From: Thermoplasmatota archaeon
GTDB taxonomy: Archaea > Thermoplasmatota > Penumbrarchaeia > JANQNL01
Length of the DNA stretch: 64,000 bases
NCBI GenBank assembly: GCA_028279585.1
Contig: JANQNL010000166.1
Span: forward strand, 27-64,026
Reading direction: 5' to 3'
Shown: one piece after another, positions 1 through 64,000 of the stretch
Layout: every line of letters starts with the position of its first letter
How positions within the stretch are numbered: position 1 is the stretch's first letter
Notes under the pieces: model-generated
Told to the model about the DNA's origin: nothing
What the model saw: the letters and a program-made list of their open reading frames with translations, nothing else
Databases searched by the model: none
Translations under genes and position numbers: made by a program

Positions 1-56
1 GGAGAGGCACGAGCCAGAGGTCGAAGTCGGGTGGGGGGGTTGGGAGGGGGTGGGGG
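1..56 (+). repeat. G-run-rich element, weak or partial copy at the window edge
   Basis: CGAGCCAG is followed by GGGTGGGGGGGTTGGGAGGGGGTGGGGGTGGGCCG. It shares the CGAGCCAG 8-mer and G-run organisation with the copies at 27588 and 41568. Confidence 0.4.
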
Positions 57-125
57 TGGGCCGCCCCCATTGCATAATCCCATCATGGACAAACCACCTA
101 TACGACCAGTGCATTCCCCCCATCC

Positions 126-806
126 ATGGTAGAGGCTGTAGCTTTCGACCTGTTCGACACACTCATTATCGGGCTCAACAGAGAGAAGTACCACGTTCTC
201 ATCGACCACATCGCCCAGGTCATGCAGGCAGACCCAAAGGCCATCCGTGAAGCATGGTTGCCTACACAGCCAGACAGGATGATAGGGGCGAACGGTTCGG
301 TCCTGGCTGACATCGAAAAGATCGCCATGTACGCTGGCTTCAAACCATCGAAGGACCTGCTGGAAGAAGCAGCGAGCATCAAGACCGGATACTTCAGAGA
401 TCATCTGGTCCCAAGACCTGGAGCGATCGAGGCCATCGACGCCATCCGGGCCAAAGGCAAGAAGGTCTCATGTCTAACCAACTGCAGCAAGGACATCGAG
501 GACCTCTGGCCAAAAAGTGCGTTCCATGGTATCTTCGACGATGTGGTATTCTCAAGCGATGTTGGCCTTGCCAAACCCGACCCCGAGATATACCGCATAG
601 CTGCAGAAAGGCTTGGCCTGAGTCCAGAGCAGGTCCTTTTCGTCGGTGATGGTGCCAATCATGAACTGACAGGAGCAAAGAAGGCCAACATGCCTGCGCT
701 CATGCTCACCAACGATTACATCCCAGTCGCAGTAACACGAGAAACAGATTGGGAGCACAAGGTGTCCGACCTTCGTCAGGTCGCAGACTTTATGGACAGG
801 TTCTGA
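126..806 (+). CDS. HAD-superfamily hydrolase, subfamily IA (haloacid-dehalogenase-like)
   Basis: 226-aa ORF. HAD motif I VAFDLFDTLI lies at the N-terminus. Motif II is VSCLTNCS, the motif III Lys is in GLAKPDPEIY, and motif IV is FVGDGANHELTGA. Confidence 0.8.
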   Translation: MVEAVAFDLFDTLIIGLNREKYHVLIDHIAQVMQADPKAIREAWLPTQPDRMIGANGSVLADIEKIAMYAGFKPSKDLLEEAASIKTGYFRDHLVPRPGAIEAIDAIRAKGKKVSCLTNCSKDIEDLWPKSAFHGIFDDVVFSSDVGLAKPDPEIYRIAAERLGLSPEQVLFVGDGANHELTGAKKANMPALMLTNDYIPVAVTRETDWEHKVSDLRQVADFMDRF

Positions 807-854
807 ATCCCAACCGTGCATAAATGGTGCATCTTTGAGGTTCAAGATACCGCA

Positions 855-866
855 TTTTATATATAT
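855..866 (+). promoter_or_regulatory. TATA-like box upstream of the zinc-ribbon/SAMP/AMMECR1/pyrC gene string
   Basis: TTTTATATATAT sits in a 120-bp AT-rich spacer about 90 nt upstream of ATG 956. Confidence 0.4.
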
Positions 867-955
867 CCACTTCATAATATGTTCGAACATCGGTCCTAGA
901 GTGAGGTCACATCTGGTCCATACGTTTGAACACAACACCTGTCCGAGGGGTCAGA

Positions 956-1819
956 ATGAGCGTTCCATGTCCAAAGTGTAAGAACGAGGTATACAGACCT
1001 TATACGAAATGTTCAGCCTGTGGCTGGGAGGCAACAGGCAAGTGGAAGGACAAAGCTAGAAAGCTTGTCGAGAAAGAGGATGCTGATAAGGAAAAGCAGG
1101 CAGATGAGATCCGCAAAAGGCGTGAAAAACGCCTTGCCGAGAAACGGAAGGAGCGCGGTGAACCTCCAATTGCTGCAGAATCCAGCAAGAAGAAGAAGTA
1201 TCCAGACATCGATGTCGATGCTATCGAAGATGATGAGTTCGAAGATATCTTCGGACCCATGGACGACGATGATGACGACTTCGATGACGATTATGTTCCT
1301 ATCGTTATCCCCTGCAAGTGTGGGGGAGAGATCCTTGTGGAGACGCCACTTCGACCGACCAGGGTCAAGTGCCCAAGCTGCGGAAAGGGTGGGACACTGA
1401 AAAAGGACCCACCGAACGCACGGAAGGTGAAGCCTGGCTCCAGGTCCAAACCATCCAAGCCTGCAAAGAAGGGCAAGAACGCCTGTCCTGTCTGTGGGGT
1501 CAAGAACAAGGGTGGAAGGTTCTGTCATAGTTGTGGTGCATCCCTCAAGCAGAGCGCACGAGCAGCTTCTGGTGTAAAGAAACCGACACAGGGAATCTGT
1601 TCCGAATGTGGGAACAAGCGGCTGGACTTCTTCGACGATGGAACAGGTAACTGCCCCAAGTGCGGACATTCGTTCCGCTGGGACCTCCATGTTGCTAATA
1701 AATCAGAACCACCTCCACCACCACCGCCAAAGAACAAGTGCAGTAAATGTGGAGCACCGCTGAAGTACGTCAAGCAGTACAAGAGGTATTACTGCCATTC
1801 ATGCAAGAAATATGATTGA
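956..1819 (+). CDS. soluble multi-zinc-ribbon protein (five CxxC..CxxC units) with Lys-rich, poly-Asp and poly-Pro linkers
   Basis: The ORF track starts at TTG 926, but the first ATG (956) follows GAGG at 945-948. Five zinc-ribbon units are present: CPKC..CSAC, CKCG..CPSC, CPVC..CHSC, CSEC..CPKC and CSKC..CHSC. There is no TM segment. The protein ends ...YYCHSCKKYD. Confidence 0.6.
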   Translation: MSVPCPKCKNEVYRPYTKCSACGWEATGKWKDKARKLVEKEDADKEKQADEIRKRREKRLAEKRKERGEPPIAAESSKKKKYPDIDVDAIEDDEFEDIFGPMDDDDDDFDDDYVPIVIPCKCGGEILVETPLRPTRVKCPSCGKGGTLKKDPPNARKVKPGSRSKPSKPAKKGKNACPVCGVKNKGGRFCHSCGASLKQSARAASGVKKPTQGICSECGNKRLDFFDDGTGNCPKCGHSFRWDLHVANKSEPPPPPPPKNKCSKCGAPLKYVKQYKRYYCHSCKKYD

Positions 1820-1830
1820 GGTCACAGAAG

Positions 1831-2055
1831 ATGCTAGTCCGTCAGAACAAGATAAGTGTCACGATCTCCATGGTCGGGGACCTGGACAGAGAGGTGTCCA
1901 CCGAGCCCGGCTTCAGGATCGAGGACGTTCTGCGGACCATCAATCTTTTCCCAGACGGTTTCGTTGCGATAACAGAGGGGCATCCAGTTCCCATGGACAC
2001 ACCGGTCCATGACGGAATGAGGATCAAGCTCATCAAAGTAGCATCGGGGGGATAG
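1831..2055 (+). CDS. ubiquitin-like beta-grasp protein (ThiS/MoaD/SAMP family) with free C-terminal Gly-Gly
   Basis: 74 aa from ATG 1831, with GAGGT 9 nt upstream (the ORF track starts at TTG 1816). The C-terminus ...DGMRIKLIKVASGG-stop matches the ThiS/MoaD/SAMP pattern. The gene abuts the zinc-ribbon gene upstream and AMMECR1 downstream. Confidence 0.7.
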   Translation: MLVRQNKISVTISMVGDLDREVSTEPGFRIEDVLRTINLFPDGFVAITEGHPVPMDTPVHDGMRIKLIKVASGG

Positions 2056-2056
2056 G

Positions 2057-2650
2057 ATGTATACAGTTGAGGACGGAGAGTTCGCCATCAAGGCTGCAAG
2101 GCAGGTCCTTGAGACCTATCTAAACAATGGCAAGGTCCCAAAGATCATGTTCCCAAAGAAGTTCAAGCAGGAAGGTGGAGTGTTCGTTACCCTCCACAAA
2201 TATCCATCCAATGACCTTCGTGGATGCATCGGGTTCCCAGAGCCCATCTTTGCACTGAAGAAGGCCATTCCGGAAGCTGCTGTCGCAGCCGCAACCAAGG
2301 ACCCAAGGTTCCCACCGATGAAGCTCAAGGAATTGAGCAAGGTGATAATCGAGGTCTCGCTGCTGACACCACCACAGGTCATCAGGGTCAAAGACCCGGA
2401 TAAGTTGCCGGATGCCATAGCCGTTGGAAGGGATGGGCTTATAGCATCCATGGGATTCAGCCGTGGTCTTCTCCTTCCACAGGTCCCTGTGGAACAGGGT
2501 TGGGACGCTGAGATGTTCCTTTCACACACCTGCCTCAAAGCAGGCATCCCACCGGAGAGGTGGAGGACAGGCAAGGTCCAGTTCGAGGCCTTCCAGGCCA
2601 AGGTATTTACAGAATCCAAACCCAAAGGTCTTATCAAAGAGAAGATGTAG
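2057..2650 (+). CDS. AMMECR1 domain protein
   Basis: 197 aa. AMMECR1 hallmarks LRGCIGFPEP and TKDPRFPP are present. The start lies 2 nt after the upstream stop. Confidence 0.85.
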   Translation: MYTVEDGEFAIKAARQVLETYLNNGKVPKIMFPKKFKQEGGVFVTLHKYPSNDLRGCIGFPEPIFALKKAIPEAAVAAATKDPRFPPMKLKELSKVIIEVSLLTPPQVIRVKDPDKLPDAIAVGRDGLIASMGFSRGLLLPQVPVEQGWDAEMFLSHTCLKAGIPPERWRTGKVQFEAFQAKVFTESKPKGLIKEKM

Positions 2651-2658
2651 GTGGACAA

Positions 2659-3978
2659 GTGTACGACCTCATAGTCTCTGGCAACACCTTCCTGGCCGGG
2701 GGGCCAAGGAGCTGCGATATCGGTATTCTTGATGGTAGGATCGAGGCTGTTAAAGGACATATTGACAGGGTTGGGACCCTACCTCGGAAGGTCGTGCTTT
2801 CCAGAGGGATGCTCGTTCCTGGTGGTATCGACGCGCACGTCCACTTCAGGACCCCTGGTTTTCCAGATAAGGCTAACATCTCCACAGAGAGCGAAGCTGC
2901 TGTTCGGGGAGGGACATGCACTGTCCTGGACATGCCGAACACTGATCCTCCAACAACCTGTTCTTCCGAGGTCGCATCAAAGCTGGACCTGTTCGAAAGG
3001 AGCTCGTATGCGAACTTCGGTACATTCTACGGGCTGACGCCTGGAGCATTGGATGATGAGATCGATGCCAAGAAAGCATTGGACCTGGCTGTCGGGTCCA
3101 AGCTGTTCGTGGCCTCCTCCACAGGGAACCTGCTCGTTGACGATACAAAGCTCCAAAAGAAGCTCATCGATCTTCACAAGAGGTTGGCCCCAGGAAAGAC
3201 TCTCACGGTCCACGCTGAGGACCAACCCATGATCGAGGCGAACAAGAAGCTTCCAAACAACTCCACCGTGGACCACGACCGGAGGCGGCCCGTGGAAGCT
3301 GAAATGATAGCCGTTCAAAACTTCATTTCAATGACCGAGGGGGTAAAGGCGCATATCGCCCACGTGACATCTGGCCAAGTGGTCCCCGTCCTTCGAGGGC
3401 CCGGTGTTACAGCAGAGGTCACACCTCATCACCTGTTCTTGGTCGCCAAGGACATCCTCGATACACGCGGTAAGGTCAACCCCCCCCTACGGTCCACTGA
3501 GGACCAGGATGGACTGTGGAAAGCTATAGTCGATGGTCATATCGACATGGTGGCTTCCGACCACGCACCTCACACCCTTTCAGAGAAGGAGCTGGACTTT
3601 GCGAAGGCACCATCTGGCGTCCCGGGTGTTGGGACCATGGTACCGATGATGTTCGCAGCAGCTGTCCAGCATAGGATAACCATGCCTATGTTCGTTGGTC
3701 TGACATCCATAGGTCCTGCGAAGGTCTACGGCCTGTCACGCAAGGGAGCCATATCCAAAGGGATGGACGCGGACATCGTGGGATTCGACCCGACCAAGCT
3801 TGCCCCCATCGAAGGTCTGGAGCTTGCCCACAAATGTGGATGGACGCCGTTCGAGGGGATGGAAGCTGTGATGCCAAGCATCGTGGTGTGTGGTGGATAC
3901 GAGATGGTGGTGGACGGCGAGTTCCATGGCGAGACCGGGAATGCTCACGACGTAGCACCAAGCATCAAGAGGGAATAG
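2659..3978 (+). CDS. pyrC: dihydroorotase (amidohydrolase superfamily)
   Basis: Metal and substrate motifs are GGIDAHVHFRTPG, VLDMPNTDPP, TVHAED, HIAHVTS, NPPLRS and ASDHAPH. The ORF-track start at 2560 overlaps AMMECR1 by 90 nt. An in-frame GTG at 2659 gives an MYDLIVSG... N-terminus, so the exact start is uncertain. Confidence 0.85.
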   Translation: MYDLIVSGNTFLAGGPRSCDIGILDGRIEAVKGHIDRVGTLPRKVVLSRGMLVPGGIDAHVHFRTPGFPDKANISTESEAAVRGGTCTVLDMPNTDPPTTCSSEVASKLDLFERSSYANFGTFYGLTPGALDDEIDAKKALDLAVGSKLFVASSTGNLLVDDTKLQKKLIDLHKRLAPGKTLTVHAEDQPMIEANKKLPNNSTVDHDRRRPVEAEMIAVQNFISMTEGVKAHIAHVTSGQVVPVLRGPGVTAEVTPHHLFLVAKDILDTRGKVNPPLRSTEDQDGLWKAIVDGHIDMVASDHAPHTLSEKELDFAKAPSGVPGVGTMVPMMFAAAVQHRITMPMFVGLTSIGPAKVYGLSRKGAISKGMDADIVGFDPTKLAPIEGLELAHKCGWTPFEGMEAVMPSIVVCGGYEMVVDGEFHGETGNAHDVAPSIKRE

Positions 3979-3979
3979 A

Positions 3980-5038
3980 ATGGGATATGGTGGGACCTTC
4001 GAGCAGTGGTGCAAGTACCAACGCGATGCGCGTTCTCGAGCTTTAAAGCACTCACGCCGAAGGATCGATCCAACAGAACCTATCACGACCTGGAAGGAGA
4101 TCGACAGCCTCGAGGGAAAGAACGTCCAGGCTATGGTTGCCATCCTCAATACACCAGGCTGCACCTGGGCCCGGGGCATAGGCTGCCTGATGTGCGGTTA
4201 CACCAACGACGTCCATGTCCAGGAGCTGACCACTGACCAGTTGAAGCTGCAGATCGAGGTCGTCGCCGGTCGGTCGGCTGGCATGAAGATCATCAAGCTC
4301 TTCGACTCTGGAAGCTTCCTTGACCCGAACGAGGCTGGAAGTGAACCGTGGAGCGCACTCGAACCTTTGGCAGAACTCGAAGAACTGGGGCTTGTCATCA
4401 TCGAGTCCAGACCCAACTTCATGGACAAGGGGTCTCTGCTCAAATGCAAGGAGGCTTTGGGTGATATCAAGCTCGATGTGGCCATCGGTCTGGAATCTGC
4501 GTCCGAGACCATCCTTTACGGCTGTATCAACAAAGGCTTCACGTTCGAGGATTACAAAAAGGCTGCGGAAACAGCAAAAGAGGTCGGTGTGGGAGTGAAG
4601 ACCTACCTCCTCCTGAAGCCTCCTTTCGTCACAGAATGGGGCGCTGTAGAGGATTGCTCAAGATCGGTGGACCTCCTGCTTGACACGGGCCTTACCCAGA
4701 CCATCTCGATAAACCCTGTGAACGTCCAGAACTTCACTGCTGTAGAAGCTCTCTACGAGAGGGGTGCTTATAGGTCTCCCTGGTTATGGAGCGTCCTCGA
4801 GGTCCTGCGAAGGAACGCTGATAAGGCCAATGAGAAGGGTGTCAGGCTAATGTCCTCACCCACAGCTGGGGGAAAGACCAGGGGAGCCCATAACTGTGGG
4901 ACCTGCGACCTGAAGCTTCTCGAGATCATCGAGGTATACTCCCTCGACAACGATCCGGGCCTGCTTGATGTACCCGATTGTGGGTGCAAAGGGGAGTGGG
5001 ATATGCTCATGCAGTTAAGGGATCGGGCTTGGGAGTGA
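3980..5038 (+). CDS. archaea-type radical-SAM protein, RaSEA-like (archaeosine biosynthesis family)
   Basis: 352 aa. It has the Cys cluster TPGCTWARGIGCLMCGY near the N-terminus. The overall layout is recalled from the archaeal TIGR01210/RaSEA family. This is recognition from memory, not a computed match. Confidence 0.55.
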   Translation: MGYGGTFEQWCKYQRDARSRALKHSRRRIDPTEPITTWKEIDSLEGKNVQAMVAILNTPGCTWARGIGCLMCGYTNDVHVQELTTDQLKLQIEVVAGRSAGMKIIKLFDSGSFLDPNEAGSEPWSALEPLAELEELGLVIIESRPNFMDKGSLLKCKEALGDIKLDVAIGLESASETILYGCINKGFTFEDYKKAAETAKEVGVGVKTYLLLKPPFVTEWGAVEDCSRSVDLLLDTGLTQTISINPVNVQNFTAVEALYERGAYRSPWLWSVLEVLRRNADKANEKGVRLMSSPTAGGKTRGAHNCGTCDLKLLEIIEVYSLDNDPGLLDVPDCGCKGEWDMLMQLRDRAWE

Positions 5039-5048
5039 ACGATCGGAG

Positions 5049-5152
5049 CAGATCTCCGAAACTGACTCCAAAGGATCGATATCCCGAAGTTCCGGTAACA
5101 TCTGATAACAGGTTCGGGATATCGACACCTCTTCCTCTTTTTCGGAGATCTG
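5049..5152 (+). repeat. nested inverted repeats (outer 13-bp and inner 12-bp stems) just after the RaSEA-like gene
   Basis: The outer stem pairs CAGATCTCCGAAA (5049-5061) with TTTCGGAGATCTG (5140-5152). The inner stem pairs CGATATCCCGAA (5077-5088) with TTCGGGATATCG (5113-5124). A T-run at 5138-5142 precedes the right outer arm. Confidence 0.6.
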
Positions 5153-5376
5153 TGGAGATCGGTCACTATCGAGTTGGAAAGTTCAAAAAAGAAGAAGAGG
5201 TCCCTATAAGCTCCCCCGACATAATCATCTCGACCTCTCGATGATGAAAAGGGTTCCTTTCGGCATAACAGGCGTACTTTCTAGTTTCCGCAACGCGCGC
5301 GTATATAACTGCGTAATACATCCAGAGCTTTAGAACAAACATTTTATACAATTATATCCTTGTAGCCGCCGGTACC

Positions 5377-5784
5377 ATGTCTGCAGACGACATGATACGC
5401 TGCACCAAGTGTGGGCGTCAGGTAGAAGACACCAAGGCCGAGTCGATAATGTGCCGCTATTGTGGGCATGTCTTCAGGCGAATGGATGTCATACGGCAGG
5501 ATGAGGAGGAGCTCAAGGCGAAAATGCTTGTCGAGCTCACCTACACCATGAAGCTTTTCAAGACCTTCAGGAACATAGCGATAGGAGCAGGCATAGCCCT
5601 GATAGTCCTATCTGTAGCGTTCCTCTTTGCTGCCGAAGTCACACCCATTCCCTTCATGCTCATGGGCCTGTTCATCGTAGGCGGTGTTGTGTGGATAATC
5701 ATAGGGGCCGTGTTCGCAAAGAAGTATGCGGACAGTCATAGCAAGCAGTTCGACCTTACAGAAGGAAGGAAGCTGTTGCAGTAG
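5377..5784 (+). CDS. small membrane protein with N-terminal zinc ribbon
   Basis: 135 aa. A zinc ribbon CTKCG..x..CRYCGHVF is followed by two hydrophobic helices (IAIGAGIALIVLSVAFLFAA and FMLMGLFIVGGVVWIIIGAVF). Confidence 0.55.
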   Translation: MSADDMIRCTKCGRQVEDTKAESIMCRYCGHVFRRMDVIRQDEEELKAKMLVELTYTMKLFKTFRNIAIGAGIALIVLSVAFLFAAEVTPIPFMLMGLFIVGGVVWIIIGAVFAKKYADSHSKQFDLTEGRKLLQ

Positions 5785-5785
5785 G

Positions 5786-8700
5786 ATGGTGGTCACAGTG
5801 TTGGCAAAGAGACTACTGGTATTGGGGTTAGTAGCAGTGATGATGCTCGTATGTCTGGGGATCACGTCAAGTGACACAGGCACGGAGGGACTGGTCGATA
5901 CAGCTCCCGCTACACGAGCGGACGAACTGGTATTGGACAACGCACAGCTTACAGTGACTTCGAACAAGGTGTACACATCTATCACGATGTTGAACCAGAG
6001 CCAGCTCACCATTAAGGGAACCACCGTTCTCGTCTATGGTGAAGTTGTCATCCTGGGTACATCCGAGTTCAAGGTGGAGCAGTCCACGGTCACCCTTAAG
6101 GGTGGTTCGTTGATAGCTAACTGCGCAAAGTTCAAGCTCGTCGATTCAGAGATCATCGTCAAGAACGAGACCACTCCGGATGGTGGGTCAAAAAGCGCTG
6201 GAGCTGGTGAGGATGGATACGATTCGTCCTTCCAGGTCAAGTGCAACAAGGACAACATCGCCTTTACGAACTCGATAATCCGCATCGAGGGATCCAAGGG
6301 CGGGACCGGCATGGGCGTTGGTCACGGTGGAGAAGGAGGTTATGCCTCCTGCGGCATCGAGACCGATGACAATGGCCTTTACAAGATCTCCATGGACGAC
6401 TCGACCATAAAGCTAACAGCTGGAAAGGGTGGGGACAGCGGTTCCGGGGCCTCCGACAAGGCAGGCGACGGCGGCGACTGTTACTTCAACATCCGGTCGT
6501 TCAACAAGGTCGAGATCTCCAACACGGAGATCAACTGCTCTGCAGGTCAGTCCGGCGAGAAGACCGGCCAGGGCTCTTACGGTATCAACGGTGAGAGCAT
6601 GGAGGTCAAGATCGAGGCCGATGACGATATCATCGTCGACAACGGTCTAGACGAGTATTCAACGTTCTGGAGCAAGGGTGGAAGTTACACGTCTGACCTT
6701 GACATCTTCGTCGAGGGTAACTCCCAGTTCAAGTTCCTTTCCGGTAAGTCCATCATCATGGACGAGAACAAACAGTTCGAGAACGAATACTACATTCTCA
6801 CGAACATAACGGCAAAGACCGTTTACATGGAGGCCGAGGAAGAGGGATTCCTTTACAATGTTGCCATAAACAACCCCTCTGGTTCACCTAAGACCAACGG
6901 CGACACCATCAATGTCTACTGGTGGCTCTATGTGAGCGTCTACGACAACAGCGGCCAGGCACTGGAGAACGCTGATGTCACCGTCTATTACGCTTCCAAC
7001 GACCAGGAGGTCGACTCTGACAAGACCGACTCCGATGGTCTGATGTATATGCTTCTGAAGGCCGCTGTGGCAACCACCACAACGACCCAGATCATATACG
7101 ACATCGAGGTATCCACAAGGGGTATCACAGAGATGAGGTCCAACAGGGCGCTCTACACCAACACCCTGGTGGAGTTCCCGATCAAGCTCGTTTCCGTTGA
7201 GTTCACATCCATCCAGAGCCAGACCCCCGCATGGGGCATGACCGTAGGTGGAATGTGTGTTATCCGCGGAACTGCATCCCCACCTCCTGTGGAGGATTCG
7301 CACATCAGTCTGGTGACTGTCAAGATCGACGGGACCCCGATGAAGGTCGTCCAGGACGGGGAAGCCCCAGACGCATACTCTGCATGGCATGTGGATTGGG
7401 ACACCACCGATGAGGCCGAGGGAATGCACGAGATAATCATCTGGGCCTCCGATGGTAACTTCAACTCCGAGACATCCATCAATGTGACCGTCAACCAGGA
7501 TGCCGTGAACCATCTTCCAGAGATAGTATCGGTATCCATTCCACAGGCACCGAAGGGCGAGCTCAAGGTTTCACCAGATTCCAAGATCTACGTCAACGGG
7601 ACCTGCACCGATGAGGACTTCGACTCTGATGGTATTACACAGGGTAAGGGTGTCTCGAAGGTCGTCGTTATGATCTTCGACCAGTATGACTTCCTTCTCC
7701 ACAGGGGTGAGACAAATGCCCAGGAGAAGACCATCGACACATGGACCTTCTCTTACAGGTGGGACGTGAAGAAGAAGAACGGCGATGGTTCTTTGATGTT
7801 CGATGATGGGACCTACAAGGTCTACGCCTTCGCTGTGGACAATGGAAATCCACAGCTGATGTCCCTGAACAATTCTGATGACTCGAACATGGAAGAGGTC
7901 ATCATAACCCATATCCAGTGGCCCAAGCTCATCGTTCAGTACGAGGGCGATACCATCGGCGAGACCCTCACGGTCACAACTGGAAAGGGCGACACCAGTA
8001 TCACCATCCTCTTCGACGCTTCGAACAGCTACGACCCGAACGGGCCGAACTACAAAGAGGGCGTCACAGGCTCCTACTCACAGGACCTTCTCTACTATTG
8101 GCTCATAGCCAAGCAGGGGAAGGACCCAGAGTCCCAGAGCTCAACGAACACGAACAAGATCATAACACTGGAATACACGTTCGAGTTCGCAGCAGCCGAG
8201 GAAGAGAAGGAGACCCGGACCACATACGATATCACACTTACCATCGAAGATGCTGAAGGACTTCGAAAGACCCAGACCTTCACTTTGGTCATCAACATCA
8301 TAGGACCTGACAAGCAGGCTGAGATGCCATTGGTCGCCATTACTCATATGGCCATACCATTGGCCACTCCTCTGCTGTTCCTTGCAGGTCTTGGTCTCTT
8401 CGTTGCGGTCAACGCCATTGCTGGTGTCGCAATGCTCATCAAGAGGGTCAGGGAGAAGAACACCCTGCAGAAGAGGCTCAAGGGTCTGGAGATCAGGAAG
8501 AAGCTCCGACAGCAGCAGTATGAGAAACGGAAGCAGAAGGACCAGTTCGTGGACTACGAGGCAGGTGCGAAGATGCTTGAACAAGCAGGAACGCCTGATG
8601 TGCTGAAGAACCAGCCTACAGCTGCCGACCAGGCAGCTGCAGCGCAGTTTGCTGCGGATCCGACGGAAAAGGCTGCGTCACCATCACAGCCTACCGGTAC

Positions 8701-8866
8701 TCCACCACCAGCAACACCGCCACCGGCTGCGGGCACTCCTCCAGCAGCTGCAGGTACACCACCTCCAGCGGCAGGAACCCCTCCGGCTGCTCCACCAGCT
8801 GCTCCTGCTCAGAAACCTCCTGCACCTCCAGCGGGAACACCACCTGCACAGCCACCAAAGCAGTGA
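5786..8866 (+). CDS. large surface protein (type I topology) with Gly-rich N-domain, Ig/PKD-like modules, a C-terminal TM and a Pro/Ala-rich tail
   Basis: ATG 5786 lies directly after the upstream stop and gives the signal peptide MVVTVLAKRLLVLGLVAVMMLVCLGITSS. The ORF-track start at 5726 overlaps the upstream gene. Many N-x-S/T sequons are present, plus a PKD-like ILFDASNSYDPNG. The TM is PLLFLAGLGLFVAVNAIAGVAMLI followed by KRVREK. The tail has (G)TPP(A)AA repeats encoded by imperfect tandem DNA repeats at about 8690-8860. Confidence 0.7.
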   Translation: MVVTVLAKRLLVLGLVAVMMLVCLGITSSDTGTEGLVDTAPATRADELVLDNAQLTVTSNKVYTSITMLNQSQLTIKGTTVLVYGEVVILGTSEFKVEQSTVTLKGGSLIANCAKFKLVDSEIIVKNETTPDGGSKSAGAGEDGYDSSFQVKCNKDNIAFTNSIIRIEGSKGGTGMGVGHGGEGGYASCGIETDDNGLYKISMDDSTIKLTAGKGGDSGSGASDKAGDGGDCYFNIRSFNKVEISNTEINCSAGQSGEKTGQGSYGINGESMEVKIEADDDIIVDNGLDEYSTFWSKGGSYTSDLDIFVEGNSQFKFLSGKSIIMDENKQFENEYYILTNITAKTVYMEAEEEGFLYNVAINNPSGSPKTNGDTINVYWWLYVSVYDNSGQALENADVTVYYASNDQEVDSDKTDSDGLMYMLLKAAVATTTTTQIIYDIEVSTRGITEMRSNRALYTNTLVEFPIKLVSVEFTSIQSQTPAWGMTVGGMCVIRGTASPPPVEDSHISLVTVKIDGTPMKVVQDGEAPDAYSAWHVDWDTTDEAEGMHEIIIWASDGNFNSETSINVTVNQDAVNHLPEIVSVSIPQAPKGELKVSPDSKIYVNGTCTDEDFDSDGITQGKGVSKVVVMIFDQYDFLLHRGETNAQEKTIDTWTFSYRWDVKKKNGDGSLMFDDGTYKVYAFAVDNGNPQLMSLNNSDDSNMEEVIITHIQWPKLIVQYEGDTIGETLTVTTGKGDTSITILFDASNSYDPNGPNYKEGVTGSYSQDLLYYWLIAKQGKDPESQSSTNTNKIITLEYTFEFAAAEEEKETRTTYDITLTIEDAEGLRKTQTFTLVINIIGPDKQAEMPLVAITHMAIPLATPLLFLAGLGLFVAVNAIAGVAMLIKRVREKNTLQKRLKGLEIRKKLRQQQYEKRKQKDQFVDYEAGAKMLEQAGTPDVLKNQPTAADQAAAAQFAADPTEKAASPSQPTGTPPPATPPPAAGTPPAAAGTPPPAAGTPPAAPPAAPAQKPPAPPAGTPPAQPPKQ

Positions 8867-9970
8867 TCACTTCATCAGTGCCTTGATGTGCTTCAGGATA
8901 CGCTTTGCCACTTGGGCAGAATCATAACGCTTAGAGGAGCGTCTGCAGGCCTTCTTCATCTGGTTGCAGACGTCCTCGTCAGCCTTTCTAATGGCCTTGT
9001 TAAGACCCTTGACGTCGGAGAACATGAACGAGTTCTTGTCGTTGAGGTATTCGAGGGGCCCGCCCTCTGCAACAGATAGGACGGGTTTGCCAGAGGCCAA
9101 AGCCTCGATCGGTGCCATGCCGAAGTCCTCCCGCTCTGCTGTGAACACAAAGGCCCTGCAGCGCGAGTAGAGGTCCACAAGCTCGTCGTCACCGACACGC
9201 CCAAGGAACTCGACCTTGGCACCGGTCTTCTTTGCAAGCTTCTCAAGCTTCTTTCTTTCTGGACCGTCGCCTGCGACCACAAGCTTCTCACCGGTCTTCG
9301 CTATGGCCTTTATCTGCCAGTCCACGCGCTTGTTCTGGCGCAGACCACCCGCGGTGAAGAAGAACCCTTCAGAGTCCTTGTTGTTGAACCTGGTGGTGTC
9401 TATGGGAGCATAGACAACTCCTCTAGGCTTTTTCCCGTAGATCCTCTCGTAGCGCTGAGCAACAAGCTGTGAGTTCGTCACAACCCTGTTCGGGTCCACG
9501 ACCTTCGAGAAGTAGTAATGGTCAAGCTTTCCCCGTATGGCCATGGAGGTCTTTGCCATGGTCCGTGAGACGAACGGCCAGGTGTTGATCCTGTCCATCA
9601 GAGGTTTCTTCAGATCATAGAAACCTCGTTCTGGAGTGTGGCATAGGTAGAGGTATGGACGCTTGTCGAAGCTATGTCTGTACATACAGAAGTTGGACAT
9701 GATGAGCAGGAAGTCCCCTTTCACATCCCTACGCAAGGCTGACCTTGCATAGTACTCCCAGGGATATATGGAGAAGGAGTCCGGAAACCGCATCTTCAGG
9801 GGATGGACCATGTTGGATATGCCTGGGTAGAACTCGTCCATCTTGGAGGTGAACCTGACAGTATAGATGTCTGCCTTCAGGTGTTTACCCATCTCGTAGG
9901 CGAACCGCTCGGCCCCGTTATTGCCTTCGAAGAAGGCGGGGTGAAGGATGGCGATCTCCATGACCATCAC
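8867..9970 (-). CDS. glycosyltransferase, GT4 / group 1 family
   Basis: 367 aa. The C-terminal GT-B signature is LVVAGDGPE...FVFTAEREDFGMAPIEALASGKPVL (E-x7-E type). The gene lies 9 nt downstream of the 2366-aa surface-protein gene on the same strand. Confidence 0.8.
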   Translation of the reverse strand: MMVMEIAILHPAFFEGNNGAERFAYEMGKHLKADIYTVRFTSKMDEFYPGISNMVHPLKMRFPDSFSIYPWEYYARSALRRDVKGDFLLIMSNFCMYRHSFDKRPYLYLCHTPERGFYDLKKPLMDRINTWPFVSRTMAKTSMAIRGKLDHYYFSKVVDPNRVVTNSQLVAQRYERIYGKKPRGVVYAPIDTTRFNNKDSEGFFFTAGGLRQNKRVDWQIKAIAKTGEKLVVAGDGPERKKLEKLAKKTGAKVEFLGRVGDDELVDLYSRCRAFVFTAEREDFGMAPIEALASGKPVLSVAEGGPLEYLNDKNSFMFSDVKGLNKAIRKADEDVCNQMKKACRRSSKRYDSAQVAKRILKHIKALMK

Positions 9971-9979
9971 GCTTTGGGA

Positions 9980-12900
9980 TCATTTCCTCTTCTTGCCCTT
10001 TTTGGACTTACCCTTCTTCTTCTTTCCCTTCTTCTTCTTTGGCTTGGGTTCGTCCTCCCAGTCATCGTCGAGGTCGTCATACTCGTCAAGGGAGTCCTCC
10101 TCGAGGTCTGCCATCATCTCGTCCTCTTCGGCAGAGACATTGGGGTCGATGATATCATCATCGAACTCTGCGCCGCAGTGTGGGCACTCGGAGATGGTCT
10201 CTGGGACCAGCTCGCCGCATGCACCGCACTCGACAAGTTCTGTGTTGAGGTCCAGGGCGGAAAGGTCCACTCCATCGACGTTGACGCTTGGTCCTGCAGC
10301 TGCAGGAAGGAGCTTCGTGTTGGTGGAGATGTCGCCCATGGCCCTGATGAGCGCGTCGTAGTCAGGTCCCTCGTCCTCGTCCTCAAGTCCAAGCATCGGC
10401 ATTATCCTGGAGCGTAGCAGCAAGAACACAGAAGCTGCGAAGAGGATTACGAATATCAGAACGAGCAGGACAATGAGAAGGACCTGGAAACCGAAGCTGA
10501 TGCTCTCTCCGCCTGCTCCATCGGTGCTTGTGTTATCCACAGCATCTGCGATTCCATTGTTATCAGCATCAGGGTCCTCATTGGCGTTCTTTGGATTAGT
10601 GCCGTACCTGATCTCCTCAAGATCGGACCATCCATCGTTGTCATCGTCCTCATCAAGGGCATCAGGTATCATGTCCCCATCGAAGTCAGAGGGTTTTGAC
10701 CTGTTGTCAAGTGGATCGGTCGCCAGTTCAAGCTCTGTCGTATCTGACCAGCCATCTCCATCATCGTCGCTGTCAAGGGTGTCTGGGATGCCATCGTTGT
10801 CAGTGTCGACCTCCACCACCTCTGGTTCGATAGTAAAGGTGTAAGTTGCATCCTCGCCGCGCGCCCACGCGCGGTCCCGGACCTCTATGACCAGAGTAAC
10901 GTCGTTGCCGACCCAGAAGCTGATTATCGTAGAGGTTATCTCCTGGTTCTCACCAGAGCCATTACCGACGGTCCACTCCTGTCCGCCCCAAGCTCCATTT
11001 CCGCTTGTCCATCTGAACCTGTAGAATATCTCATCGCCGTCAGGGTCTGTTGCGGTCACGAGTGCAAGAATCTTGCTTGTGGACTCTGTGGGCTGTTCGG
11101 GGTCGATACCGATGGAGGTAATGACCGGTGCAGAGTTCTGGACCTTGATGGAGTCCGAGTTGCGGGAGACACCGATGTCCGAGTCCTCGTATGGAGTGAC
11201 GACGACCCTTATCTCATCGCCTTTGACGAAGTTGTCACTTGTGAGGGTCTTGCCCGTGGCACCTGGTATGTCAAGCCACTCATCCTCCTGATGGATCTGC
11301 CACTGGTAGAGCAGACCCTTGGTATCTGAGACGTCCTTGTCGATGTCATACCAACCGCTTACGCCTGCCTCGAGGTTCGTGTTGGTGGTGACGCCTGAAG
11401 CTGGAGTGATGAATGCCGAGTCGATGACCGGAACGGAGTTACCAATTACGATGGTCTCTGTTGTTACCACATTGGAATACTTGGACCCAGCATCGTCTGT
11501 GACCTTGAAGACACAGTACCATTCCTCACCCTTCTTATGCGTTCCAATGGTGGCTTGTGTGAAATTGGTGATGGTGCCATCCGCGGTCTTCTGGAACCAC
11601 AAGTATGTCTCGACACCTACAGCATCCTCTTCCACATCGTAGTAATCATATCTGATGGTCATATCCATACCAGCCTTTGGATTGCTGGGATAGATAGTGA
11701 CATTTGATATCACTGGGGCATCGTTGACAGATATTATCGTGACATCGATCTTCACAGTTGTGGAGTCACCTTCATCATCGGTGGCCTTGACCCAGATCTT
11801 ACCTGTTCCGAACTGGTTCCTGTCCGGTATGAGGTCATACCCAAGGTCTGTCCTTTGGGATACTGTGAAATCTCCCTCTGTTGTAATGGTTATAGTTATG
11901 TTACCGGTATCTGTGAAAGCATTGTAAGGATAGAAGGCCCCATAGACCGGTATGTCCTCGTTCGTAGTGATGAGCGTTGGAAGAACTCCATCATTGATCT
12001 TTGGACCAAGGTTATAGACGAACACAACGCTCTTGCTCCTGTCCATGGTAACGTTCTTCTCAAGGTACTTGTCCTCAGCTGACAGGCTCTGTGCATCGGT
12101 CTGGACGAAGTGTAGCCTTGTCCCGTAGTCGAAGCTGGTGCCCGTCTGTCTATACTCCTTACATGGGATAAAGAGAACAGAGCTTCCGGTCACCTTGCGC
12201 TTGGAAAGAACGGTTGCGTCCTTTCCATCCTTTACAAGGAGGTAGGTGTTGTCCATTGCATCACCATACTCGTCCTGGATGTGCACATCAAGATACCAAT
12301 ACCTCTCGATGTAGGAAGCACCGTCCAATACCTCGCACTTGTCCTTGTCGAGAGAGGTGTTATAGACAAAGGCCCTTCCACCCTCAACATCAAGATCTGT
12401 TACCGTGTTGCTGAGTGTGCTGTTGTAGATCCTTGCATGGTTCTCGACCAGGATGACGCCCTGATCGTTCATGGTTATCGTAGAACCGGACATGGTAAGA
12501 TTGTTATTGCTCGCATCGTCTGCTGATTCGAAGCTGTAGATGGCCTGGTTGCAGTTCTTTATGGTGGTGTCTTCGACCTCCATCCTGGTCTCCTTTGCAT
12601 AGATCCCATAGAACTGCATATCATCTATCGTTGTCTCCTCGATCTCTGCCAAAGCAGAATCCAGGTAAAGACCTGACGTTCCACCAGATATCACTGTGTC
12701 GGTCACTGTAACGATACAGGCACCGAGGACTGGTTTGACGTAGATGGATGAGGCATCTGTGATGGTGGAGTGCGAGATGGCCAGGGTTGTTCCGCTCTGT
12801 GAGAACGTGAAGTCATCCTTGCCTTCTGCAACATCCATTGTCACACTGTCGAAGGTTATAGAGCTCGATACCTCTCCGAACACACCGTTCCCTGATTCCA

Positions 12901-15900
12901 GGAACTCGATGTTCGCGTTGGAAAGGACAATGGACCGGCCGTTGGTGACAGTGATCGTCCCATCGAACCTTCTGATGGTGTTGCTTGTAACAACGTTCTT
13001 GTAGACCTCCCAGTCAACAAAGATGCCCTCGCCGCCATCAAGGTCGTAAAGACCGTTGTAGGATAGGTCATTGTTGTTGATGTAGGCAGTCCATACGTTC
13101 GATGTTGGGTTCGCATCATAGTGGATGTAGACCCCGTTCTTCGTGTTCGTAGAGACGATGTTGTCTGTGAACTCCACTATCGTTGTATCGTTGAACTGGC
13201 CCCGGTTCACTACAAGGTCATCACGCTGTGCCCAGTCATCATATAGGTTCACACCATGACGGAGATTATTGGTCATGGACGAACCGATGAAGCTTGCCAC
13301 GGATGTCCTATAGAGCCTCACACCGTCGTTGGCGTTCTGGTTGGTGACAACCGCGTTCAGGACTACATCCTCACCGCCCTCGATGAGTATTCCGTCATCG
13401 AAGTTGGTGTCACAGGTGGTCTCCTTGATGATGGCTCCGACAGGGTTTTTGAGGTAGATACCCGCGTCCTTGTTTGAGTTTGCATAGCAGTCCTCCAAGG
13501 TCCCTGTGAAGTTGTAGAGGCGCATCCCCTCATGGTCGTTGGAGTTTGCGCGGATGTAATAGAACTCGGTGATCGGTCCATCGAGGGTCGGGCCCTCATC
13601 GTGGACGAATATGCCGAGCTCGTTGGAGTCGAAGGTGGACAGCATGTTCCCGGATGTGCCAGATACCCATGCTTCTGCGCCGTCCTTGATGTATAGGCCG
13701 ATCCTTCCATTGTTGTTGGCTGAGTTCTGATAGAGGTATGTGGATGAATGCTTCTCAAGTCTTATTCCATCAACTTCGCTGTTCATCACGGTATTTCCAG
13801 TGAGTTGCATATATTGGTATGAAGATGCTCTGATCCCAGCTCCAGTTGAGATCCTCTGTGCGGCCATATCAACATCATTGTTCGATATCGTGCCTCTGAC
13901 GTATCCCATGGCATTGATACCATTGTTTCCACAGCCTGATATGTCATTTCCATCCACAGTGACATGGACAGGATCGAGGAAATGCTTAAGAGAGATACCA
14001 TCGAGATAGCTATCAATGATGGTATTATCACTTATGATGGGTGAATATCCGCTGTAAAGATAAATCCCAAAGTTGCATTCCTGAATAGTATTTGATGATA
14101 CCAATGCAGAACCCTTTTGGATGTGTATCCCAGAATCGGTTCCATTGTAACCCTTTATCGAGTTCCCAATGGCCTGGACCCCAGTGGACCGCAGGTTATT
14201 ACTATCGATCCATATGCCACACCAACCACCATCATCGACATCCTCTATCGTATTGGATGAAACCACTGCAGAGGAGCCATCGATAACTATACCATACCGA
14301 TCAGGGTCAGGATTGTCCTCATGCCCGATCTCATTGTTGGATGCCACGGTCTTCATTGAATCTTCGACCAAGATGCCAGTTGTCACGTTGTAGATCTTGT
14401 TGTTCTCTATCCTTACAACACCTGGAGCTGTGCAGACAAAGCCATCAGCATCCAGTGAGGTCGTCGTCGTCTCTGCATTCTCATGGACCAGGCTCGTACG
14501 TCCTGCAAGCACTTCGTACCTGATGTCATCGATGAACCATCCTCCATCGGGTCCATCATTGTAGTATGCAAATCGTATCATGACCTCTTTTCCCCAATAT
14601 GGGTCCATATCGATGCCCGTGAGCACCCAGCCACCTGAATCTCCGGCAAATCCATCGCCGCCGATCAGTTCAATGCTTCCAAAATTATAGACCGTGGAGC
14701 TGTTATCAAGGATATTCCAGGTCAGACCGAGATCTGTTGAGATCTCCACCCGGGCGCCTCCACAATTGTACCAATGGTAGAAGGTCAGGTTCTCACCTGC
14801 GCTAATGAAGCTTGTGTTCAGCTCAAGATATGAGGCTTCAGTTCCAGTGTTCGCATCGAGGTCTGTTCCCCAACAATAGTTACCAGAATGTGCTCCAGTA
14901 GGACCGCCGCTTGTAGATGTGGGTGTTCCTATCTCCCATGAATCAGCTGTATGTGTTGAATAGTAATCTATGGCCCTTCCATGGACCCACATGTTCTTGA
15001 AGTTGTTGAACTCTGAATCGTCGAGATTTGAATACTCAAGGTCATGGACTGCGTTGTTCACGGAGTTATATTCAACGACACGGATCTCATCGATGAGCCA
15101 ACCATAATCGTTACCAGCTCCAAACGTCTGGTATTCAAAGGTGATGTTCACGGTATCGTTGTTCCACTGCCTCAGGTCGATTATGTTCTCTCTCCAAGAT
15201 GAGGAGGAGCCAAGGGTCTTCAATGTATTTGGGAAGGTCTGGCCACCATCGGTTGACAACTTAACGTCACCGTTTGCATCGGTAAGGTCATCACAATGGT
15301 CCCAGTAATACAGGATAGGGTTCTTGGTTCCCTTGATATTGACGGAGAACTCCAATTCACTGTCGACACTGTCACCAATGCCGGAGAACCATGTTCCAGT
15401 TCCATGAACGGTCTCAAAGGACCCACCATCAACATACAGACCGATGTCCCTCGTTCCCTTAATGCTATTTCCAACGATCTCAAGTGGCTTACCTCTGTAA
15501 TCATTAGCAGAATGCACCATGACACCTGGGTGTAGGTCCAACAGCGGATCGGTGAAAGTATTGTTCGCTATCCTTGGGAAAGAATTGAAGACTCTGATAT
15601 GTTCTCCCGATTCCTCGAACATACAGGATTCCACAGTGATATTGCTATCATACATCATGATCTCGACTCGATGGAAGGTCGAGGCCATGGCATGTAACGT
15701 TCCCCCATTGTGGACATTGATATCGAACTTGACACTGTTCATGCCCATGAGAACTGATGCATCATTGGTTGTCGCGCTGTTGTTGTCATTGTCCCATATG
15801 AACAGCTGGCCACCATCTTGTACCTGAATGCCTGGACCTGTTGCATATATCACCAGTGTCACATTCTCGAGTATCAGAGTTCCCTGAACGTTCAGGTTAC

Positions 15901-17080
15901 TGCAAAAGATGACAGTGTCATTATAGTGCTCAACTGTGGAGGCAGATACGGTCCATGCGGTCTTGTTGTGACCTACATTCACGATCTGGTTGTTCGTGAC
16001 CTCTTTGTTCTCCACATAGTCTGTAGAGTTGAACTGGAGCTGGTGAATGCCAATACCCTTTGTGAACGGTCCTGAGTAGCTTGTCCATTCGGTCTCATGG
16101 GCCTCCTTGTACTCGGTGTCGTTCAATCCAGCATAGTTCGAATGACCCGCATCATCTGTTGCGAAGATGAAGGTCTGTGTAGTATCTGTGATGTAATCGT
16201 ATCCCTTGACGTTCACATGGCTCTGTCCGAACCCAAGGGTCGTGGTCGGAGCGTCGTTGTCCATGTAGAAGTCCAGCTTGTGAACGTCGGTGTTCCCAGC
16301 CACATCATAGGCAGTGATATTGATGCTCGTATCCTCATTGACGTTAGGGTCAATGGTATATGTGGATGAGGTTCCTGTCCACCATGTAGATGATGCATCA
16401 TCTGTGTACGCTGCTGGTGAGTCGCCGAAGACGTTAGCCTCGAACTCGACCTTTTCCTTGCCACTGTCTGCGTCTGCCCAGTCGCCAGTGATGTTGAGGG
16501 TGTATGTGCCACCGTCATCGTCACTGTAGATGAAATCATTACCGCCAGCATCGTAGACGGAGAACATCTTGCCGCCCATGTAGCCGACGTTGACCTCAAT
16601 GTTGGAAAGTGACGGATCCACCGCATCGATGGTGAGGCTGGCATAGTTCTCGAACAAGCCTGTGGAGTTGTCCACCCATACGTCGTCACCATCAGCTGCC
16701 TCGATCTCCCTGTTAGGTCCATCTGTGGAACCAGCTATCGAGAAGTTACCGTGATAGTAGCTTGGTGCTACCCAGTCGCAGGTAAGTGCGAACCCTGTCC
16801 CATCGGATGTTGAGGATATGTCCACAACGACCGTGTCGCCTGATGATCCTGCATCTCCAGTTACATTGAGGTAGATGGTCGCTCCAGGTTTGGCCCATGA
16901 GAGTTCCTGGGTCAGAGCCTCGTCATAATAGATCTTGGCCGAATGTGAATCGTTCTGGGCCGCAGTTGTGGAATTTGCAGCAAGTATCACCATCACTGCT
17001 ATCAGTAATATCCCGATACCAATGGGTAAAAGCATTCTTCCATCAGCGATAGTTCTTTTATTGTCATCCTTTGTGACCAT
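9980..17080 (-). CDS. giant (2366 aa) surface protein: signal anchor, beta-sandwich modules, long right-handed beta-helix (PbH1/NosD-like) region, cadherin-like modules, TSP3 repeats, TM, and a cytoplasmic zinc ribbon plus poly-Lys tail
   Basis: GGAGGG lies upstream of ATG 17080. The N-terminal anchor is MLLPIGIGILLIAVMVILAA. Dozens of beta-helix turns are visible (e.g. NTIQECNFGIYLYSGYSPIISDNTIIDSYLDGISL). VNDAPVISNV junctions are present. TSP3 motifs include DTDNDGIPDTLDSDDDGDGWSD and DEDDDNDGWSD. The TM is VLLIVLLVLIFVILFAASVFLLL. The tail carries ECGACGELVPETISECPHCGAEF and ends KPKKKKGKKKKGKSKKGKKRK. Confidence 0.8.
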   Translation of the reverse strand: MVTKDDNKRTIADGRMLLPIGIGILLIAVMVILAANSTTAAQNDSHSAKIYYDEALTQELSWAKPGATIYLNVTGDAGSSGDTVVVDISSTSDGTGFALTCDWVAPSYYHGNFSIAGSTDGPNREIEAADGDDVWVDNSTGLFENYASLTIDAVDPSLSNIEVNVGYMGGKMFSVYDAGGNDFIYSDDDGGTYTLNITGDWADADSGKEKVEFEANVFGDSPAAYTDDASSTWWTGTSSTYTIDPNVNEDTSINITAYDVAGNTDVHKLDFYMDNDAPTTTLGFGQSHVNVKGYDYITDTTQTFIFATDDAGHSNYAGLNDTEYKEAHETEWTSYSGPFTKGIGIHQLQFNSTDYVENKEVTNNQIVNVGHNKTAWTVSASTVEHYNDTVIFCSNLNVQGTLILENVTLVIYATGPGIQVQDGGQLFIWDNDNNSATTNDASVLMGMNSVKFDINVHNGGTLHAMASTFHRVEIMMYDSNITVESCMFEESGEHIRVFNSFPRIANNTFTDPLLDLHPGVMVHSANDYRGKPLEIVGNSIKGTRDIGLYVDGGSFETVHGTGTWFSGIGDSVDSELEFSVNIKGTKNPILYYWDHCDDLTDANGDVKLSTDGGQTFPNTLKTLGSSSSWRENIIDLRQWNNDTVNITFEYQTFGAGNDYGWLIDEIRVVEYNSVNNAVHDLEYSNLDDSEFNNFKNMWVHGRAIDYYSTHTADSWEIGTPTSTSGGPTGAHSGNYCWGTDLDANTGTEASYLELNTSFISAGENLTFYHWYNCGGARVEISTDLGLTWNILDNSSTVYNFGSIELIGGDGFAGDSGGWVLTGIDMDPYWGKEVMIRFAYYNDGPDGGWFIDDIRYEVLAGRTSLVHENAETTTTSLDADGFVCTAPGVVRIENNKIYNVTTGILVEDSMKTVASNNEIGHEDNPDPDRYGIVIDGSSAVVSSNTIEDVDDGGWCGIWIDSNNLRSTGVQAIGNSIKGYNGTDSGIHIQKGSALVSSNTIQECNFGIYLYSGYSPIISDNTIIDSYLDGISLKHFLDPVHVTVDGNDISGCGNNGINAMGYVRGTISNNDVDMAAQRISTGAGIRASSYQYMQLTGNTVMNSEVDGIRLEKHSSTYLYQNSANNNGRIGLYIKDGAEAWVSGTSGNMLSTFDSNELGIFVHDEGPTLDGPITEFYYIRANSNDHEGMRLYNFTGTLEDCYANSNKDAGIYLKNPVGAIIKETTCDTNFDDGILIEGGEDVVLNAVVTNQNANDGVRLYRTSVASFIGSSMTNNLRHGVNLYDDWAQRDDLVVNRGQFNDTTIVEFTDNIVSTNTKNGVYIHYDANPTSNVWTAYINNNDLSYNGLYDLDGGEGIFVDWEVYKNVVTSNTIRRFDGTITVTNGRSIVLSNANIEFLESGNGVFGEVSSSITFDSVTMDVAEGKDDFTFSQSGTTLAISHSTITDASSIYVKPVLGACIVTVTDTVISGGTSGLYLDSALAEIEETTIDDMQFYGIYAKETRMEVEDTTIKNCNQAIYSFESADDASNNNLTMSGSTITMNDQGVILVENHARIYNSTLSNTVTDLDVEGGRAFVYNTSLDKDKCEVLDGASYIERYWYLDVHIQDEYGDAMDNTYLLVKDGKDATVLSKRKVTGSSVLFIPCKEYRQTGTSFDYGTRLHFVQTDAQSLSAEDKYLEKNVTMDRSKSVVFVYNLGPKINDGVLPTLITTNEDIPVYGAFYPYNAFTDTGNITITITTEGDFTVSQRTDLGYDLIPDRNQFGTGKIWVKATDDEGDSTTVKIDVTIISVNDAPVISNVTIYPSNPKAGMDMTIRYDYYDVEEDAVGVETYLWFQKTADGTITNFTQATIGTHKKGEEWYCVFKVTDDAGSKYSNVVTTETIVIGNSVPVIDSAFITPASGVTTNTNLEAGVSGWYDIDKDVSDTKGLLYQWQIHQEDEWLDIPGATGKTLTSDNFVKGDEIRVVVTPYEDSDIGVSRNSDSIKVQNSAPVITSIGIDPEQPTESTSKILALVTATDPDGDEIFYRFRWTSGNGAWGGQEWTVGNGSGENQEITSTIISFWVGNDVTLVIEVRDRAWARGEDATYTFTIEPEVVEVDTDNDGIPDTLDSDDDGDGWSDTTELELATDPLDNRSKPSDFDGDMIPDALDEDDDNDGWSDLEEIRYGTNPKNANEDPDADNNGIADAVDNTSTDGAGGESISFGFQVLLIVLLVLIFVILFAASVFLLLRSRIMPMLGLEDEDEGPDYDALIRAMGDISTNTKLLPAAAGPSVNVDGVDLSALDLNTELVECGACGELVPETISECPHCGAEFDDDIIDPNVSAEEDEMMADLEEDSLDEYDDLDDDWEDEPKPKKKKGKKKKGKSKKGKKRK

Positions 17081-17475
17081 CTAACGCCCTCCTTGAAGAC
17101 TTGGTGCCTAGACTTGGACAGGATAGCCTAGGCTGTGGTCATCTGAATGAGTATTGATATATATTAGTTTTTGAGCTATATGTGGATATAATACATTCTT
17201 AGAAGGGCCAGGAGAGCAGTTGTCATTATCAAATTCCTTTGGGGGAAGTATCCTCGATCGGATGAACAGACGTTGTCAGAATAAAGCTCAAGCTTCGTGA
17301 CCAGGAAATGGAAAGAGAGGTTGTCCCATCATCTTAACTACCGATGATCAGGACCGAGGATGTGACAATATGTCCCAGTATATTTCCTGGCCACTACGCT
17401 TTCCCTTTATTCGAACCGCGTACAGTGTACCTTATATGCATATACTATCTAAGTGGGGTACAAGTGTACCAATCG

Positions 17476-17485
17476 TTATATATAA
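17476..17485 (+). promoter_or_regulatory. TATA-like box for the 24-kb plus-strand gene string
   Basis: TTATATATAA lies about 80 nt upstream of ATG 17563, within the 482-bp AT-rich divergent spacer. Confidence 0.4.
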
Positions 17486-17515
17486 CTCCCACAGATACTT
17501 CGACGCCACCTCGAT

Positions 17516-17548
17516 AAAGGTAGCCAGATGTGTCTGGGGGCTACCTTT
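17516..17548 (+). promoter_or_regulatory. 5'-leader hairpin immediately upstream of the SD of the 2014-aa gene
   Basis: A perfect 10-bp stem pairs AAAGGTAGCC (17516-17525) with GGCTACCTTT (17539-17548) around a 13-nt loop. The stem ends 3 nt before GAAGGAGTG and ATG 17563. Confidence 0.5.
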
Positions 17549-17562
17549 GAAGGAGTGATAAT

Positions 17563-20500
17563 ATGTCTCGAACAGGCCTTTTTTCAACTGTCGACGGTAA
17601 GGTATCGAAAGTACTTCCGTTGTTAGCAGTCCTGATACTTGCTCTATCTGGTCTTCTAGTGGCCATTAGCGCCCAGGAGCCAGATGCACGAGCCAATTAC
17701 AATGCGGAGATCTCCATACTAGTTGTGGACAACACCGAACAGTCCGAGAACTGGGTGGATGAACCATACAAGGACGGTGATGCATCCGGTGGAGGAGGAA
17801 GTTCCACGAACAATGGTGGCAAGGTCTCCGAGGGCACCCTGCTCTCGTATTACCTCACGGCCTTGGAGAACGCTGGATATACCAACGTCAGCTACATGCA
17901 GACGTTCAGTCAAAGGACCTGGTCCTACGATTATCCTTCCTACTCTGACCTGAAGGATTACAACGTTGTCATCTGGTTCACAGGATCGGACTACCCCAAC
18001 GTCAATGAGGAGGACCCATACGACGATGCTTTGGCCCCTTACCTAGACAATGGCGGAAGGCTCTTCATCACCGGCTGTGAGATAGCCGAGGAGCTTGCAA
18101 AGACAACCTCGGACACAGACTTTTTCACAGACTACATGAAGTTCACTTACTCCAAATCCCTTTCCAACCAGGACGTTACCTGGGCAGCAGGTTCACCCAT
18201 CCAGACATCACAGAACCTGTCGATCAATGGTGAGGCAGAGTCTGCCAATAATAACAACAGGATCTCCATTTTATTGCCAGCAGATGCAGCTTGCGAGCCT
18301 ATCCTCCAGATAGGAACAGACACTGTTGGTGTGGCAACATCACATGGTAAGTACAGAGCGGTCATGTTCGGCTTCAACTTCGAAGCGATCTATGGCAGCA
18401 CTGACAGGACCAACACCATGACCGCGGTCCTCGAGTGGCTCTGGGGCATCCCAAGGATCGAGCATACCCCCCTCGGCGACACAGAAGATGTTGAGAACCC
18501 ATACAAAATCACTGCCGATATCAGGGATGCGACTCTGGACACTAGCTCCCTGGCATTGTTCTACAAGACCATAAATTCCTCCAAGGCCGAAAGCGCCTTC
18601 ACCAAGGTTGACCTCAATAGCACCGGCGAGAACACATATGAGGCTTATATCCCAGCTCAAGAGAACGGCACAGACGTCTACTACTTCCTTCGCGCGCTCA
18701 ACCAAAAGGACGGTAATGCTACCCATCCCCTTGGTGTGGATGCGAACAAGACCGCAACCTGGCATACGTTCCATGCAGGGCCGGACAACAAGGCTCCGAT
18801 CATCACCCACACACCCCCGATAGATACAGTGTTGACTGTGGCAAGGACCATCACATGCTACGTGACCGACAACCTTGGAGTGGACCCGAACGGTGTCGAG
18901 CTCATGTATCGCTTTGGAAGCGCTGGTAACTTCACTGACGCGAACATGACACACAAGGGTGCTGGTAAGTTCACTGGCACCATTCCTGGAGCATCCCAAG
19001 GTACCTCCGTTCAGTACAAGATCCAGGCAAGCGATGCTTCTGCAGCTGCAAACACCGTCGTCTCTCCTGTAAATGGTACATACAGCTATGATATTCTATA
19101 CAGCCAGATCCTTGTGGTAAACGACATCGCCTCCAGCTACTACGACAAAGATGGGGATGTGACCGACCTCGAGGACGACCTGGCAGATGTCGACTACGTC
19201 CTTTGGGAGACCGAGGATGACGGCTTCCCAGCTACAACCGATCTTCAGCATTTCTCAACGGTCTTTTGGTGCAGAGGCACCGGCGAGGCCAATGACGAGC
19301 GAGTGGATATGTGGGAGGCCATCATGGATGCTGGAACCAACCTGGTCCTTTCTGGGACTTCCGTTTCAGAGACTTGGTCGAGCTCCCAGACAGAGACCTT
19401 CCTGGAGGACTACTTCCACTGTGAGTCCGGCACCTACTATTGGGGCGATGAGATCTATGGCACCGATGGCGACATCATAGGTGACTCTCTGGACCTTTCC
19501 AGCTACGAGGGTTGGTTCAGCGGTACCGGTGTGGATATCCTCGACAGCTCCGCCAACCAGTGCTTCTGGGCACAGGGTGACGTCTGGTTCGAGGATGGTG
19601 GTCGTGAAGGAGGGGATGATAACTCCGCCTCTGTGGGAGTTTGGGTCGACGAATCTGGTCGCAAAGGACTTCTAATGACCTTCAGGCTCGAGCATGTCCT
19701 CGAATACGGTGATGGAGAGGACCTTGTTCCAAGGATCCTGACCTGGCTCGATGCTCCATCCATTTCGCACACACCGCTCAAGGATACCGAGGACACAACA
19801 GGCCCATACGCTGTGACAGCAACCATCACAGACGATGACCTGGACACGTCCAACATCAAGATGTCCTACAGCACTGACAACTCCACATACACCTCCGTGG
19901 ACATGACGGTGACCACAGGAAACACATACACTGCCAACATCCCTGGTGTTAGCGATGGCACATGGGTGAGATACTACATCTCAGCCAAGGACCTTGCTGG
20001 CCATGAGGGAAGGGCTCCTGCAGCTTCAAAGGCATACACCACCTACAACACGTTCTATGTCGGGGTTGACAAGATACCTCCAAAGATCGTTCATGATAGG
20101 TTGCTGCATACCACATCCACTTCTGCCTACCCGGTTGAAGCAGGTATCACTGACTCACTTGGACTGGACCCATCCAAGGTCAAGGTCCATTACAACCTGG
20201 ACAACAGCGCCACCTACTCCGAGGTCACGATGACCATTAAGGAAGGTGACACGTACGCAGCCGAGATCCCAGGTCAATCCATCGGTTCCACGGTCTACTA
20301 CTACATCACAGCTGCCGACCAGTCCCTGGCTGCGAACGTAGGTAGGAACCCTGCCGAGGGTGTCTATAGCTTCCAGGTCCTGGAGTCCATCCCGGTCCTG
20401 CTCCTTCACGAGGAGGACGATATCTGGTATGGCTTCGACGACATGGAGAAGGAAGAGACTCAGGAGGAGGATGAGATAGATGTCTACACCGAGCTCCTGA

Positions 20501-23500
20501 CAAAGATGGAGGTCCCATACACCTACTACTCCACCTCCGAAAAGGGTGGGATCCCATCCTCCAGAGAACTTGACGATTACGACGTTGTCATCTATGTAAC
20601 TGGCCTTGCATGGTATGCAGAGGACCTCCAGGATTACATGGACGATGGCGGCAATGTGTTCATTGCATCCGAGGTCGCACACACCGGATTCGAGTGGCTT
20701 GCCCCTGACTTCCTTGACGATTACATGCATTGCGAACTATCCCAGAACACAGCCGAGGACTCTCTCATCACTGGCGTTGATGGGGACTTCATCGGTGACG
20801 GCCTAACCTTCGACCTCTTGGGCGATGGTATCATGGGCTTCACAGGACCGCAGATGCTTGAGGTGGATGATAACCAGGCCACAGAGATCTTCGAGTACCC
20901 GACCGGAACTGCCGGGGTCAAGGTCGATGATGAGGATGGGTTCAAGATGGTCTACCTGACCTTCTCCCTATCCGCAGTACCACTGGCCCACAGGGAGGAG
21001 GTGCTTGGCCGGTCGCTGGACTGGCTGCTTGGAATGCCTGGCATCGATCATGTTCCGCTCAAGGACACAGAGGATACAACTGGACCATACGAGGTCAATG
21101 CCACCGTGTCCGGTGAGAGCATCGTTGCGTCGAACGTTAAGATGCATTACTCCATCGACGGTGGAAGCTTTGTCGAGCTTGCCATGACCGAGAGCGATGG
21201 CAAGTATAGGGCGAGCATCCCCGGACAAGCTCATGGTACAGACATAAGTTATTATATCTCAGTAGAGGACGGCGATGGAAACAAGGCAACATCCCCAAGG
21301 GGTGCTGACCAGAACAACCTTGGAAGCCTTCACAACTTCGAGGTCGGTGAGGACTCCACACCACCAACGCTTGTTCATTCCCCGCTATCAGATAACATGC
21401 GCAGAGAGTATTACGAGGCAGAGGTACAGATGGGAGACAATCTCGGGCTGGACCTGGAGGCCACAAAGCTCTACTGGAGAGTGGTTGGGGATACCAACTA
21501 CAACGAGTTGACGTTCACTATCGATGACGACGTTAAGGCGGCCGTTCCAGAACATCTCGTGGCTTATCACACATACCTTCCAGGATACGAACTGGACCCA
21601 GGCGATGTCGTGGAATACTACATCGAAGCTGTGGACATGTCCGTGGCCGGGAACAAGGCCAGGTCACCCGAGACAGGCACCCACACATTCGACATCATCG
21701 AGAGGATGGTGCTTGTTGTGGATGATGATGGTCTTAGCGATTCTGAAGAGCCGATAGTAGACGCACTTGCAGAGCTGGACATAGCCTACGCGGTCGTTGA
21801 ACCGACAGCTGCAAAGCCCATTACCGAGGCCTCACTTGTCTCTTACTCCGCGGTCATTTGGACCACAGGAAACTCCTTCTGGCAGACGATCACCGAGGAC
21901 GAGGCGGACGTGTTATCCTACTATCTCGACAATGGTGGGAACCTCCTGATGACCGGTTCCGGCATCGGGCAGGAGGCAGAACAGGGATGGAACCCATGGG
22001 GAGACTGGACCGATGGTGGAGGTGGCGGACCAAGACCTTTGGCCACCAGGGCAGAAGAGGATACCGTAAGCTCATCGTCCGATGCTCCAGCACCAGCTGA
22101 CGATCCAATTACTGAAGAGCTAGTAAAGGATGAACCCCCAAAGGATGAACCTCCGAAGGATGATGACGGTAAGTCCGACCCTGGCATGCCAGAACCTCCA
22201 CCAGATGGTGAGGATGGTGACGATGGCAAGGACGGTTCGGACGGAGATTTCATCGATTGGTATGAGAAGTACCTCCACGCAGAATATGAGAGCTCATCCA
22301 CCTACTCATCCGTCACTGGCGTCGATGATCACGAGCTTACAGATGGAATTAACTTCAAGCTTGAGACCGACGACCTGTTCGGATGGCTGTCATCCGAGGT
22401 CATAGATCCGATCTCCCCTGCGGAGGAAGTGCTCCAGTATTCCAAGGGAAGCACAGCAGGTCTGCGATACAATGGGACCCACAGGGTCATCTACTTCGCC
22501 TTCGACATTGCAGACATCCAGGAGACCAACGCTACAGAGGAGCTCATCGGAAACTGTGTCGAGTGGCTCATGGAAGGTCAGAGCGCATCGGGTGGGAACG
22601 CCCCGCAGCTGACCAAGGGAAGGCACAAGCTCGAGGACTATGGCAAATACAACTTCACGGTCGAATATTCGGATGCCGATAACGACATCCCTTACCCGAT
22701 CCTCCTGGTCATCGATGACGAGGAGTATGAGATGAAGCCTGTGGACTACGATGATAACAACTACATGAACGGCAAGAGATACTTCATCGAGCTCGATCTC
22801 GGACCTGGTGATCATGACTATTACTTCATGACCGAGGGTGCCGAGGACACGGATACCAGGACCGTTAGTGTCGCTGGTGGCGGTTCCGGTCTTACTGGGA
22901 ACACCGGGCTAATGGCCGGTGCGATAGTTGCTGGCATCATCCTACTGTTGATCATTATCGTCGTGGCCATCGTGGTCGTGCTCATCATTCTTCGGAAGAG
23001 GGCTGGTGGTGACAAGGAAGAAGAAGAGGAGGAGGCACCTGAGGAGAAGAAGGAAGAGGCTGAAGTTGCAGAGGGTGACAAGTACAAGCCCAAGCACGAG
23101 CCCGAAGACAAGTTCAAGAGGCCTAAGGGTGCTGATAAGAACTCATCCTTCCTTGCCCAGGAAGAGGCCCCGCTCGAAGCAGACGAGGTCATTGCACCGA
23201 CAGCAGACTCCAAGTATGCCCGAAAGGGTAAGAAGAAGGGCAAGGGAAAGAAGAAGCCTCAGGTGGAAGCTGCCCCTGCTCCAGCAGAGGTGGAAGCTGC
23301 CCCAGAGGTTGAGCTCTTACCTCCGGCCACAGAGACCATGGATGATCCAGCCACGTTGTCGGAAAGGCCTGGTGTGGTAGCAACAGAGACCCTTCCCGCA
23401 GAGGACATCGAGGAAGAAGAGGTCATGGACGGTTCAGAGATGGAAACGTCCCCATGCCCAGAGTGCGGAAGGATGGTCGGCCTCGATTACCTTGACTGTC

Positions 23501-23607
23501 CACACTGTGGAGCAGAGCTCGACGAAGGTCTGGAATGCCCACTGTGTGGTGCACCTGTAGAAGAAGGCGCTGATGGCTGTGAAAGCTGTGGTGCCAAGTT
23601 CGGTTAG
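17563..23607 (+). CDS. giant (2014 aa) surface protein: four tandem supermodules of about 440-465 aa (flavodoxin-fold DUF4350/ThuA-like unit plus Ig-like units), TM, Glu/Lys-rich tail and C-terminal double zinc ribbon
   Basis: GGAGTG lies 6 nt upstream of the ATG. The signal anchor is VLPLLAVLILALSGLLVAISA. Repeated unit signatures are YNVVIWFTG..LDNGGRLFITG, FSTVFWCRG..MDAGTNLVLSG, YDVVIYVTG..MDDGGNVFIAS and YSAVIWTTG..LDNGGNLLMTG. Repeated Ig-like openers are IEHTPLGDTEDVENPY, ISHTPLKDTEDTTGPY and IDHVPLKDTEDTTGPY. The TM is AIVAGIILLLIIIVVAIVVVLIIL followed by RKR. The tail is CPECG..CPHCGAELDEGLECPLCG..CESCGAKFG. Confidence 0.8.
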   Translation: MSRTGLFSTVDGKVSKVLPLLAVLILALSGLLVAISAQEPDARANYNAEISILVVDNTEQSENWVDEPYKDGDASGGGGSSTNNGGKVSEGTLLSYYLTALENAGYTNVSYMQTFSQRTWSYDYPSYSDLKDYNVVIWFTGSDYPNVNEEDPYDDALAPYLDNGGRLFITGCEIAEELAKTTSDTDFFTDYMKFTYSKSLSNQDVTWAAGSPIQTSQNLSINGEAESANNNNRISILLPADAACEPILQIGTDTVGVATSHGKYRAVMFGFNFEAIYGSTDRTNTMTAVLEWLWGIPRIEHTPLGDTEDVENPYKITADIRDATLDTSSLALFYKTINSSKAESAFTKVDLNSTGENTYEAYIPAQENGTDVYYFLRALNQKDGNATHPLGVDANKTATWHTFHAGPDNKAPIITHTPPIDTVLTVARTITCYVTDNLGVDPNGVELMYRFGSAGNFTDANMTHKGAGKFTGTIPGASQGTSVQYKIQASDASAAANTVVSPVNGTYSYDILYSQILVVNDIASSYYDKDGDVTDLEDDLADVDYVLWETEDDGFPATTDLQHFSTVFWCRGTGEANDERVDMWEAIMDAGTNLVLSGTSVSETWSSSQTETFLEDYFHCESGTYYWGDEIYGTDGDIIGDSLDLSSYEGWFSGTGVDILDSSANQCFWAQGDVWFEDGGREGGDDNSASVGVWVDESGRKGLLMTFRLEHVLEYGDGEDLVPRILTWLDAPSISHTPLKDTEDTTGPYAVTATITDDDLDTSNIKMSYSTDNSTYTSVDMTVTTGNTYTANIPGVSDGTWVRYYISAKDLAGHEGRAPAASKAYTTYNTFYVGVDKIPPKIVHDRLLHTTSTSAYPVEAGITDSLGLDPSKVKVHYNLDNSATYSEVTMTIKEGDTYAAEIPGQSIGSTVYYYITAADQSLAANVGRNPAEGVYSFQVLESIPVLLLHEEDDIWYGFDDMEKEETQEEDEIDVYTELLTKMEVPYTYYSTSEKGGIPSSRELDDYDVVIYVTGLAWYAEDLQDYMDDGGNVFIASEVAHTGFEWLAPDFLDDYMHCELSQNTAEDSLITGVDGDFIGDGLTFDLLGDGIMGFTGPQMLEVDDNQATEIFEYPTGTAGVKVDDEDGFKMVYLTFSLSAVPLAHREEVLGRSLDWLLGMPGIDHVPLKDTEDTTGPYEVNATVSGESIVASNVKMHYSIDGGSFVELAMTESDGKYRASIPGQAHGTDISYYISVEDGDGNKATSPRGADQNNLGSLHNFEVGEDSTPPTLVHSPLSDNMRREYYEAEVQMGDNLGLDLEATKLYWRVVGDTNYNELTFTIDDDVKAAVPEHLVAYHTYLPGYELDPGDVVEYYIEAVDMSVAGNKARSPETGTHTFDIIERMVLVVDDDGLSDSEEPIVDALAELDIAYAVVEPTAAKPITEASLVSYSAVIWTTGNSFWQTITEDEADVLSYYLDNGGNLLMTGSGIGQEAEQGWNPWGDWTDGGGGGPRPLATRAEEDTVSSSSDAPAPADDPITEELVKDEPPKDEPPKDDDGKSDPGMPEPPPDGEDGDDGKDGSDGDFIDWYEKYLHAEYESSSTYSSVTGVDDHELTDGINFKLETDDLFGWLSSEVIDPISPAEEVLQYSKGSTAGLRYNGTHRVIYFAFDIADIQETNATEELIGNCVEWLMEGQSASGGNAPQLTKGRHKLEDYGKYNFTVEYSDADNDIPYPILLVIDDEEYEMKPVDYDDNNYMNGKRYFIELDLGPGDHDYYFMTEGAEDTDTRTVSVAGGGSGLTGNTGLMAGAIVAGIILLLIIIVVAIVVVLIILRKRAGGDKEEEEEEAPEEKKEEAEVAEGDKYKPKHEPEDKFKRPKGADKNSSFLAQEEAPLEADEVIAPTADSKYARKGKKKGKGKKKPQVEAAPAPAEVEAAPEVELLPPATETMDDPATLSERPGVVATETLPAEDIEEEEVMDGSEMETSPCPECGRMVGLDYLDCPHCGAELDEGLECPLCGAPVEEGADGCESCGAKFG

Positions 23608-23620
23608 GAGAACTGATACC

Positions 23621-26600
23621 ATGTTCGGACGCCCTAGAACAGCAGGCCTCATGGCCATAACGCTGACGTTGGTCGTAGTGCTGACGTTCCTTGCAATTCC
23701 AGGAACTAGCGAGGAAGGTCAAGTGCAGACCATTGAGACTAGGGTGTCCGAGGACCCTATGTGGGCAGATGCTGGTCGTATCGAGTGGCGAAAGGACCTT
23801 TCGGGCTCCAACTGGGGCTATACCTCAGCGACCTCCGTCGCTGATGTGAACAATGATGGTTACCTTGAGGTACTGGTCGTTTCCAACAGTTATGGAGAGG
23901 GATACGACAACCGAGAGAGATACTCGACATCGCTCAACATCATCGATAACAACGGCAACGTGATAGACAGCTACAGTCCTGAGAGCACCCATCTGCGTAC
24001 AACGATCCCTCCTATCGTCTGCGACCTAGATGCTGACGGCCAGCTGGAGATCCTCATTGGCGGTTCTGGAGAATCGGCAGACCCTTGGGATTGGAGCTGG
24101 GAGTCTACCTTGCTCTGTCTCGACAGCGACCTGAACCTCCTTTGGACGTTCAACGCGTCCGAGTCATGGACCAACCACTGCCCTGCAGTCGGTGACCTGA
24201 ACAACGATGGCATGCTGGAGATAATCTACGCTGCATCACAGGAGGTCATCTGCATCGACCACAAGGGCGATATGTTATGGGGGATGGAGAGCGACCAGTT
24301 CTGGGACTTCGGGTATTCCCCAAGCATCGAGGACCTTGACCGGGACGGATGGCTGGAGGTCATCCTGGTGACCTGGGATGGCGTGCTCGTCCTGGATGGT
24401 GACCCATCCGACGGGTATGATGATGGAGTTCCGGACTCTGACCACGATCACCTCAAACCGTACAAGCGCACCGACTTCGACCTGCTCTGGTATTTCCAGG
24501 AGAGCATCTTCGGAAAGTGGTGGTGGGGAGACGCTTCTGCCATCGCAGATGTCCGTGGGGATGGGAAGCTCGAGATCATCACAGGGACAGAGAACGGCGT
24601 TCTCGCTTGCTTGGATGCATATGGGAACATGATCTGGAACTCCGAGATAGAGGGAGTTGCATCCACCCCGGTCATCGGGGATGTGGACAATGATGGCAGG
24701 GACGATATCCTGACGCTTACATATGACTGGAACTGGTGGGACGACTGGGGTTGGGAAGAGGACGGAACACTGACCACTAGGGACAACAACACCAACGGGG
24801 ATGATGACGACAAGGATGAGGACCCAGACAGGGACGAGCCATACTGGGAGGATTACTACCACATCGTCTGCATGGACGGTGAGGAAGGGGACATCAAATG
24901 GATGCTCCCTATAGACTGGTGGGGCTCCAACATCATCCTGTGCGACCTGGACATGGACAGGGACCTTGAGGCCATCACAACCTCTGCAGACCAGATCCTA
25001 TGCATCGACTGTGACGAGGATGGGGACGGGGATATCTCCGAGGATGAGATCCTCTGGGAGTTCTCATCTGATTCGTATTACGGATGGTACAACTCGTTCG
25101 TGGTCGCAGACATCGACCTCGACAACCAAATGGAGCTTGTCACCGTGTCAGAGGACATGGTCTATTCCCTCTCCGCAGGCGGCATCTCATCCACAGGCGG
25201 CATCGAGTGGGGCAAGCTGTTCTATGACCTGTACAATACCAATCACTATATTCATCCGATGCAGAGCGGAGTATACGTCTACCCGAAGGATTCTGCATCT
25301 TCGGACGAGAGCATCATGGTCTCCTATGCATCGGCTGGAGAGGTCATCCAGTATGACATGACCGTCCTCAACGCTGGAAAGTATCAGACCTACTATGGCC
25401 AGACCGATGCGGAGTTCTCGGACACTTTCGTGCTCTATGCGGACAATGTTCCAGAAGGATGGTCCGCTGTGCTTTCGAAGCAGCAGGTTACTCTCGGTCC
25501 ACGAGAGACCGAGGACATTACCTTGCAGGTGCAGGTACCTTATGGCGCTGCGAGCGAAGAGGCTGCAAAGATCACCGTGGTAGCGCAAGCTAAGCTTCAG
25601 CCGAGGATCAACGATACTCAGGACACCGTGACGATCGTCAAGGGACGCTACAATGTCAAGCTCAGCTGTGCTGATAACGTCCACGGTGATGGAGTGCCAA
25701 GCGATGATGGTGAGCTCATTGGTGGAGACTCCACAGTGTTCCGCGTCACTGTGACAAACCTTGGGCGTGAGAACGATACCATCATCCTGACCACGGACGC
25801 TCCGTACGGGTTCAATGTGAGCCTGACGGTTCCTGTCATCGAAGGTGAGGCTCGCCTTCCGCTTGGTGCAGGTGAAGCCCGTGACGTTCTAATGATCGTG
25901 GACATCCCGACCTGGGCCACAGGTGGGGACTACATTATCAATATAACAGGGACATCGGAAGGAGATCCAGATGTCTCGGATACGCTTTCTACCACCACCC
26001 GGGTGATGGGTGCGTTCGCTAACATCGTGCTGCGCTGCGACGATCCGGTCAAGGACATCGAGCCAGGCCAGACCTTGGTCTACAACCTGACAGTTCTCAA
26101 CTTCTTAGGGGATGAACTGGAGGTGGAGATAAACCTCACAAGCCCAGACCTTGAGTACGGCTGGGAAGCAAGCTTATCTGCAAACCCTGTGACCGTTGCG
26201 GGATTCGATGCTACAGAACTTACATTGATGATCACGGCTCCGGATGATGCCCTTGCTGACACGCTAGCGGTGTTCGACCTTTCCGCTTCGGTGGAAGGTA
26301 ACATCATGCTGCGCGACCAGCTTCGGGTCTATGCTCGTGTCATTCACGTGTACGGCCTGGACACACAGTTATCCCAGGACATCGCATCCCTGGTCCCAGA
26401 GGGCGTGGTCCATCTGACCCTGGAAGTGGAGAACACCGGTAACGGCTTCGATCACTGGGGGTTGTTCTACGAGGACATCCCTGGAGAATGGACCATCGAG
26501 CGCGACTCGAACCCGATGACGCTTGACCCGCGGAACAAGACCACGCAGACCATCCTGTTCAACATAACTGTGCCTAGATCTGCAGTTGTAGGGACGTACG

Positions 26601-37751: not shown

Positions 37752-38993
37752 ATGGAATCGAACAGTACGAACGAACAGGTGGTCCAACCGGTGAGACGCC
37801 GAGGGGCAAGGAAGTCCCAGAAGGCTCTACCGCCGCAGGCCGCCCAGGAAGCACCGCCCCCAAGGCCTCCACCGATGCAAGGTGAGCAGGACGACCTGGA
37901 ATGGGACGATGGCGGCGGCGGTGATCCTGTTGGAGCTGGCACTCCGTTCACAGACGGTGCCGTGGACGACTATTTGACAGACGATATCAGGGAAGCCATG
38001 AACATGCAGGTGGACCCGCACAACATGGAAGGTGTGGTCCTGAACCTTGCAAGGGACAGCGGACTTCTGCTGGAGGAAGTAGGCAAGGCCATCATCGGAA
38101 AGGAGGACGTTCTCCTGAAGGTCTTCACATCCATCCTCTCGGACGGACACATCTTGTTCGAGGACTTCCCGGGTCTTGCGAAGACGCTGATGGCGAACTC
38201 CTTCGCAGACGCCCTGGGATGTAGGTTCAAGAGGGTGCAGTTCACCCCGGACCTTCTTCCTTCAGATATCACAGGGACCAAGGTGTATGATGAGCGGCGC
38301 GGAGAGTTCTACTTCGAGCGCGGCCCGATCTTTACCAACATCCTCCTGGCAGACGAGATAAACAGGGCTCCTCCGAAGACGCAGGCCGCCCTTCTCGAGG
38401 CGATGCAGGAGAGGCAGGTAACTGTGGCTGGTGTCACATACAAACTGCCAAGGCCATTCGTGGTGCTTGCTACCCAGAACCCCATCGAGTACGAGGGGAC
38501 CTATCCACTGCCTGAAGCGCAGCTGGACAGGTTCAGGGTCAAGCAGTCCATCGGATATCCGTCCCTGGACCACGAGGACGAGATCCTCAAGCGCAGGATA
38601 GAGAGGCAGAAGGACGACGTGGACATCAAGCGTGTCATGTCCCCAGCATCCATCATCAGGATGCAGAGGATAGTGGAGAACGTGTTCGTCGAGGATAGCT
38701 TGAGACGATACATTGTGGCTTTGGTCCAGAAGACCAGGTCCGACAATAGGGTCCTTGTGGGCTCCTCACCAAGGGGTTCTTTGTCGCTACTCAAACTCGC
38801 ACGAGCTGCAGCGGTCCTCAACAACAGGGCCTACATCATACCTGACGATATCAAGGTCTCTGCAATGGGCTGTCTTTCACACAGGCTCATCCTGAAACCT
38901 GAATACCAGATAAAGGGACTGACCAATGAAGAGGTCATCAACGACATATTAGAATCAACACCACTGGACATGGTAGAGAAGTATGTGGACTAG
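37752..38993 (+). CDS. MoxR-family AAA+ ATPase with a low-complexity N-terminal extension of about 100 aa
   Basis: ATG 37752 lies 8 nt after GAGGTG; the ORF track starts at GTG 37743. MoxR signatures are IIGKEDVLLKVFTSILSDGHILFEDFPGLAKT (Walker A variant), FKRVQFTPDLLPSDITG, ILLADEINRAPPKTQAALLEAMQERQVT and VLATQNPIEYEGTYPLPEAQLDRF. The N-terminal segment is Pro-rich and acidic. Confidence 0.9.
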   Translation: MESNSTNEQVVQPVRRRGARKSQKALPPQAAQEAPPPRPPPMQGEQDDLEWDDGGGGDPVGAGTPFTDGAVDDYLTDDIREAMNMQVDPHNMEGVVLNLARDSGLLLEEVGKAIIGKEDVLLKVFTSILSDGHILFEDFPGLAKTLMANSFADALGCRFKRVQFTPDLLPSDITGTKVYDERRGEFYFERGPIFTNILLADEINRAPPKTQAALLEAMQERQVTVAGVTYKLPRPFVVLATQNPIEYEGTYPLPEAQLDRFRVKQSIGYPSLDHEDEILKRRIERQKDDVDIKRVMSPASIIRMQRIVENVFVEDSLRRYIVALVQKTRSDNRVLVGSSPRGSLSLLKLARAAAVLNNRAYIIPDDIKVSAMGCLSHRLILKPEYQIKGLTNEEVINDILESTPLDMVEKYVD

Positions 38994-40302
38994 AAAGGGC
39001 CAGCTCTTTGTAGCGGGAGGCGCCGCACTCGTACTTGCAGGTGTTGTTCTGAACGCACCGTTCGTACTATTTGCTGGGTTCTTCCCGCTCACAGCCGTAC
39101 TCCTTGCAGCGTTGGTCCGTTTAAAGCGTGACATCGAGCGGACCTCGAAAAAGCTCTCTGCAAGGAAGAAGGCTGCAAAGTTGGGCCTGAAGTTCGAACG
39201 TGAGCTCTCACATGCCAGTGTCGTGGAGGGAGATGAGGCTGAGGTAACGTTGAAGGTCACCAACACCACAGCTTTGGTCAAGAGACTGCAGGTCAAGGAC
39301 GGGGTCGCGGACAGGCTCCGTGTGACCTCCGGTCGCAATCACAAGGCCGTCGTCCTTCCTCCCAAGGGAACTGTCGAGCTGAAGTACAAGGTATGGGCAC
39401 CTGTGAAGGGAGTGCATGACCTTGGACCTATAACCATCCGGACCTCGGACATCGCAGACATCTTCTTCGATGAGCTGACCGTGGACGAGAACTCCTCGCT
39501 GATGGTGCATCCGGGACCAGTTCCGACCAAGGGTGTAAGTGTAAAGAGCAAGGTTCCAAAGCTTTACTCTGGCTCTACGATAATCAACAGGAAGGGGCAG
39601 GGGACCGAGTTCTACAGCTTGAGAGAATACGTCGTCGGGGATAACTACAAGGACATCAACTGGACCGCTTTTGCAAAGACCAAGAGATTAATGGTCAACG
39701 AGCACACCATGGAAGCGGTGGTTGAGGTCACGATGTTCCTGGACTACAGGGCCGTTTCGAGCATTGGTCCTGTGATGAACGCTGTGGACGTTGTCTCTGC
39801 AAGAGCTGCTACCTCGATAGCTGACGCTTTCCTCAAGCGTAGGGACAGGGTCGGCATCGTGGTATACAACGACTCCATCCACCAGCTTGGCTGCGAGGGC
39901 GGGATGAAACATCAGCGCAAGATCAGGGATACAGTATCCGGACTCTCGGTTAAAGGAGACCTCGGTCTTGGCTCCGTTGTCAACACACTGATGCACACGA
40001 TCCGCAAGGGCACACCGGTCATCATCATCTCGAGCCTCGAGCAGGACCCCACGGTGCTTCAGGGCATCAAAAAGCTTCGAGCGCTGCGATGCGATGTTAC
40101 GGTTATCTCACCTACAGCGATACCAACCGAGTTGGACAAAGGAGCTCGTTCCGAGGCTGACCTCCAGAAGCTGCAGGTCATCCAGCAGGAGCGTGACGTG
40201 GCCATGGCACAGGCGACCTCGCTTGGTGCCAAGGTCGTGGACTGGGACATCAGGGTGCCTCTAGCAGAGGTCATGGTAGGAGGTGGTCCAGGTGGCCGAT
40301 GA
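38983..40302 (+). CDS. DUF58 (VWA-like) domain protein with N-terminal double TM
   Basis: Overlaps the moxR stop by 11 nt. The N-terminal hydrophobic hairpin is LFVAGGAALVLAGVVLNAPFVLFAGFFPLTAVLLAALV. The DUF58 signature is FYSLREYVVGDNYKDINWTAFAKTKRLMVNEH, followed by a VWA-like VGIVVYND segment. Confidence 0.85.
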   Translation: MWTRKGQLFVAGGAALVLAGVVLNAPFVLFAGFFPLTAVLLAALVRLKRDIERTSKKLSARKKAAKLGLKFERELSHASVVEGDEAEVTLKVTNTTALVKRLQVKDGVADRLRVTSGRNHKAVVLPPKGTVELKYKVWAPVKGVHDLGPITIRTSDIADIFFDELTVDENSSLMVHPGPVPTKGVSVKSKVPKLYSGSTIINRKGQGTEFYSLREYVVGDNYKDINWTAFAKTKRLMVNEHTMEAVVEVTMFLDYRAVSSIGPVMNAVDVVSARAATSIADAFLKRRDRVGIVVYNDSIHQLGCEGGMKHQRKIRDTVSGLSVKGDLGLGSVVNTLMHTIRKGTPVIIISSLEQDPTVLQGIKKLRALRCDVTVISPTAIPTELDKGARSEADLQKLQVIQQERDVAMAQATSLGAKVVDWDIRVPLAEVMVGGGPGGR

Positions 40303-41014
40303 GAAGAAAAAAGGCCAGATGGACGGTCTGATCACAGACGTGGTCCTTGGCATCATCGGTCTGGTCTTCTCGCTCGGACTTGCAGGAGGCTTCATGGCCT
40401 TGACGCATCTGACCGGATGGTTCGCGTTACGGTTCGCGCCCTGGACCTACATTCTTGTTGGAGCGGGACCGGTTATCTGGGGGATAGTTGCGTTCATCCC
40501 TCACATCAAGAGGGGTGTGAAGGTCGGTGACGATACTTACAGCTACAAAGAACCGCTGCATCTGTTCGCTCTTGCTGTGATTGTAGCACCATTGTTCTTT
40601 GTGGAGACCGCTGGTTCTGGGTTCTTCACTGGAAGCTTCATTTGGGTCCTGGTACGAGGGTTGCTGGTCATTGGTTACATCGCAGATTGTGCTATCCTTT
40701 TAGAGCTTGCTGCGTTGTCGGTCAACATCGCTCACAACAAGGTCCAGGATGATGGACCTGGAGGAGGAAAGGTCGGTGCGCTCGCTCCGAAATCGTTGAT
40801 CTTCTTCCTCATCTTCATGCCTCTGTTCATCTTCATCGTCTTCATCGTGATGTGCGCGTTCTGGATCGGCGAGCTCGGTTTGATGCTCGTGCTTCCAACA
40901 CCGATACCGGAAAGCCTGGAGGTCGCCACAGTGTATCCGCTTGCGATCCTGGGGGCTGCGGTGGCGTTGGTGTTCGGGCTGATCTTCCTCGCGATAAGCT
41001 GGATACGTGGTTAG
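40283..41014 (+). CDS. polytopic membrane protein, last membrane component of the MoxR/DUF58 string
   Basis: 243 aa with about 6-7 hydrophobic helices. GTG 40283 overlaps the DUF58 stop, and an alternative ATG lies at 40319. I recognise no family. Confidence 0.5.
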   Translation: MVQVADEKKKGQMDGLITDVVLGIIGLVFSLGLAGGFMALTHLTGWFALRFAPWTYILVGAGPVIWGIVAFIPHIKRGVKVGDDTYSYKEPLHLFALAVIVAPLFFVETAGSGFFTGSFIWVLVRGLLVIGYIADCAILLELAALSVNIAHNKVQDDGPGGGKVGALAPKSLIFFLIFMPLFIFIVFIVMCAFWIGELGLMLVLPTPIPESLEVATVYPLAILGAAVALVFGLIFLAISWIRG

Positions 41015-41042
41015 TTTCAAAGCGAAGGAACGCGATATCGCT

Positions 41043-41558
41043 ATGATGCATCGAAGGTTCCTTGCGGTCATTCTTCTTCTCACGATCGCTGTTGCAGCTG
41101 TGGCTTCGTCCGGATGTACTTCACTTCCACTCATCTCTGATGGAGGCTCTGGAGCGCCCCACGCTGAAATCGAGAACCAAGTGCACGACCTTATCAACCA
41201 GCATCGAAAGGACCAGGGCTTGGAGCCACTGAAGTGGTCCAAAACCATCGCGAAGGAGTCCCGTGGTCATAGTGAGAACATGGCCGATGGTAGCGTCGAG
41301 TTCTCACACGATGGGTTCAGCGACAGGGCTGCGAACATCGAGGACGAGATGGGCGGGACCGTGGTAGGGGAGAACGTTGCCATGAACTGGGGGTATGATG
41401 ATCCTGCGCAGGTTGCTGTGACGGGGTGGATAGGAAGTCCAGGGCACAAGGCGAACCTGGAGGGGGATTTTACCCATACTGGTGTGGGTGTGGCGCAGAG
41501 CGAGGATGGGCATTGGTACCTTACTCAAATATTTCTTAAAAAGGAAGAATCAGCATGA
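41043..41558 (+). CDS. CAP/SCP/PR-1-like secreted (lipo)protein
   Basis: From ATG 41043 the N-terminus is MMHRRFLAVILLLTIAVAAVASSGC, a lipobox-like Cys. CAP-domain motifs are SRGHSENMA, GENVAMNWG and GWIGSPGHKANLEGDFTHTGVG. Confidence 0.75.
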   Translation: MMHRRFLAVILLLTIAVAAVASSGCTSLPLISDGGSGAPHAEIENQVHDLINQHRKDQGLEPLKWSKTIAKESRGHSENMADGSVEFSHDGFSDRAANIEDEMGGTVVGENVAMNWGYDDPAQVAVTGWIGSPGHKANLEGDFTHTGVGVAQSEDGHWYLTQIFLKKEESA

Positions 41559-42601
41559 ACAAAGCGCCCGAGCAGGCCGAGGGGGGAGGGGCCGAGGCCA
41601 GCGGAGGGCGCAGGGGGGCGGAAGGTGGGCCGGTGGGGAATCTTCCGAATGTCCTCTCTGCATCCCGCACCAAGGACCCTATCGCCCGCAACCCTGATGT
41701 CCTCGCGTCCATCCTATGTGGCGAATCACCTGCAGCTTTTGGCCCTAGCTCCAAGTCTCGAACGGTCCACCTTGAGGACTTCGCTGTCCTTGTACTGTGG
41801 ACCAAAGATCCAACAAACCTCCTGAAGCATCCGGAACTTAACCGGGTGGTCTCGGACTTTTCAGGTCACAGCTATCTGAACCTCACGGTCACAGGTCTGG
41901 GGGGAACGTTCATGGAGCCTGGCATCCCGAAACCGGAGCAGGTCTTTGATGTCCTACGTGACATCATCGATGCAGGTATCCTTTCCCCCGAGTGGGTGCT
42001 ACTTCGATATGATCCCTTGCTCGAAGTTCGTACGCCAGGAGGAAAGGTCCTCACAAACACTGACCGTGAGCTGTTCGGGTCCATCATCAAGGAAGCTGCA
42101 TCCATCGGGATCACCCGGTGTGCCACCTCTCGCATGGACTTCCAGCGATACCCGCAGGTGGCTGAGCGACTCCGGCGGTTCGGCATTGAGCCAAAGGAAG
42201 TGGAGCTCGAGGATCTCATCACGGAAATGGATTCAGTCGCATCCCATCAGGGCATCGAGCTCTCCTGCTGTGTGGACCCGGTCATCGATGGGATCACCGA
42301 TAGGTTCGGGTGCATCGATGGAGAACTGTTCAATGAACTGATCGGTGAGGACCTTTGCGATACGTCGACCCACAGTGCCCAAAGGCATGGATGCAAGTGC
42401 ACACGCTCTGTGGACATCGGTTACTCCAAAGGATTACAGCAGTGCTTCACTGGGGGAAAAGGATGTCTCTACTGCTATTCTCAACGAGGATATCCAAAGA
42501 AGTTAGAGCATCAGGTACAGCATTTACTTTCGAAGTTTGAACAAAACCAGAATTTTTCTCCGTCTCATTCCAAGCATCGAAAAACTCTGGACGCTGCATA
42601 A
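41555..42601 (+). CDS. DUF1848-family protein (C-terminal Cys-cluster), start uncertain
   Basis: Pattern VLSASRTKD..LVLWTKDP..LRYDPLL..GCIDGEL..QRHGCKCTRSVDIGYS..CFTGGKGCLYCYS matches my memory of DUF1848 conservation. ATG 41555 overlaps the upstream stop (ATGA) but adds a 26-aa Gly-rich leader encoded by the G-rich repeat. An alternative in-frame GTG lies at 41633. Confidence 0.65.
   Translation: MNKAPEQAEGGGAEASGGRRGAEGGPVGNLPNVLSASRTKDPIARNPDVLASILCGESPAAFGPSSKSRTVHLEDFAVLVLWTKDPTNLLKHPELNRVVSDFSGHSYLNLTVTGLGGTFMEPGIPKPEQVFDVLRDIIDAGILSPEWVLLRYDPLLEVRTPGGKVLTNTDRELFGSIIKEAASIGITRCATSRMDFQRYPQVAERLRRFGIEPKEVELEDLITEMDSVASHQGIELSCCVDPVIDGITDRFGCIDGELFNELIGEDLCDTSTHSAQRHGCKCTRSVDIGYSKGLQQCFTGGKGCLYCYSQRGYPKKLEHQVQHLLSKFEQNQNFSPSHSKHRKTLDAA
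41568..41648 (+). repeat. G-run-rich element (CAP / DUF1848 gene junction)
   Basis: CCGAGCAGGCCGAGGGGGGAGGGGCCGAGGCCAGCGGAGGGCGCAGGGGGGCGGAAGGTGGGCCGGTGGGGAATCTTCC. Confidence 0.7.
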
Positions 42602-42625
42602 GGTTTCGTTGCAACCTTCTGCGCG

Positions 42626-42670
42626 CTTGGATGTTAGATTGGACCTTTTTTACCGACCTAAACATCCAAG
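42626..42670 (+). terminator. hairpin downstream of the DUF1848 gene
   Basis: CTTGGATGTT (42626-42635) pairs with AACATCCAAG (42661-42670). The loop contains a T6 run. Confidence 0.4.
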
Positions 42671-42767
42671 CCCTACCGCACCCTATCGTCTCTAACTGAA
42701 TGGGTGCTTGGGCCTTGTAGAAAGCACACGCTCTCGCTAAGTTCCTATCTACAAGAAAAAAAGGTTC

Positions 42768-42801
42768 AGGGCGGCCGGTGAAGACCGCCCTTGGTTTTGT
42801 T
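42768..42801. terminator. bidirectional hairpin terminator between convergent genes
   Basis: A7 is followed by AGGGCGG (42768-42774), a 10-nt loop, CCGCCCT (42785-42791) and then TGGTTTTGTT. T-rich runs follow the stem on both strands. Confidence 0.55.
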
Positions 42802-42810
42802 CCAGTTAAC

Positions 42811-45800
42811 TTACTGGATATATTTCTGGCAGGCGTCACACCAGTTGGCGTTGTACTCCTCGATGAACCTACCGGGCTGTCCGCAATCAGGACAGATCGG
42901 GGCTCCAGCTGCAGGAGCGGCTGCGGCTGCTGGGTCTGCGGCTGCAGGATCAGCGGCTGCGGCCTCTGGCTGAGCTGCCATGTCAGGTGCTGCTGCATCG
43001 ACAGGAGCCTCGCCCTCGGCTGGTGGGAGTTCGCCAGGCTGCTCACCCTCAGGGACCTGAGGCTGCTCGCCCATTGGTGAACCCTCGACCTGGCCCTCTG
43101 CAGGTGGGTAGGCCTCGCCACCCTCGACAGGTGGGTAAGCTTCGCCCTCTGCTGGAGGCTGGCCTTCCATGCCAGGCTGAACTTCGCCCTCTGGTCCGGC
43201 TGGACCAGCTGCGACCTCACCCTCGACTGGTGGTGCGCCCTCTGCTGGTGGCTCCTCTGCGGCTGCTGCGCCCTTCTTCTTCTTCATCATCATGACGACT
43301 ACGACTATGATGATGATGATGATGATCAGGAGCACGAGACAGACAACGCCGCCGCCGATACCGGCGAGCATCATTGTGTTGTCATCGCCGTCGCCGCCGT
43401 CGCCACCGTCGCCACCGTCTGTGCCGCCGCCAAGGTTGGCCTCGAGCTCGTCGACACCGTAGCCTTCCTCGGACCAGGCGACTGCCATGTACCACTGGTG
43501 ATACACATCAGGTGTTCCACCGTCACCGCCGTCGCCACCATCGGTGGTCGTCGGGTTGTCGTAGGTCACAGGATCGGTGGTGTAGGTATAGGACCAAGCA
43601 CCGCCGGATGGTGTGATCTCGAGCTTGGACATGGTGTCCAAGTCTGTGAAGGCGTAGTATGTGTATGCATCATCGTTGGTCTGGGAGCCGAAGTAGATGT
43701 AGATGACGGTCACATCGCTGCCACAGGTTCCCTCGAAGGTGTAGACCGTGGTTGCGGTGGATGTTCCATCGCCGTTGTCAACTGCAGTAGTGATGATATC
43801 ACACTTGTCGAAGGTGACTGCAACGGTGGATGCATAGTCATCCTGGGTCTCGATGTCGGCATCGCCGACGCCAAGTGCCCACCATGTTGGCTCTGGGGTA
43901 GATGGGCCAGTCTCGATGGTGGCCTCGAGCTCGTCGTAGTTGAATGCACCGGTATCGTCCCAAGCGACAGCTGCATACCAAGTGGTATACGTGGTACCGT
44001 CGCCACCGTCGCCTCCATCGCCACCATCGGTTGGTGGGGTGTAGTCGAAGGTGTAGGTGTAGGTGTAGTTCCAGGCGGTGACACCATCGAGCTCGATCAC
44101 GATGTGCTCCATCGGGGTCAGGCTCATGTCGTATGCCTTGTAGTAGGTATAGTCGGTGTCGTTGATCTGGGTGGCTACATACAGGTGGACCTCTGTAACA
44201 GTGTCAGAGCAGGTTCCAGCGAAGTTGTAGACTGTGGAACCGGAGGTTCCCTCGATGGTGGTTGCGGACTTGGCCTCATCGATGGTGACATCGATAAGGG
44301 TGTCGATCCAGAGATCATCGTCGAAGTCTGCAGGCATTGCACCGAGGTCCCAGGTCCTTGGTCCACCAGGAACGCCATCGATAGAGACGTTCATGGTGAC
44401 CCACTCGCCCATGGCTCCGTTGGAGTCCTTGAGGGACAGGTTCACGGTATAGTTCATGTCATCCTTTATCAGATCATAGGTGTGGTTTGCACCGGTGGTC
44501 ATATTGGTCTCGAAGACCGCAGAGCCATCGCCCCAATCCCACATGTATGTGACCTCATCGCCCTCTGGGTCCTCTGCACCGTTAGGGGTGAAGGTGATGT
44601 GGTTAGGGTCGAAGAAGTCTGCGAGGGTCATGAAGCCAGCGGAGAACGAGAACACAGGTCCGTCGTTGACTGGGCCAACATCGACCATCACGTGGGTGAA
44701 GGTGCCCTCATCGCCGTTGGTGGAGGATGCGTCCTTCACCTCGACGGTGAAGTTCATGACACCATTGGCGTCTGCGTCAGGTGTGAAGGTGTACCACCAT
44801 GGCATCGTTGCGTTCGCCTCGACGGTGAACGGAGCCATGCTGTCGTCCTTGCTGACGGTGAAGGTCAGGTTCTCAAGGTCTGTATCAACATCTGTTGCGT
44901 TGATCTCGAACATGAAGCCCATGTCCTCATCGGTGGTCAGGTTGACGATAGGCTCAATGGCTGCTGCGCCGCCATACCAGGTCTCGTTCATCATCTCTGG
45001 CATCTTGTCGGTGTCATCGACGATGAGCTTGACGAACATTGGCTTGTCGTCAACAGCTGCTATCTGAACGGTGATGTTGAACTCAATGGAGAGGCTTCCG
45101 TCGGTGGCGTTGATGGTAACATCCTCGTCGCCGGACATGTCGGCCTTACCAGTGATCTCGAGCCACTCGGTGGCGTTGATCGAAGCATCGAAGAGCGTAG
45201 GTGTCCCGATGATGGTGAACGTAAGATCGTCCATGTTCGGGTCTGTGACCAGAGCGTTGAGGTCCACTGCGGTCATTGCCTCCTCGTCGATGGCAACTGG
45301 ATTGTTGGTTCCAAGCACTGGGGCCGCGTTCGGGTCCATGATGCTGAAGTCAACGGTGTAGTTGCCACCAGCGGTGGCCTGCTCATCGTAGCCAGGGACA
45401 CCAGCGGTGACGTTCCTTCCAGTAATCAGAAGGTAGTAGACACCAGTGGTGGCTGCTGTGTAGCTGATCGAGGATCCGGTGGAACCATTGACCCACATTG
45501 CATCTTCTATCATGCTGGTGTTGTCAGCAGCACTGTAGAGGTATGCTCCGACGAAGTCAGTGCCAGCCGTGGTGTAGGCAACATCGATGTCGATGAGCTG
45601 ACCAGCAGTGACGTTGAACTTCCAAAAGTCAAGGGTGTCCAGCCAAGGATCGATGAAGTCTGTGTTAGAGTCCATGTCCTCTGCCCACTTGGCGGAGGCG
45701 AAGGTCTCTGTTCCATCAACCTCTGGCTTCTCCTCGTAGAATGGCACTGCGCTCACGTTGTAACCGACCTCGAGATCGACTGCATCACCAGAGATGACAA

Positions 45801-46200
45801 GATAGAAATCTCCATTGTCTGGTGTGTAGAAGCTCGCCATGCCGGCATCGTCGGCGCTGAAGCCATATCCCCACATCAGGATACCATCGGAGGTAAGTAC
45901 CTCAAAATGACCTGGTCCCATTGTGGTTATTGTCCAGTTGAACGTGACGTTCTGGTTCGCCGCGAGCGGGAACTTGAGGATATCCAACATATCCCCACTT
46001 CCGGGCGCCTGAACGCTCCCATTTGAGTAATCGTCTACAAAGTTATACACGTTGTTTGTATCTGCTTCGGCCATCGTATCATTTGGATTTCCCTCATTGA
46101 CGACAGCTGTTGCTGCTGGTATAAGCAGAGCAACGGCGCCGAAAACAAGACAAAAGACAAAGAATAGCGTGGCCAATCTCCTGTGCAGGTTCCCTTCCAT
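42811..46200 (-). CDS. large surface protein: PPC-like, cadherin-like and PKD modules, two copies of an unrecognised membrane-proximal domain, TM, Pro/Glu/Ala-rich tail and terminal zinc ribbon
   Basis: ATG 46200 has GAGGTGA 8 nt upstream; the ORF track starts at 46227. The signal is LATLFFVFCLVFGAVALLIPAATA. Motifs include LDFWKFNVTAGQLIDIDV (PPC-like), VDDKPMF/VNDGPVF (cadherin-like junctions) and YMWDWGDGS (PKD). The TM is VVCLVLLIIIIIIIVVVVMMM followed by KKKK. The protein ends CPDCGQPGRFIEEYNANWCDACQKYIQ. Confidence 0.8.
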   Translation of the reverse strand: MEGNLHRRLATLFFVFCLVFGAVALLIPAATAVVNEGNPNDTMAEADTNNVYNFVDDYSNGSVQAPGSGDMLDILKFPLAANQNVTFNWTITTMGPGHFEVLTSDGILMWGYGFSADDAGMASFYTPDNGDFYLVISGDAVDLEVGYNVSAVPFYEEKPEVDGTETFASAKWAEDMDSNTDFIDPWLDTLDFWKFNVTAGQLIDIDVAYTTAGTDFVGAYLYSAADNTSMIEDAMWVNGSTGSSISYTAATTGVYYLLITGRNVTAGVPGYDEQATAGGNYTVDFSIMDPNAAPVLGTNNPVAIDEEAMTAVDLNALVTDPNMDDLTFTIIGTPTLFDASINATEWLEITGKADMSGDEDVTINATDGSLSIEFNITVQIAAVDDKPMFVKLIVDDTDKMPEMMNETWYGGAAAIEPIVNLTTDEDMGFMFEINATDVDTDLENLTFTVSKDDSMAPFTVEANATMPWWYTFTPDADANGVMNFTVEVKDASSTNGDEGTFTHVMVDVGPVNDGPVFSFSAGFMTLADFFDPNHITFTPNGAEDPEGDEVTYMWDWGDGSAVFETNMTTGANHTYDLIKDDMNYTVNLSLKDSNGAMGEWVTMNVSIDGVPGGPRTWDLGAMPADFDDDLWIDTLIDVTIDEAKSATTIEGTSGSTVYNFAGTCSDTVTEVHLYVATQINDTDYTYYKAYDMSLTPMEHIVIELDGVTAWNYTYTYTFDYTPPTDGGDGGDGGDGTTYTTWYAAVAWDDTGAFNYDELEATIETGPSTPEPTWWALGVGDADIETQDDYASTVAVTFDKCDIITTAVDNGDGTSTATTVYTFEGTCGSDVTVIYIYFGSQTNDDAYTYYAFTDLDTMSKLEITPSGGAWSYTYTTDPVTYDNPTTTDGGDGGDGGTPDVYHQWYMAVAWSEEGYGVDELEANLGGGTDGGDGGDGGDGDDNTMMLAGIGGGVVCLVLLIIIIIIIVVVVMMMKKKKGAAAAEEPPAEGAPPVEGEVAAGPAGPEGEVQPGMEGQPPAEGEAYPPVEGGEAYPPAEGQVEGSPMGEQPQVPEGEQPGELPPAEGEAPVDAAAPDMAAQPEAAAADPAAADPAAAAAPAAGAPICPDCGQPGRFIEEYNANWCDACQKYIQ

Positions 46201-46411
46201 GTGGTTCACCTCATTCGGAATTACCATGTCAGGCTACCGCTATATAGTAACCTTGAGATAAGCCATAATATTATGCTATATAAGATTTGCTGCTGTTATC
46301 TAGGTACTTTAGGCTAGTATATATATAATCATAATAAAGGACCAGTGGTCGGCCGTACCGATGTATGGACCACGAGTCTAATGATTGTTAACATGTTGGA
46401 TGGCTAAACAT

Positions 46412-46441
46412 GTATGAGGGCCGTGCTTCCGGCCCTCATAC
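46412..46441 (-). terminator. perfect 12-bp hairpin downstream of the cys/NPP operon
   Basis: GTATGAGGGCCG pairs with CGGCCCTCATAC around the loop TGCTTC, 18 nt beyond the NPP-like stop codon. Confidence 0.5.
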
Positions 46442-46458
46442 TGAGAAGCTCAAAGAGG

Positions 46459-47184
46459 TTAGTCCTTGTGCTTGAGTATTACATCCTTGACATCCGTGAT
46501 CTTCGGATTATCAAGGTATTCGAAGTTTGTCGACCAAAACCCGTACTCAGAGTGGTCGCCGAACATTCCGATGGTCTGCATGCCGTGGTCGGAGATGACA
46601 AGGACCTTCACATCGGGAATCTTCATGATCTGTGAGTAGATGTCCTCCATCTCGCTGTAGAGCATCTTCATCAGGACCTTGTTGCCGAAGTTCAGGTGAC
46701 CGATGACGTCCACCACTGAAAAATATCCAAGGACGAGGTCGTGGTCCTCTTTGAGGGCCGCGAGGAACTCGTCCTTGACTTTCCTGTGGTGTGCGAACGC
46801 GTCATCGTTGTATGCCTTCCTGATCTCCTTCTTCTTCTCGTCGTTCTCGGTCTCGAAGAACTCCCGCAGAAGTTTTCTTGACCTCTCATGAGCATCGAGG
46901 TCATAGGAGTATCCCGGAAGATCAAGGACAAGCGGGTTTGCAAACTCTGAAAAGAAGGTCTCCTCAGTGGCCCACCTCTTGTTCCACATCTCTGTGTTTC
47001 CGTCTACTAATACCTCCGACTCTTTGTTCATCCCTGTCATAAAGGATGACCAAAGGACCATCGTCCTTGGTTGGGAGAACTCAGTGATATCGGTCTTACC
47101 GTAATGATCCTGCATCAGTGCTGTGCAGTTGAACTCCTCGACCTTGGTGAACTCGAGGGCATCGATTGCGAAGATGACGATCAC
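46459..47184 (-). CDS. minimal alkaline-phosphatase-superfamily enzyme, nucleotide pyrophosphatase/phosphodiesterase (NPP)-like
   Basis: 241 aa. AP/NPP core motifs appear in order: VIFAIDAL (metal Asp), QPRTMVLWSSFMTG (Thr nucleophile context), VVDVIGHLNFG (D..H) and VLVISDHGM. The gene lies 9 nt downstream of cysN on the same strand. Confidence 0.6.
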   Translation of the reverse strand: MIVIFAIDALEFTKVEEFNCTALMQDHYGKTDITEFSQPRTMVLWSSFMTGMNKESEVLVDGNTEMWNKRWATEETFFSEFANPLVLDLPGYSYDLDAHERSRKLLREFFETENDEKKKEIRKAYNDDAFAHHRKVKDEFLAALKEDHDLVLGYFSVVDVIGHLNFGNKVLMKMLYSEMEDIYSQIMKIPDVKVLVISDHGMQTIGMFGDHSEYGFWSTNFEYLDNPKITDVKDVILKHKD

Positions 47185-47193
47185 ACGACCACC

Positions 47194-48420
47194 TCACTCG
47201 GTAATGATGCCGCCTGCGCAGGTGTTGAGCCTTTCGAGGACGAACCGACCGAGCTCCTCGACCTCGTTGAAGTTCTCGATGATTATCGGCTTGTTGGTCT
47301 TGATGACCACGTCTGCGACCTCGCGGTTCTCGATCATGGTCTTGTCCTCTTTCTCTTCGAGAGTGGAGGAATTGAGGATCCTTTTGAACTCTGCAACCTC
47401 GCAGACCACCTTCTGTGTCGTGCACTTCATCATGATGCGCTCGCCCTTCTCCAGTGGGTCCTTGGACATCCAGAAGATGTGAGCGTTGAACGTGTCCTGG
47501 ATCCTGGGCTGGTTGTTCGGGTCGACAAGGATGTCTCCCCTGTCGAGGAACACCTTGTCCTTTGTCGTAAGGCCTATGGCCTTACCGGAGCGTGCCTCCT
47601 TAACATCCTCCTTGAAGTGCTCCTCGAGGCTCGTGACCGTTGTTGTCTCCTTGGATGGAAGGACCATTATCTCCTGACCGTCCTTGAGAACACCGGACTC
47701 GACCCTGCCGACGATGATCCTCTTTCCCCACATGTAGATGTCCTGAACAGGGAAGCGGAGTGGTAGGTCGTCGTTGGAACCGTGTGGCTTGAAGGTATCG
47801 AGAGCCTCGAGGACGGACATGCCGTCATACCAAGGCATCTCGTCAGACTTCGAAGCGACATTGTCGCCGGTCTTTGCAGAGATCGGGATAGTGTAGGTCG
47901 GGGTGATGTTGATGCTGTCAAGGAATTTGACGAGCTCGACATTGACCTCATCGAACCTCTCCTGGGAATACCCCACAAGGTCCATCTTGTTCATTACGAC
48001 AATGACCTGCTTCAGGCCAAGCATGGACAGAATGTAGGAGTGCCTCCTGGTCTGCTCCTGAACACCCTCGTCCGCGTCGACTATAAGGATAGCAGCCTCT
48101 GCAAGGGAAGCTCCGGTGATCATGTTCTTGACGAACTCGACGTGACCGGGAGCATCGATGATGGTGTACTGCCTCTTGTCGGTGTTGAAGAAGATCTGGG
48201 TAGTGTCGATGGTAACGTTCTGGTCCCTCTCCTCCTCGAGGTTGTCGGTGATGTAGCCGAACTCGAGCTCCTTTCCAAGAGCGTCGCAGATGGCCTGTAT
48301 CTCCTCGAGCTTTCCCTCCTGGAGGGAGTCTGTGTCGTAGAGGAGCCTGCCGATGAGCGTGGACTTGCCATGGTCGACGTGTCCAACGATAACGAACTTG
48401 AGATTATCTGTTGCATCCAT
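47194..48420 (-). CDS. cysN: sulfate adenylyltransferase subunit 1 (GTPase)
   Basis: 408 aa. The G-domain shows [26 protein letters not shown] and [18 protein letters not shown] segment is typical of CysN. The gene lies immediately downstream of cysD. Confidence 0.85.
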
Positions 48421-48429
48421 GATATCACC

Positions 48430-49242
48430 TCACATGTACCCCAGGGCTCGAAGCTTCTGCATTGCGTTTGCCTCTTCCTTGTCCTGAGCCCTTCCGGACC
48501 TCTCGGACGTGTTCGAGTTCCTTATCTCCTCGACGATCTTGTCGACAGTGTCCGCATCGGACTCTATGGGGTTGGTGATCGGCATGCAACCGAGCGACCT
48601 GTACCTCTTGCCGTTCTTTGAGAAGTAGAGCTCGTTGATAGGGATGCCCTCTCTCTGTATGTATGCCCAGATGTCAAGCTCGGTCCAGTGAAGGAGCGGA
48701 TGTACACGGATGTGCTCCTTCTCCTCGGCCTCGGCCTTGAACTGGTCCCAAAGCTCTGGTGGCTGGTTCTTGTAGTCCCACATGAAGTCCTCGTTCCTTG
48801 GAGAGAAGTACCTCTCCTTGGCCCGGATCCCATGCTCGTCCCTTCTGATGCCAACGTAGAGACCGCGGAACTTGTGTTCAGCGATGGCCTTCTTCAGGGC
48901 GTTCGTCTTGAGCTCTGTGCATACGGTCAGGGAATCGTGGGTCTCGTAGCCCACACCCTGCTCGATGGCCTCAAGGTTCTTGTAAACGATGAGATTGAGC
49001 CCGTATTCCTCTGCATACTTCTCCCTGAACGCATACATCTCAGGGAACTTGTAGGTCGTATCGATGTGCATCACAGGGAACGGGATGTTGTCGTAGAATG
49101 CCTTACGAGCAAGCCAAAGAAGGGTGGTGGAATCCTTTCCAATGCTCCAGAGCAGTACCACCTTCTTGAACTGCTTGTATGCTTCACGCATGATGTAGAT
49201 CGATCTGTTCTCCAGTTCATCTAAATAGTCCATTCGAATCAC
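48430..49242 (-). CDS. cysD: sulfate adenylyltransferase subunit 2
   Basis: 270 aa. The PAPS-reductase-fold PP-loop is LLWSIGKDSTTLLWLARKAF. Other motifs are HIDTTYKFPEMYAFR, IRRDEHGIRAKERYFSPR and the CysD C-terminus ERSGRAQDKE..MQKLRALGYM. Confidence 0.9.
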   Translation of the reverse strand: MIRMDYLDELENRSIYIMREAYKQFKKVVLLWSIGKDSTTLLWLARKAFYDNIPFPVMHIDTTYKFPEMYAFREKYAEEYGLNLIVYKNLEAIEQGVGYETHDSLTVCTELKTNALKKAIAEHKFRGLYVGIRRDEHGIRAKERYFSPRNEDFMWDYKNQPPELWDQFKAEAEEKEHIRVHPLLHWTELDIWAYIQREGIPINELYFSKNGKRYRSLGCMPITNPIESDADTVDKIVEEIRNSNTSERSGRAQDKEEANAMQKLRALGYM

Positions 49243-49244
49243 TC

Positions 49245-49568
49245 CTAGATATAACCCAGCTCTTTGAGCCTCTGTTTTATCCTTTGTTCGTCCACATCCG
49301 TTTTGAGGGCCTCTTCATAGAGCATCAATCGGAGGATGAACGCGACATACTCACTGACGTTCTTGAAGTCGGTCCTTTCGATCTTCTCCTCCAATCTGTC
49401 AGCAAGCTTCTTCGGTATCGAGATCACCGTCATGTCGTTGTCCATCTCCTTGAAGACAGAGACCATATCCTCCAAAAGCTCCTGATATGACATGTCCCGC
49501 TCAGAGGCGAGCACGCGAAGCTGCTTCCGAAGGTCCTCGGAAACCTGGATGGTGGTCCTGTTCTCCAT
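49245..49568 (-). CDS. ribbon-helix-helix (CopG/Arc/MetJ-type) transcription regulator
   Basis: From ATG 49568 the protein begins MENRTTIQVSEDLRKQLRVLASERDMSYQELLEDMV, a beta-strand followed by two helices. The ORF-track start at 49640 would run through the promoter and repeat region. The gene ends 2 nt before cysD. Confidence 0.7.
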   Translation of the reverse strand: MENRTTIQVSEDLRKQLRVLASERDMSYQELLEDMVSVFKEMDNDMTVISIPKKLADRLEEKIERTDFKNVSEYVAFILRLMLYEEALKTDVDEQRIKQRLKELGYI

Positions 49569-49578
49569 GGTAAGCCCA

Positions 49579-49620
49579 CATAGGATTATGTATGTACATA
49601 GAATTATGTATTGGTATTTA
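49579..49620 (-). promoter_or_regulatory. promoter with direct-repeat operator for the RHH-cysD-cysN-NPP operon
   Basis: Two 15-nt direct repeats, CATAGGATTATGTAT (49579-49593) and CATAGAATTATGTAT (49597-49611), match at 14/15 positions with an 18-nt period. They lie between a minus-strand TTAAATA box (49614-49620) and ATG 49568. Confidence 0.55.
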
Positions 49621-49655
49621 AGGCTTTCACTATCCAACATGTTATTGGAAGCGGT

Positions 49656-52625
49656 TCAGTCCTGGTCCAGGCCTTCATCTTCCTTTGGGAGGTCCTGGTC
49701 GTCTGGAACGTCGCTCTCTTCGGAAATTGGGTCCTCGGGGACCTCTTCGTCTGGGGTTGTATCCTCGGGAGCTTCTTCCTCAGGTCCAACCGGGATGTCC
49801 TCGGATGGTTCCTCGTCAGGGGCTTCCTCGGTCTCCGGTGACGTATCTTCATCAGTGGTTTCGGGAAGCCATTCTTCATCCGGAGGGAACGGCCCCTTAG
49901 GTTCATCGATCGGAGGATCACCTTCACGATATGGCCAAGTGTTCCTACGAATGAAGATGACGATCGCTGCGCTGATGATGAGTAGAACAAGAACCCCTAT
50001 GATCACTAGCACGATGATCAAGGCGGTCTGCAGACCTGATAGGTCTTCGGAACCAGTGGTAGTCGTATTACCATCGGTTCCATTGGTCTGGTTGTTCCCA
50101 GGATCCACATGATCGAGGACCGTTATTTGGATGGAGAACTGGGACGTGGCATTGTCGTTGTCCTCGACCGTCAGGGTGACTGTCTTGACCCCGGGCGTGG
50201 AATAAGCCCACATCACCTCTGGTCCTTGGTCAGGCCAACCCTCGTCGAAGTCCCAGGTATAGACGAGCGAACTACGGTCGTTTGGAGTGTCCAGGCCTTG
50301 GGTTGCGTTGAAAATGATCAGTTCACCGACCTGCACCGTCGTCTTCGATGCTCCGAACTTCGCTGTTGGGGCAACGTTGATGACCGTGACATCAAGTGTC
50401 TCCGAGTACTCCTCACCATCATCATCTGTGACCGTGAAGATGATGATATGCTTGCCCGGGGTAGTGAACCTGTGGGAGGGCTCGTCCTCTTTGTAGGTCG
50501 TGCCCTCCATTTCCCAAAGGATGGAGAGGGTGTCATGGTCAGAGGCAGTATCTGTGTATGTGCAGCTGAACGAGACCTCATCGTACTCATTGACTGTTGT
50601 GCTATCGACAGAAGTAGAACCCGATGGAGCGACATTGTTGATCGTGACGTTCCTGGTCATGGAATGGGTGTCCTCGTCATCGTCTCGCACCCAAAGGATG
50701 GCCTCGTAGGCCCCAGCATCGGTGTAGGTGTGGGTCGCATCTGCAATGGATGACCAGACGCTCGAATTACCGTCACCGAAATCCCACTTGAACTCGAGAT
50801 ATCTCTCGTCCGAGCTGTCGTCAATGGCCGACCCTGTGAAAGAGACCTCTTGGTCCTCGACAACAGTTATCGGTTCTCCTGCATAGACAACGGTCGGAGG
50901 GAGGTTCGAGACCGTGATGGATATGTTGGTCTGGTCCTTTGCACCGTTATCATCAGTGGCTGTCAGGATGACCGTGTACTGGCCTGCCTTGGAATAGGTA
51001 TGGTATACAAGCTGGCCGGTGTCCATTTTACTATCGCCGAAATCCCAGAGGAAGGATAGGGTCGAGTTGTCCGTGAAAGTGTCGAAGCTCGAGTAAGCGT
51101 CGAAGGTCACCTTCTCCTCTTCCATGACAGATAGCTTGTTGGCATTGATGATCGCGGTGGGAGCAACGTTCGATACGTTCACGTTCATTTGGGCAGAGGT
51201 CTCGAAGAGGTTGTCATCCCGTACCGTGAAAGTGGCAGTGTAATTGCCTTGGGCGATGTAGGTGTGGGTGGTGTTCGGTTCGAACAACCAATTAGTGTTC
51301 TGACCATCTCCGAAGTCCCATTTGTACATCAATGAAGGCTCGTCGGTAGGTGTGTCCGAGCCCCAACCTTCCAAGGCTACAACCTCGTCCTCCACCGCGG
51401 TCTGGTTCGGTCCGACATAGGCATCTGGATAGACGTTGATGACACTAAGTGTGATGTCCACGGTCTCGGACTCGTAGGTGTCCGTGTACCTGAACGTGGG
51501 AGTGTAGGAACCGGACGCGTTGTAGATGTGTACTATAGGTTGGTTGGATGTGGAATTTATCTCGAACGTACCATCACCATCAAGGTCCCATTCAAAGGAT
51601 ACTGTATCATTCAGTAGCAGTCCGGTGATGTTTCCCCAGAAGGTTACACTGTCGTCCTCATTGATGCTAGAGTGGGAGGCCTCGACCTCACATGTGGACA
51701 GGTCCCAAGCATAGCCGCTGATTGTACTTCCACTCCAATCCGCCCGGACCTGGTCTGTGTAAATGAAGGTCTCATAATCCTTGTCCTTGTAGAACCAGTA
51801 TCTGAAGAACGAGACCTGATACTCCTCGTAGGACCGCACGCTCTGATGGTCTGCGCCCGCGATGATCATGGCTGTCTTCGGTTGGGTCGCTCTGTTGTAG
51901 AACGGATAGGGCGAATTGTCCGAGGACCCACACATGACCTGGAACGGAACATCGATGGTCTTGCATGAATCAAGGTCTCCGTATGCTGTGGGGGAGACCG
52001 GGTGTGATGCTTTCAGTCGATCGTCGCCGTACTGGTCTGTGACCGCATATGCTGCTGTGACCCCACCCCAAGAATGGCCAGAGATGCCGAGCCTTTCCAT
52101 GTCCATCATGCCCTCAAGCAGGTGTGCGCCTGTAGAGTTCGTAGCGTTTATCCAGTCGATGACCACCGACACATCCTGTGCAAGGATGTGTGGATGGCGA
52201 AGGCTAGAACCGGGCATATAACCGATGCCGATGTTGACAACAACAAAGCCATACGATGCGATCATCGCCGCATTTCCATCGACATAGGAATGGGTCGATG
52301 AACCTCCAGGTAGGTACACTATAGTTGGATATGGGGCCAGCGAGTCATTGATCGCAGCACCCTGGGTGCTCGATTCCCCTGGATAGTAAACACGGGCCGT
52401 CACGTTCTCATCCAGACCTTCAGAGACCCGGGATGGGATGGCCACAAGATACTCCTCATAAGCTCGTGGGTATAGCCCCCATCCTGTAGGCTTGGAGACC
52501 CGGGTGGAAGGCTCGCCTGTTCCAGATGAGGCTATCAGAATAAGAGAGAGCGAGACCAACAGGATAGCTACCACTACCGTAGTAACTCCCTCGCTTCTAG
52601 CCATAAAAGCCCATGTTCCGAGCAT
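49656..52625 (-). CDS. membrane-anchored alpha/beta-hydrolase (cutinase/PETase/chlorophyllase-like esterase) with about six PKD domains
   Basis: The N-terminal anchor is VTTVVVAILLVSLSLILIASS. The hydrolase core reads ARVYYPG..YPTIVYLPGG..MIASYGFVVV..RLGISGHSWGG (nucleophile elbow)..VPFQVMCGSSDNSP..MIIAGADH. PKD signatures are WDLDGDG, WDFGDGQ, WDFGDSK, WDFGDGN and WDFDEG. The TM is ALIIVLVIIGVLVLLIISAAIVIFI followed by RR. The tail is acidic and Pro-rich. Confidence 0.75.
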   Translation of the reverse strand: MLGTWAFMARSEGVTTVVVAILLVSLSLILIASSGTGEPSTRVSKPTGWGLYPRAYEEYLVAIPSRVSEGLDENVTARVYYPGESSTQGAAINDSLAPYPTIVYLPGGSSTHSYVDGNAAMIASYGFVVVNIGIGYMPGSSLRHPHILAQDVSVVIDWINATNSTGAHLLEGMMDMERLGISGHSWGGVTAAYAVTDQYGDDRLKASHPVSPTAYGDLDSCKTIDVPFQVMCGSSDNSPYPFYNRATQPKTAMIIAGADHQSVRSYEEYQVSFFRYWFYKDKDYETFIYTDQVRADWSGSTISGYAWDLSTCEVEASHSSINEDDSVTFWGNITGLLLNDTVSFEWDLDGDGTFEINSTSNQPIVHIYNASGSYTPTFRYTDTYESETVDITLSVINVYPDAYVGPNQTAVEDEVVALEGWGSDTPTDEPSLMYKWDFGDGQNTNWLFEPNTTHTYIAQGNYTATFTVRDDNLFETSAQMNVNVSNVAPTAIINANKLSVMEEEKVTFDAYSSFDTFTDNSTLSFLWDFGDSKMDTGQLVYHTYSKAGQYTVILTATDDNGAKDQTNISITVSNLPPTVVYAGEPITVVEDQEVSFTGSAIDDSSDERYLEFKWDFGDGNSSVWSSIADATHTYTDAGAYEAILWVRDDDEDTHSMTRNVTINNVAPSGSTSVDSTTVNEYDEVSFSCTYTDTASDHDTLSILWEMEGTTYKEDEPSHRFTTPGKHIIIFTVTDDDGEEYSETLDVTVINVAPTAKFGASKTTVQVGELIIFNATQGLDTPNDRSSLVYTWDFDEGWPDQGPEVMWAYSTPGVKTVTLTVEDNDNATSQFSIQITVLDHVDPGNNQTNGTDGNTTTTGSEDLSGLQTALIIVLVIIGVLVLLIISAAIVIFIRRNTWPYREGDPPIDEPKGPFPPDEEWLPETTDEDTSPETEEAPDEEPSEDIPVGPEEEAPEDTTPDEEVPEDPISEESDVPDDQDLPKEDEGLDQD

Positions 52626-52861
52626 GTAAAAAAACTTTCTAAAGATATGAAAAATGTTTCGGTCCCTATATGAATAACAAAATGTACATTAAAAACACGT
52701 GTGGAAGGTTCCCGCTTTCGGCGTAAAAGTTTATATAATACTACATAGTAGCGAGATTATCCATGAGGCAGCGATGCCCATGCGAGCCAAATCACATGGA
52801 AGGGTGCTAGGCTTCAGATACGAACTTCTATACAGATTATATTAGGAGAAATGGTGATAGA

Positions 52862-55800
52862 ATGTACGCAAAACGCCTCGTGTGCTTGATCATGCTGGTG
52901 GCACTGGCCACATCAGGGATCGTTTTCATAAGCACCGCGACGGAACAGGCTGTACAGGGTCCAGAGACCCGTGATGTACAGTCCAGGGCCGGTTTCATTA
53001 ATCTTTCAGGTTACATCAAGCTGAAACCGGGGAACACGCCGATCGCAGATAACACTGTGATGCTGACAGGTCCTGAGACCAACACAACAGTGACAATGGC
53101 CGATGGTTTCTATACTCTCAACCTGGATGGGAACCTCAAGGGCGATTATATCATGATGATCGGTGGAAAGATGGAGGTCACGCTCAAGCTCGAGCCTGAT
53201 ATGTACTACTGGTACAACACTTCGTTCGAGCCTCACTTCCCGAAGGTGAACTCGCTCGATGTGAACGCCTTCGAGTTCGGAACATCGAATGCAGTGGACC
53301 CATTCTCGGTCACCGCGACCGTTGTGGATGCGTGGGGCCTTTCCCACACGGACTCTGCTGTGGGTTCTGGTGGAACTGCGACCTTGAACCTGCCTAATGG
53401 AACAGCTAATCTAATGCTGTCCTCTGCAGGGTTCCACACCACATACTTCGGTGTGACAGTACCAGATTCGACCACGGTCGATGTGGACATGATGAAGTAT
53501 CCTGCACTACCTGATGAGGACTCATCCTACACTGGAACCGTCTACTCCGAGGATGGTGCAAGGGCTACGACCCCTATCGTGAATGCAAGTGTGTCCGTAT
53601 CCGGATATACATATGCAAACCCAGAGGACTGGTTCGTCAACAGCACATACACTGATGGTGCAGGTGTTTATGACATGAACCTCCCAGCCGGGTCCTACGA
53701 TGTTAGTGTCTATACCCATGGAGGTATACCAGATGTGACATCCACCTTGGATTTCCAGACTGGTCTGTACTTCAATACCACAGCGACCATCAACAGAGAC
53801 TTCACACTTGACGAGGTCCCACTCGTAGAGGTCACTGGCCATGTGACAGAGACAGGTGCTTCATCCACGGATATCGCTTATGCATCGATCTATGTCCAGC
53901 AGGCAGATTGGACCAACACCACCACAACTGATATGAACGGCGATTACAGCATCTTGCTCCAGCCAGGCCCAGCCGACTTCGACATCGGTGGACCATCCGG
54001 TTATCACAGCCTTGAGTTCGCATACACTGTGCCCGGAACTGGTGGAACTAAGGACTTCACCCTCGACAAGGAGGAGGAAGACCATCCGATCAGTGGTAAG
54101 GTCACAGACAACGCAACTGGTCTGGGACTTCCTGGTGTCACTGTTACCGCGATAGGTGATTTCTATAACACCACCATCACGGACATGAACGGTGACTACG
54201 CGATGAACGTCACTGCTGGAGAACATAGCATCATGGTGATGAGGAAGCATTACATGGGCACTGACTCCAAGGATGTTACCATAACCCATACAAGGGCGCC
54301 ATCTGCAACCGTGAACTTCGCCATTGACCCATACTGGCCTGATCACTTCTGGGTCAATGGAACAGTGCAGAAGAACTCCATCGGTGTCTATCCAGCCCAC
54401 GTGGCCTTCACAGGAACCACAAGCATGGGCATGGAGATCTGGCAGACGTTCTACGTGAACATGGATGGCGACTATTATGCATATCTGCCTCGTGGTGCTT
54501 ACACCGCGACCGCTGATGATCCGAACTATGACAATGTCTACAAGCCAGAGAAGAAGGACATCGTCCTTACTGCAGACATGACACTTGACTTCGACATGTG
54601 GGCAAGGCCTGTCATGGTCTACGAGCTGTTCGGCTTCGTATACGATGCAGAGGATAGTTCCGACATCATCGATTGGCAGGTGGATGTGGATAATGAGGAC
54701 CCAGATGAGAAGATTCACAAGAACTTCCCATTGACAGATGACAAGGGCTTCTACAGGACCTACTGCACAGATGGTACCTATACCATCGATGTCATGGTCC
54801 CTGGTTACAAGCCATATCTGTCCAAGGACAATGCAATATCTGCAGATACCGAGCACCATATCGGTCTGTCCAGGATGGGTACCGAGAACAACACCGTTCA
54901 GGGAACCATCTACGATGAGAACGACAGTCCGATCACTGCTTCCATCACTCTGTACGACGTCGACAACGGCATGACCGTTGCCAACTCCACAGAGGGAAGC
55001 ACCTACGACTTCCTCTGCTACGATGGTAACTTCAACATCACAGCAGAGGGCAACGGTGGACTGGTAGCCTGGCAGCACTTCAGCATATCCGGCGAGCAGA
55101 CACTGGTCATCAACCTGTCCCTGATCCCTTCAGCGAACATCACAGGTTACCTCAACGGCTCTGATGGTGTGAACTACACTGTCCTTTCGGACTTCGAGGT
55201 GTTCCTGCTCGATGACATGAACATGACCTTTGACTCCACCATGACCAACGAGTCTGGTTACTACGAGTTCATGGACCTCGATGTTGGAGATTACTATATC
55301 TTCGTCAACGAGACTCCACTGTGGGTCTGGCATCTTTCAGAGGAGCAGGTATTGGCAAGGGACGCTGACATTGAGTACAATATGACGCTCGATGCCAAGC
55401 CGACACCACCACCGTTCGTCAACATCACAGGATACGTCGAGTACTTCGACGGACCTCTTGATGGAATGCCTGCGGCTGGTGCCAATGTGACCCTCTACGA
55501 CGAGATGGATGCAGAACTCGCCACTGTCATGGTCGACGAATGGGGATTCTACAACATCTCAGATGTTGAGTCACTTAAGGACCACTACCTGAACTTCACT
55601 CCACCTACAGGCCTCGAGGCAGATGTTGGAACCGACCCAGGTTACCTCTTCTTTGAGACCGAGATCTTCCAGCTTGGCAGGAATGGCACATTCGATGCCA
55701 CCCTCGATTACTGGGAGCTTCCACCAGGTGGAATGGTCAACGTTACCTGGACATCTCCATTGAACGATGCTGAGATGGTCGACATCGGTGCCGATGTCAT

Positions 55801-57601
55801 CATCGCCTTCGACTACGAGATGAACCAGGAGGCTACAGAGGCAGCCATCAACTTCTCCGGTGATATGAACTTCACATACGACTGGAGCAGCAATGGTAAG
55901 ATCCTGACCATGACACACGACGACGACTTCGAGTATAACACGGACTACACCGTCACTGTCATGGACACAGCCAACGCAACAGATGGCACCATGATCTTCG
56001 CCGAGTATGCGTTCAGTTTCACCACCATGGGTGTGCCTGCGGCAGAGCCAGAGTGGTGGATCATGGGAACCAACAGGGAAGACATCGTCAACGAGACCTG
56101 GTTCAACGACACCATCGATATAACCTTCGATGTGTTGATAATCAGCTCATCCGTAGTAGAGGAGAACTCTACACACTCCAACGCTACGACCACATACGAG
56201 TTCAGCGGAACCTGCAGTAGCGATGTGAACGTTGTCTACATCTACTTCGGTGCCCAGCTCAACGATGATCCGTTCACCTACTATCCGTTCTACGACATGG
56301 AGACCCTCGACAAGCTCGAGATCATCCCAGAGGATGGAGATTGGGAGTACAAGTATGAGAGCTGGATAGTCTACGAGACCCCTGAACCTGTAGATGGAAC
56401 TGATGGCGGCGACGGCGGCGATGGTACCACGGATGTCTATCACTCCTGGTATATGGCTGTCGGTTGGACCGACGGTGGTTTCGATTACGCAGAGAAGGAG
56501 TTCATGCCAGGCGGTGGCGGTGACGGCGGCGGCGGTCCTGTAGAGGTCGATCCAGAGTGGGTCGATCTTGGTATCCCTGATACGGAGATAGAGGACCAGG
56601 ACCACTTCCTTGGCGCTGTGGATGTTGCCTTCACCGAAGCTTCACAGGTCATCAAGACCGTTGATAATGGTGATGACACCTCAACAACCACCACAACCTG
56701 GACCATCAAGGGAACCTGCTCTGATAACGTCACTGTTGTCTACATCTACTGGGGAACACAGACCAACGAGGATGACTTCTCGTTCTCACCGTTCTACAAG
56801 CCAGGAACCATAGAGAAGCTCGAGATCGATGCTGCTGATGGCGAATGGGAGTGGACCGACGAGTCAGAGGTCACTTATCCAACACCAGATCCAGTGGATG
56901 GAGCTGATGGAACTGACGGTACCGACGGAACGACCGACACCTTCACGACCCACATGCTTGCGGTTGGATGGGCACCAGAGGGCTGGGGTTACCAGACCAC
57001 TGAGCTCAGCAACGAAGCCGGCGGCGGTGGCGGCGGTGGTGGCGGTGGTGGCGGCGGTGGCGGCGGTGGCGGAGGCGGCGGCTCCGGCGGTATCGGCAAT
57101 CTTGGATTCCTTGGCTATGGTATCTGTGGTGGCCTGTGCTGCATTGTGCTCATCATTGTGCTGATCATAATCGTGATCGCCATAGTGGTTGGCAAGGGCA
57201 AGAAGAAGAAGGCCGCAGCAGCTGCCGAGGGCGAGGCCGAAGGTGAGGATGGAGAGACCCCACCACCACCAGAGGACGAAGACGGTGAAGTACCACCACC
57301 ACCAGAGGGTGAGGAAGGAGAACTTCCACCTCCAGATGAGGAGGAGGGAGAGCTTCCACCACCTGATGAGGATGGCGAGGAGATCCCACCACCGGAGGGT
57401 GAGGAAGGAGAACTGCCTCCACCAGATGAGGAGGAGGCTGGAGAACTTCCACCACCAGACTCTGAGGACGAGGAAGCCCTCGAGATGGATGACGACGCCG
57501 ACGAGGACGAACAGGCTCTTGAAATGGACGACGACGCGGAAGCGGACGAAGACGATGAGATGTTCGAGATCGACGACGACGATCCTCCACCACCAGAGTA
57601 A
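52862..57601 (+). CDS. large (1579 aa) surface protein: carboxypeptidase-regulatory-like beta-sandwich repeats, two copies of the membrane-proximal domain shared with 42811..46200, 21-Gly run, TM, and a (E/D)-rich PPP-repeat tail
   Basis: AGGAG lies upstream of the ATG. The signal is LVCLIMLVALATSGIVFIS. Repeats resemble GKVTDNATGLGLPGVTVTAIG..TDMNGDYAMNV. The TM is LCCIVLIIVLIIIVIAIVV followed by GKGKKKK. The tail has GEEGELPPPDEE-type repeats. Confidence 0.8.
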   Translation: MYAKRLVCLIMLVALATSGIVFISTATEQAVQGPETRDVQSRAGFINLSGYIKLKPGNTPIADNTVMLTGPETNTTVTMADGFYTLNLDGNLKGDYIMMIGGKMEVTLKLEPDMYYWYNTSFEPHFPKVNSLDVNAFEFGTSNAVDPFSVTATVVDAWGLSHTDSAVGSGGTATLNLPNGTANLMLSSAGFHTTYFGVTVPDSTTVDVDMMKYPALPDEDSSYTGTVYSEDGARATTPIVNASVSVSGYTYANPEDWFVNSTYTDGAGVYDMNLPAGSYDVSVYTHGGIPDVTSTLDFQTGLYFNTTATINRDFTLDEVPLVEVTGHVTETGASSTDIAYASIYVQQADWTNTTTTDMNGDYSILLQPGPADFDIGGPSGYHSLEFAYTVPGTGGTKDFTLDKEEEDHPISGKVTDNATGLGLPGVTVTAIGDFYNTTITDMNGDYAMNVTAGEHSIMVMRKHYMGTDSKDVTITHTRAPSATVNFAIDPYWPDHFWVNGTVQKNSIGVYPAHVAFTGTTSMGMEIWQTFYVNMDGDYYAYLPRGAYTATADDPNYDNVYKPEKKDIVLTADMTLDFDMWARPVMVYELFGFVYDAEDSSDIIDWQVDVDNEDPDEKIHKNFPLTDDKGFYRTYCTDGTYTIDVMVPGYKPYLSKDNAISADTEHHIGLSRMGTENNTVQGTIYDENDSPITASITLYDVDNGMTVANSTEGSTYDFLCYDGNFNITAEGNGGLVAWQHFSISGEQTLVINLSLIPSANITGYLNGSDGVNYTVLSDFEVFLLDDMNMTFDSTMTNESGYYEFMDLDVGDYYIFVNETPLWVWHLSEEQVLARDADIEYNMTLDAKPTPPPFVNITGYVEYFDGPLDGMPAAGANVTLYDEMDAELATVMVDEWGFYNISDVESLKDHYLNFTPPTGLEADVGTDPGYLFFETEIFQLGRNGTFDATLDYWELPPGGMVNVTWTSPLNDAEMVDIGADVIIAFDYEMNQEATEAAINFSGDMNFTYDWSSNGKILTMTHDDDFEYNTDYTVTVMDTANATDGTMIFAEYAFSFTTMGVPAAEPEWWIMGTNREDIVNETWFNDTIDITFDVLIISSSVVEENSTHSNATTTYEFSGTCSSDVNVVYIYFGAQLNDDPFTYYPFYDMETLDKLEIIPEDGDWEYKYESWIVYETPEPVDGTDGGDGGDGTTDVYHSWYMAVGWTDGGFDYAEKEFMPGGGGDGGGGPVEVDPEWVDLGIPDTEIEDQDHFLGAVDVAFTEASQVIKTVDNGDDTSTTTTTWTIKGTCSDNVTVVYIYWGTQTNEDDFSFSPFYKPGTIEKLEIDAADGEWEWTDESEVTYPTPDPVDGADGTDGTDGTTDTFTTHMLAVGWAPEGWGYQTTELSNEAGGGGGGGGGGGGGGGGGGGGGSGGIGNLGFLGYGICGGLCCIVLIIVLIIIVIAIVVGKGKKKKAAAAAEGEAEGEDGETPPPPEDEDGEVPPPPEGEEGELPPPDEEEGELPPPDEDGEEIPPPEGEEGELPPPDEEEAGELPPPDSEDEEALEMDDDADEDEQALEMDDDAEADEDDEMFEIDDDDPPPPE
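57020..57082 (+). repeat. GGY trinucleotide microsatellite encoding 21 consecutive Gly
   Basis: There are 63 nt of GGC/GGT/GGA codons in frame within 52862..57601, immediately before the TM helix. Confidence 0.9.
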
Positions 57602-57628
57602 ACACAAAAGCACATTGACAAATAGAAA

Positions 57629-57687
57629 TCGATTCACCCTATGGTGTAAGCAATTAGCTGTGGGGTGAATCGACCTTTCTTTTTTTG
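57629..57687 (+). terminator. hairpin plus T-tract downstream of the 1579-aa gene
   Basis: TCGATTCACCC (57629-57639) pairs with GGGTGAATCGA (57663-57673). CCTTTCTTTTTTTGTGATTTTG follows. Confidence 0.6.
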
Positions 57688-57758
57688 TGATTTTGTGGTT
57701 ACTCTTAGACTCGTTTTATTTTCTTTAAAATCTGCAGAAGCGTAAGCCATATCGGGTC

Positions 57759-58676
57759 TTACTTCTTCTTTCTGAGGAGATTGCCGAACAACTTCTTCCG
57801 CTTCTTGGGCTTCTCCTCTTCTTCATCTTCATCATCGTCCCAGTCGTCCTCCCCACCCTTGAACTCCAGGTACGCCTTGTAATCCTGAAGCGGATTGTCG
57901 TTGTCCTCCCATTCCTCCTCCTCCTTGGCCCTCTGGAGCTCTGCTGCCTCCTCTTCTGTGAGGGTGCGGGCAACGACAACGGGTTCCTCCTCTTTCTTGA
58001 CAGTTTCGTTCCACCCATCAGGTTGCTGTCGGGAGACCTCCATAGGTCTCCCCTTCTCATCGAACATCTCACCGGTCTTCTCGTTGAGATATCCACGACA
58101 CTTGGGACAATAGTAAGCTTTACGGCCTGGGATGTAGGCTGTGGATGAACAGCACTGTGGGCATAGGTGGGTCTTTTTATTGAACCCGTTCGGAGCGCAT
58201 TCTGCGAATCCTCCGTTCGCAGCTGGAGAGGGATCATACCCAGGCTGCGACTTGGGTTCCATGAACTGCCGGACGTCTGGCTCATCATCATAATACTGCT
58301 CTGTAGGTCTGGAATAGCTCTGATCGTTGCAATTGGGACATACAGAGTTCTCGTCCTGTAAGGGTTGACCGCATTTAGGGCAAGCATACTCGACATCATC
58401 GAAGTCTATGAGCTCCTCGATACGATCAAGGGCTTGTTCGATCCGGTCGAGGCGCTGGTTAAGCTCAGCTATGTCGGAGGCGGTATCGTTCCAATCGATG
58501 CCCGCTTCTTCCTTCTTCTCCGACCCCTTTTGTTTGGCAAGCTCCCGCTCAACGGCTCGCTTGACGGATTCCTCGATGAGCCCGGGTAGAACATCTTTGA
58601 GCGACTCCTCGAGTGCCCATTGAACTCGGGTCTCGAGGTCGTCCTCTGCTGTCTCCCTATCCTTTTTCTTGGTCAT
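57759..58676 (-). CDS. soluble coiled-coil / zinc-ribbon protein with acidic and Lys-rich C-terminus
   Basis: ATG 58676; the ORF track starts at GTG 58703. There is a helical N-domain. Zinc ribbons are CPKCGQPLQDENSVCPNCN and CPQCCSSTAYIPGRKAYYCPKCRGYL. The protein ends DDEDEEEEKPKKRKKLFGNLLRKKK and has no TM. Confidence 0.55.
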   Translation of the reverse strand: MTKKKDRETAEDDLETRVQWALEESLKDVLPGLIEESVKRAVERELAKQKGSEKKEEAGIDWNDTASDIAELNQRLDRIEQALDRIEELIDFDDVEYACPKCGQPLQDENSVCPNCNDQSYSRPTEQYYDDEPDVRQFMEPKSQPGYDPSPAANGGFAECAPNGFNKKTHLCPQCCSSTAYIPGRKAYYCPKCRGYLNEKTGEMFDEKGRPMEVSRQQPDGWNETVKKEEEPVVVARTLTEEEAAELQRAKEEEEWEDNDNPLQDYKAYLEFKGGEDDWDDDEDEEEEKPKKRKKLFGNLLRKKK

Positions 58677-58736
58677 GGTCTGCAGACTGGGTATCGGAGG
58701 CACTTGGTAATATCATTTACGGGTTCGTAAACGGTT

Positions 58737-60908
58737 TTATCCCGCAAAGATCGTTGTGAAGATGAATATCGCCACAATGGTTCCCATGACCGCTTCACCC
58801 ACCATGAGGCCTGTTGCCATCATGTATGTCTCGAGCAGTTTGAGGGTCTTTTGGCGTTCGTCCCAGTTCTCCATCTTCACCTTGGGCTCAAGCCAATACT
58901 TCTCCCACAGGTCCCTTGCACCGCCACCAAGGAGCATCGGTATCTGGATGGATAGGGGCAGATACATACCAAGTCCGAAGGCAGTGCCCATTCCGATGAG
59001 AAGCTCCAAAAAGATGCCAAGGATGATACCGAGGATGAACACAGGCCAGTCCACAGCACCGGACATCATCATCTTTGAAAAGATCACGAACGCGTGTGCC
59101 TGGGGGGCTGCTAGAGGGAGGTCGCCTCTGGCAAGGAGGATAGAGAGGACCACAGCACCCACACCCGCGATGATACCGCCAGGCAGGACACCCAGACTGA
59201 GCCCACGGACCAGATGCATTGGTCTGTTACCACAGTAAAGACCGTTCTTGAAGTCCAAGACGATATCTCCAGACATGGAAATGGCTCCTCCGAAGACCGT
59301 GGTCCCGATGAGTGACATGATAAGGATCTCTGTGGAGCCCATCTCCATGACATTGAGCGGTCCCAAGCGTCCTATACCGAAGGTCCTTCCGATGAAGGAT
59401 AGGGCACTGAACACGATGATTAGAGTGAGAAGAACGATGAATGATGTGGCGGACACTGGCTCTGTGCCAGTCTCTCCCATGACCTTCACCGCTATTGCTC
59501 CAAGGAGGAAGGTCGAGGCAACAAGCAGGAAGGAGAAGATGAACGAGGAGATTATCGGGAAACCTCCAATGGAGAAAGCAAGGAACACGACGAAGAACGT
59601 GACAACGATCATCACCAGAATGTGCTGTGCGGGCCACTCGTACCATCCCTTTTTCGGGATGAACGGGGTCTTGTTCGCATCGTCACCACCACCGCCACCC
59701 TTGAGCTTGGCCATGTCCTTGAAGACCGTGAAGAACACAGGGGCCATCTTGATGAGGGCTGTCATGCCGCCACCGAGGATACAACCGATAGCCATCACTC
59801 GGGCAACGTCGTACGCTGCCCAGGCAGCGGTCATCCCGAAGATGTTGGCGTTCTCCGCAATGAAGTAGACGTCGTAATTGGCATTGTATATGGGCACCTT
59901 CATGAGGATGACCATGGGGACGATGAGGAACCAGGTGAAAGCGGTTCCGAGGAAAATGAGGACGGCGGTCTTGAACTTCATGAACCAACCGATACCGAAC
60001 TGTATCGGGATGAAGCCGAACGCCAGATGAGTAAGACCTAGAGCGGGCGAGCTGTTCTCAATTCGTTCAGGAACACCTATCTCACCCCAACCCCACCAAT
60101 CAGAGCCCCCGGGTATCCTGTCAAAAGCGAAGTCGAGGATGGACATGTTACCGCCGATGGGCGTGAAGCCTCCATCTTTGAACAGTGGGAAGTCACGAAG
60201 GAACGTGAACAGGGCTGTCAGGCCACCCCAGATGACCGCTAATCGTACAGACTTCTTAGCCTGTTCTGTGGCCGCTCCGGACCTGGCTTGCGCCATATCA
60301 AGTAATTTCACAGTTGCCTCGAAACCAGGAACTGGGAGGGGGTCCTCGACCAACCATATCCGTCTGAAGACGATGAAGTACATGATGCCGAGAAGACCCG
60401 AAGCTATGGTCGCAACGATCGCGATGGCTACGATAGAGTTGGGAACGCTAGAGATGAGCGGTTCACCGTTGACGAACTCTTTTTCGTCCAGGGCCATCAG
60501 ATATATGGCCGGGAACGTGAACACGAACCCTGTGCAGATCATTGCTGCCCCGTTCGAGGCAGTACTCGTTATATTTATCTCCGAGGGTTTCCACTTCAAC
60601 GCCATACCCATGAGGTAGACGATGTACCAGGAACCTGCAACCACCATTCCGACCTTCAGGCCAACATACTGGTTGATGACCGCGAACAATGAACCGATGA
60701 GGATGGCAATACCGACCTTCCACCAGGTCCATGTTGAGTGGTCGAAAGAAAAGATCCTGTTCTTGTGGTCAAGGTACTGTTCGAGAACTCCTGTGTTGAA
60801 GTTTGCGAACATCTCGTGGTCGAACCATTCCAGGGTCCCTTTTTCGATCTTGCGCAGGCCGTTGGCTGAGACGGGTTGTCTGTAAGCCGACTTGCGCACG
60901 GTTCCCAT
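58737..60908 (-). CDS. OPT-family oligopeptide transporter
   Basis: 723 aa with about 16 hydrophobic helices. The N-proximal INQYVGLKVGMVVAGS segment and overall size match my memory of OPT-superfamily conservation. Confidence 0.7.
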   Translation of the reverse strand: MGTVRKSAYRQPVSANGLRKIEKGTLEWFDHEMFANFNTGVLEQYLDHKNRIFSFDHSTWTWWKVGIAILIGSLFAVINQYVGLKVGMVVAGSWYIVYLMGMALKWKPSEINITSTASNGAAMICTGFVFTFPAIYLMALDEKEFVNGEPLISSVPNSIVAIAIVATIASGLLGIMYFIVFRRIWLVEDPLPVPGFEATVKLLDMAQARSGAATEQAKKSVRLAVIWGGLTALFTFLRDFPLFKDGGFTPIGGNMSILDFAFDRIPGGSDWWGWGEIGVPERIENSSPALGLTHLAFGFIPIQFGIGWFMKFKTAVLIFLGTAFTWFLIVPMVILMKVPIYNANYDVYFIAENANIFGMTAAWAAYDVARVMAIGCILGGGMTALIKMAPVFFTVFKDMAKLKGGGGGDDANKTPFIPKKGWYEWPAQHILVMIVVTFFVVFLAFSIGGFPIISSFIFSFLLVASTFLLGAIAVKVMGETGTEPVSATSFIVLLTLIIVFSALSFIGRTFGIGRLGPLNVMEMGSTEILIMSLIGTTVFGGAISMSGDIVLDFKNGLYCGNRPMHLVRGLSLGVLPGGIIAGVGAVVLSILLARGDLPLAAPQAHAFVIFSKMMMSGAVDWPVFILGIILGIFLELLIGMGTAFGLGMYLPLSIQIPMLLGGGARDLWEKYWLEPKVKMENWDERQKTLKLLETYMMATGLMVGEAVMGTIVAIFIFTTIFAG

Positions 60909-60997
60909 GTGACCACCTGTCGCGTGGTGAAAATATCAAGCCAGGACCACTCGACGTTCGAGAATAATATTACAATAGATAAAGGTACGCTTAGCGA

Positions 60998-62125
60998 TCA
61001 GGATTGATACTTAGAGACGAAGTCCTCTTTGAACTCGAGGAACGTCCCTTTCTCGATGTGTGTCCTGATATCTCGCATGAGGGAGAGGACGAAGTGTAGG
61101 TTGTGCAGGGTCGCAAGTCTCCAACCCAGGGTCTCGTGGGTCTTGAATAGATGCAGAAGGAAGCTTCTGCTGAAGCCCTGGCATGCTGGGCATGTGCACC
61201 CTTCCTGGATGGGGCCCAAGACACCTTTGAAGTGAGTGGCCTTGATGTTGATGGGGCCATTGGGAGTGAACACCGTTCCGTGCCTTGCGTTCCTGGTCGG
61301 GAACACGGAATCGAACACGTCGATGCCCATGGAGATGCACTCGAGCATCTGCACGGGGTCCCCGACTCCCATGAGGTATCTCGGCTTGTCCTCGGGCAGG
61401 AGATGCATGGTCTTTGACATGACCTCGTACATCTTTTCCAGTGGCTCGCCGATGGAGAGACCGCCGATACCATATCCGTCGAAGTTCATCTCAGCCAGGT
61501 CCTTGGTGCAGCTCGAGCGGAGGTCGACGTCGATGCCGCCCTGGGTGATGGCGAATAAGAGCTGCCTGTCGGGTCCGTCGCCGTGGACCTTCCTATGTGC
61601 CTTGAGGGACTCATGTGCCCAGACAAGGGTTCGTTCGACCGCACCATTCAGTCGTTTCTCGTCGCAGCTGTGGGGTGGGCAGTCGTCCAGGACCATCATT
61701 ACGTCCGGCGCGAGTACCCTGTTGGTCTCCACCACCATCTCCGGTGTGAGGAGGGTCTTTGACCCATCGTAGGGTGAGGTGAATAGGACGCCTTCTTCCT
61801 TGACCACTGGTTTGAACTCATCCCGGATGACCTGGAATCCGCCGCTATCTGTGAAGATCGCCGTATCGAGCTGGGAGAATCCATGGAGTCCTCCTGCCTG
61901 TCCGATGGCCTCGTTCCCTGGCTGTAGAGACAGGACGAACGAGTTGGAGATGACCATCTCGCATCCCAGGTCGTGTACCTCTTTGGGGGAGAGGGTCTTG
62001 ACCGCCCCCAGGGTCGCCACCGGCATGAAGACTGGTGTGGAAACCTTGCGGGTCATTGTGGAGAGGGTCCCTGCTCGGGCGTTTCCGGAGGTTGAGGTGA
62101 CCTGGAAGGGGGATGTCATTGGCAT
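60998..62125 (-). CDS. tgt: tRNA-guanine transglycosylase, catalytic (TIM-barrel) domain only
   Basis: 375 aa. Motifs are TPVFMPVAT, TDSGGFQV, GYGIGGLSIGE, PRYLMGVGDP and GIDVFDSVFPTRNARHG. The Zn site is CTCPACQG..HLF. No PUA or C-terminal extension is present. Confidence 0.9.
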   Translation of the reverse strand: MPMTSPFQVTSTSGNARAGTLSTMTRKVSTPVFMPVATLGAVKTLSPKEVHDLGCEMVISNSFVLSLQPGNEAIGQAGGLHGFSQLDTAIFTDSGGFQVIRDEFKPVVKEEGVLFTSPYDGSKTLLTPEMVVETNRVLAPDVMMVLDDCPPHSCDEKRLNGAVERTLVWAHESLKAHRKVHGDGPDRQLLFAITQGGIDVDLRSSCTKDLAEMNFDGYGIGGLSIGEPLEKMYEVMSKTMHLLPEDKPRYLMGVGDPVQMLECISMGIDVFDSVFPTRNARHGTVFTPNGPINIKATHFKGVLGPIQEGCTCPACQGFSRSFLLHLFKTHETLGWRLATLHNLHFVLSLMRDIRTHIEKGTFLEFKEDFVSKYQS

Positions 62126-62167
62126 GCGAAGTCACCTATGAAAGAAAAAGGTTGTGTAAGAACCGTC

Positions 62168-62200
62168 CCGAGCGAGCAGGGGAGCGGGGGAGAGGCTCTT
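62168..62200 (+). repeat. G-run-rich element, left half of a split intergenic copy
   Basis: CCGAGCGAGCAGGGGAGCGGGGGAGAGGCTCTTC. Confidence 0.55.
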
Positions 62201-62330
62201 CGATAAGTTTGCTTCGTCATACCATTTGTGTCGCAAACTTATCGCTCCCGTCGCGATATCCCGTCGATGGCAATTGATATCGCCTGGACATCGATGTTAG
62301 GTTGAGATTCGCTGCGACATAAACATCGAT

Positions 62331-62385
62331 GCAGCGCAGCGAGGGCTGGGGGGCAGGTGGTGGGTTGGTCGGGGACCACGAATGA
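62331..62385 (+). repeat. G-run-rich element, right half of the split intergenic copy
   Basis: GCAGCGCAGCGAGGGCTGGGGGGCAGGTGGTGGGTTGGTCGGGGACCACGAATG aligns by eye with GCAGCGAGCGATAGGGGGGAGGCTGGTGGGCCGGACGGGGACTCTTCAG of the 36158 copy. Confidence 0.55.
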
Positions 62386-62414
62386 AAGCAAAGGTGGGGC
62401 CCGAAAGCCCCACC
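62381..62414 (-). terminator. hairpin plus T-rich tract downstream of the thermosome gene
   Basis: On the minus strand, GGTGGGG-CTTTCGGG-CCCCACC is followed by TTTGCTTTC, beginning 16 nt after the stop codon. Confidence 0.55.
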
Positions 62415-62430
62415 AGATCGGAGTATCTTC

Positions 62431-64000
62431 TTACTCCATGCCAGGCATTCCGCCCATGCCGTCCATACCTGGAGGCATGCCACCGCCACCGCCACCGCCC
62501 TTGGAGGCGATGACGTCATCGATCCTGAGGATCATGATCGCGGTGTCCGTTGCGGACTGAATGGCCTGGTAACCGACACGGATAGGCTCGACGACGTGGA
62601 GGTCCTTCATGTTCATGATGTTCCCATCCATGACATTGAGGCCTGCATAGATCTGTCCGTCTGCGTGAGCCTTCCTGAGGTCGATGAGGGCGTTGATGGA
62701 GTCGAGTCCAGCGTTCTCGGCAAGCGTCCTTGGGATGATCTCCATGGCCGCTGCGAAGGCCTCTATGGCCAGTTGCTCCCTTCCACCGATGGTGTTACCG
62801 TAGTTGCGAAGCTCCCTTGCTATCTCCATGGCTGCAGAGCCGCCGCCGATGACGATCTTGCCGTCCTCGAGGGCAACACCGATGACACCAAGTGCATCGT
62901 GGAGGTTCCTCTCCAGCTCGTCGACCACATGCTCTGTCCCACCGCGGATGAACACGGTCTTGGACTTTGCGTTGGTGCAGCCGGTGATGAAGGTCATCTC
63001 GTCACCGGAGATCTTCTGCTCGGCAACGGTGCCTGCGGTACCAAGGTCCTCTGCGGAGAGCTCGGACAGGTTCGTTGCGATCCTTGCGCCAGTTGCCTTT
63101 GCAAGCTTCTCCATGTCAGACTTCTTTGCCCTGCGGATAGCGTAGATGCCAGCCTTGGAAAGGAAGTGCTGGACCAGGTCGTCGATGCCCTTCTGGCAGA
63201 TGACGACGTTTGCACCGGAGGCCTTGATGGTCTCGACCTTCTGCTTCAGCATCTTCTCTTCCTCATCGAGGAAGGCCTGGAGCTGTGTGGGGTCGTTGAT
63301 CTCTATCTTTGCGTCCACCTCGGTCTTCTGGACCTCGAGGGCGGAGTTGATGAGAGCGATCTTGGCATCCTTTATCTCGAGTGGCATGCCGGAGTGCACG
63401 CGCTCCTTGTCCAGGACCACGCCATCGATGAGGTTGGTATCACCGATGGCACCGCCCTGCTTCTTCTCGATCTTGAGGTTGTCCAGGTCGACAGTGATCT
63501 TACCGTTGCGCTCCTCGTATATGGAGAGGATGGCATCGACGGAGACGTCTGCGAGGTGGTCCTTGATAGCGTCGGAAGACTTGCCGGTCATGGCTGTCCT
63601 GGCTATCTTGAGTAGGATCTCCCTGTCGTTGGTGGTCACAGGAGCGGAGATGCCGTCCAGGACCTCGGTGGCCTTGTTGGCGGCCATCCTGAAGCCATCG
63701 GAGATGATGGTAGGATGTACGTTCTGCTCGATGAGCTCCTCGGAGCGCTTGAGCAGTTCTCCGGCGATGATGACCGCGGAGGTCGTTCCGTCCTTGCACT
63801 CTTCGTCCTGTGTCTTGGCTGCCTCGATGATCATCTTGGCTGCTGGGTGTGTCACGTCGAGCTCCTTGAGGATGGTCACGCCGTCGTTCGTGATGGTCAC
63901 GTCTCCCATGGAGTCCACCATCATCTTGTCCATTCCCTTTGGTCCGAGGGTCGTCCTGACAGCATCGGCGATGGCCTTTGCGGCTGCGATGTTGTTGAAC
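62431..64000 (-). CDS. ths: thermosome subunit (group II chaperonin), 5'-truncated by the window end
   Basis: The reading frame continues upstream of the listed Met to the window edge (...[44 protein letters not shown]). Motifs are [14 protein letters not shown] and VHPT. The C-terminal tail is [22 protein letters not shown]. Confidence 0.95.

Follow-up and report, generated by a model that had tools for sequence, protein, structure and literature searches.

The question raised by this locus is whether eight plus-strand genes, in which four giant surface proteins are followed by a MoxR/DUF58 module, form one functional unit and, if so, what that unit does. The window (the whole 64,000-nucleotide stretch of DNA analyzed) derives from an archaeon, as it also encodes a thermosome subunit and its nearest relatives are Thermoplasmatota MAGs. 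An ORF check of the plus strand identified eight open reading frames between positions 17563 and 41014, with seven junctions spanning -20 to +35 nt. The giant proteins are encoded by g1 (17563..23607; 2,014 aa), g2 (23621..27757; 1,378 aa), g3 (27793..30183; 796 aa), and g4 (30180..36350; 2,056 aa). These are followed by g5 (36351..37739; 462 aa), a DUF4350/arCOG01314-type protein; g6 (37752..38993; 413 aa), a MoxR-proper AAA+ ATPase; g7 (38983..40302; 439 aa), a vWA-like DUF58 protein; and g8 (40283..41014; 240 to 243 aa), a polytopic membrane protein. The junctions are those given in the initial annotation, with spacers of 13 nt between g1 and g2, 35 nt between g2 and g3, and 12 nt between g5 and g6, an ATGA overlap between g3 and g4, the TAA of g4 abutting the GTG of g5, and overlaps of 11 nt (g6/g7) and 20 nt (g7/g8). 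Motifs of the GGAG/GAGGTG type do precede most starts, as noted there. Public gene calls gave the same products, with g8 three codons shorter and without the 23621 start recorded for g2. This start is supported, as g2 orthologs align from residue 3 to 5. An alternative ATG for g2 is present at 23573. The sequence read of the 482-nt divergent intergenic region 5' of g1 (17081..17562) revealed A/T-rich TATA-like elements, e.g., TTATATATAA at approximately 17477, and the operon promoter is likely to be located within this region.

The g1-g8 string was also identified, as overlapping contigs, in four other uncultured Thermoplasmatota lineages, L002/L003, L004, L006, and L089, where the overlapping stop/start junctions are retained. 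Genes outside g1 to g8 differ in every locus compared. The order has been kept while the flanks are different, and the string is therefore a real, self-contained operon, in line with the single conserved gene string first proposed. Tight packing alone is ordinary; the operon stands above chance because order and overlapping junctions recur in the four other lineages. Amino acid identities between orthologs are 31 to 34% for g1, 35 to 39% for g2, 52 to 55% for g3, 38 to 41% for g4, 28 to 31% for g5, 65 to 68% for MoxR (g6), and 38 to 44% for DUF58 (g7). All full-length homologs of g1 that were found lie inside such strings, and the same is true of full-length g2 homologs. Most relatives, which belong to Marine Group II (Poseidoniales), have a DUF4350-DUF58 block without g1 to g4, approximately 70 of these loci carrying DUF4350, DUF58, and a polytopic protein only, and the gene for the giant DUF4129 protein of that group lies a long way from this block. 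MoxR is not an obligatory neighbor of the module: L008 and the approximately 70 loci of Marine Group II have none beside it, and the link to the ATPase is thus either facultative or made in trans.

The four giant proteins are membrane anchored and strongly acidic, and topology prediction gave each a signal peptide or anchor, one TM helix, and a cytoplasmic tail. Every domain predicted initially was confirmed by Pfam profile search, with Transglut_core, DUF4129, MoxR, DUF58, DUF4350, TSP3_bac, FG-GAP, NEW3, and CARDB all matched. In g1, a signal peptide precedes four alpha/beta GATase1/ThuA/GldG(GIFT)-like repeats (nt 17695-18462, 19096-19767, 20386-21042, and 21694-22578), a TM helix (nt 22936-22992), and a cytoplasmic tail of approximately 200 aa, at the end of which is a double zinc ribbon (nt 23455-23601). 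The label of DUF4350-like repeat protein given to g1 was thus right at the level of the fold. Precomputed matches to PF06283 (ThuA), PF22184, and PF12773 exist for this protein, and beta-sandwich domains, one of which matches CBM_56, were recognized by eye after each GldG-like repeat. The AF2 model of g1 is poor (pLDDT 45), with the best Foldseek matches being STM3548/STM1381, OST48/Wbp1, and IFT52-type folds.

The arrangement of g2 is a signal peptide or anchor, an FG-GAP beta-propeller, an NEW3/CARDB Ig-like stalk, a TM helix, and a short Lys-rich cytoplasmic tail. Identity across its propeller is 0.39 to 0.47, compared with 0.21 to 0.27 for the membrane-proximal stalk. Low-complexity, Lys-rich sequence makes up the cytoplasmic tails of both g2 and g4, with identities of 0.02 to 0.25 over the last 100 to 200 aa. 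The g3 product is a type II membrane protein. Its cytoplasmic N terminus is a Lys-rich stub, a TM helix spans aa 38-56, and the ectodomain (TSP3_bac, 92.7 bits) contains TSP3-type Ca-binding motifs, of which 17 were counted by a strict pattern and 18 by a loose one. Together with the 29 DxDxDGxxD-type motifs counted in g4, the 17 strict motifs of g3 agree with the Ca-binding ectodomains proposed at the outset.

The g4 protein begins with a signal peptide, two TSP3 motifs, a transglutaminase-like core (nt 31161-31562, aa 328-461; Transglut_core PF01841, 63.2 bits against a cut-off of 23), and an Asp-rich Ca-binding repeat region of approximately 480 aa (nt 31617-33074), and continues with an MG2/CarboxypepD_reg Ig-like stalk, a TM helix (nt 35751-35807, aa 1858-1876), a cytoplasmic DUF4129 (nt 35919-36107, aa 1914-1976), and a Lys-rich tail. 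A TM helix does lie between the core and DUF4129, as initially described, with a stalk of approximately 1,400 aa separating it from the core, which is predicted to sit outside the membrane, between signal peptide and TM helix. The DUF4129 match is marginal, at 22.3 bits for the full protein and 26.4 bits (cut-off, 24.8) for the C-terminal 216 aa alone; relatives score 30.5 (L006), 42.5 (L008), and 34.0 bits (Marine Group II, L007), and profile search of the L004 ortholog gave no DUF4129 match. Pfam and topology prediction detected no N-terminal polytopic DUF3488-type domain in g4, the one N-terminal hydrophobic segment being the signal peptide.

The closest solved structure to the g4 core by sequence, and the only one matched, is that of Pseudomonas TgpA (PDB 6g49). 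In the alignment, the nucleophile Cys position is occupied by Pro400 (codon 31377-31379), and the catalytic-triad positions read Pro400-His444-Asp in the window, Ser-Lys-Asp in L003, L004, and L006, and Pro-His-Glu in L008. Assignment of the Cys column is valid, since 161 of 284 aligned transglutaminase domains of relatives have Cys there within a full C-H-D/E triad (C-H-E in 97 and C-H-D in 64, the commonest triads). The catalytic Cys is therefore missing from the g4 domain and from all orthologs, which excludes enzymatic cross-linking or proteolysis by this domain, and the cross-linking suggested initially does not stand. Judged by these residues, g4 appears to carry a pseudo-transglutaminase, with an enzyme role largely refuted.

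In g5 (PF14258 DUF4350, 36.2 bits; cut-off, 30.4), TM helices were predicted at aa 4-22, forming an N-terminal anchor, and aa 332-350 (nt 37344-37400), with an extracellular GldG-like domain (nt 36456-37151) and a cytoplasmic tail of approximately 110 aa in which P354 and D429 are invariant in eight homologs, Marine Group II included. The g6 protein matched PF07726 AAA_3 (218 bits) and PF17863 AAA_lid_2 (66.4 bits); both Walker A (FPGLAKT) and Walker B (ILLADE) are intact, predicting an active ATPase. Its disordered N-terminal extension of approximately 95 aa contains a PVRR[RK] motif (nt 37788-37802) conserved in four lineages, and topology prediction found no signal peptide. The gene adjoins DUF58 gene g7, as it does in L003, L004, L006, and L012. 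The g7 protein (PF01882 DUF58, 45.8 bits; cut-off, 23.4) has a predicted N-terminal TM hairpin (nt 39004-39120) flanked on both sides by Lys/Arg, which by prediction places its DUF58 domain (nt 39619-40107) in the cytoplasm. The topology predictions thus agree with the cytoplasmic MoxR/DUF58 pair of the initial annotation. At the MIDAS position, g7 reads D-Y-R-A-V-S and its Marine Group II counterparts read D-S-R-D-I-S; the canonical DxSxS is absent from g7, a consensus of vWA domains at large that may not be that of DUF58. Six to seven TM helices were predicted in g8, which matched no known family in profile searches. A polytopic protein follows DUF58 in every related locus reaching beyond DUF58, and sequence homology between g8 and these positional counterparts is without statistical support.

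The composition of the operon had been thought to correspond to no described system. However, its core has been described bioinformatically, as archaeal DUF4350-MoxR-vWA neighborhoods (Makarova, Galperin & Koonin 2015; PMC5898192) and as operons of MoxR, vWA, and a YebA-like transglutaminase (TGL) (Zhang & Aravind 2012; PMC3495828). The Pseudomonas TgpA operon has been studied experimentally, being cotranscribed with tgpA essential (Milani 2012; PMC3507681), and analogs combining a surface filament with MoxR, vWA, and transglutaminase exist in Esr (bioRxiv 10.64898/2026.09.08.750141) and PFNA (PMC8430577). The MoxR/DUF58/DUF4350/transglutaminase core is thus already known. The new elements are a single protein (g4) that combines a pseudo-transglutaminase with a stalk of approximately 1,400 aa, a TM helix, and DUF4129, the giant protein with four GldG/ThuA-like domains (g1), and the fixed linkage to an FG-GAP propeller protein (g2) and a TSP3 protein (g3).

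Like g4 to g7, the Pseudomonas aeruginosa TgpA operon (PA2875 MoxR, PA2874 DUF58, and PA2873 TgpA; PMC3507681; PDB 6g49/6g4h) brings together MoxR, DUF58, and an outward transglutaminase-like membrane protein. TgpA is measurably active and retains the complete Cys-His-Asp triad, the Cys of which is replaced by Pro in g4. We take TgpA to be shorter than 700 aa with an N-terminal polytopic domain, its TM helix presumably being followed by a cytoplasmic DUF4129, as in g4. In contrast, g4 has 2,056 aa, a signal peptide start, TSP3 motifs, Asp-rich repeats, and an Ig-like stalk of approximately 900 aa, and the TgpA operon contains neither a DUF4350 gene nor extra giant proteins. The arCOG01314 "putative novel secretion or membrane-remodelling system" (PMC5898192) resembles g1 to g8 in that one predicted operon encodes a MoxR/GvpN-type ATPase, a DUF58-type vWA protein, Ig-rich surface proteins, and a DUF4350 protein whose GldG-like domain is extracellular and which has a C-terminal TM helix, and the contiguity of DUF4350, MoxR, and vWA that this system requires is present in g5-g6-g7. 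Its description includes no transglutaminase or DUF4129 and no counterparts of g1, g2, or g3 (PMC5898192). The Ig-like partners there are arCOG02884/PF07760 proteins of ordinary size, and PF07760 had no Pfam match in g1 to g10; the vWA protein is secreted in that model, whereas a cytoplasmic domain is predicted here. Small polytopic proteins (arCOG07126/11232; 5 TM helices) also belong to that system, and g8, with its 6 to 7 predicted TM helices, may be their counterpart. The mycobacterial Rv3689-Rv3695 cluster (membrane protein, DUF4350, MoxR2, DUF58, SpoIIM-like, and RDD), coregulated in M. chelonae (PMC8191103), shares the DUF4350-MoxR-DUF58 order and polytopic neighbors, but is an ordinary-sized bacterial form without giant ectodomain proteins, and g8 matches neither SpoIIM nor RDD, the named families of its polytopic partners.

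A long surface protein with a beta-propeller on Ig-like repeats accompanies MoxR, vWA/DUF58, and transglutaminase in Esr of Schaalia odontolytica (bioRxiv 10.64898/2026.09.08.750141), as does a long FN3-repeat surface protein in the Bifidobacterium PFNA cluster (PMC8430577). Experiments on Esr demonstrated a module serving a surface filament: deletion of the transglutaminase gene beside the MoxR and vWA genes released the propeller-on-Ig-stalk filament to the supernatant, and covalent anchoring of the filament by the transglutaminase EsrD was proposed (bioRxiv 10.64898/2026.09.08.750141). In contrast, the domain here is inactive by sequence, each of the giant proteins is anchored by a TM helix of its own, an FG-GAP propeller takes the place of the WD40 type, and the Ser/Thr kinase, phosphatase, and FHA output proteins of Esr and PFNA are absent from the strings of the window, L003, L004, and L006. 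The MoxR-vWA-YebA-like TGL (PMC3495828), Bat/BB0170-0176, and RL3499-3502 operons likewise combine MoxR-proper, DUF58/vWA, and membrane proteins, but they include either active TGL peptidases or BatA/B vWA and TPR proteins, all of them absent here, and lack giant Ca-binding proteins. Mutant phenotypes of these operons point to the cell envelope, as summarized in PMC5700661, the same source stating that Rhizobium MoxR-DUF58 operons affect envelope integrity (Vanderlinde 2011). The MoxR-vWA ternary conflict systems (Kaur et al. 2020), which have bpMoxR with VMAP, iSTAND, or a cytoplasmic effector, differ in that the bpMoxR score of g6 is 23.3 bits, below the 27-bit cut-off, and no effector-like domain was found in g1 to g10 apart from an unrelated DUF1848.

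Considering the gene order and its conservation, the domain content, the topology predictions, the intact ATPase motifs, and the loss of the Cys, all shown by the analysis, we propose that the operon may be a module that uses ATP to assemble and maintain a complex of giant surface proteins, with a probability of roughly 0.4; its physical interactions, direction of control, and biological role are those we infer. MoxR ATPases and their vWA partners act as maturation or remodeling chaperones (PMC3893208, PMC12067865). Here such an ATP-driven pair, MoxR and DUF58, would serve the four giant proteins across the membrane. MoxR is a hexameric AAA+ ATPase, and DUF58 would be its vWA-like adaptor, tethered to the inner membrane face by the TM hairpin. 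A membrane platform for the docking of DUF58 could be formed by g8 together with the cytoplasmic tails of g4 (DUF4129) and g5, with ATP use by MoxR loading, maturing, or extracting the giant proteins or switching the conformation of the complex. Because its nucleophile is lost, the transglutaminase-like domain would be a peptide-binding or scaffold module rather than an enzyme, holding partner ectodomains noncovalently, and Ca2+ may stiffen the TSP3 and Asp-rich repeats. The archaeon probably has no wall, and the operon would contribute to its cell-surface coat or to adhesion. Control of assembly by MoxR/DUF58, as first suggested, is plausible. Counted against the assembly module are the missing MoxR in L008 and approximately 70 loci, the poorly conserved g2 and g4 tails, the marginal DUF4129, the unsupported g8 homology, a DUF58 without canonical DxSxS, and the consideration that Sec/YidC could be enough for insertion of the giant proteins. 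More tentatively, and at well below even odds, g1 to g4 might be clients of the MoxR-DUF58-DUF4350-DUF4129 module, which would be a dedicated ATP-driven inside-out controller (loader, extractor, or conformational switch) of very large membrane-anchored Ca2+-dependent surface proteins, with the pseudo-transglutaminase as its extracellular client-binding jaw. This bears on a module that is widespread but functionally unexplained: if true, the ordinary-sized bacterial versions (TgpA and Rv3689-3695) would act likewise on clients whose genes lie at other sites in the genome.

Control could also run inward, in an Esr-like sensor where the g2 propeller and perhaps other ectodomains detect a ligand, cell, or virus and MoxR-DUF58 relays to cytoplasmic outputs, e.g., the zinc-ribbon tail of g1. 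The layout of g2 is that of EsrA (an N-terminal beta-propeller on Ig-like repeats), Esr clusters likewise encode MoxR, a vWA protein, and a transglutaminase, the PFNA cluster is similar, and orthologous MoxRs carry precomputed PF20030 bpMoxR matches. We nevertheless consider a sensor unlikely, as the bpMoxR score in the window is under the cut-off, no kinase, phosphatase, FHA, or other known output domain is present in g1 to g8 or the orthologous strings (L003, L004, and L006), the propeller of g2 is better conserved than the membrane-proximal stalk, contrary to what a diversifying sensor would show, and PADLOC identified no defense family in g3 to g8. Quite unlikely is a secretion or insertion system following the arCOG01314 model, in which DUF4350, DUF58, MoxR, and the polytopic protein would be a translocon or holdase and the upstream giant proteins its cargo. 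All four giant proteins have an ordinary Sec-compatible N-terminal signal or anchor, profile searches found no channel-forming or secretion-ATPase family, the arCOG02884/PF07760-type proteins of the model are absent, and the Marine Group II giant DUF4129 protein is remote from the DUF4350-DUF58 block. Pointing the other way, the cargo-like giant genes are directly upstream, and MoxR1 is reportedly necessary for RipA export in M. tuberculosis. The combination of DUF4350, MoxR, vWA, a small polytopic protein, and Ig-rich surface proteins is, moreover, a predicted novel secretion neighborhood (PMC5898192).

That the transglutaminase core cross-links a matrix, or is the peptidase of a membrane-proximal degradation system as predicted for the MoxR-vWA-TGL operon (PMC3495828), is very improbable despite its 63.2-bit match and the activity of its best solved relative, TgpA, as a transglutaminase in vitro (PMC3507681). 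The nucleophile is replaced by Pro in the window and L008 and by Ser in three orthologs, His is replaced by Lys in three, the Cys column is correct, and a cytoplasmic unfoldase could not get at the domain, which is extracellular. We also disfavor, as having only a slight chance, a surface-protein island in which large secreted-protein genes are piled beside a housekeeping MoxR module with no functional unit. On the side of such an island, the DUF4350-DUF58 block occurs without g1 to g4 in most relatives (Marine Group II), and approximately 40 of the 64 kb encode giant surface proteins, which are of many kinds and lie on both strands. Against it, five lineages share one arrangement of the four giant genes ahead of the module, overlapping junctions included, and the genes beyond g1 to g8 are different in each locus.

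An ORF scan returned exactly the eight plus-strand genes that the initial annotation had listed between 17563 and 41014, here termed g1 (17563-23607, 2014 aa), g2 (23621-27757, 1378 aa), g3 (27793-30183, 796 aa, TTG start), g4 (30180-36350, 2056 aa), g5 (36351-37739, 462 aa, GTG start), g6 (37752-38993, 413 aa), g7 (38983-40302, 439 aa), and g8 (40283-41014, 243 aa). All seven tight junctions were also as it had described: g1 and g2 are separated by 13 nt and g2 and g3 by 35 nt, g3 and g4 share a 4-nt ATGA overlap, the TAA of g4 abuts the GTG of g5, 12 nt lie between g5 and g6, and the g6-g7 and g7-g8 pairs overlap by 11 and 20 nt, respectively. The GGAGG-like motifs it had noted were recognized in the upstream 20-mers as GGAG/GAGGTG-type motifs ahead of g1 to g6 and g8. 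In the public gene calls for the contig, g1 and g3 to g7 have the same products and g8 is three codons shorter. An alternative in-frame ATG for g2 is present at 23573; the start at 23621 finds support in the orthologues, whose alignments begin at their residues 3 to 5. No tRNA genes or Rfam matches were found across the whole window, nor any notable DNA tandem repeats in the region.

Comparison with related genomes, which the initial annotation had suggested, was performed by locating homologues of g4 and inspecting their contigs, with a g1 homologue leading to a further locus in ENA (L089). The string was found to be conserved across five lineages, the only ones in which all eight genes were observed. 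Identity to the window proteins in the orthologous loci is highest for the MoxR protein g6 (65-68%) and g3 (52-55%), followed by the DUF58 protein g7 (38-44%), g4 (38-41%), g2 (35-39%), g1 (31-34%), and g5 (28-31%). Directly 3' of g8 in the window lie g9 (41043-41558, plus strand), encoding a CAP/YkwD protein in which a lipobox-like ASSGC follows the signal sequence, and g10 (41555-42601, plus strand), encoding a DUF1848 protein; the corresponding position holds another giant gene in L003, AbiEii in L004, and Peptidase_M24 in L006. The upstream genes also differ between loci, L089 having divergent genes at the contig start followed by g1-g2-g3-g4. As the flanking genes diverge, g1 to g8 form the conserved unit, and g9 and g10 lie outside it. 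Using the g2 alignment to scan JGI metagenomes, no additional instance of the string was found; the scan returned only distant FG-GAP propellers with 22-30% identity over the propeller, none of them near MoxR/DUF58. A defence system was considered and set aside, as PADLOC found nothing in g3 to g8 and its sole strong match, that of g10 to the model "RTasDUF1848 (DRT)" (6e-29), is to a gene that is not conserved with the string and has no adjacent reverse transcriptase gene. The g9 CAP/YkwD protein is likewise not conserved in the orthologous loci.

Domains were called using Pfam, NCBIfam, and scans of protein fragments, which bore out most of the initial annotation, including Transglut_core and DUF4129 in g4, MoxR in g6, and DUF58 in g7. 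The g1 protein begins with a signal peptide and includes a CBM_56 domain (56.8 bits), a precomputed ThuA (PF06283) match on record, sub-threshold DUF2194/DUF4159/ABC_transp_aux matches at aa 1359-1478, and a transmembrane (TM) helix at aa 1792-1810, followed by a cytoplasmic tail of approximately 200 aa with a terminal double zinc ribbon. From reading the sequence, four alpha/beta modules share the signature VV.W.TG ... GG.L..TG ... W L, each followed by what were judged by eye to be beta-sandwich domains. In a profile-profile comparison, this signature aligned weakly with the DUF4350 family (E = 0.04). An AF2 model of a single module, built from a four-sequence alignment, was poor (pLDDT of 45), and its best Foldseek matches were weak (TM-scores of 0.36-0.45): GATase1-like STM3548/STM1381, OST48/Wbp1, and an IFT-B complex chain. 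We take these matches to represent the GldG/IFT52/OST48 "GIFT" fold group. On these two comparisons, the earlier description of g1 as a DUF4350-like repeat protein holds by fold only; since the profile E value was just 0.04, the modules are not assigned to DUF4350 and are named GATase1/ThuA/GldG-like.

In g2, an N-terminal propeller of FG-GAP repeats precedes Ig-like domains of the NEW3 and CARDB types, a TM helix, and a tail rich in Lys. The g3 protein spans the membrane in type II orientation, with a single TM helix after an N-terminal Lys-rich stub, and 17 strict Ca-binding motifs of the TSP3 type were counted in it. In g5, the DUF4350 domain (36.2 bits) lies after an N-terminal anchor and before the second TM helix, beyond which lies a cytoplasmic tail of approximately 110 aa, where P354 and D429 are invariant in eight homologues, Marine Group II included. 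Conservation profiles indicated that the distal ectodomain, namely the g2 propeller, the g4 N terminus, and g4 aa 400-1000 (covering the Asp-rich repeats and the latter half of the transglutaminase-like core), is better conserved than the membrane-proximal stalks, with the low-complexity tails being the least conserved portions.

In order from the N terminus, g4 comprises a signal peptide, two TSP3 motifs, a Transglut_core domain (63.2 bits, aa 328-461), and 27 further DxDxDGxxD-type motifs at aa 480-965; these repeats are followed by MG2 (the Pfam domain) and CarboxypepD_reg Ig-like domains, a TM helix (aa 1858-1876), DUF4129 (aa 1914-1976), and a Lys-rich tail. The sequence matches only one solved structure, the periplasmic domain of Pseudomonas aeruginosa TgpA (6g49). 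In this alignment, His444 and the Asp of YDPTP pair with the catalytic His and Asp of TgpA, and Pro400, the residue preceding the aligned block, sits where TgpA has its catalytic Cys. A MAFFT alignment gave Pro at the Cys column in the window and in L008, a Thermoplasmatota locus with part of the string, and Ser in L003, L004, and L006, in which the His column is occupied by Lys. The columns were checked by searching aa 251-520 against 1.84 billion representative proteins and re-aligning the domains of the best 150 matches; of the resulting 284 domains, 97 have C-H-E and 64 have C-H-D at the triad positions, supporting the column assignment. The g4 family departs from this pattern, reading P-H-D or S-K-D. 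Its transglutaminase-like domain is thus, judging by these residues, a predicted pseudo-enzyme. The cross-linking chemistry proposed in the initial annotation is contradicted by this replacement of Cys, and for the window protein, enzymatic cross-linking or thiol-peptidase activity would be excluded because the nucleophile position is Pro400. A Ser-Lys mechanism is conceivable for the L003, L004, and L006 orthologues, but it is not put forward here as it is inapplicable to the Pro variant. Among the relatives recovered in the same search (P0149 to P0165), many are proteins of 1.5-3.3 kaa with two to eight transglutaminase-like domains, in which nucleophile-less copies are mixed with intact C-H-D/E triads; P0149 (2678 aa) lacks the nucleophile Cys in all six of its aligned copies.

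The MoxR protein g6 (AAA_3, 218 bits, plus AAA_lid_2) lacks a signal sequence, and its Walker A (FPGLAKT) and Walker B (ILLADE) motifs are both intact. Within its disordered N-terminal extension of approximately 95 aa, only a PVRR[RK] motif (37788-37802, aa 13-17) is retained, in each of the four lineages with an available g6 sequence, and this may be a docking motif. In g7, DUF58 (45.8 bits) is preceded by a TM hairpin of two hydrophobic helices, and since Lys/Arg flank both sides of the hairpin, the vWA-like domain is placed in the cytoplasm; the MIDAS position reads D-x-R-x-x-S rather than DxSxS, as it does in Marine Group II DUF58 proteins. The g4 DUF4129 domain, the g5 tail, the g1 zinc-ribbon tail, and, in g2 and g3, the short stubs rich in Lys are likewise predicted to be cytoplasmic. 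The g8 protein has six or seven TM helices and matched no family in Pfam, NCBIfam, or the fragment scans. Every locus extending past DUF58 has a polytopic protein at this position, of 206-300 aa or, in Marine Group II, approximately 410 aa. A word-indexed search with g8 returned only g8 itself, Pfam revealed no common family and no SpoIIM or RDD in nine positional counterparts, and a profile from 65 Marine Group II counterparts did not detect window g8. With a leave-one-out profile the E value was 0.56, and BLAST gave a single marginal 35-aa C-terminal match (E = 0.006). As these matches are marginal or absent, homology is not claimed and g8 is treated as a positional equivalent.

A DUF58-alignment scan using one genome per species identified 547 relatives, and the loci of the best 80, nearly all from Poseidoniales (Marine Group II a and b), were examined. 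Mapping g1 to g8 onto these loci, together with Pfam searches of examples, defined a fixed block of Cdc48, DUF4350 (approximately 550 aa), DUF58 (417 aa), and a polytopic protein (approximately 410 aa), with no MoxR, transglutaminase giant, or g1 to g3 within 10 kb. The Cdc48 AAA+ ATPase gene lies immediately 5' on the same strand in approximately 70 Poseidoniales genomes (e.g., L081, 5707-12479), which may reflect plain synteny or a functional substitution. A Marine Group II DUF4129 giant, P0065 (2654 aa), stands alone beside ribosomal protein genes; it aligns with the g4 stalk, TM helix, and DUF4129, the transglutaminase part being unaligned. L008 encodes the transglutaminase-DUF4129 giant, DUF4350, DUF58, and a polytopic protein without MoxR or g1 to g3, and L012 encodes MoxR, DUF58, and a polytopic protein. 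From these gene contents, the invariant core is DUF4350-DUF58-polytopic protein, to which MoxR and the DUF4129 giant are added in some lineages. A typical Marine Group II DUF4350-DUF58 block was also identified in a contig labelled Pseudobdellovibrionaceae bacterium (PBRN01000106.1), which is therefore probably mis-binned.

The initial annotation knew of no described system with this composition; the core is, however, a known module (PMC5898192, PMC3495828, PMC3507681), the function of which is still unexplained. Makarova, Galperin, and Koonin (PMC5898192) reported archaeal operons in which DUF4350 (arCOG01314) occurs together with MoxR, 5-TM proteins, Ig-like "S-layer" proteins, and a vWA protein that they viewed as secreted, whereas the topology here places the vWA-like domain in the cytoplasm. 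In P. aeruginosa, PA2875, PA2874, and tgpA are co-transcribed, the periplasmic domain of TgpA is active as a transglutaminase, and tgpA, but apparently not PA2875, is essential (Milani et al., PMC3507681). Homologues of Rv3691-3695 in Mycobacterium chelonae, which encode DUF4350, MoxR, DUF58, SpoIIM-like, and RDD proteins, are regulated together (PMC8191103), and envelope defects of Rhizobium RL3499-3502 mutants are noted in a passage of PMC5700661 citing that work. No paper found in a search of the literature describes the string of eight genes or the giant fusion.

The reading we prefer, to which we assign a probability of roughly 0.4, is that the string is an assembly and maintenance module for giant surface proteins. 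DUF58, tethered at the inner membrane face, would dock on a platform of the g4 DUF4129 domain, the g5 tail, and g8, and the giant surface proteins, stiffened by Ca2+, would be loaded, matured, switched, or extracted through ATP-driven remodelling by MoxR. The transglutaminase domain without its nucleophile and the GldG-like domains would serve as extracellular binding modules holding the ectodomains together. An unlikely alternative is a surface sensor resembling the Schaalia Esr pathway, in which a long surface protein is combined with MoxR, a vWA protein, and a transglutaminase, deletion of the latter releasing the filament into the supernatant (bioRxiv 10.64898/2026.09.08.750141). The Bifidobacterium PFNA cluster also links a long surface protein to these three components. 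Against a sensor, output domains are absent from the string, and the g2 propeller is conserved rather than diversifying.

A dedicated secretion system, doubtful to a slightly greater degree, would accord with the proposal that arCOG01314 operons form a novel secretion or membrane-remodelling system (PMC5898192). Membrane-proximal proteolysis has been proposed for the MoxR-vWA-transglutaminase-like operon (Zhang and Aravind, PMC3495828), but an enzymatic transglutaminase or protease model is contradicted here by the missing Cys and is highly improbable. Just as improbable is mere co-location of surface-protein genes with the module, which the synteny contradicts.

The MoxR-DUF58 pair and its DUF4350 and transglutaminase/DUF4129 partners make up, to our knowledge, a prokaryotic gene neighbourhood that ranks among the most widespread of those still lacking a known function, and the clients of the module are usually encoded elsewhere rather than adjacently. 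Four candidate clients fixed in one operon in five lineages thus provide a concrete, testable hypothesis on its target. As the catalytic Cys is lost in every string member, transglutaminase chemistry is, here at least, not what retains the domain in the module, and attention should turn to binding and scaffolding. The giant fused pseudo-transglutaminase-DUF4129 protein, the g1 protein with four GldG/ThuA-like domains, and the consistent encoding of four giant membrane-anchored proteins in one operon with the module are new, and the string adds to the picture of surface building in the probably wall-less Thermoplasmatota. The string is of moderate interest: it points to candidate clients of a module that is common yet functionally unexplained, but the organisms that carry it cannot yet be cultured.

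Giant surface proteins occupy approximately 40 of the 64 kb (approximately 60%) of the window, which holds five further very large secreted or anchored proteins besides g1 to g4: a 1046-aa ORF with no Pfam match (5726-8866), a 2366-aa beta-helix/NosD, MAM, and TSP3 protein divergent from g1 (9980-17080, minus strand), a PPC/PKD/Big_9 protein (42811-46227, minus strand), a PETase-like hydrolase with six PKD domains (49656-52625, minus strand), and a CarboxypepD_reg/SdrD_B/Big_5 protein (52862-57601). Lys-rich C-terminal tails such as KKKKGKKKKGKSKKGKKRK are present in at least three giants (the 2366-aa protein, g2, and g4), and double zinc-ribbon (DZR) modules recur in the ORFs at 926-1819 and 57759-58703 (minus strand) and at the cytoplasmic C terminus of g1 (23455-23601). 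Between the convergent genes ending at 42601 (plus strand) and 42811 (minus strand), the interval 42640-42800 contains a T6 run and a GC-rich inverted repeat, GGGCGGCCGG...GACCGCCC, with A and T runs on its flanks, which may be a bidirectional terminator.

What the first reader, a model, noticed from the sequence alone, without database searches (positions are those of the whole stretch)
23020..23607. Cytoplasmic tails of giant surface proteins end in zinc ribbons, with the same ribbon flavour in two soluble proteins
After the single TM and a basic stop-transfer, three ectodomain giants carry C-terminal zinc ribbons. 17563..23607 has CPECG..CPHCGAELDEG..CPLCG..CESCG (about 23455-23604). 9980..17080 has ECGACG..CPHCGAEFDDD (about 10165-10235, minus strand). 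42811..46200 has CPDCGQPGRFIEEYNANWCDACQKYIQ (42814-42894, minus strand). The last variant (CxxC-x9-13-aromatic-aromatic-CxxC-x-(K/Y)Y) recurs at the C-terminus of the soluble five-ribbon protein (CSKCGAPLKYVKQYKRYYCHSCKKYD, about 1738-1816). It also recurs in 57759..58676 (CPQCCSSTAYIPGRKAYYCPKCRGYL). The positive-inside rule predicts that all these ribbons are cytoplasmic. That implies a transmembrane link from the surface layer to an intracellular partner (nucleic acid, cytoskeleton or the soluble ribbon proteins), which is unusual for prokaryotic adhesins.
Basis: partly seen in the sequence, partly recalled or inferred. Interest (0 to 1): 0.65.

Follow-up and report, generated by a model that had tools for sequence, protein, structure and literature searches.

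The report
Zinc-ribbon tails on archaeal surface giants
Three of eight giant membrane-anchored surface proteins of an uncultured archaeon end, on the inside of the cell, in small conserved zinc-binding modules of two recognisable types, which probably dock an unknown internal partner; the parts are ordinary and only this arrangement appears undescribed.

Summary
The window is archaeal (thermosome, RaSEA) and encodes eight type-I giants: signal or anchor, ectodomain of 870-2200 aa, one C-terminal TM helix, a K/R stop-transfer and a low-complexity tail of 78-204 aa. Three tails carry CxxC..CxxC ribbons. There are 11 such motifs in 34 proteins, against 0.1 expected.

There are two real ribbon subtypes:
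- Generic DZR/Zn_Ribbon_1 ribbons, in the 17563 and 9980 tails.
- A longer "RY..Y.RYW-C" ribbon, in the 42811 tail and in the 297-aa and 314-aa soluble proteins. An HMM built from an unrelated bacterial repeat protein picks out exactly these three.

Charge bias, glycosylation sequons and extracellular domain families all put the ribbons in the cytoplasm. The only orthologue found (31% identical) keeps all eight Cys and their spacing, while the linker has diverged.

The architecture is not unique. A metagenome scan found an archaeal surface-protein family whose TM-proximal double ribbon is 63-94% identical, against 22-46% for its ectodomain. Ribbon-TM-ectodomain proteins were described in bacteria in 2012.

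Function is inferred only. The most likely role is a tethered protein-docking module, by analogy with haloarchaeal CdpC, whose C-terminal ribbon binds FtsZ1. I rate this a new variant of a known kind, of moderate interest.

The parts
17563..23607 (+). Giant type-I surface protein (2014 aa) with repeated ThuA/DUF4159-like and CBM_56-like modules. First gene of a long MoxR-associated gene string.
   Evidence: The identical protein occurs in an independent Logan assembly. Orthologue P0002 lies in a syntenic locus, L001.
22909..22992 (+). Single C-terminal TM helix of the 17563 giant, followed by the stop-transfer RKRAGGDK (nt 22993-23016).
   Evidence: Hydropathy 4.09. There are 4 K/R in the 15 residues after the helix and none in the 15 before.
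23017..23454 (+). Low-complexity acidic/Pro/Ala linker of the cytoplasmic tail, with a poly-Lys patch KYARKGKKKGKGKKK at nt 23212-23256.
   Evidence: The linker is only 22% identical to the orthologue, which nevertheless also has a Lys patch.
23455..23592 (+). Double zinc ribbon (two CxxC-x10-CxxC units) at the extreme C-terminus of the 17563 giant.
   Evidence: Pfam DZR 25.5 bits (cut-off 27.3) and Zn_Ribbon_1 24.3 bits (cut-off 25). All 8 Cys and their spacing are kept in P0002. AlphaFold2 mean pLDDT is 75 with small hairpins.
9980..17080 (-). Giant type-I surface protein (2366 aa) with beta-helix/NosD, MAM-like and TSP3 modules.
10415..10495 (-). C-terminal TM helix of the 9980 giant.
10154..10237 (-). 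Single DZR-type ribbon LVECGACGELVPETISECPHCGAEFDDD in the cytoplasmic tail.
   Evidence: It scores 38.4 bits against an HMM of the first ribbon of the L020-L053 archaeal tail module. Retrieval of that family was partly seeded by this sequence.
9983..10045 (-). C-terminal poly-Lys patch KPKKKKGKKKKGKSKKGKKRK of the 9980 tail.
42811..46227 (-). Giant type-I surface protein (1138 aa) with PPC, Big_9, cadherin-like and PKD modules. TM helix at nt 43285-43368, then a 159-aa Pro/Ala/Glu-rich tail.
   Evidence: The word-indexed search found no homologue other than itself.
42814..42894 (-). 'YW-type' zinc ribbon CPDCGQPGRFIEEYNANWCDACQKYIQ at the extreme C-terminus.
   Evidence: It scores 37.8 bits (E 6e-11) against the HMM of P0028 repeats. 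AlphaFold2 pLDDT is about 92 and shows a three-stranded ribbon.
926..1819 (+). Soluble five-ribbon protein (297 aa; database aa). Ribbons at nt 968-1021, 1313-1381, 1484-1534 and 1598-1663, and a YW-type ribbon at nt 1739-1816.
   Evidence: The last ribbon scores 24.8 bits against the YW HMM.
57759..58703 (-). Soluble 314-aa protein (database aa). It has a coiled-coil N-terminus, a DZR-type ribbon (nt 58329-58382), a YW-type ribbon (nt 58086-58163), an acidic region and the C-terminal basic amphipathic segment KKLFGNLLRKKK (nt 57762-57812).
   Evidence: (18.3 bits).
5377..5784 (+). Small protein (135 aa) with an N-terminal ribbon (nt 5401-5463) and two TM helices, overlapping the start of giant 5726..8866.

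Best explanation
Shown. The features are real Cys4 zinc-ribbon modules at the cytoplasmic ends of long, disordered C-terminal tails. They sit on three type-I-anchored giant surface proteins of an uncultured archaeon, probably Thermoplasmatota.

There are two subtypes. One is the generic DZR/Zn_Ribbon_1 short-hairpin ribbon, in the 17563 and 9980 tails. The other is a longer CPxCG-x3-RY-x3-Y-x-RYW-CxxC-xxY ribbon, in the 42811 tail and in two soluble proteins.

The ribbons are under purifying selection while the linkers drift.

Inferred. Each ribbon acts as a small folded docking module on a flexible tether 100-150 aa long. It binds a cytoplasmic protein: a cytoskeletal, divisome or scaffold component, or a product of the same operon such as MoxR or DUF58. 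This would position, cluster or immobilise the giant ectoprotein, or report its state inwards.

The layout of membrane anchor, disordered linker and C-terminal C4 ribbon is that of haloarchaeal CdpC, whose C-terminal ribbon binds FtsZ1. The partner here is unknown.
For: - Presence and non-randomness.
- Cytoplasmic side: charge bias, sequon distribution; extracellular domain families in the N-terminal parts.
- Selection, orthologue P0002: identity is 35% in the ectodomain, 22% in the linker and 46% in the ribbon region. All 8 Cys and their spacing are retained.
- Selection, independent archaeal family (L020-L053; archaeal neighbours): the TM-proximal double ribbon plus 'AFWDWWKRQ' core is 63-94% identical, against 22-46% for the ectodomain. 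The cytoplasmic ribbon module is therefore the most constrained part of such proteins.
- Subtypes.
- Fold.
- Precedent for a membrane-tethered C-terminal ribbon binding a cytoskeletal protein through a long disordered linker: CdpC, bioRxiv 10.64898/2026.07.16.738847. That paper reports distant multi-ribbon relatives in all classes of Thermoplasmatota.
- The 17563 tail ribbon region is net acidic by inspection of the sequence. That fits protein binding better than nucleic-acid binding.
Against: - No partner was identified and no interaction was tested.
- Only 3 of 8 giants have ribbons, so the link is not a general property of the coat.
- Only one orthologue could be found for one giant. The 42811 giant had no detectable homologue, and the 9980 giant was never searched.
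- The ribbons do not match CdpC's Pfam family, DUF7093. It did not appear in the Pfam output at E<=0.1 or E<=1.
- DZR-type ribbons are generic and have been proposed to bind nucleic acids (PMC3355149).
- The tails also carry poly-Lys patches, which could bind DNA, RNA or lipid instead.
- The net charge of the ribbon region is not conserved in P0002.
Confidence: 0.45

Rival explanations
1. Membrane-tethered nucleic-acid binding. The ribbons together with the poly-Lys patches bind DNA or RNA. The giant would act as a one-component transmembrane regulator, possibly after intramembrane proteolysis, or it would tether nucleoid, mRNA or ribosomes to the membrane.
For: - Zinc ribbons often bind nucleic acids. 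The same idea was proposed for bacterial DZR-TM-YARHG proteins (PMC3355149).
- Lys-rich patches occur in four tails and in the orthologue.
- The best full-length PDB sequence match of the YW ribbon is the rRNA-binding ribbon of eS31/S27a (E 0.009).
- The ribbons of the 297-aa soluble protein are strongly basic.
Against: - The tail ribbon regions of 17563 and 9980 are strongly acidic (sequence).
- The eS31 match is below any curated threshold. Foldseek gives only generic ribbons, none at E<=0.001.
- No site-2 protease or rhomboid was recognised in the window.
- Adhesin-like ectodomains of 1000-2200 aa are odd sensors.
Confidence: 0.2
2. Membrane-proximal structural or biogenesis role. The folded Zn knot and the Lys patches lie on the inner leaflet, binding anionic archaeal lipids or each other. 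They would stabilise the C-terminus against proteolysis, fix the N-out/C-in topology, or drive lateral clustering of the giants, without a dedicated soluble partner.
For: - Poly-Lys patches and K/R stop-transfers are the commonest tail feature, present in most of the 8 giants.
- In the L020-L053 family the ribbon follows the TM helix within about 8 residues.
- Ribbons are small autonomous folds.
Against: - In the window the ribbons sit 60-150 residues from the TM helix at the end of acidic linkers, so they are not membrane-proximal.
- Five giants do without ribbons.
- The very high conservation of the surface residues of the L020-type module suggests a specific ligand.
Confidence: 0.15
3. Evolutionarily labile decoration. 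Generic zinc ribbons are abundant in this genome (6-7 of 34 window proteins). They have been appended to some tails by domain shuffling, with no specific function.
For: - Only 3 of 8 tails have ribbons.
- Distant ectodomain homologues in Thermoplasmata MAGs (L010, L013) and in bacteria lack them.
- Ribbon number varies between tails: one, one and two.
Against: - Complete Cys and spacing conservation at 31% overall identity, with a diverged linker.
- The cytoplasmic ribbon module is the best-conserved region of a related architectural family.
Confidence: 0.1

Closest known systems
Pfam DZR (PF12773) / Zn_Ribbon_1 (PF13240) / Zn_ribbon_3 (PF13248) ribbons next to a TM helix, e.g. bacterial DZR-TM-YARHG proteins (Coggill & Bateman 2012, PMC3355149)
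   Same: Same ribbon type (CPxCG-x10-CPxCG, single or in pairs). It lies on the cytoplasmic side of a single-pass membrane protein whose bulk is extracellular. The function has never been demonstrated.
   Different: In the window the ribbons are C-terminal (type-I orientation) and sit at the end of 60-150-aa disordered linkers. The proteins are 1100-2400-aa archaeal surface giants. The window scores fall just below Pfam's cut-offs. There is no YARHG domain.
CdpC (HVO_0399, DUF7093) of Haloferax volcanii, membrane anchor of FtsZ1 (bioRxiv 10.64898/2026.07.16.738847)
   Same: [quoted passage not shown] In CdpC only the ribbons and the anchor are conserved. Distant multi-ribbon relatives are reported in Thermoplasmatota.
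   Different: CdpC is anchored by an N-terminal amphipathic helix, not a TM helix, and has no ectodomain. No DUF7093 match appeared for any window ribbon. FtsZ binding was not tested here.
L020-L053 family of uncultured-archaeal surface proteins
   Same: Both have a signal or anchor, a sequon-rich ectodomain, one TM helix and a cytoplasmic DZR-type ribbon. The 9980 ribbon shares the LVECGxCGELxPE..CPxCGAEF signature (38.4 bits).
   Different: That family has the double ribbon immediately after the TM helix, a conserved AFWDWWKRQ segment and a third, terminal ribbon. The window giants lack these and have unrelated ectodomains.
eS31 / S27a-type ribosomal zinc ribbon
   Same: The YW subtype shares the CxxC-x14-CxxC spacing and the aromatic/Arg pattern before the second knuckle ([22 protein letters not shown] against CPxCGxxxRYIxQYxRYWCxxC).
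   Different: The similarity is weak (E 0.009 against PDB; Pfam PF01599 is below its cut-off). There is no ubiquitin or ribosomal context. This is a resemblance only.
Archaeal S-layer and surface proteins with a C-terminal TM anchor (e.g. Pyrobaculum PySLP, bioRxiv 10.64898/2026.08.21.746120)
   Same: Both are giant Ig/PKD-rich ectodomains with an N-terminal signal peptide, a single C-terminal TM anchor and a basic juxtamembrane segment.
   Different: The tail described for PySLP homologues is an extreme C-terminal, highly basic stretch directly after the TM helix, with no zinc site mentioned. The tails here are 78-204 aa, and three carry zinc ribbons.

Membership tests
Pfam DZR (PF12773) / Zn_Ribbon_1 (PF13240) | Tandem CxxC-x(9-12)-CxxC knuckle pairs (Cys4 ribbon, single or doubled) | tested here: met
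   The 17563 tail has two units with x10 spacing and the 9980 tail has one unit. The Cys are conserved in P0002.
Pfam DZR (PF12773) / Zn_Ribbon_1 (PF13240) | HMM score at or above the curated gathering cut-off | tested here: inconclusive
   For the 17563 tail, DZR scores 25.5 bits against a cut-off of 27.3, and Zn_Ribbon_1 scores 24.3 against 25. The 9980 tail gives only DUF7575 at E 0.025. Related L020-type tails score 35-67 bits, above the cut-off.
YW-type ribbon (repeat unit of P0028) | Match to a profile of CPxCG-x3-RY-x3-Y-x-RYW-CxxC-xxY built from sequences outside the window | tested here: met
   Scores are 37.8, 24.8 and 18.3 bits for the three ribbons. All other ribbons in the six-frame window score 8.6 bits or less. 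P0028 was itself found using the 314-aa protein, so the third match is not independent.
CdpC / DUF7093 | Sequence membership in DUF7093 | tested here: not met
   No DUF7093 entry appears in the Pfam scans of the six ribbon proteins at E<=0.1, nor of the isolated YW ribbons at E<=1.
CdpC / DUF7093 | Membrane anchor, long disordered linker and C-terminal C4 ribbon | tested here: met
   This holds by architecture only. The anchor is a TM helix rather than an amphipathic helix, and the low-complexity linkers are 60-150 aa.
CdpC / DUF7093 | The C-terminal ribbon binds FtsZ1 and localises to midcell | not testable with these tools
   This needs pull-down or imaging. There is no FtsZ gene in the window.
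eS31/S27a ribosomal ribbon (PF01599) | HMM score at or above the cut-off | tested here: not met
   P0028 scores 18.2 bits against a cut-off of 22.3, and the window ribbons are not listed. The PDB profile match has E 0.009.
Bacterial DZR-TM-ectodomain proteins (proposed membrane-tethered regulators) | Cytoplasmic DZR, a single TM helix and an extracellular domain | tested here: met
   The orientation is inverted, with the ribbon C-terminal.
Bacterial DZR-TM-ectodomain proteins (proposed membrane-tethered regulators) | DNA binding or a transcriptional output | not testable with these tools
   This is only a hypothesis even in the source paper.
L020-L053 archaeal tail module | Double ribbon within about 8 residues of the TM helix, an AFWDWWKRQ segment and a terminal third ribbon | tested here: not met
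   Only the first ribbon of the module is matched by the 9980 tail (38.4 bits, HMM positions 3-33). There is no WW segment, second ribbon or terminal ribbon.

The most novel reading that the evidence does not exclude
The tail ribbons are docking sites for the cell's own cytoskeleton or division machinery (FtsZ/CetZ-like filaments, or CdpC-like multi-ribbon adaptors such as the 297-aa and 314-aa proteins). A Thermoplasmatota-type archaeon would then couple giant adhesins through the membrane to an internal scaffold, an integrin-like arrangement. The L020-type family would represent the same principle across several archaeal lineages.
Probability: 0.15. Interest if true: 0.8.

Novelty: new variant of a known kind. 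Interest (0 to 1): 0.45.

Why it matters
Archaeal surface proteins with a C-terminal membrane anchor are generally described as having only a short basic stub inside the cell. Here, and in a further family recovered from metagenomes, the most conserved part of such proteins is a cytoplasmic zinc-ribbon module. That points to a specific intracellular ligand.

If the ligand is cytoskeletal, as for the CdpC ribbon that binds FtsZ1, this would be a direct physical coupling between the cell coat and internal scaffolds in archaea. It would also give a handle for finding partners: tail peptides about 50 aa long.

If the ribbons bind nucleic acid, these proteins would be very large membrane-tethered regulators.

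Either way, the finding gives a concrete hypothesis for generic 'zinc ribbon domain-containing' membrane proteins whose function has not been demonstrated.

Tried and rejected
- A concatenated query of the 9980 and 42811 giants timed out. As a result, orthologues of the 9980 giant were never searched.
- The 42811 giant returned only itself. Its low-complexity words probably saturated the candidate list.
- The 297-aa protein returned only itself and P0026, an Hsp70 C-terminus fused to ribbons.
- The exhaustive HMMER search with the 314-aa protein gave only itself, P0028 and P0029.
- The genome scan with the 17563/P0002 alignment found only distant ectodomain homologues. Their tails lack ribbons or are replaced by bacterial C-terminal beta-rich ends. 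The window's own species was not found.
- The genes upstream in L001 are not orthologues of the 9980 giant.
- The look-up of P0024 to obtain the NCBI record failed, so the organism is inferred only. The best PDB thermosome match is Thermoplasma, and the nearest archaeal ectodomain relatives are Thermoplasmata MAGs.
- Foldseek of the YW ribbon model gave only generic zinc ribbons, none at E<=0.001.
- I considered and rejected an assembly or frameshift fusion artefact. The same fused architecture is present in an independent Logan assembly and in the orthologue.
- I considered and rejected an extracellular location for the ribbons. The positive-inside bias, the absence of sequons and the Cys4 Zn sites all argue against it.
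- Literature searches for zinc-ribbon tails on archaeal surface or S-layer proteins found nothing direct.

Full report
**What is in the window**

The 64-kb window is archaeal. It encodes a thermosome subunit (62431-63933, minus strand) and the archaeosine radical-SAM protein RaSEA (3980-5038). The thermosome's best solved-structure match is the Thermoplasma acidophilum beta subunit. The nearest archaeal relatives of one giant's ectodomain come from Thermoplasmata MAGs. A Thermoplasmatota origin is therefore likely but not established.

Mechanical ORF listing and a hydropathy scan show eight giant proteins with the same plan. Each has an N-terminal signal peptide or anchor, an ectodomain of 870-2200 aa, one very hydrophobic C-terminal helix, a K/R cluster and a low-complexity tail of 78-204 aa. 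Their coordinates are:
- 5726-8866 (+)
- 9980-17080 (-)
- 17563-23607 (+)
- 23573-27757 (+)
- 30180-36350 (+)
- 42811-46227 (-)
- 49656-52625 (-)
- 52862-57601 (+)

The ectodomains carry extracellular families: beta-helix/NosD, MAM-like, TSP3, PKD, CARDB, FG-GAP, PPC, Big, CarboxypepD_reg, transglutaminase and a PETase-like hydrolase.

**Checking the observation**

Three of the eight tails carry CxxC..CxxC ribbons:
- two units at the very end of the 17563 giant (nt 23455-23592);
- one unit in the 9980 giant (nt 10154-10237);
- one unit at the very end of the 42811 giant (nt 42814-42894).

Ribbons also occur in three other products: the soluble 297-aa protein (five ribbons), the soluble 314-aa protein (two ribbons), and a 135-aa protein with one ribbon and two TM helices at 5377-5784.

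In 34 window proteins there are 11 such motifs. Within-protein shuffles give a mean of 0.10 and a maximum of 2. The other five tails contain no Cys.

The fused architecture is not an assembly artefact. The identical 2014-aa protein is present in an independent Logan assembly, and the orthologue has the same layout.

**Topology**

No dedicated predictor was available, so three independent sequence properties were used.
- Each C-terminal helix is followed by 2-6 K/R within 15 residues and preceded by none.
- N-glycosylation sequons occur at 0.8-3.2 per 100 aa in the N-terminal parts. They are absent from six of the eight tails, and the other two tails have one each.
- The N-terminal parts consist of families known from extracellular proteins.

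Cys4 zinc sites also fit the reducing cytoplasm; this last point rests on established knowledge. The cytoplasmic placement is well supported but remains an inference.

**Are the ribbons one family?**

No. There are two subtypes.

The 17563 and 9980 ribbons are the generic short-hairpin kind. For the 17563 tail, Pfam DZR scores 25.5 bits (cut-off 27.3) and Zn_Ribbon_1 scores 24.3 bits (cut-off 25).

The exhaustive search with the 314-aa protein found P0028. P0028 is a 766-aa protein on a bacterial contig (sigma-70 and ScpA neighbours) and consists of ten repeats of CPxCG-x3-RY-x3-Y-x-RYW-CxxC-xxY.

An HMM built only from those repeats was run on the six-frame translation of the window. It hits exactly three ribbons:
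- the 42811 tail, 37.8 bits, E 6e-11;
- the last ribbon of the 297-aa protein, 24.8 bits;
- the second ribbon of the 314-aa protein, 18.3 bits.

No other ribbon scores above 8.6 bits. No Pfam family captures this subtype above its cut-off.

AlphaFold2 models the subtype confidently as a three-stranded ribbon, with pLDDT about 92 over the ribbon. Foldseek returns only generic zinc ribbons. The best full-length sequence match among solved structures is the eS31/S27a ribosomal ribbon, but only weakly (E 0.009).

**Conservation**

The 17563 giant has one full-length orthologue, P0002. It is 1993 aa and 31% identical, and comes from an ENA metagenome. Its locus L001 is syntenic with the following FG-GAP/CARDB and TSP3 genes.

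Identity by region is as follows:

| Region | Identity to P0002 |
|---|---|
| Ectodomain | 35% |
| Tail linker | 22% |
| Ribbon region | 46% |

All eight Cys and their spacing are retained. P0002 also keeps a Lys-rich patch in its tail, at a different position.

More distant ectodomain homologues lack ribbons. These include Thermoplasmata MAG loci L010 and L013, and bacterial proteins with C-terminal beta-rich ends.

No homologue of the 42811 giant was found. The 9980 giant could not be searched, because the combined query timed out.

**The architecture elsewhere**

I scanned metagenome contigs with an alignment of the DZR tails and recovered 61 loci. The ORFs carrying the matches fall into several layouts:
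- Eleven have the same layout as the window, one of them truncated at its N-terminus. These proteins are 970-1365 aa with an N-terminal anchor and a sequon-rich ectodomain with no Pfam match. They have one C-terminal TM helix and then, within about eight residues, LVECGECGELIPE..CPKCGAEFE..VRCSRCSSTIPA..CPECGAQL. After that come a conserved AFWDWWKRQ segment, a low-complexity stretch and a terminal ribbon, KPCPNCGKEIPPEYLVCPFCGAVTQ.
- Others have several N-terminal ribbons, a TM helix and an ectodomain of about 900 aa (L045, L057).
- Others are small ribbon-plus-TM proteins.

These are archaeal. L053 is flanked by the RFC large subunit and an archaeal-type AlaRS, L045 by Kae1, and L041 by ApgM. 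Their tails score 35-67 bits on DZR/Zn_Ribbon_1, above the cut-off.

Within this family the cytoplasmic core is 63-94% identical, while the ectodomain is 22-46% identical. The inside is therefore the most constrained part of the protein.

The 9980 ribbon matches the first ribbon of this module at 38.4 bits. The retrieval pattern was partly derived from the 9980 ribbon, so this is not fully independent. The 9980 tail lacks the rest of the module.

**Literature**

Searches for zinc-ribbon tails on archaeal surface or S-layer proteins found nothing direct. Three papers bear on the question.
- Coggill and Bateman (PMC3355149) described 73 bacterial proteins with paired N-terminal ribbons (PF12773, PF13240, PF13248), a TM helix and an extracellular YARHG domain. 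They proposed membrane-tethered transcription factors.
- A 2026 preprint (10.64898/2026.07.16.738847) shows that Haloferax CdpC (HVO_0399, DUF7093) has two zinc ribbons joined by a 243-aa disordered linker. Its N-terminal domain binds the membrane through an amphipathic helix. Its C-terminal C4 ribbon binds FtsZ1, and zinc ligation is required for that binding. The authors report distant multi-ribbon relatives in all classes of Thermoplasmatota.
- A description of the Pyrobaculum giant S-layer protein (10.64898/2026.08.21.746120) notes only an extreme C-terminal, highly basic cytoplasmic tail directly after the TM helix, and does not mention zinc.

**How it most likely works**

Shown: cytoplasmic Cys4 ribbons of two subtypes, selectively maintained, at the ends of long, poorly conserved, low-complexity tethers.

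Inferred: they are docking modules for a cytoplasmic ligand. I favour a protein ligand (confidence about 0.45 for the whole statement) for three reasons:
- The layout of anchor, disordered linker and C-terminal C4 ribbon is that of CdpC.
- The ribbon regions of the 17563 and 9980 tails are strongly acidic.
- Conservation in the L020-type module extends well beyond the metal ligands.

Candidate partners are cytoskeletal or divisome proteins, the soluble ribbon proteins, and the cytoplasmic products of the same gene string. For the 17563 giant those are MoxR AAA_3 (37743-38993) and DUF58 (38983-40302).

The rivals, all detailed in the Rival explanations section, are:
- nucleic-acid binding or a membrane-tethered regulator (0.2);
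- a lipid-proximal structural or biogenesis role (0.15);
- functionless decoration (0.1).

No CdpC-family (DUF7093) match exists for any window ribbon. CdpC is therefore a working analogy, not a family assignment.

**Verdict**

The domains are known and generic, and ribbon-TM-ectodomain proteins have been noted before. The new elements are the C-terminal placement on disordered tails of giant archaeal surface proteins, the YW subtype, and the finding that the cytoplasmic ribbon module is the most conserved part of a related archaeal family. I rate this a new variant of a known kind, with interest 0.45.

Noticed in passing
window 60998-62125 (-): A bacterial-type queuine tRNA-guanine transglycosylase sits in an archaeal contig that also encodes RaSEA and a thermosome. 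It scores 417 bits on the TIGR00430 equivalog (cut-off 306.75) but only 134 bits on the archaeal TgtA model (cut-off 350). This is possibly a lateral acquisition or an unusual archaeosine pathway.
   Followed up: no
window 9983-10045, 23212-23256, 27683-27736, 36285-36338: Poly-lysine 'KKGKGKKK' patches, with 8-11 K/R in 15 residues, occur in the cytoplasmic tails of four giants, two of which have no ribbon. Orthologue P0002 also has one, at a different tail position. The ligand is unknown; it could be lipid or nucleic acid.
   Followed up: partly
window 57762-57812 (-): The 314-aa two-ribbon protein ends in KPKKRKKLFGNLLRKKK. This short basic amphipathic segment has a hydrophobic moment of 0.49-0.72, against 0.27 for the E. 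coli MinD membrane-targeting sequence by the same measure. With its coiled coil and acidic linker, the protein has a CdpC-like logic of ribbons plus a peripheral membrane anchor.
   Followed up: partly
window 17563-42601 (+): One same-strand gene string has overlapping or abutting stops and starts. It encodes four surface giants or large surface proteins, then DUF4350, MoxR AAA_3, DUF58, a 6-TM protein, a CAP-domain protein and DUF1848. The transglutaminase giant (30180-36350) has a DUF4129 domain in its cytoplasmic tail. The first three to four genes are syntenic in L001.
   Followed up: partly
L020, L026, L033, L037, L039, L041-L044, L051, L053 (match coordinates): An apparently undescribed family of archaeal surface proteins. 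Its cytoplasmic tail comprises a double ribbon, an AFWDWWKRQ segment and a terminal ribbon. The tail core is 63-94% identical across lineages of 57-72% GC, while the ectodomain is 22-46% identical.
   Followed up: partly
P0026 (ENA, 473 aa); window 1313-1381: An Hsp70 C-terminal fragment is fused to three copies of a ribbon (IPCPKCK..ITIKCPKCG..GTLK). This ribbon matches the second ribbon (CxC..CxxC) of the 297-aa window protein at 64% identity.
   Followed up: no
L078 4881-7181 (P0028): A bacterial 766-aa protein is made of ten YW-type ribbons separated by acidic linkers. It is encoded immediately upstream of ScpA and a DHH phosphoesterase.
   Followed up: no
window 5377-5784 (+): A small protein with an N-terminal ribbon and two TM helices overlaps the start of the giant at 5726-8866. 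This is another membrane-anchored cytoplasmic ribbon in the same neighbourhood.
   Followed up: no
window 23573-23607: The longest ORF of the next giant (ATG at 23573) overlaps the last 35 nt of the ribbon-coding end of the 17563 gene. The true start may be a downstream Met.
   Followed up: no
window 49245-49640 (-): A 131-aa ribbon-helix-helix protein (RHH_1) lies between the PKD/PETase-like giant and the CysD/CysN-like pair. RHH proteins CdrS and CdrL regulate division in haloarchaea, and CdrL carries a DZR domain (PMC7439475). No link was tested.
   Followed up: no

What the first reader, a model, noticed from the sequence alone, without database searches (positions are those of the whole stretch)
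41568..41648. A G-run-rich element of about 80 nt recurs five times in 64 kb, in coding and non-coding contexts
Copies lie at 27588..27668, 36158..36245, 41568..41648, a split copy at 62168..62200 plus 62331..62385, and a weaker partial copy at 1..56. All are on the plus strand. Each has 5-7 runs of G3-G7 separated by 1-7 nt, bracketed by (C)CGAGCAGG and GG(G/A)A(C/T)TCTTC. The 27588 and 41568 copies have the same length and are roughly three-quarters identical by eye. Two copies are translated as tails. One sits exactly at the CAP/DUF1848 junction; it is either a 26-aa Gly-rich leader if ATG 41555 is used, or untranslated if GTG 41633 is the start. One is intergenic. In all the copies I translated, the same relative frame stays open and yields SEQ/PEQ-x-GGG-type peptides. 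Candidate roles are a G-quadruplex-forming RNA or DNA element at operon junctions, a small dispersed repeat, or a recombination hotspot that spreads the tail cassette.
Basis: seen in the sequence. Interest (0 to 1): 0.7.

Follow-up and report, generated by a model that had tools for sequence, protein, structure and literature searches.

The report
Dispersed G-rich hairpin repeat in an archaeon
An ~85-base G-rich DNA unit that folds into a long imperfect hairpin recurs four to five times in this archaeal contig, is read through in frame where it lies inside genes, and resembles hairpin elements found between genes in other archaea, so it is a small dispersed nucleic-acid repeat and not a protein motif.

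Summary
Three full copies (27584-27666, 36156-36241, 41564-41645) are 71-82% identical, with z = 7-14 against dinucleotide shuffles. A fourth copy is split by a 135-nt hairpin-rich insert (62167-62201 plus 62336-62376). The block at 1-66 is only suggestive.

The conserved feature is not the G-runs. It is a ~48-nt imperfect hairpin: an outer stem, a GA internal loop, an A·A mismatch, an 8-bp inner stem with tandem G·A pairs, and a GGGGAGNGG loop. A G-tract tail ending GGGGA(C/A)TCTTC follows.

Conservation is at the nucleotide level. pN/pS among the translated copies is 0.75-0.87. A peptide profile found only the three window proteins among 1.84 billion. Flanking sequence is unrelated.

Relatives lack the unit at both comparable sites: the orthologous giant-protein tail and the DUF1848 N-termini.

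Four metagenome contigs from other archaea carry the same hairpin in AT-rich intergenic DNA, with compensatory changes. Rfam has no match.

Best reading: a lineage-amplified, non-autonomous dispersed repeat tolerated at gene termini, like Rickettsia palindromic elements, and related to a structured element family that may be RNA. G-quadruplex formation is possible but not conserved. The mechanism of spread and the genome-wide copy number remain unknown.

The parts
27584..27666 (+). Copy A. Hairpin 27584-27631: outer stem GCGGCC/GGCCGC, GA internal loop, GC, A·A, inner stem GGTGAGGG/CCCGAGCC with a tandem G·A, loop GGGGAGGGG. G-tract tail 27632-27658. 3' end GACTCTTC 27659-27666. Lies in the cytoplasmic C-terminal tail of the 1394-aa surface protein (23573-27757), 91 nt before the stop, translated as AEQVRGGGARASGGRWGVDGGEGGDSS.
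   Evidence: 59.6 bits with R1; 41.8 bits with R2, built without window sequences
36156..36241 (+). Copy B. Same layout, but both stems are kept only through tandem G·A pairs, so it is the most degenerate hairpin. Lies in the C-terminal tail of the 2056-aa protein (30180-36350), 109 nt before the stop, translated as [28 protein letters not shown].
   Evidence: fold z about 0; 50.6 bits with R1; 24.6 bits with R2, within the control range
41564..41645 (+). Copy C. Hairpin 41564-41611: outer stem GCGCCC/GGGCGC, inner stem GGCCGAGG/CCGAGGCC. G-tract tail, then GAATCTTC 41638-41645. Starts just after the CAP-domain gene's stop (41558). It is either the first 26 codons of the DUF1848 gene (ATG 41555, overlapping the upstream stop as ATGA) or a 74-nt spacer that supplies an AAGGTGG Shine-Dalgarno-like box 4-5 nt before GTG 41633.
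   Evidence: fold z = -2.6; 36.6 bits with R2
62167..62201 (+). Copy D, 5' piece: CCCGAGCGAGCAGG, the 5' strand of the stem, the loop GGGGAGAGG and C, joined directly to TCTTC. Intergenic, 43 nt from the start of the minus-strand tRNA-guanine transglycosylase gene.
   Evidence: 1 mismatch; 12 bits
62202..62335 (+). Insert that splits copy D. Three perfect hairpins: 62201-12/62233-44 (12 bp), 62253-60/62276-83 (8 bp), 62289-98/62322-31 (10 bp). A further 8-bp pairing, 62309-16/62335-42, crosses the third hairpin. These hairpins are not repeated elsewhere in the window.
   Evidence: (fold z = -3.05)
62336..62376 (+). Copy D, 3' piece: GCAGCGAGGGC (3' strand of the hairpin base) plus the G-tract tail ending GGGGAC. 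Lies just past the terminator-like hairpin of the minus-strand thermosome gene.
   Evidence: 36/43 identical to copy B, z = 9
1..66 (+). Possible copy E, cut by the window start inside the hairpin loop. It has the 3' half of the hairpin (GGAGAGGCACGAGCCAGAGG) and a very G-rich tail. About 60 nt upstream of the HAD-hydrolase gene (126-806). Homology is not statistically established.
   Evidence: z <= 2.4; 14 bits, E = 3.8

Best explanation
The finding is a discrete ~85-nt, strand-specific nucleic-acid repeat, not a peptide motif.

Anatomy: each full copy has a ~48-nt imperfect hairpin followed by a ~30-nt run of G-tracts that ends GGGGA(C/A)TCTTC. The hairpin has a 6-bp outer stem, a GA internal loop, two G-C pairs, an A·A mismatch, an 8-bp inner stem that tolerates tandem G·A pairs, and a 9-nt loop GGGGAGNGG.

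Shown: the host is an archaeon, most likely of Thermoplasmatota. The unit is present at several gene termini in this contig and absent from the comparable sites examined in relatives.

Inferred: the unit was gained and multiplied in this lineage. It survives at gene termini because the G-rich strand has an open frame, so read-through only adds a flexible Gly/Ala/Glu/Ser/Arg stretch to the end of a protein. This matches how Rickettsia palindromic elements behave.

Shown with moderate support: the hairpin module belongs to a wider family of archaeal elements. In other archaea these sit in AT-rich intergenic DNA and keep the stem through compensatory changes.

Inferred: the fold matters, either for whatever copies the unit or for an RNA or protein partner. 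The copying mechanism itself (mobilisation in trans, or ectopic gene conversion) is not shown.
For: Repeat and boundaries: copies are 71-82% identical with z = 7-14. Sequence upstream of A, B and C, and downstream of C, is unrelated (z about 0).

Nucleotide-level, not protein-level, conservation:
- pN/pS = 0.75-0.87 among the translated copies.
- A 1-nt indel shifts the frame at the 3' edge of copy C while the DNA still aligns.
- A profile of the three peptides searched against 1.84e9 representative proteins returned only the three window proteins.

Gain in this lineage:
- DUF1848 homologues start about 10 residues before ILSASRTKD and lack the 26-residue leader.
- The syntenic contig L130 (MoxR 67% identical) encodes the orthologous giant protein with a tail ending ...AKAFSQADKEALGQGDKKEGGGKQ*. 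It has no model match and no long G-block in 20 kb.

Hairpin:
- RNAfold gives the same architecture for copies A and C and for four metagenome loci.
- On the 7-sequence alignment, 80% of cells pair, against 29-43% for slid partners. Eight pairs have changes on both sides. The covariation score is 0.268 against 0.12 in shuffles (0/500).
- Copies A and C differ by a compensatory G-C to C-G swap in the outer stem.

Wider family:
- L121, L122, L125 and L128 lie in AT-rich intergenic DNA of archaeal-looking contigs.
- A model built from these four alone scores copy A at 41.8 bits and copy C at 36.6 bits. About 96 control loci that share the search pattern by chance score at most 26.7.

Placement: all copy midpoints lie within 150 nt of a gene end, while 18% of the window does (p about 2e-4).
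Against: - No terminal inverted repeats or target-site duplications were seen. The window has no transposase, integrase or reverse transcriptase.
- The genome-wide copy number is unknown. The rest of the genome could not be reached, and one collection scan was wasted.
- All copies are on one strand, which a randomly inserting element would not predict. With five copies this is weak evidence (about 1 in 16).
- The 5' flank of copy B resembles the orthologous coding sequence in L130. Part of that copy could therefore have arisen in place or by conversion.
- The metagenome relatives look like single-copy, possibly promoter-driven units. Two of them (L121, L125) sit at orthologous loci. That fits a functional RNA better than a selfish repeat.
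- Copy B matches the independent model no better than the chance controls do.
Confidence: 0.5

Rival explanations
1. It is a functional cis-acting RNA module. The hairpin with its G·A motifs and G-rich loop would be a binding platform for a protein or another RNA. Placed near the 3' ends of long messages and at operon junctions, it would control mRNA stability, processing or translation of the next gene. In copy C, for example, it supplies an AAGGTGG ribosome-binding box before GTG 41633. The stand-alone versions in other archaea would be small RNA genes of the same class.
For: - The stem is kept by compensatory changes across contigs of 44-53% GC from different archaea.
- L121 and L125 keep about 165 nt of element plus upstream box at orthologous loci.
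- TATA-like boxes lie about 25-30 nt upstream in L128 and L121 (my reading, not tested).
- Four of the five window copies are in the sense orientation of the surrounding genes. The only antisense one is the disrupted copy.
- All copies lie at gene ends.
Against: - Relatives lack the element at the same sites.
- Window copies are more alike to each other than to any outside relative, as expected after recent multiplication.
- The stems of the window copies are degraded. Only 1-2 of the 4 free inner-stem positions form standard pairs, and the fold z-scores are -0.06 to -2.6.
- Two copies lie inside coding sequence about 100 nt before the stop, not after it.
- No expression data are available.
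Confidence: 0.28
2. It is a G-quadruplex-forming element, in DNA or RNA, whose function depends on the G-tracts. The hairpin would be incidental.
For: - G4Hunter window scores are 1.45-1.6 for all copies, and no comparable block exists on the other strand.
- ViennaRNA with G4 energies lowers the free energy of copies A and B by about 10 kcal/mol through two-tetrad quadruplexes. The 1-66 block has canonical motifs.
- G-runs recur in the metagenome relatives, in the loop GGGGAG and in GGGT and GGGGGA.
Against: - No canonical (G3+ N1-7)x4 motif occurs in the three full copies.
- No quadruplex appears in the minimum-energy fold of copy C or of any of the four relatives.
- Many of the Gs are held in the conserved hairpin.
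- The positions that covary are stem positions, not G-tract spacing.
Confidence: 0.1
3. It is ordinary Gly-rich, low-complexity coding sequence. The similarity would come from paralogous protein tails and codon composition.
For: - Two copies lie in tails whose Lys-rich ends are related (z = 4.9).
- The orthologue in L130 also ends in a short Gly/Lys-rich tail.
- G-rich sequence rarely contains stop codons.
Against: - Copy C and copy D are not in such tails.
- Similarity stops sharply at the ends of the unit.
- Nucleotide identity (71-82%) exceeds amino-acid identity (40-46%), and pN/pS is about 0.8.
- No peptide family exists in 1.84e9 proteins.
- The 2366-aa protein has the Lys-rich tail without the unit.
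- Intergenic relatives exist in other archaea.
Confidence: 0.07

Closest known systems
Rickettsia palindromic elements (RPEs)
   Same: Both are short, hairpin-forming dispersed repeats found between genes and inside open reading frames. Inside genes they are read through in frame and add a peptide segment without destroying the protein (review PMC10969869).
   Different: RPEs are about 100-150 bp, occur in dozens of copies, are bacterial, and are described as encoding a conserved peptide. This unit is about 85 nt, very G-rich and archaeal. Only 4-5 copies are known, all at protein termini, and the peptide shows no constraint. There is no sequence relationship.
REP/BIME elements (repetitive extragenic palindromes)
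   Same: Both are small G+C-rich imperfect palindromes at gene ends. The stem is kept by compensatory change, and the elements are strand-specific relative to a recognition sequence at the hairpin base.
   Different: REPs are 20-40 bp, extragenic, tagged by GTAG or CGTC at one end (PMC3733652, title and abstract listed; the tag sequences are in its title) and linked to RAYT transposases. Here the head is CGAGCAGG, two to three copies are in coding sequence, a 30-nt G-tract tail is attached, and no RAYT-like gene is in the window.
MITEs of archaea and bacteria
   Same: Both are non-autonomous, multicopy and short, and can fuse in frame with host genes (PMC10969869).
   Different: No terminal inverted repeats, no target-site duplications and no partner insertion sequence were seen.
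Tandem sheared G·A motifs in RNA helices, e.g. the (GGCGAGCC)2 duplex (from my own knowledge of the RNA-structure literature, not checked here)
   Same: The inner stems of copies A and C and of L128 read GGYGAG.../...CGAGCC. This places 5'-GA-3' opposite 5'-GA-3' between G-C pairs, the context in which such pairs are stable.
   Different: This is a structural motif, not a system. It only explains why the 'mismatched' stems may still fold.

Membership tests
MITE | Terminal inverted repeats at the two ends of the unit | tested here: not met
   The ends are (A)AGCG..CGAGCAGG and GGGGA(C/A)TCTTC, which are not complementary. The palindrome is internal.
MITE | Target-site duplication flanking each copy | tested here: not met
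   Flanks of A, B and C are unrelated and show no short direct repeats across the unit. Only copy A has GAGCAGG twice, 18 nt apart, on its 5' side.
MITE | Many copies per genome and a partner autonomous element | not testable with these tools
   Only this contig of the genome could be read. No transposase is present in the window.
REP/BIME | 20-40 nt palindrome headed by GTAG or CGTC, in extragenic positions | tested here: not met
   The hairpin is about 48 nt and is headed by CGAGCAGG. Copies A and B, and probably C, lie inside ORFs.
Rickettsia palindromic elements | Palindromic repeat inserted in frame into ORFs as well as between genes | tested here: met
   This is a match in behaviour only. 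Sequence homology is not expected and none was found.
Rickettsia palindromic elements | Conserved encoded peptide | tested here: not met
   Amino-acid identity is 40-46%, pN/pS is 0.75-0.87, and no other protein in 1.84e9 matches.
Canonical G-quadruplex motif | Four runs of at least 3 G separated by loops of 1-7 nt | tested here: not met
   Met only in the 1-66 block. The full copies need an 8-nt loop or two-tetrad stacks. G4Hunter scores are 1.45-1.6.
Any Rfam 15 family | Covariance-model score at or above the gathering threshold | tested here: not met
   No match in the window at gathering thresholds. Only chance-level matches in the copy D region and in the metagenome relatives.
Kink-turn (L7Ae-binding) | Three-nucleotide bulge followed by tandem sheared G·A pairs | tested here: not met
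   Tandem G·A positions are present, but the internal loops are 2x2 or 2x3 with at most a 1-nt bulge (my reading of the folds).
Integron attC site | Hairpin with RYYYAAC/GTTRRRY core sites, in an array of short cassettes next to an integrase | tested here: not met
   No such core sequence, genes of 0.5-6 kb, and no integrase.
Archaeal intergenic hairpin + G-tract elements (L121, L122, L125, L128; unnamed, defined here) | CGAGCAGG, 8-bp stem, loop GGGGAGNGG, stem, CCAG(C/A)G, enclosed by an outer stem and followed by G-tracts | tested here: met
   Copies A and C score 41.8 and 36.6 bits with a model built without them, against at most 26.7 for about 96 pattern-sharing controls. Copy B scores 24.6, which is inconclusive. 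The window copies lack the AT-rich second hairpin and the third hairpin of that family.

The most novel reading that the evidence does not exclude
The hairpin plus G-tract module may be an undescribed structured RNA class of archaea. It would be a protein- or RNA-binding rod with tandem G·A pairs and a GGGGAGNGG loop. In some lineages it would exist as stand-alone small RNA genes. In this one it would have been copied into messages and operon junctions, where it still acts in processing, stability or translation start.
Probability: 0.25. Interest if true: 0.7.

Novelty: new variant of a known kind. Interest (0 to 1): 0.5.

Why it matters
- Very few dispersed repeats are known in uncultivated Thermoplasmatota-like archaea, and I know of none reported to be read through in frame. 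This would be an archaeal counterpart of the Rickettsia case and a source of new low-complexity protein termini.
- The hairpin module recurs, with compensatory changes, in unrelated archaeal contigs and is absent from Rfam. It is therefore a concrete candidate for a new structured element that can be tested with the covariance models built here.
- The unit also has a practical effect. An independent assembly stops inside one copy, and the window itself starts inside another possible copy.

Tried and rejected
- Genome-contig scan with a 17-base pattern. Those loci later served as controls.
- Exact look-ups of window proteins in the assembly index failed three times. Only a 5.5-kb Logan contig identical to the window was reachable, so the rest of the genome could not be scanned.
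- Two viral-contig scans and two PLSDB plasmid blastn searches found nothing.
- The nearest thermosome and MoxR relatives are only about 65-71% identical. The loci L118, L131 and L132 were not syntenic for the relevant sites and had no model hits.
- I considered a frameshift inside copy B after a hand-translation slip. The tool translation showed one continuous frame, so I dropped it.
- I considered and rejected these on anatomy: kink-turn, H/ACA or C/D guide RNA, group II intron domain V, SRP helix 8, BHB intron, integron attC, replication-origin ORB boxes and a poly-G sequencing artefact. None was supported by Rfam.
- Forcing the base of the hairpin to close around the insert in copy D costs 7.8 kcal/mol compared with the minimum-energy fold, which is inconclusive.
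- The peptide-profile search needs about 41 bits for E <= 0.001. It would miss diverged translated copies, so it does not bound the copy number.
Full report
CONTEXT

The window is essentially one contig of an archaeal metagenome-assembled genome. It encodes a thermosome (62431-63933, minus strand) and a queuine/archaeosine tRNA-ribosyltransferase (TGT, 60998-62125, minus strand). It also carries several giant surface proteins with TSP3, PKD, FG-GAP and CARDB domains. G+C is about 54%. The DUF1848 and MoxR proteins are 100% identical to database proteins from an NCBI contig of 64,068 nt. The nearest thermosome and MoxR relatives are only 65-71% identical; those that carry names are mostly Thermoplasmatota/Poseidoniales-type archaea, with a few Thorarchaeota thermosomes. 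There are no tRNA genes and no Rfam matches at gathering thresholds.

Yes. A G4Hunter scan shows they are the only long G-rich blocks in 64 kb. Degenerate patterns for the 5' and 3' halves each match four times, against none in 100 shuffles.

Because the sequence is G-rich, I tested similarity against dinucleotide shuffles:

- A (27588) vs C (41568): 67/86 identical, z = 14.
- C vs B (36158): 71/87, z = 13.6.
- A vs B: 61/86, z = 7.3.
- The 62331 piece vs B: 36/43, z = 9.
- The 62168 piece vs the full copies: z = 2.2-5.
- The block at 1-66: z <= 2.4 against every copy.

The 1-66 block therefore remains only a plausible truncated copy. It carries GGAGAGGCACGAGCCAGAGG, which resembles the 3' half of the hairpin, and the window begins inside what would be the loop.

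An independent Logan assembly of run SRR20820740 gives a contig identical to window 36083-41597. It contains copy B and stops 29 nt into copy C. The copies are therefore not a product of one assembler. I cannot say whether that break reflects a repeat or poor coverage.

ANATOMY

The G-runs are not the most conserved part. All full copies begin with a ~48-nt imperfect hairpin. In copy C it reads:

GCGCCC-GA-GC-A-GGCC-GA-GG [GGGGAGGGG] CC-GA-GGCC-A-GC-GGA-GGGCGC

The features are a 6-bp outer stem, a GA internal loop, two G-C pairs, an A·A mismatch, an 8-position inner stem and a 9-nt loop GGGGAGNGG. RNAfold returns this same architecture for copies A and C.

Copies A and C differ in the outer stem by a compensatory swap (GCGGCC/GGCCGC against GCGCCC/GGGCGC). 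In the inner stems, 5'-GA-3' lies opposite 5'-GA-3' between G-C pairs. From my own knowledge this is the context in which tandem sheared G·A pairs are stable. Copy B keeps both stems only through such pairs and folds no better than shuffles (z = -0.06).

After the hairpin comes about 30 nt of G-tracts, ending GGGGA(C/A)TCTTC.

Copy D has the 5' strand and the loop (62167-62196) and the 3' strand plus tail (62336-62376). They are separated by 135 nt that form three perfect hairpins, plus a crossing 8-bp pairing. These hairpins are unique in the window.

A covariance model of the hairpin (R1), run with filters off, finds only the three full copies (50-60 bits) and the 62165 piece (12 bits). It finds nothing on the minus strand.

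NUCLEIC ACID OR PEPTIDE?

The evidence points to nucleic acid.

- The three translated copies share one frame but are only 40-46% identical as peptides, against 71-82% as DNA.
- pN/pS is 0.75-0.87.
- A 1-nt indel shifts the frame at the 3' edge of copy C while the DNA still aligns.
- A profile of the three peptides, searched with HMMER against 1.84 billion representative proteins, returned only the three window proteins. A diverged copy would score below the threshold of about 41 bits, so this shows there is no peptide family but does not count copies.
- Similarity ends sharply at the unit. Upstream flanks of A, B and C, and the downstream flank of C, are unrelated (z about 0).
- The Lys-rich tails after A and B are related (z = 4.9). 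The same kind of tail ends the 2366-aa minus-strand protein (z = 9.6 against B), which has no G-rich unit. The unit is therefore separable from the tail cassette.

GAINED IN THIS LINEAGE

DUF1848 homologues (41-43% identical) start about 10 residues before the conserved ILSASRTKD. The Pfam match in the window protein also starts after the leader. GTG 41633 would give a homologue-like N-terminus and is preceded by AAGGTGG. ATG 41555 fits the start/stop overlaps used throughout this operon. I cannot decide between them. Either way the unit is extra.

Contig L130 is syntenic: giant TSP3/transglutaminase protein, DUF4350, MoxR (67% identical), DUF58 and a membrane protein. Its orthologous giant protein aligns through ...TFEKARYS... 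and then ends ...AKAFSQADKEALGQGDKKEGGGKQ* without the unit. L130 has no model match and no long G-block in 20 kb.

One caveat: the 18 nt before copy B (CAAGCGAGCGAGCAGGCC) resemble the orthologous CAGGCGGACAAGGAAGCT in L130. Part of the 5' edge of copy B may therefore be native sequence, or a preferred target.

RELATIVES ELSEWHERE

A 21-base pattern derived from the 5' half of the three full window copies was scanned over JGI metagenome contigs and gave 10 hits.

- Six hits are in 59-72% G+C contigs and look like chance. Two of them are the same sequence.
- Four hits (L121, L122, L125, L128) lie in AT-rich intergenic DNA of 44-53% G+C contigs. L122 carries RtcB, FKBP26 and an archaeal-type GAPDH.

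In three of these four, the positions left free by the pattern form a perfect 8-bp stem with different sequences: GGCCACGG/CCGTGGCC, GGCCTGGG/CCCAGGCC and GGCGGCAG/CTGCCGCC. L128 has the G·A version. All four continue CCAG(C/A)G, as the window copies do, and none of the chance hits does.

On the 7-sequence alignment:

- 80% of cells pair, against 29-43% for slid partners.
- Eight pairs have changes on both sides.
- The covariation score exceeds all 500 shuffles.

The pattern biases this comparison, so I built a second model (R2) from the four metagenome sequences alone. I scored the window against about 96 control loci that share the pattern by chance:

- Copy A: 41.8 bits.
- Copy C: 36.6 bits.
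- Copy B: 24.6 bits.
- Best control: 26.7 bits.
- Chance hits to the full pattern: 14-20 bits.

Copies A and C are therefore related to this family beyond the pattern. Copy B is not distinguishable from the controls by this test.

The outside members are longer. After the hairpin and G-tracts they have an AT-rich second hairpin, GGGGGA, and a third hairpin. L121 and L125 are orthologous loci, both next to an AlbA_2/Schlafen-HTH gene. They keep about 165 nt, including a conserved upstream box with a small hairpin. TATA-like boxes lie about 25-30 nt upstream in L128 and L121; that is my reading and was not tested. None of these loci matches Rfam.

G-QUADRUPLEX

G4Hunter scores are 1.45-1.6. The three full copies lack a canonical (G3+ N1-7)x4 motif. 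ViennaRNA with quadruplex energies adds two-tetrad quadruplexes in copies A and B, and none in copy C or in the four relatives. A quadruplex is possible but is not the conserved feature.

PLACEMENT

All copy midpoints lie within 150 nt of a gene end, whereas 18% of the window does (p about 2e-4). Four of the five copies are in the sense orientation of the neighbouring genes. The antisense one is the disrupted copy D. The + strand has a positive GC skew through most of the window. With five copies on one contig, strand bias relative to replication and strand bias relative to transcription cannot be separated. The window has no transposase, integrase or reverse transcriptase.

INTERPRETATION

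The best-supported reading is a discrete, lineage-amplified dispersed repeat, conserved as nucleic acid, that persists at gene termini because read-through is harmless. This matches the behaviour described for Rickettsia palindromic elements (PMC10969869), but it is not that family. It also fails the defining features of MITEs (no terminal inverted repeats or target-site duplications) and of REPs (wrong head sequence, wrong size, and located inside genes).

The covarying hairpin in other archaea says the fold is under selection somewhere. That keeps a functional-RNA reading alive at about 0.28. The two readings are not exclusive: a repeat derived from, or recognised like, a structured RNA would fit both.

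How the unit is copied is inferred, not shown.

Noticed in passing
window 62197-62335: A 135-nt block of three perfect hairpins (12, 8 and 10 bp) plus an 8-bp pairing that crosses the third one, like a pseudoknot. It sits inside copy D, between the TGT and thermosome genes. The whole 62160-62430 region folds with z = -3.05. It could be an RNA gene or a set of protein-binding palindromes.
   Followed up: partly
window 9980-10060 (-), 27667-27757 (+), 36242-36350 (+): Three giant surface proteins end in related Lys-rich tails (KKGKKKKGKSKK-type). Tails 36284-36332 and 9998-10046 are 78% complementary as DNA. Two proteins (9980-17080 and 17563-23607) also carry CPxCG zinc-ribbon motifs in their C-terminal regions.
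   Followed up: partly
window 37743-38050: The MoxR-type ATPase has an N-terminal extension of about 100 residues, rich in Pro, Gln and Gly. Most homologues lack it: they cover only about 72-77% of the query.
   Followed up: no
window 41555-42601: The best homologues of the DUF1848 protein are only 41-43% identical. Those that carry names are bacterial (Latescibacteria, LCP-89, Zixibacteria), which hints at horizontal acquisition. The gene sits at the end of a MoxR-DUF58-CAP operon that lacks CAP and DUF1848 in the syntenic relative L130.
   Followed up: no
L125 2470-2800 and L121 960-1020: L125 has a second copy of the conserved upstream box (GTTCCTTCGGAAC hairpin + TCACATTAGGAATTTCT), followed by a C-rich stretch instead of the G-rich element. 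After that comes a series of GTGC-loop-GCAC hairpins. L121 ends in a similar AGCGCAAAGCGCT palindrome.
   Followed up: no
window 43594-43761 (-) and 56177-56344 (+): A 168-nt inverted repeat, 71% complementary, lies between two surface-protein genes on opposite strands (42811-46227 and 52862-57601). These are probably paralogous domains.
   Followed up: no
window 57011-57088: A run of GGC/GGT codons, encoding poly-glycine, inside the 1579-aa protein. It is a separate Gly-rich stretch unrelated to the element.
   Followed up: no
L129 (Logan SRR20820740), equal to window 36083-41597: The independent assembly ends 29 nt into copy C, in the hairpin loop. The window itself starts inside the loop of the possible copy at 1-66. 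The element may be breaking assemblies.
   Followed up: partly
P0111 / L118: The top-scoring thermosome hit is a 726-aa protein with an internal duplication of about 175 residues, on a 340-kb ENA contig. This is probably an assembly or polishing artefact.
   Followed up: no
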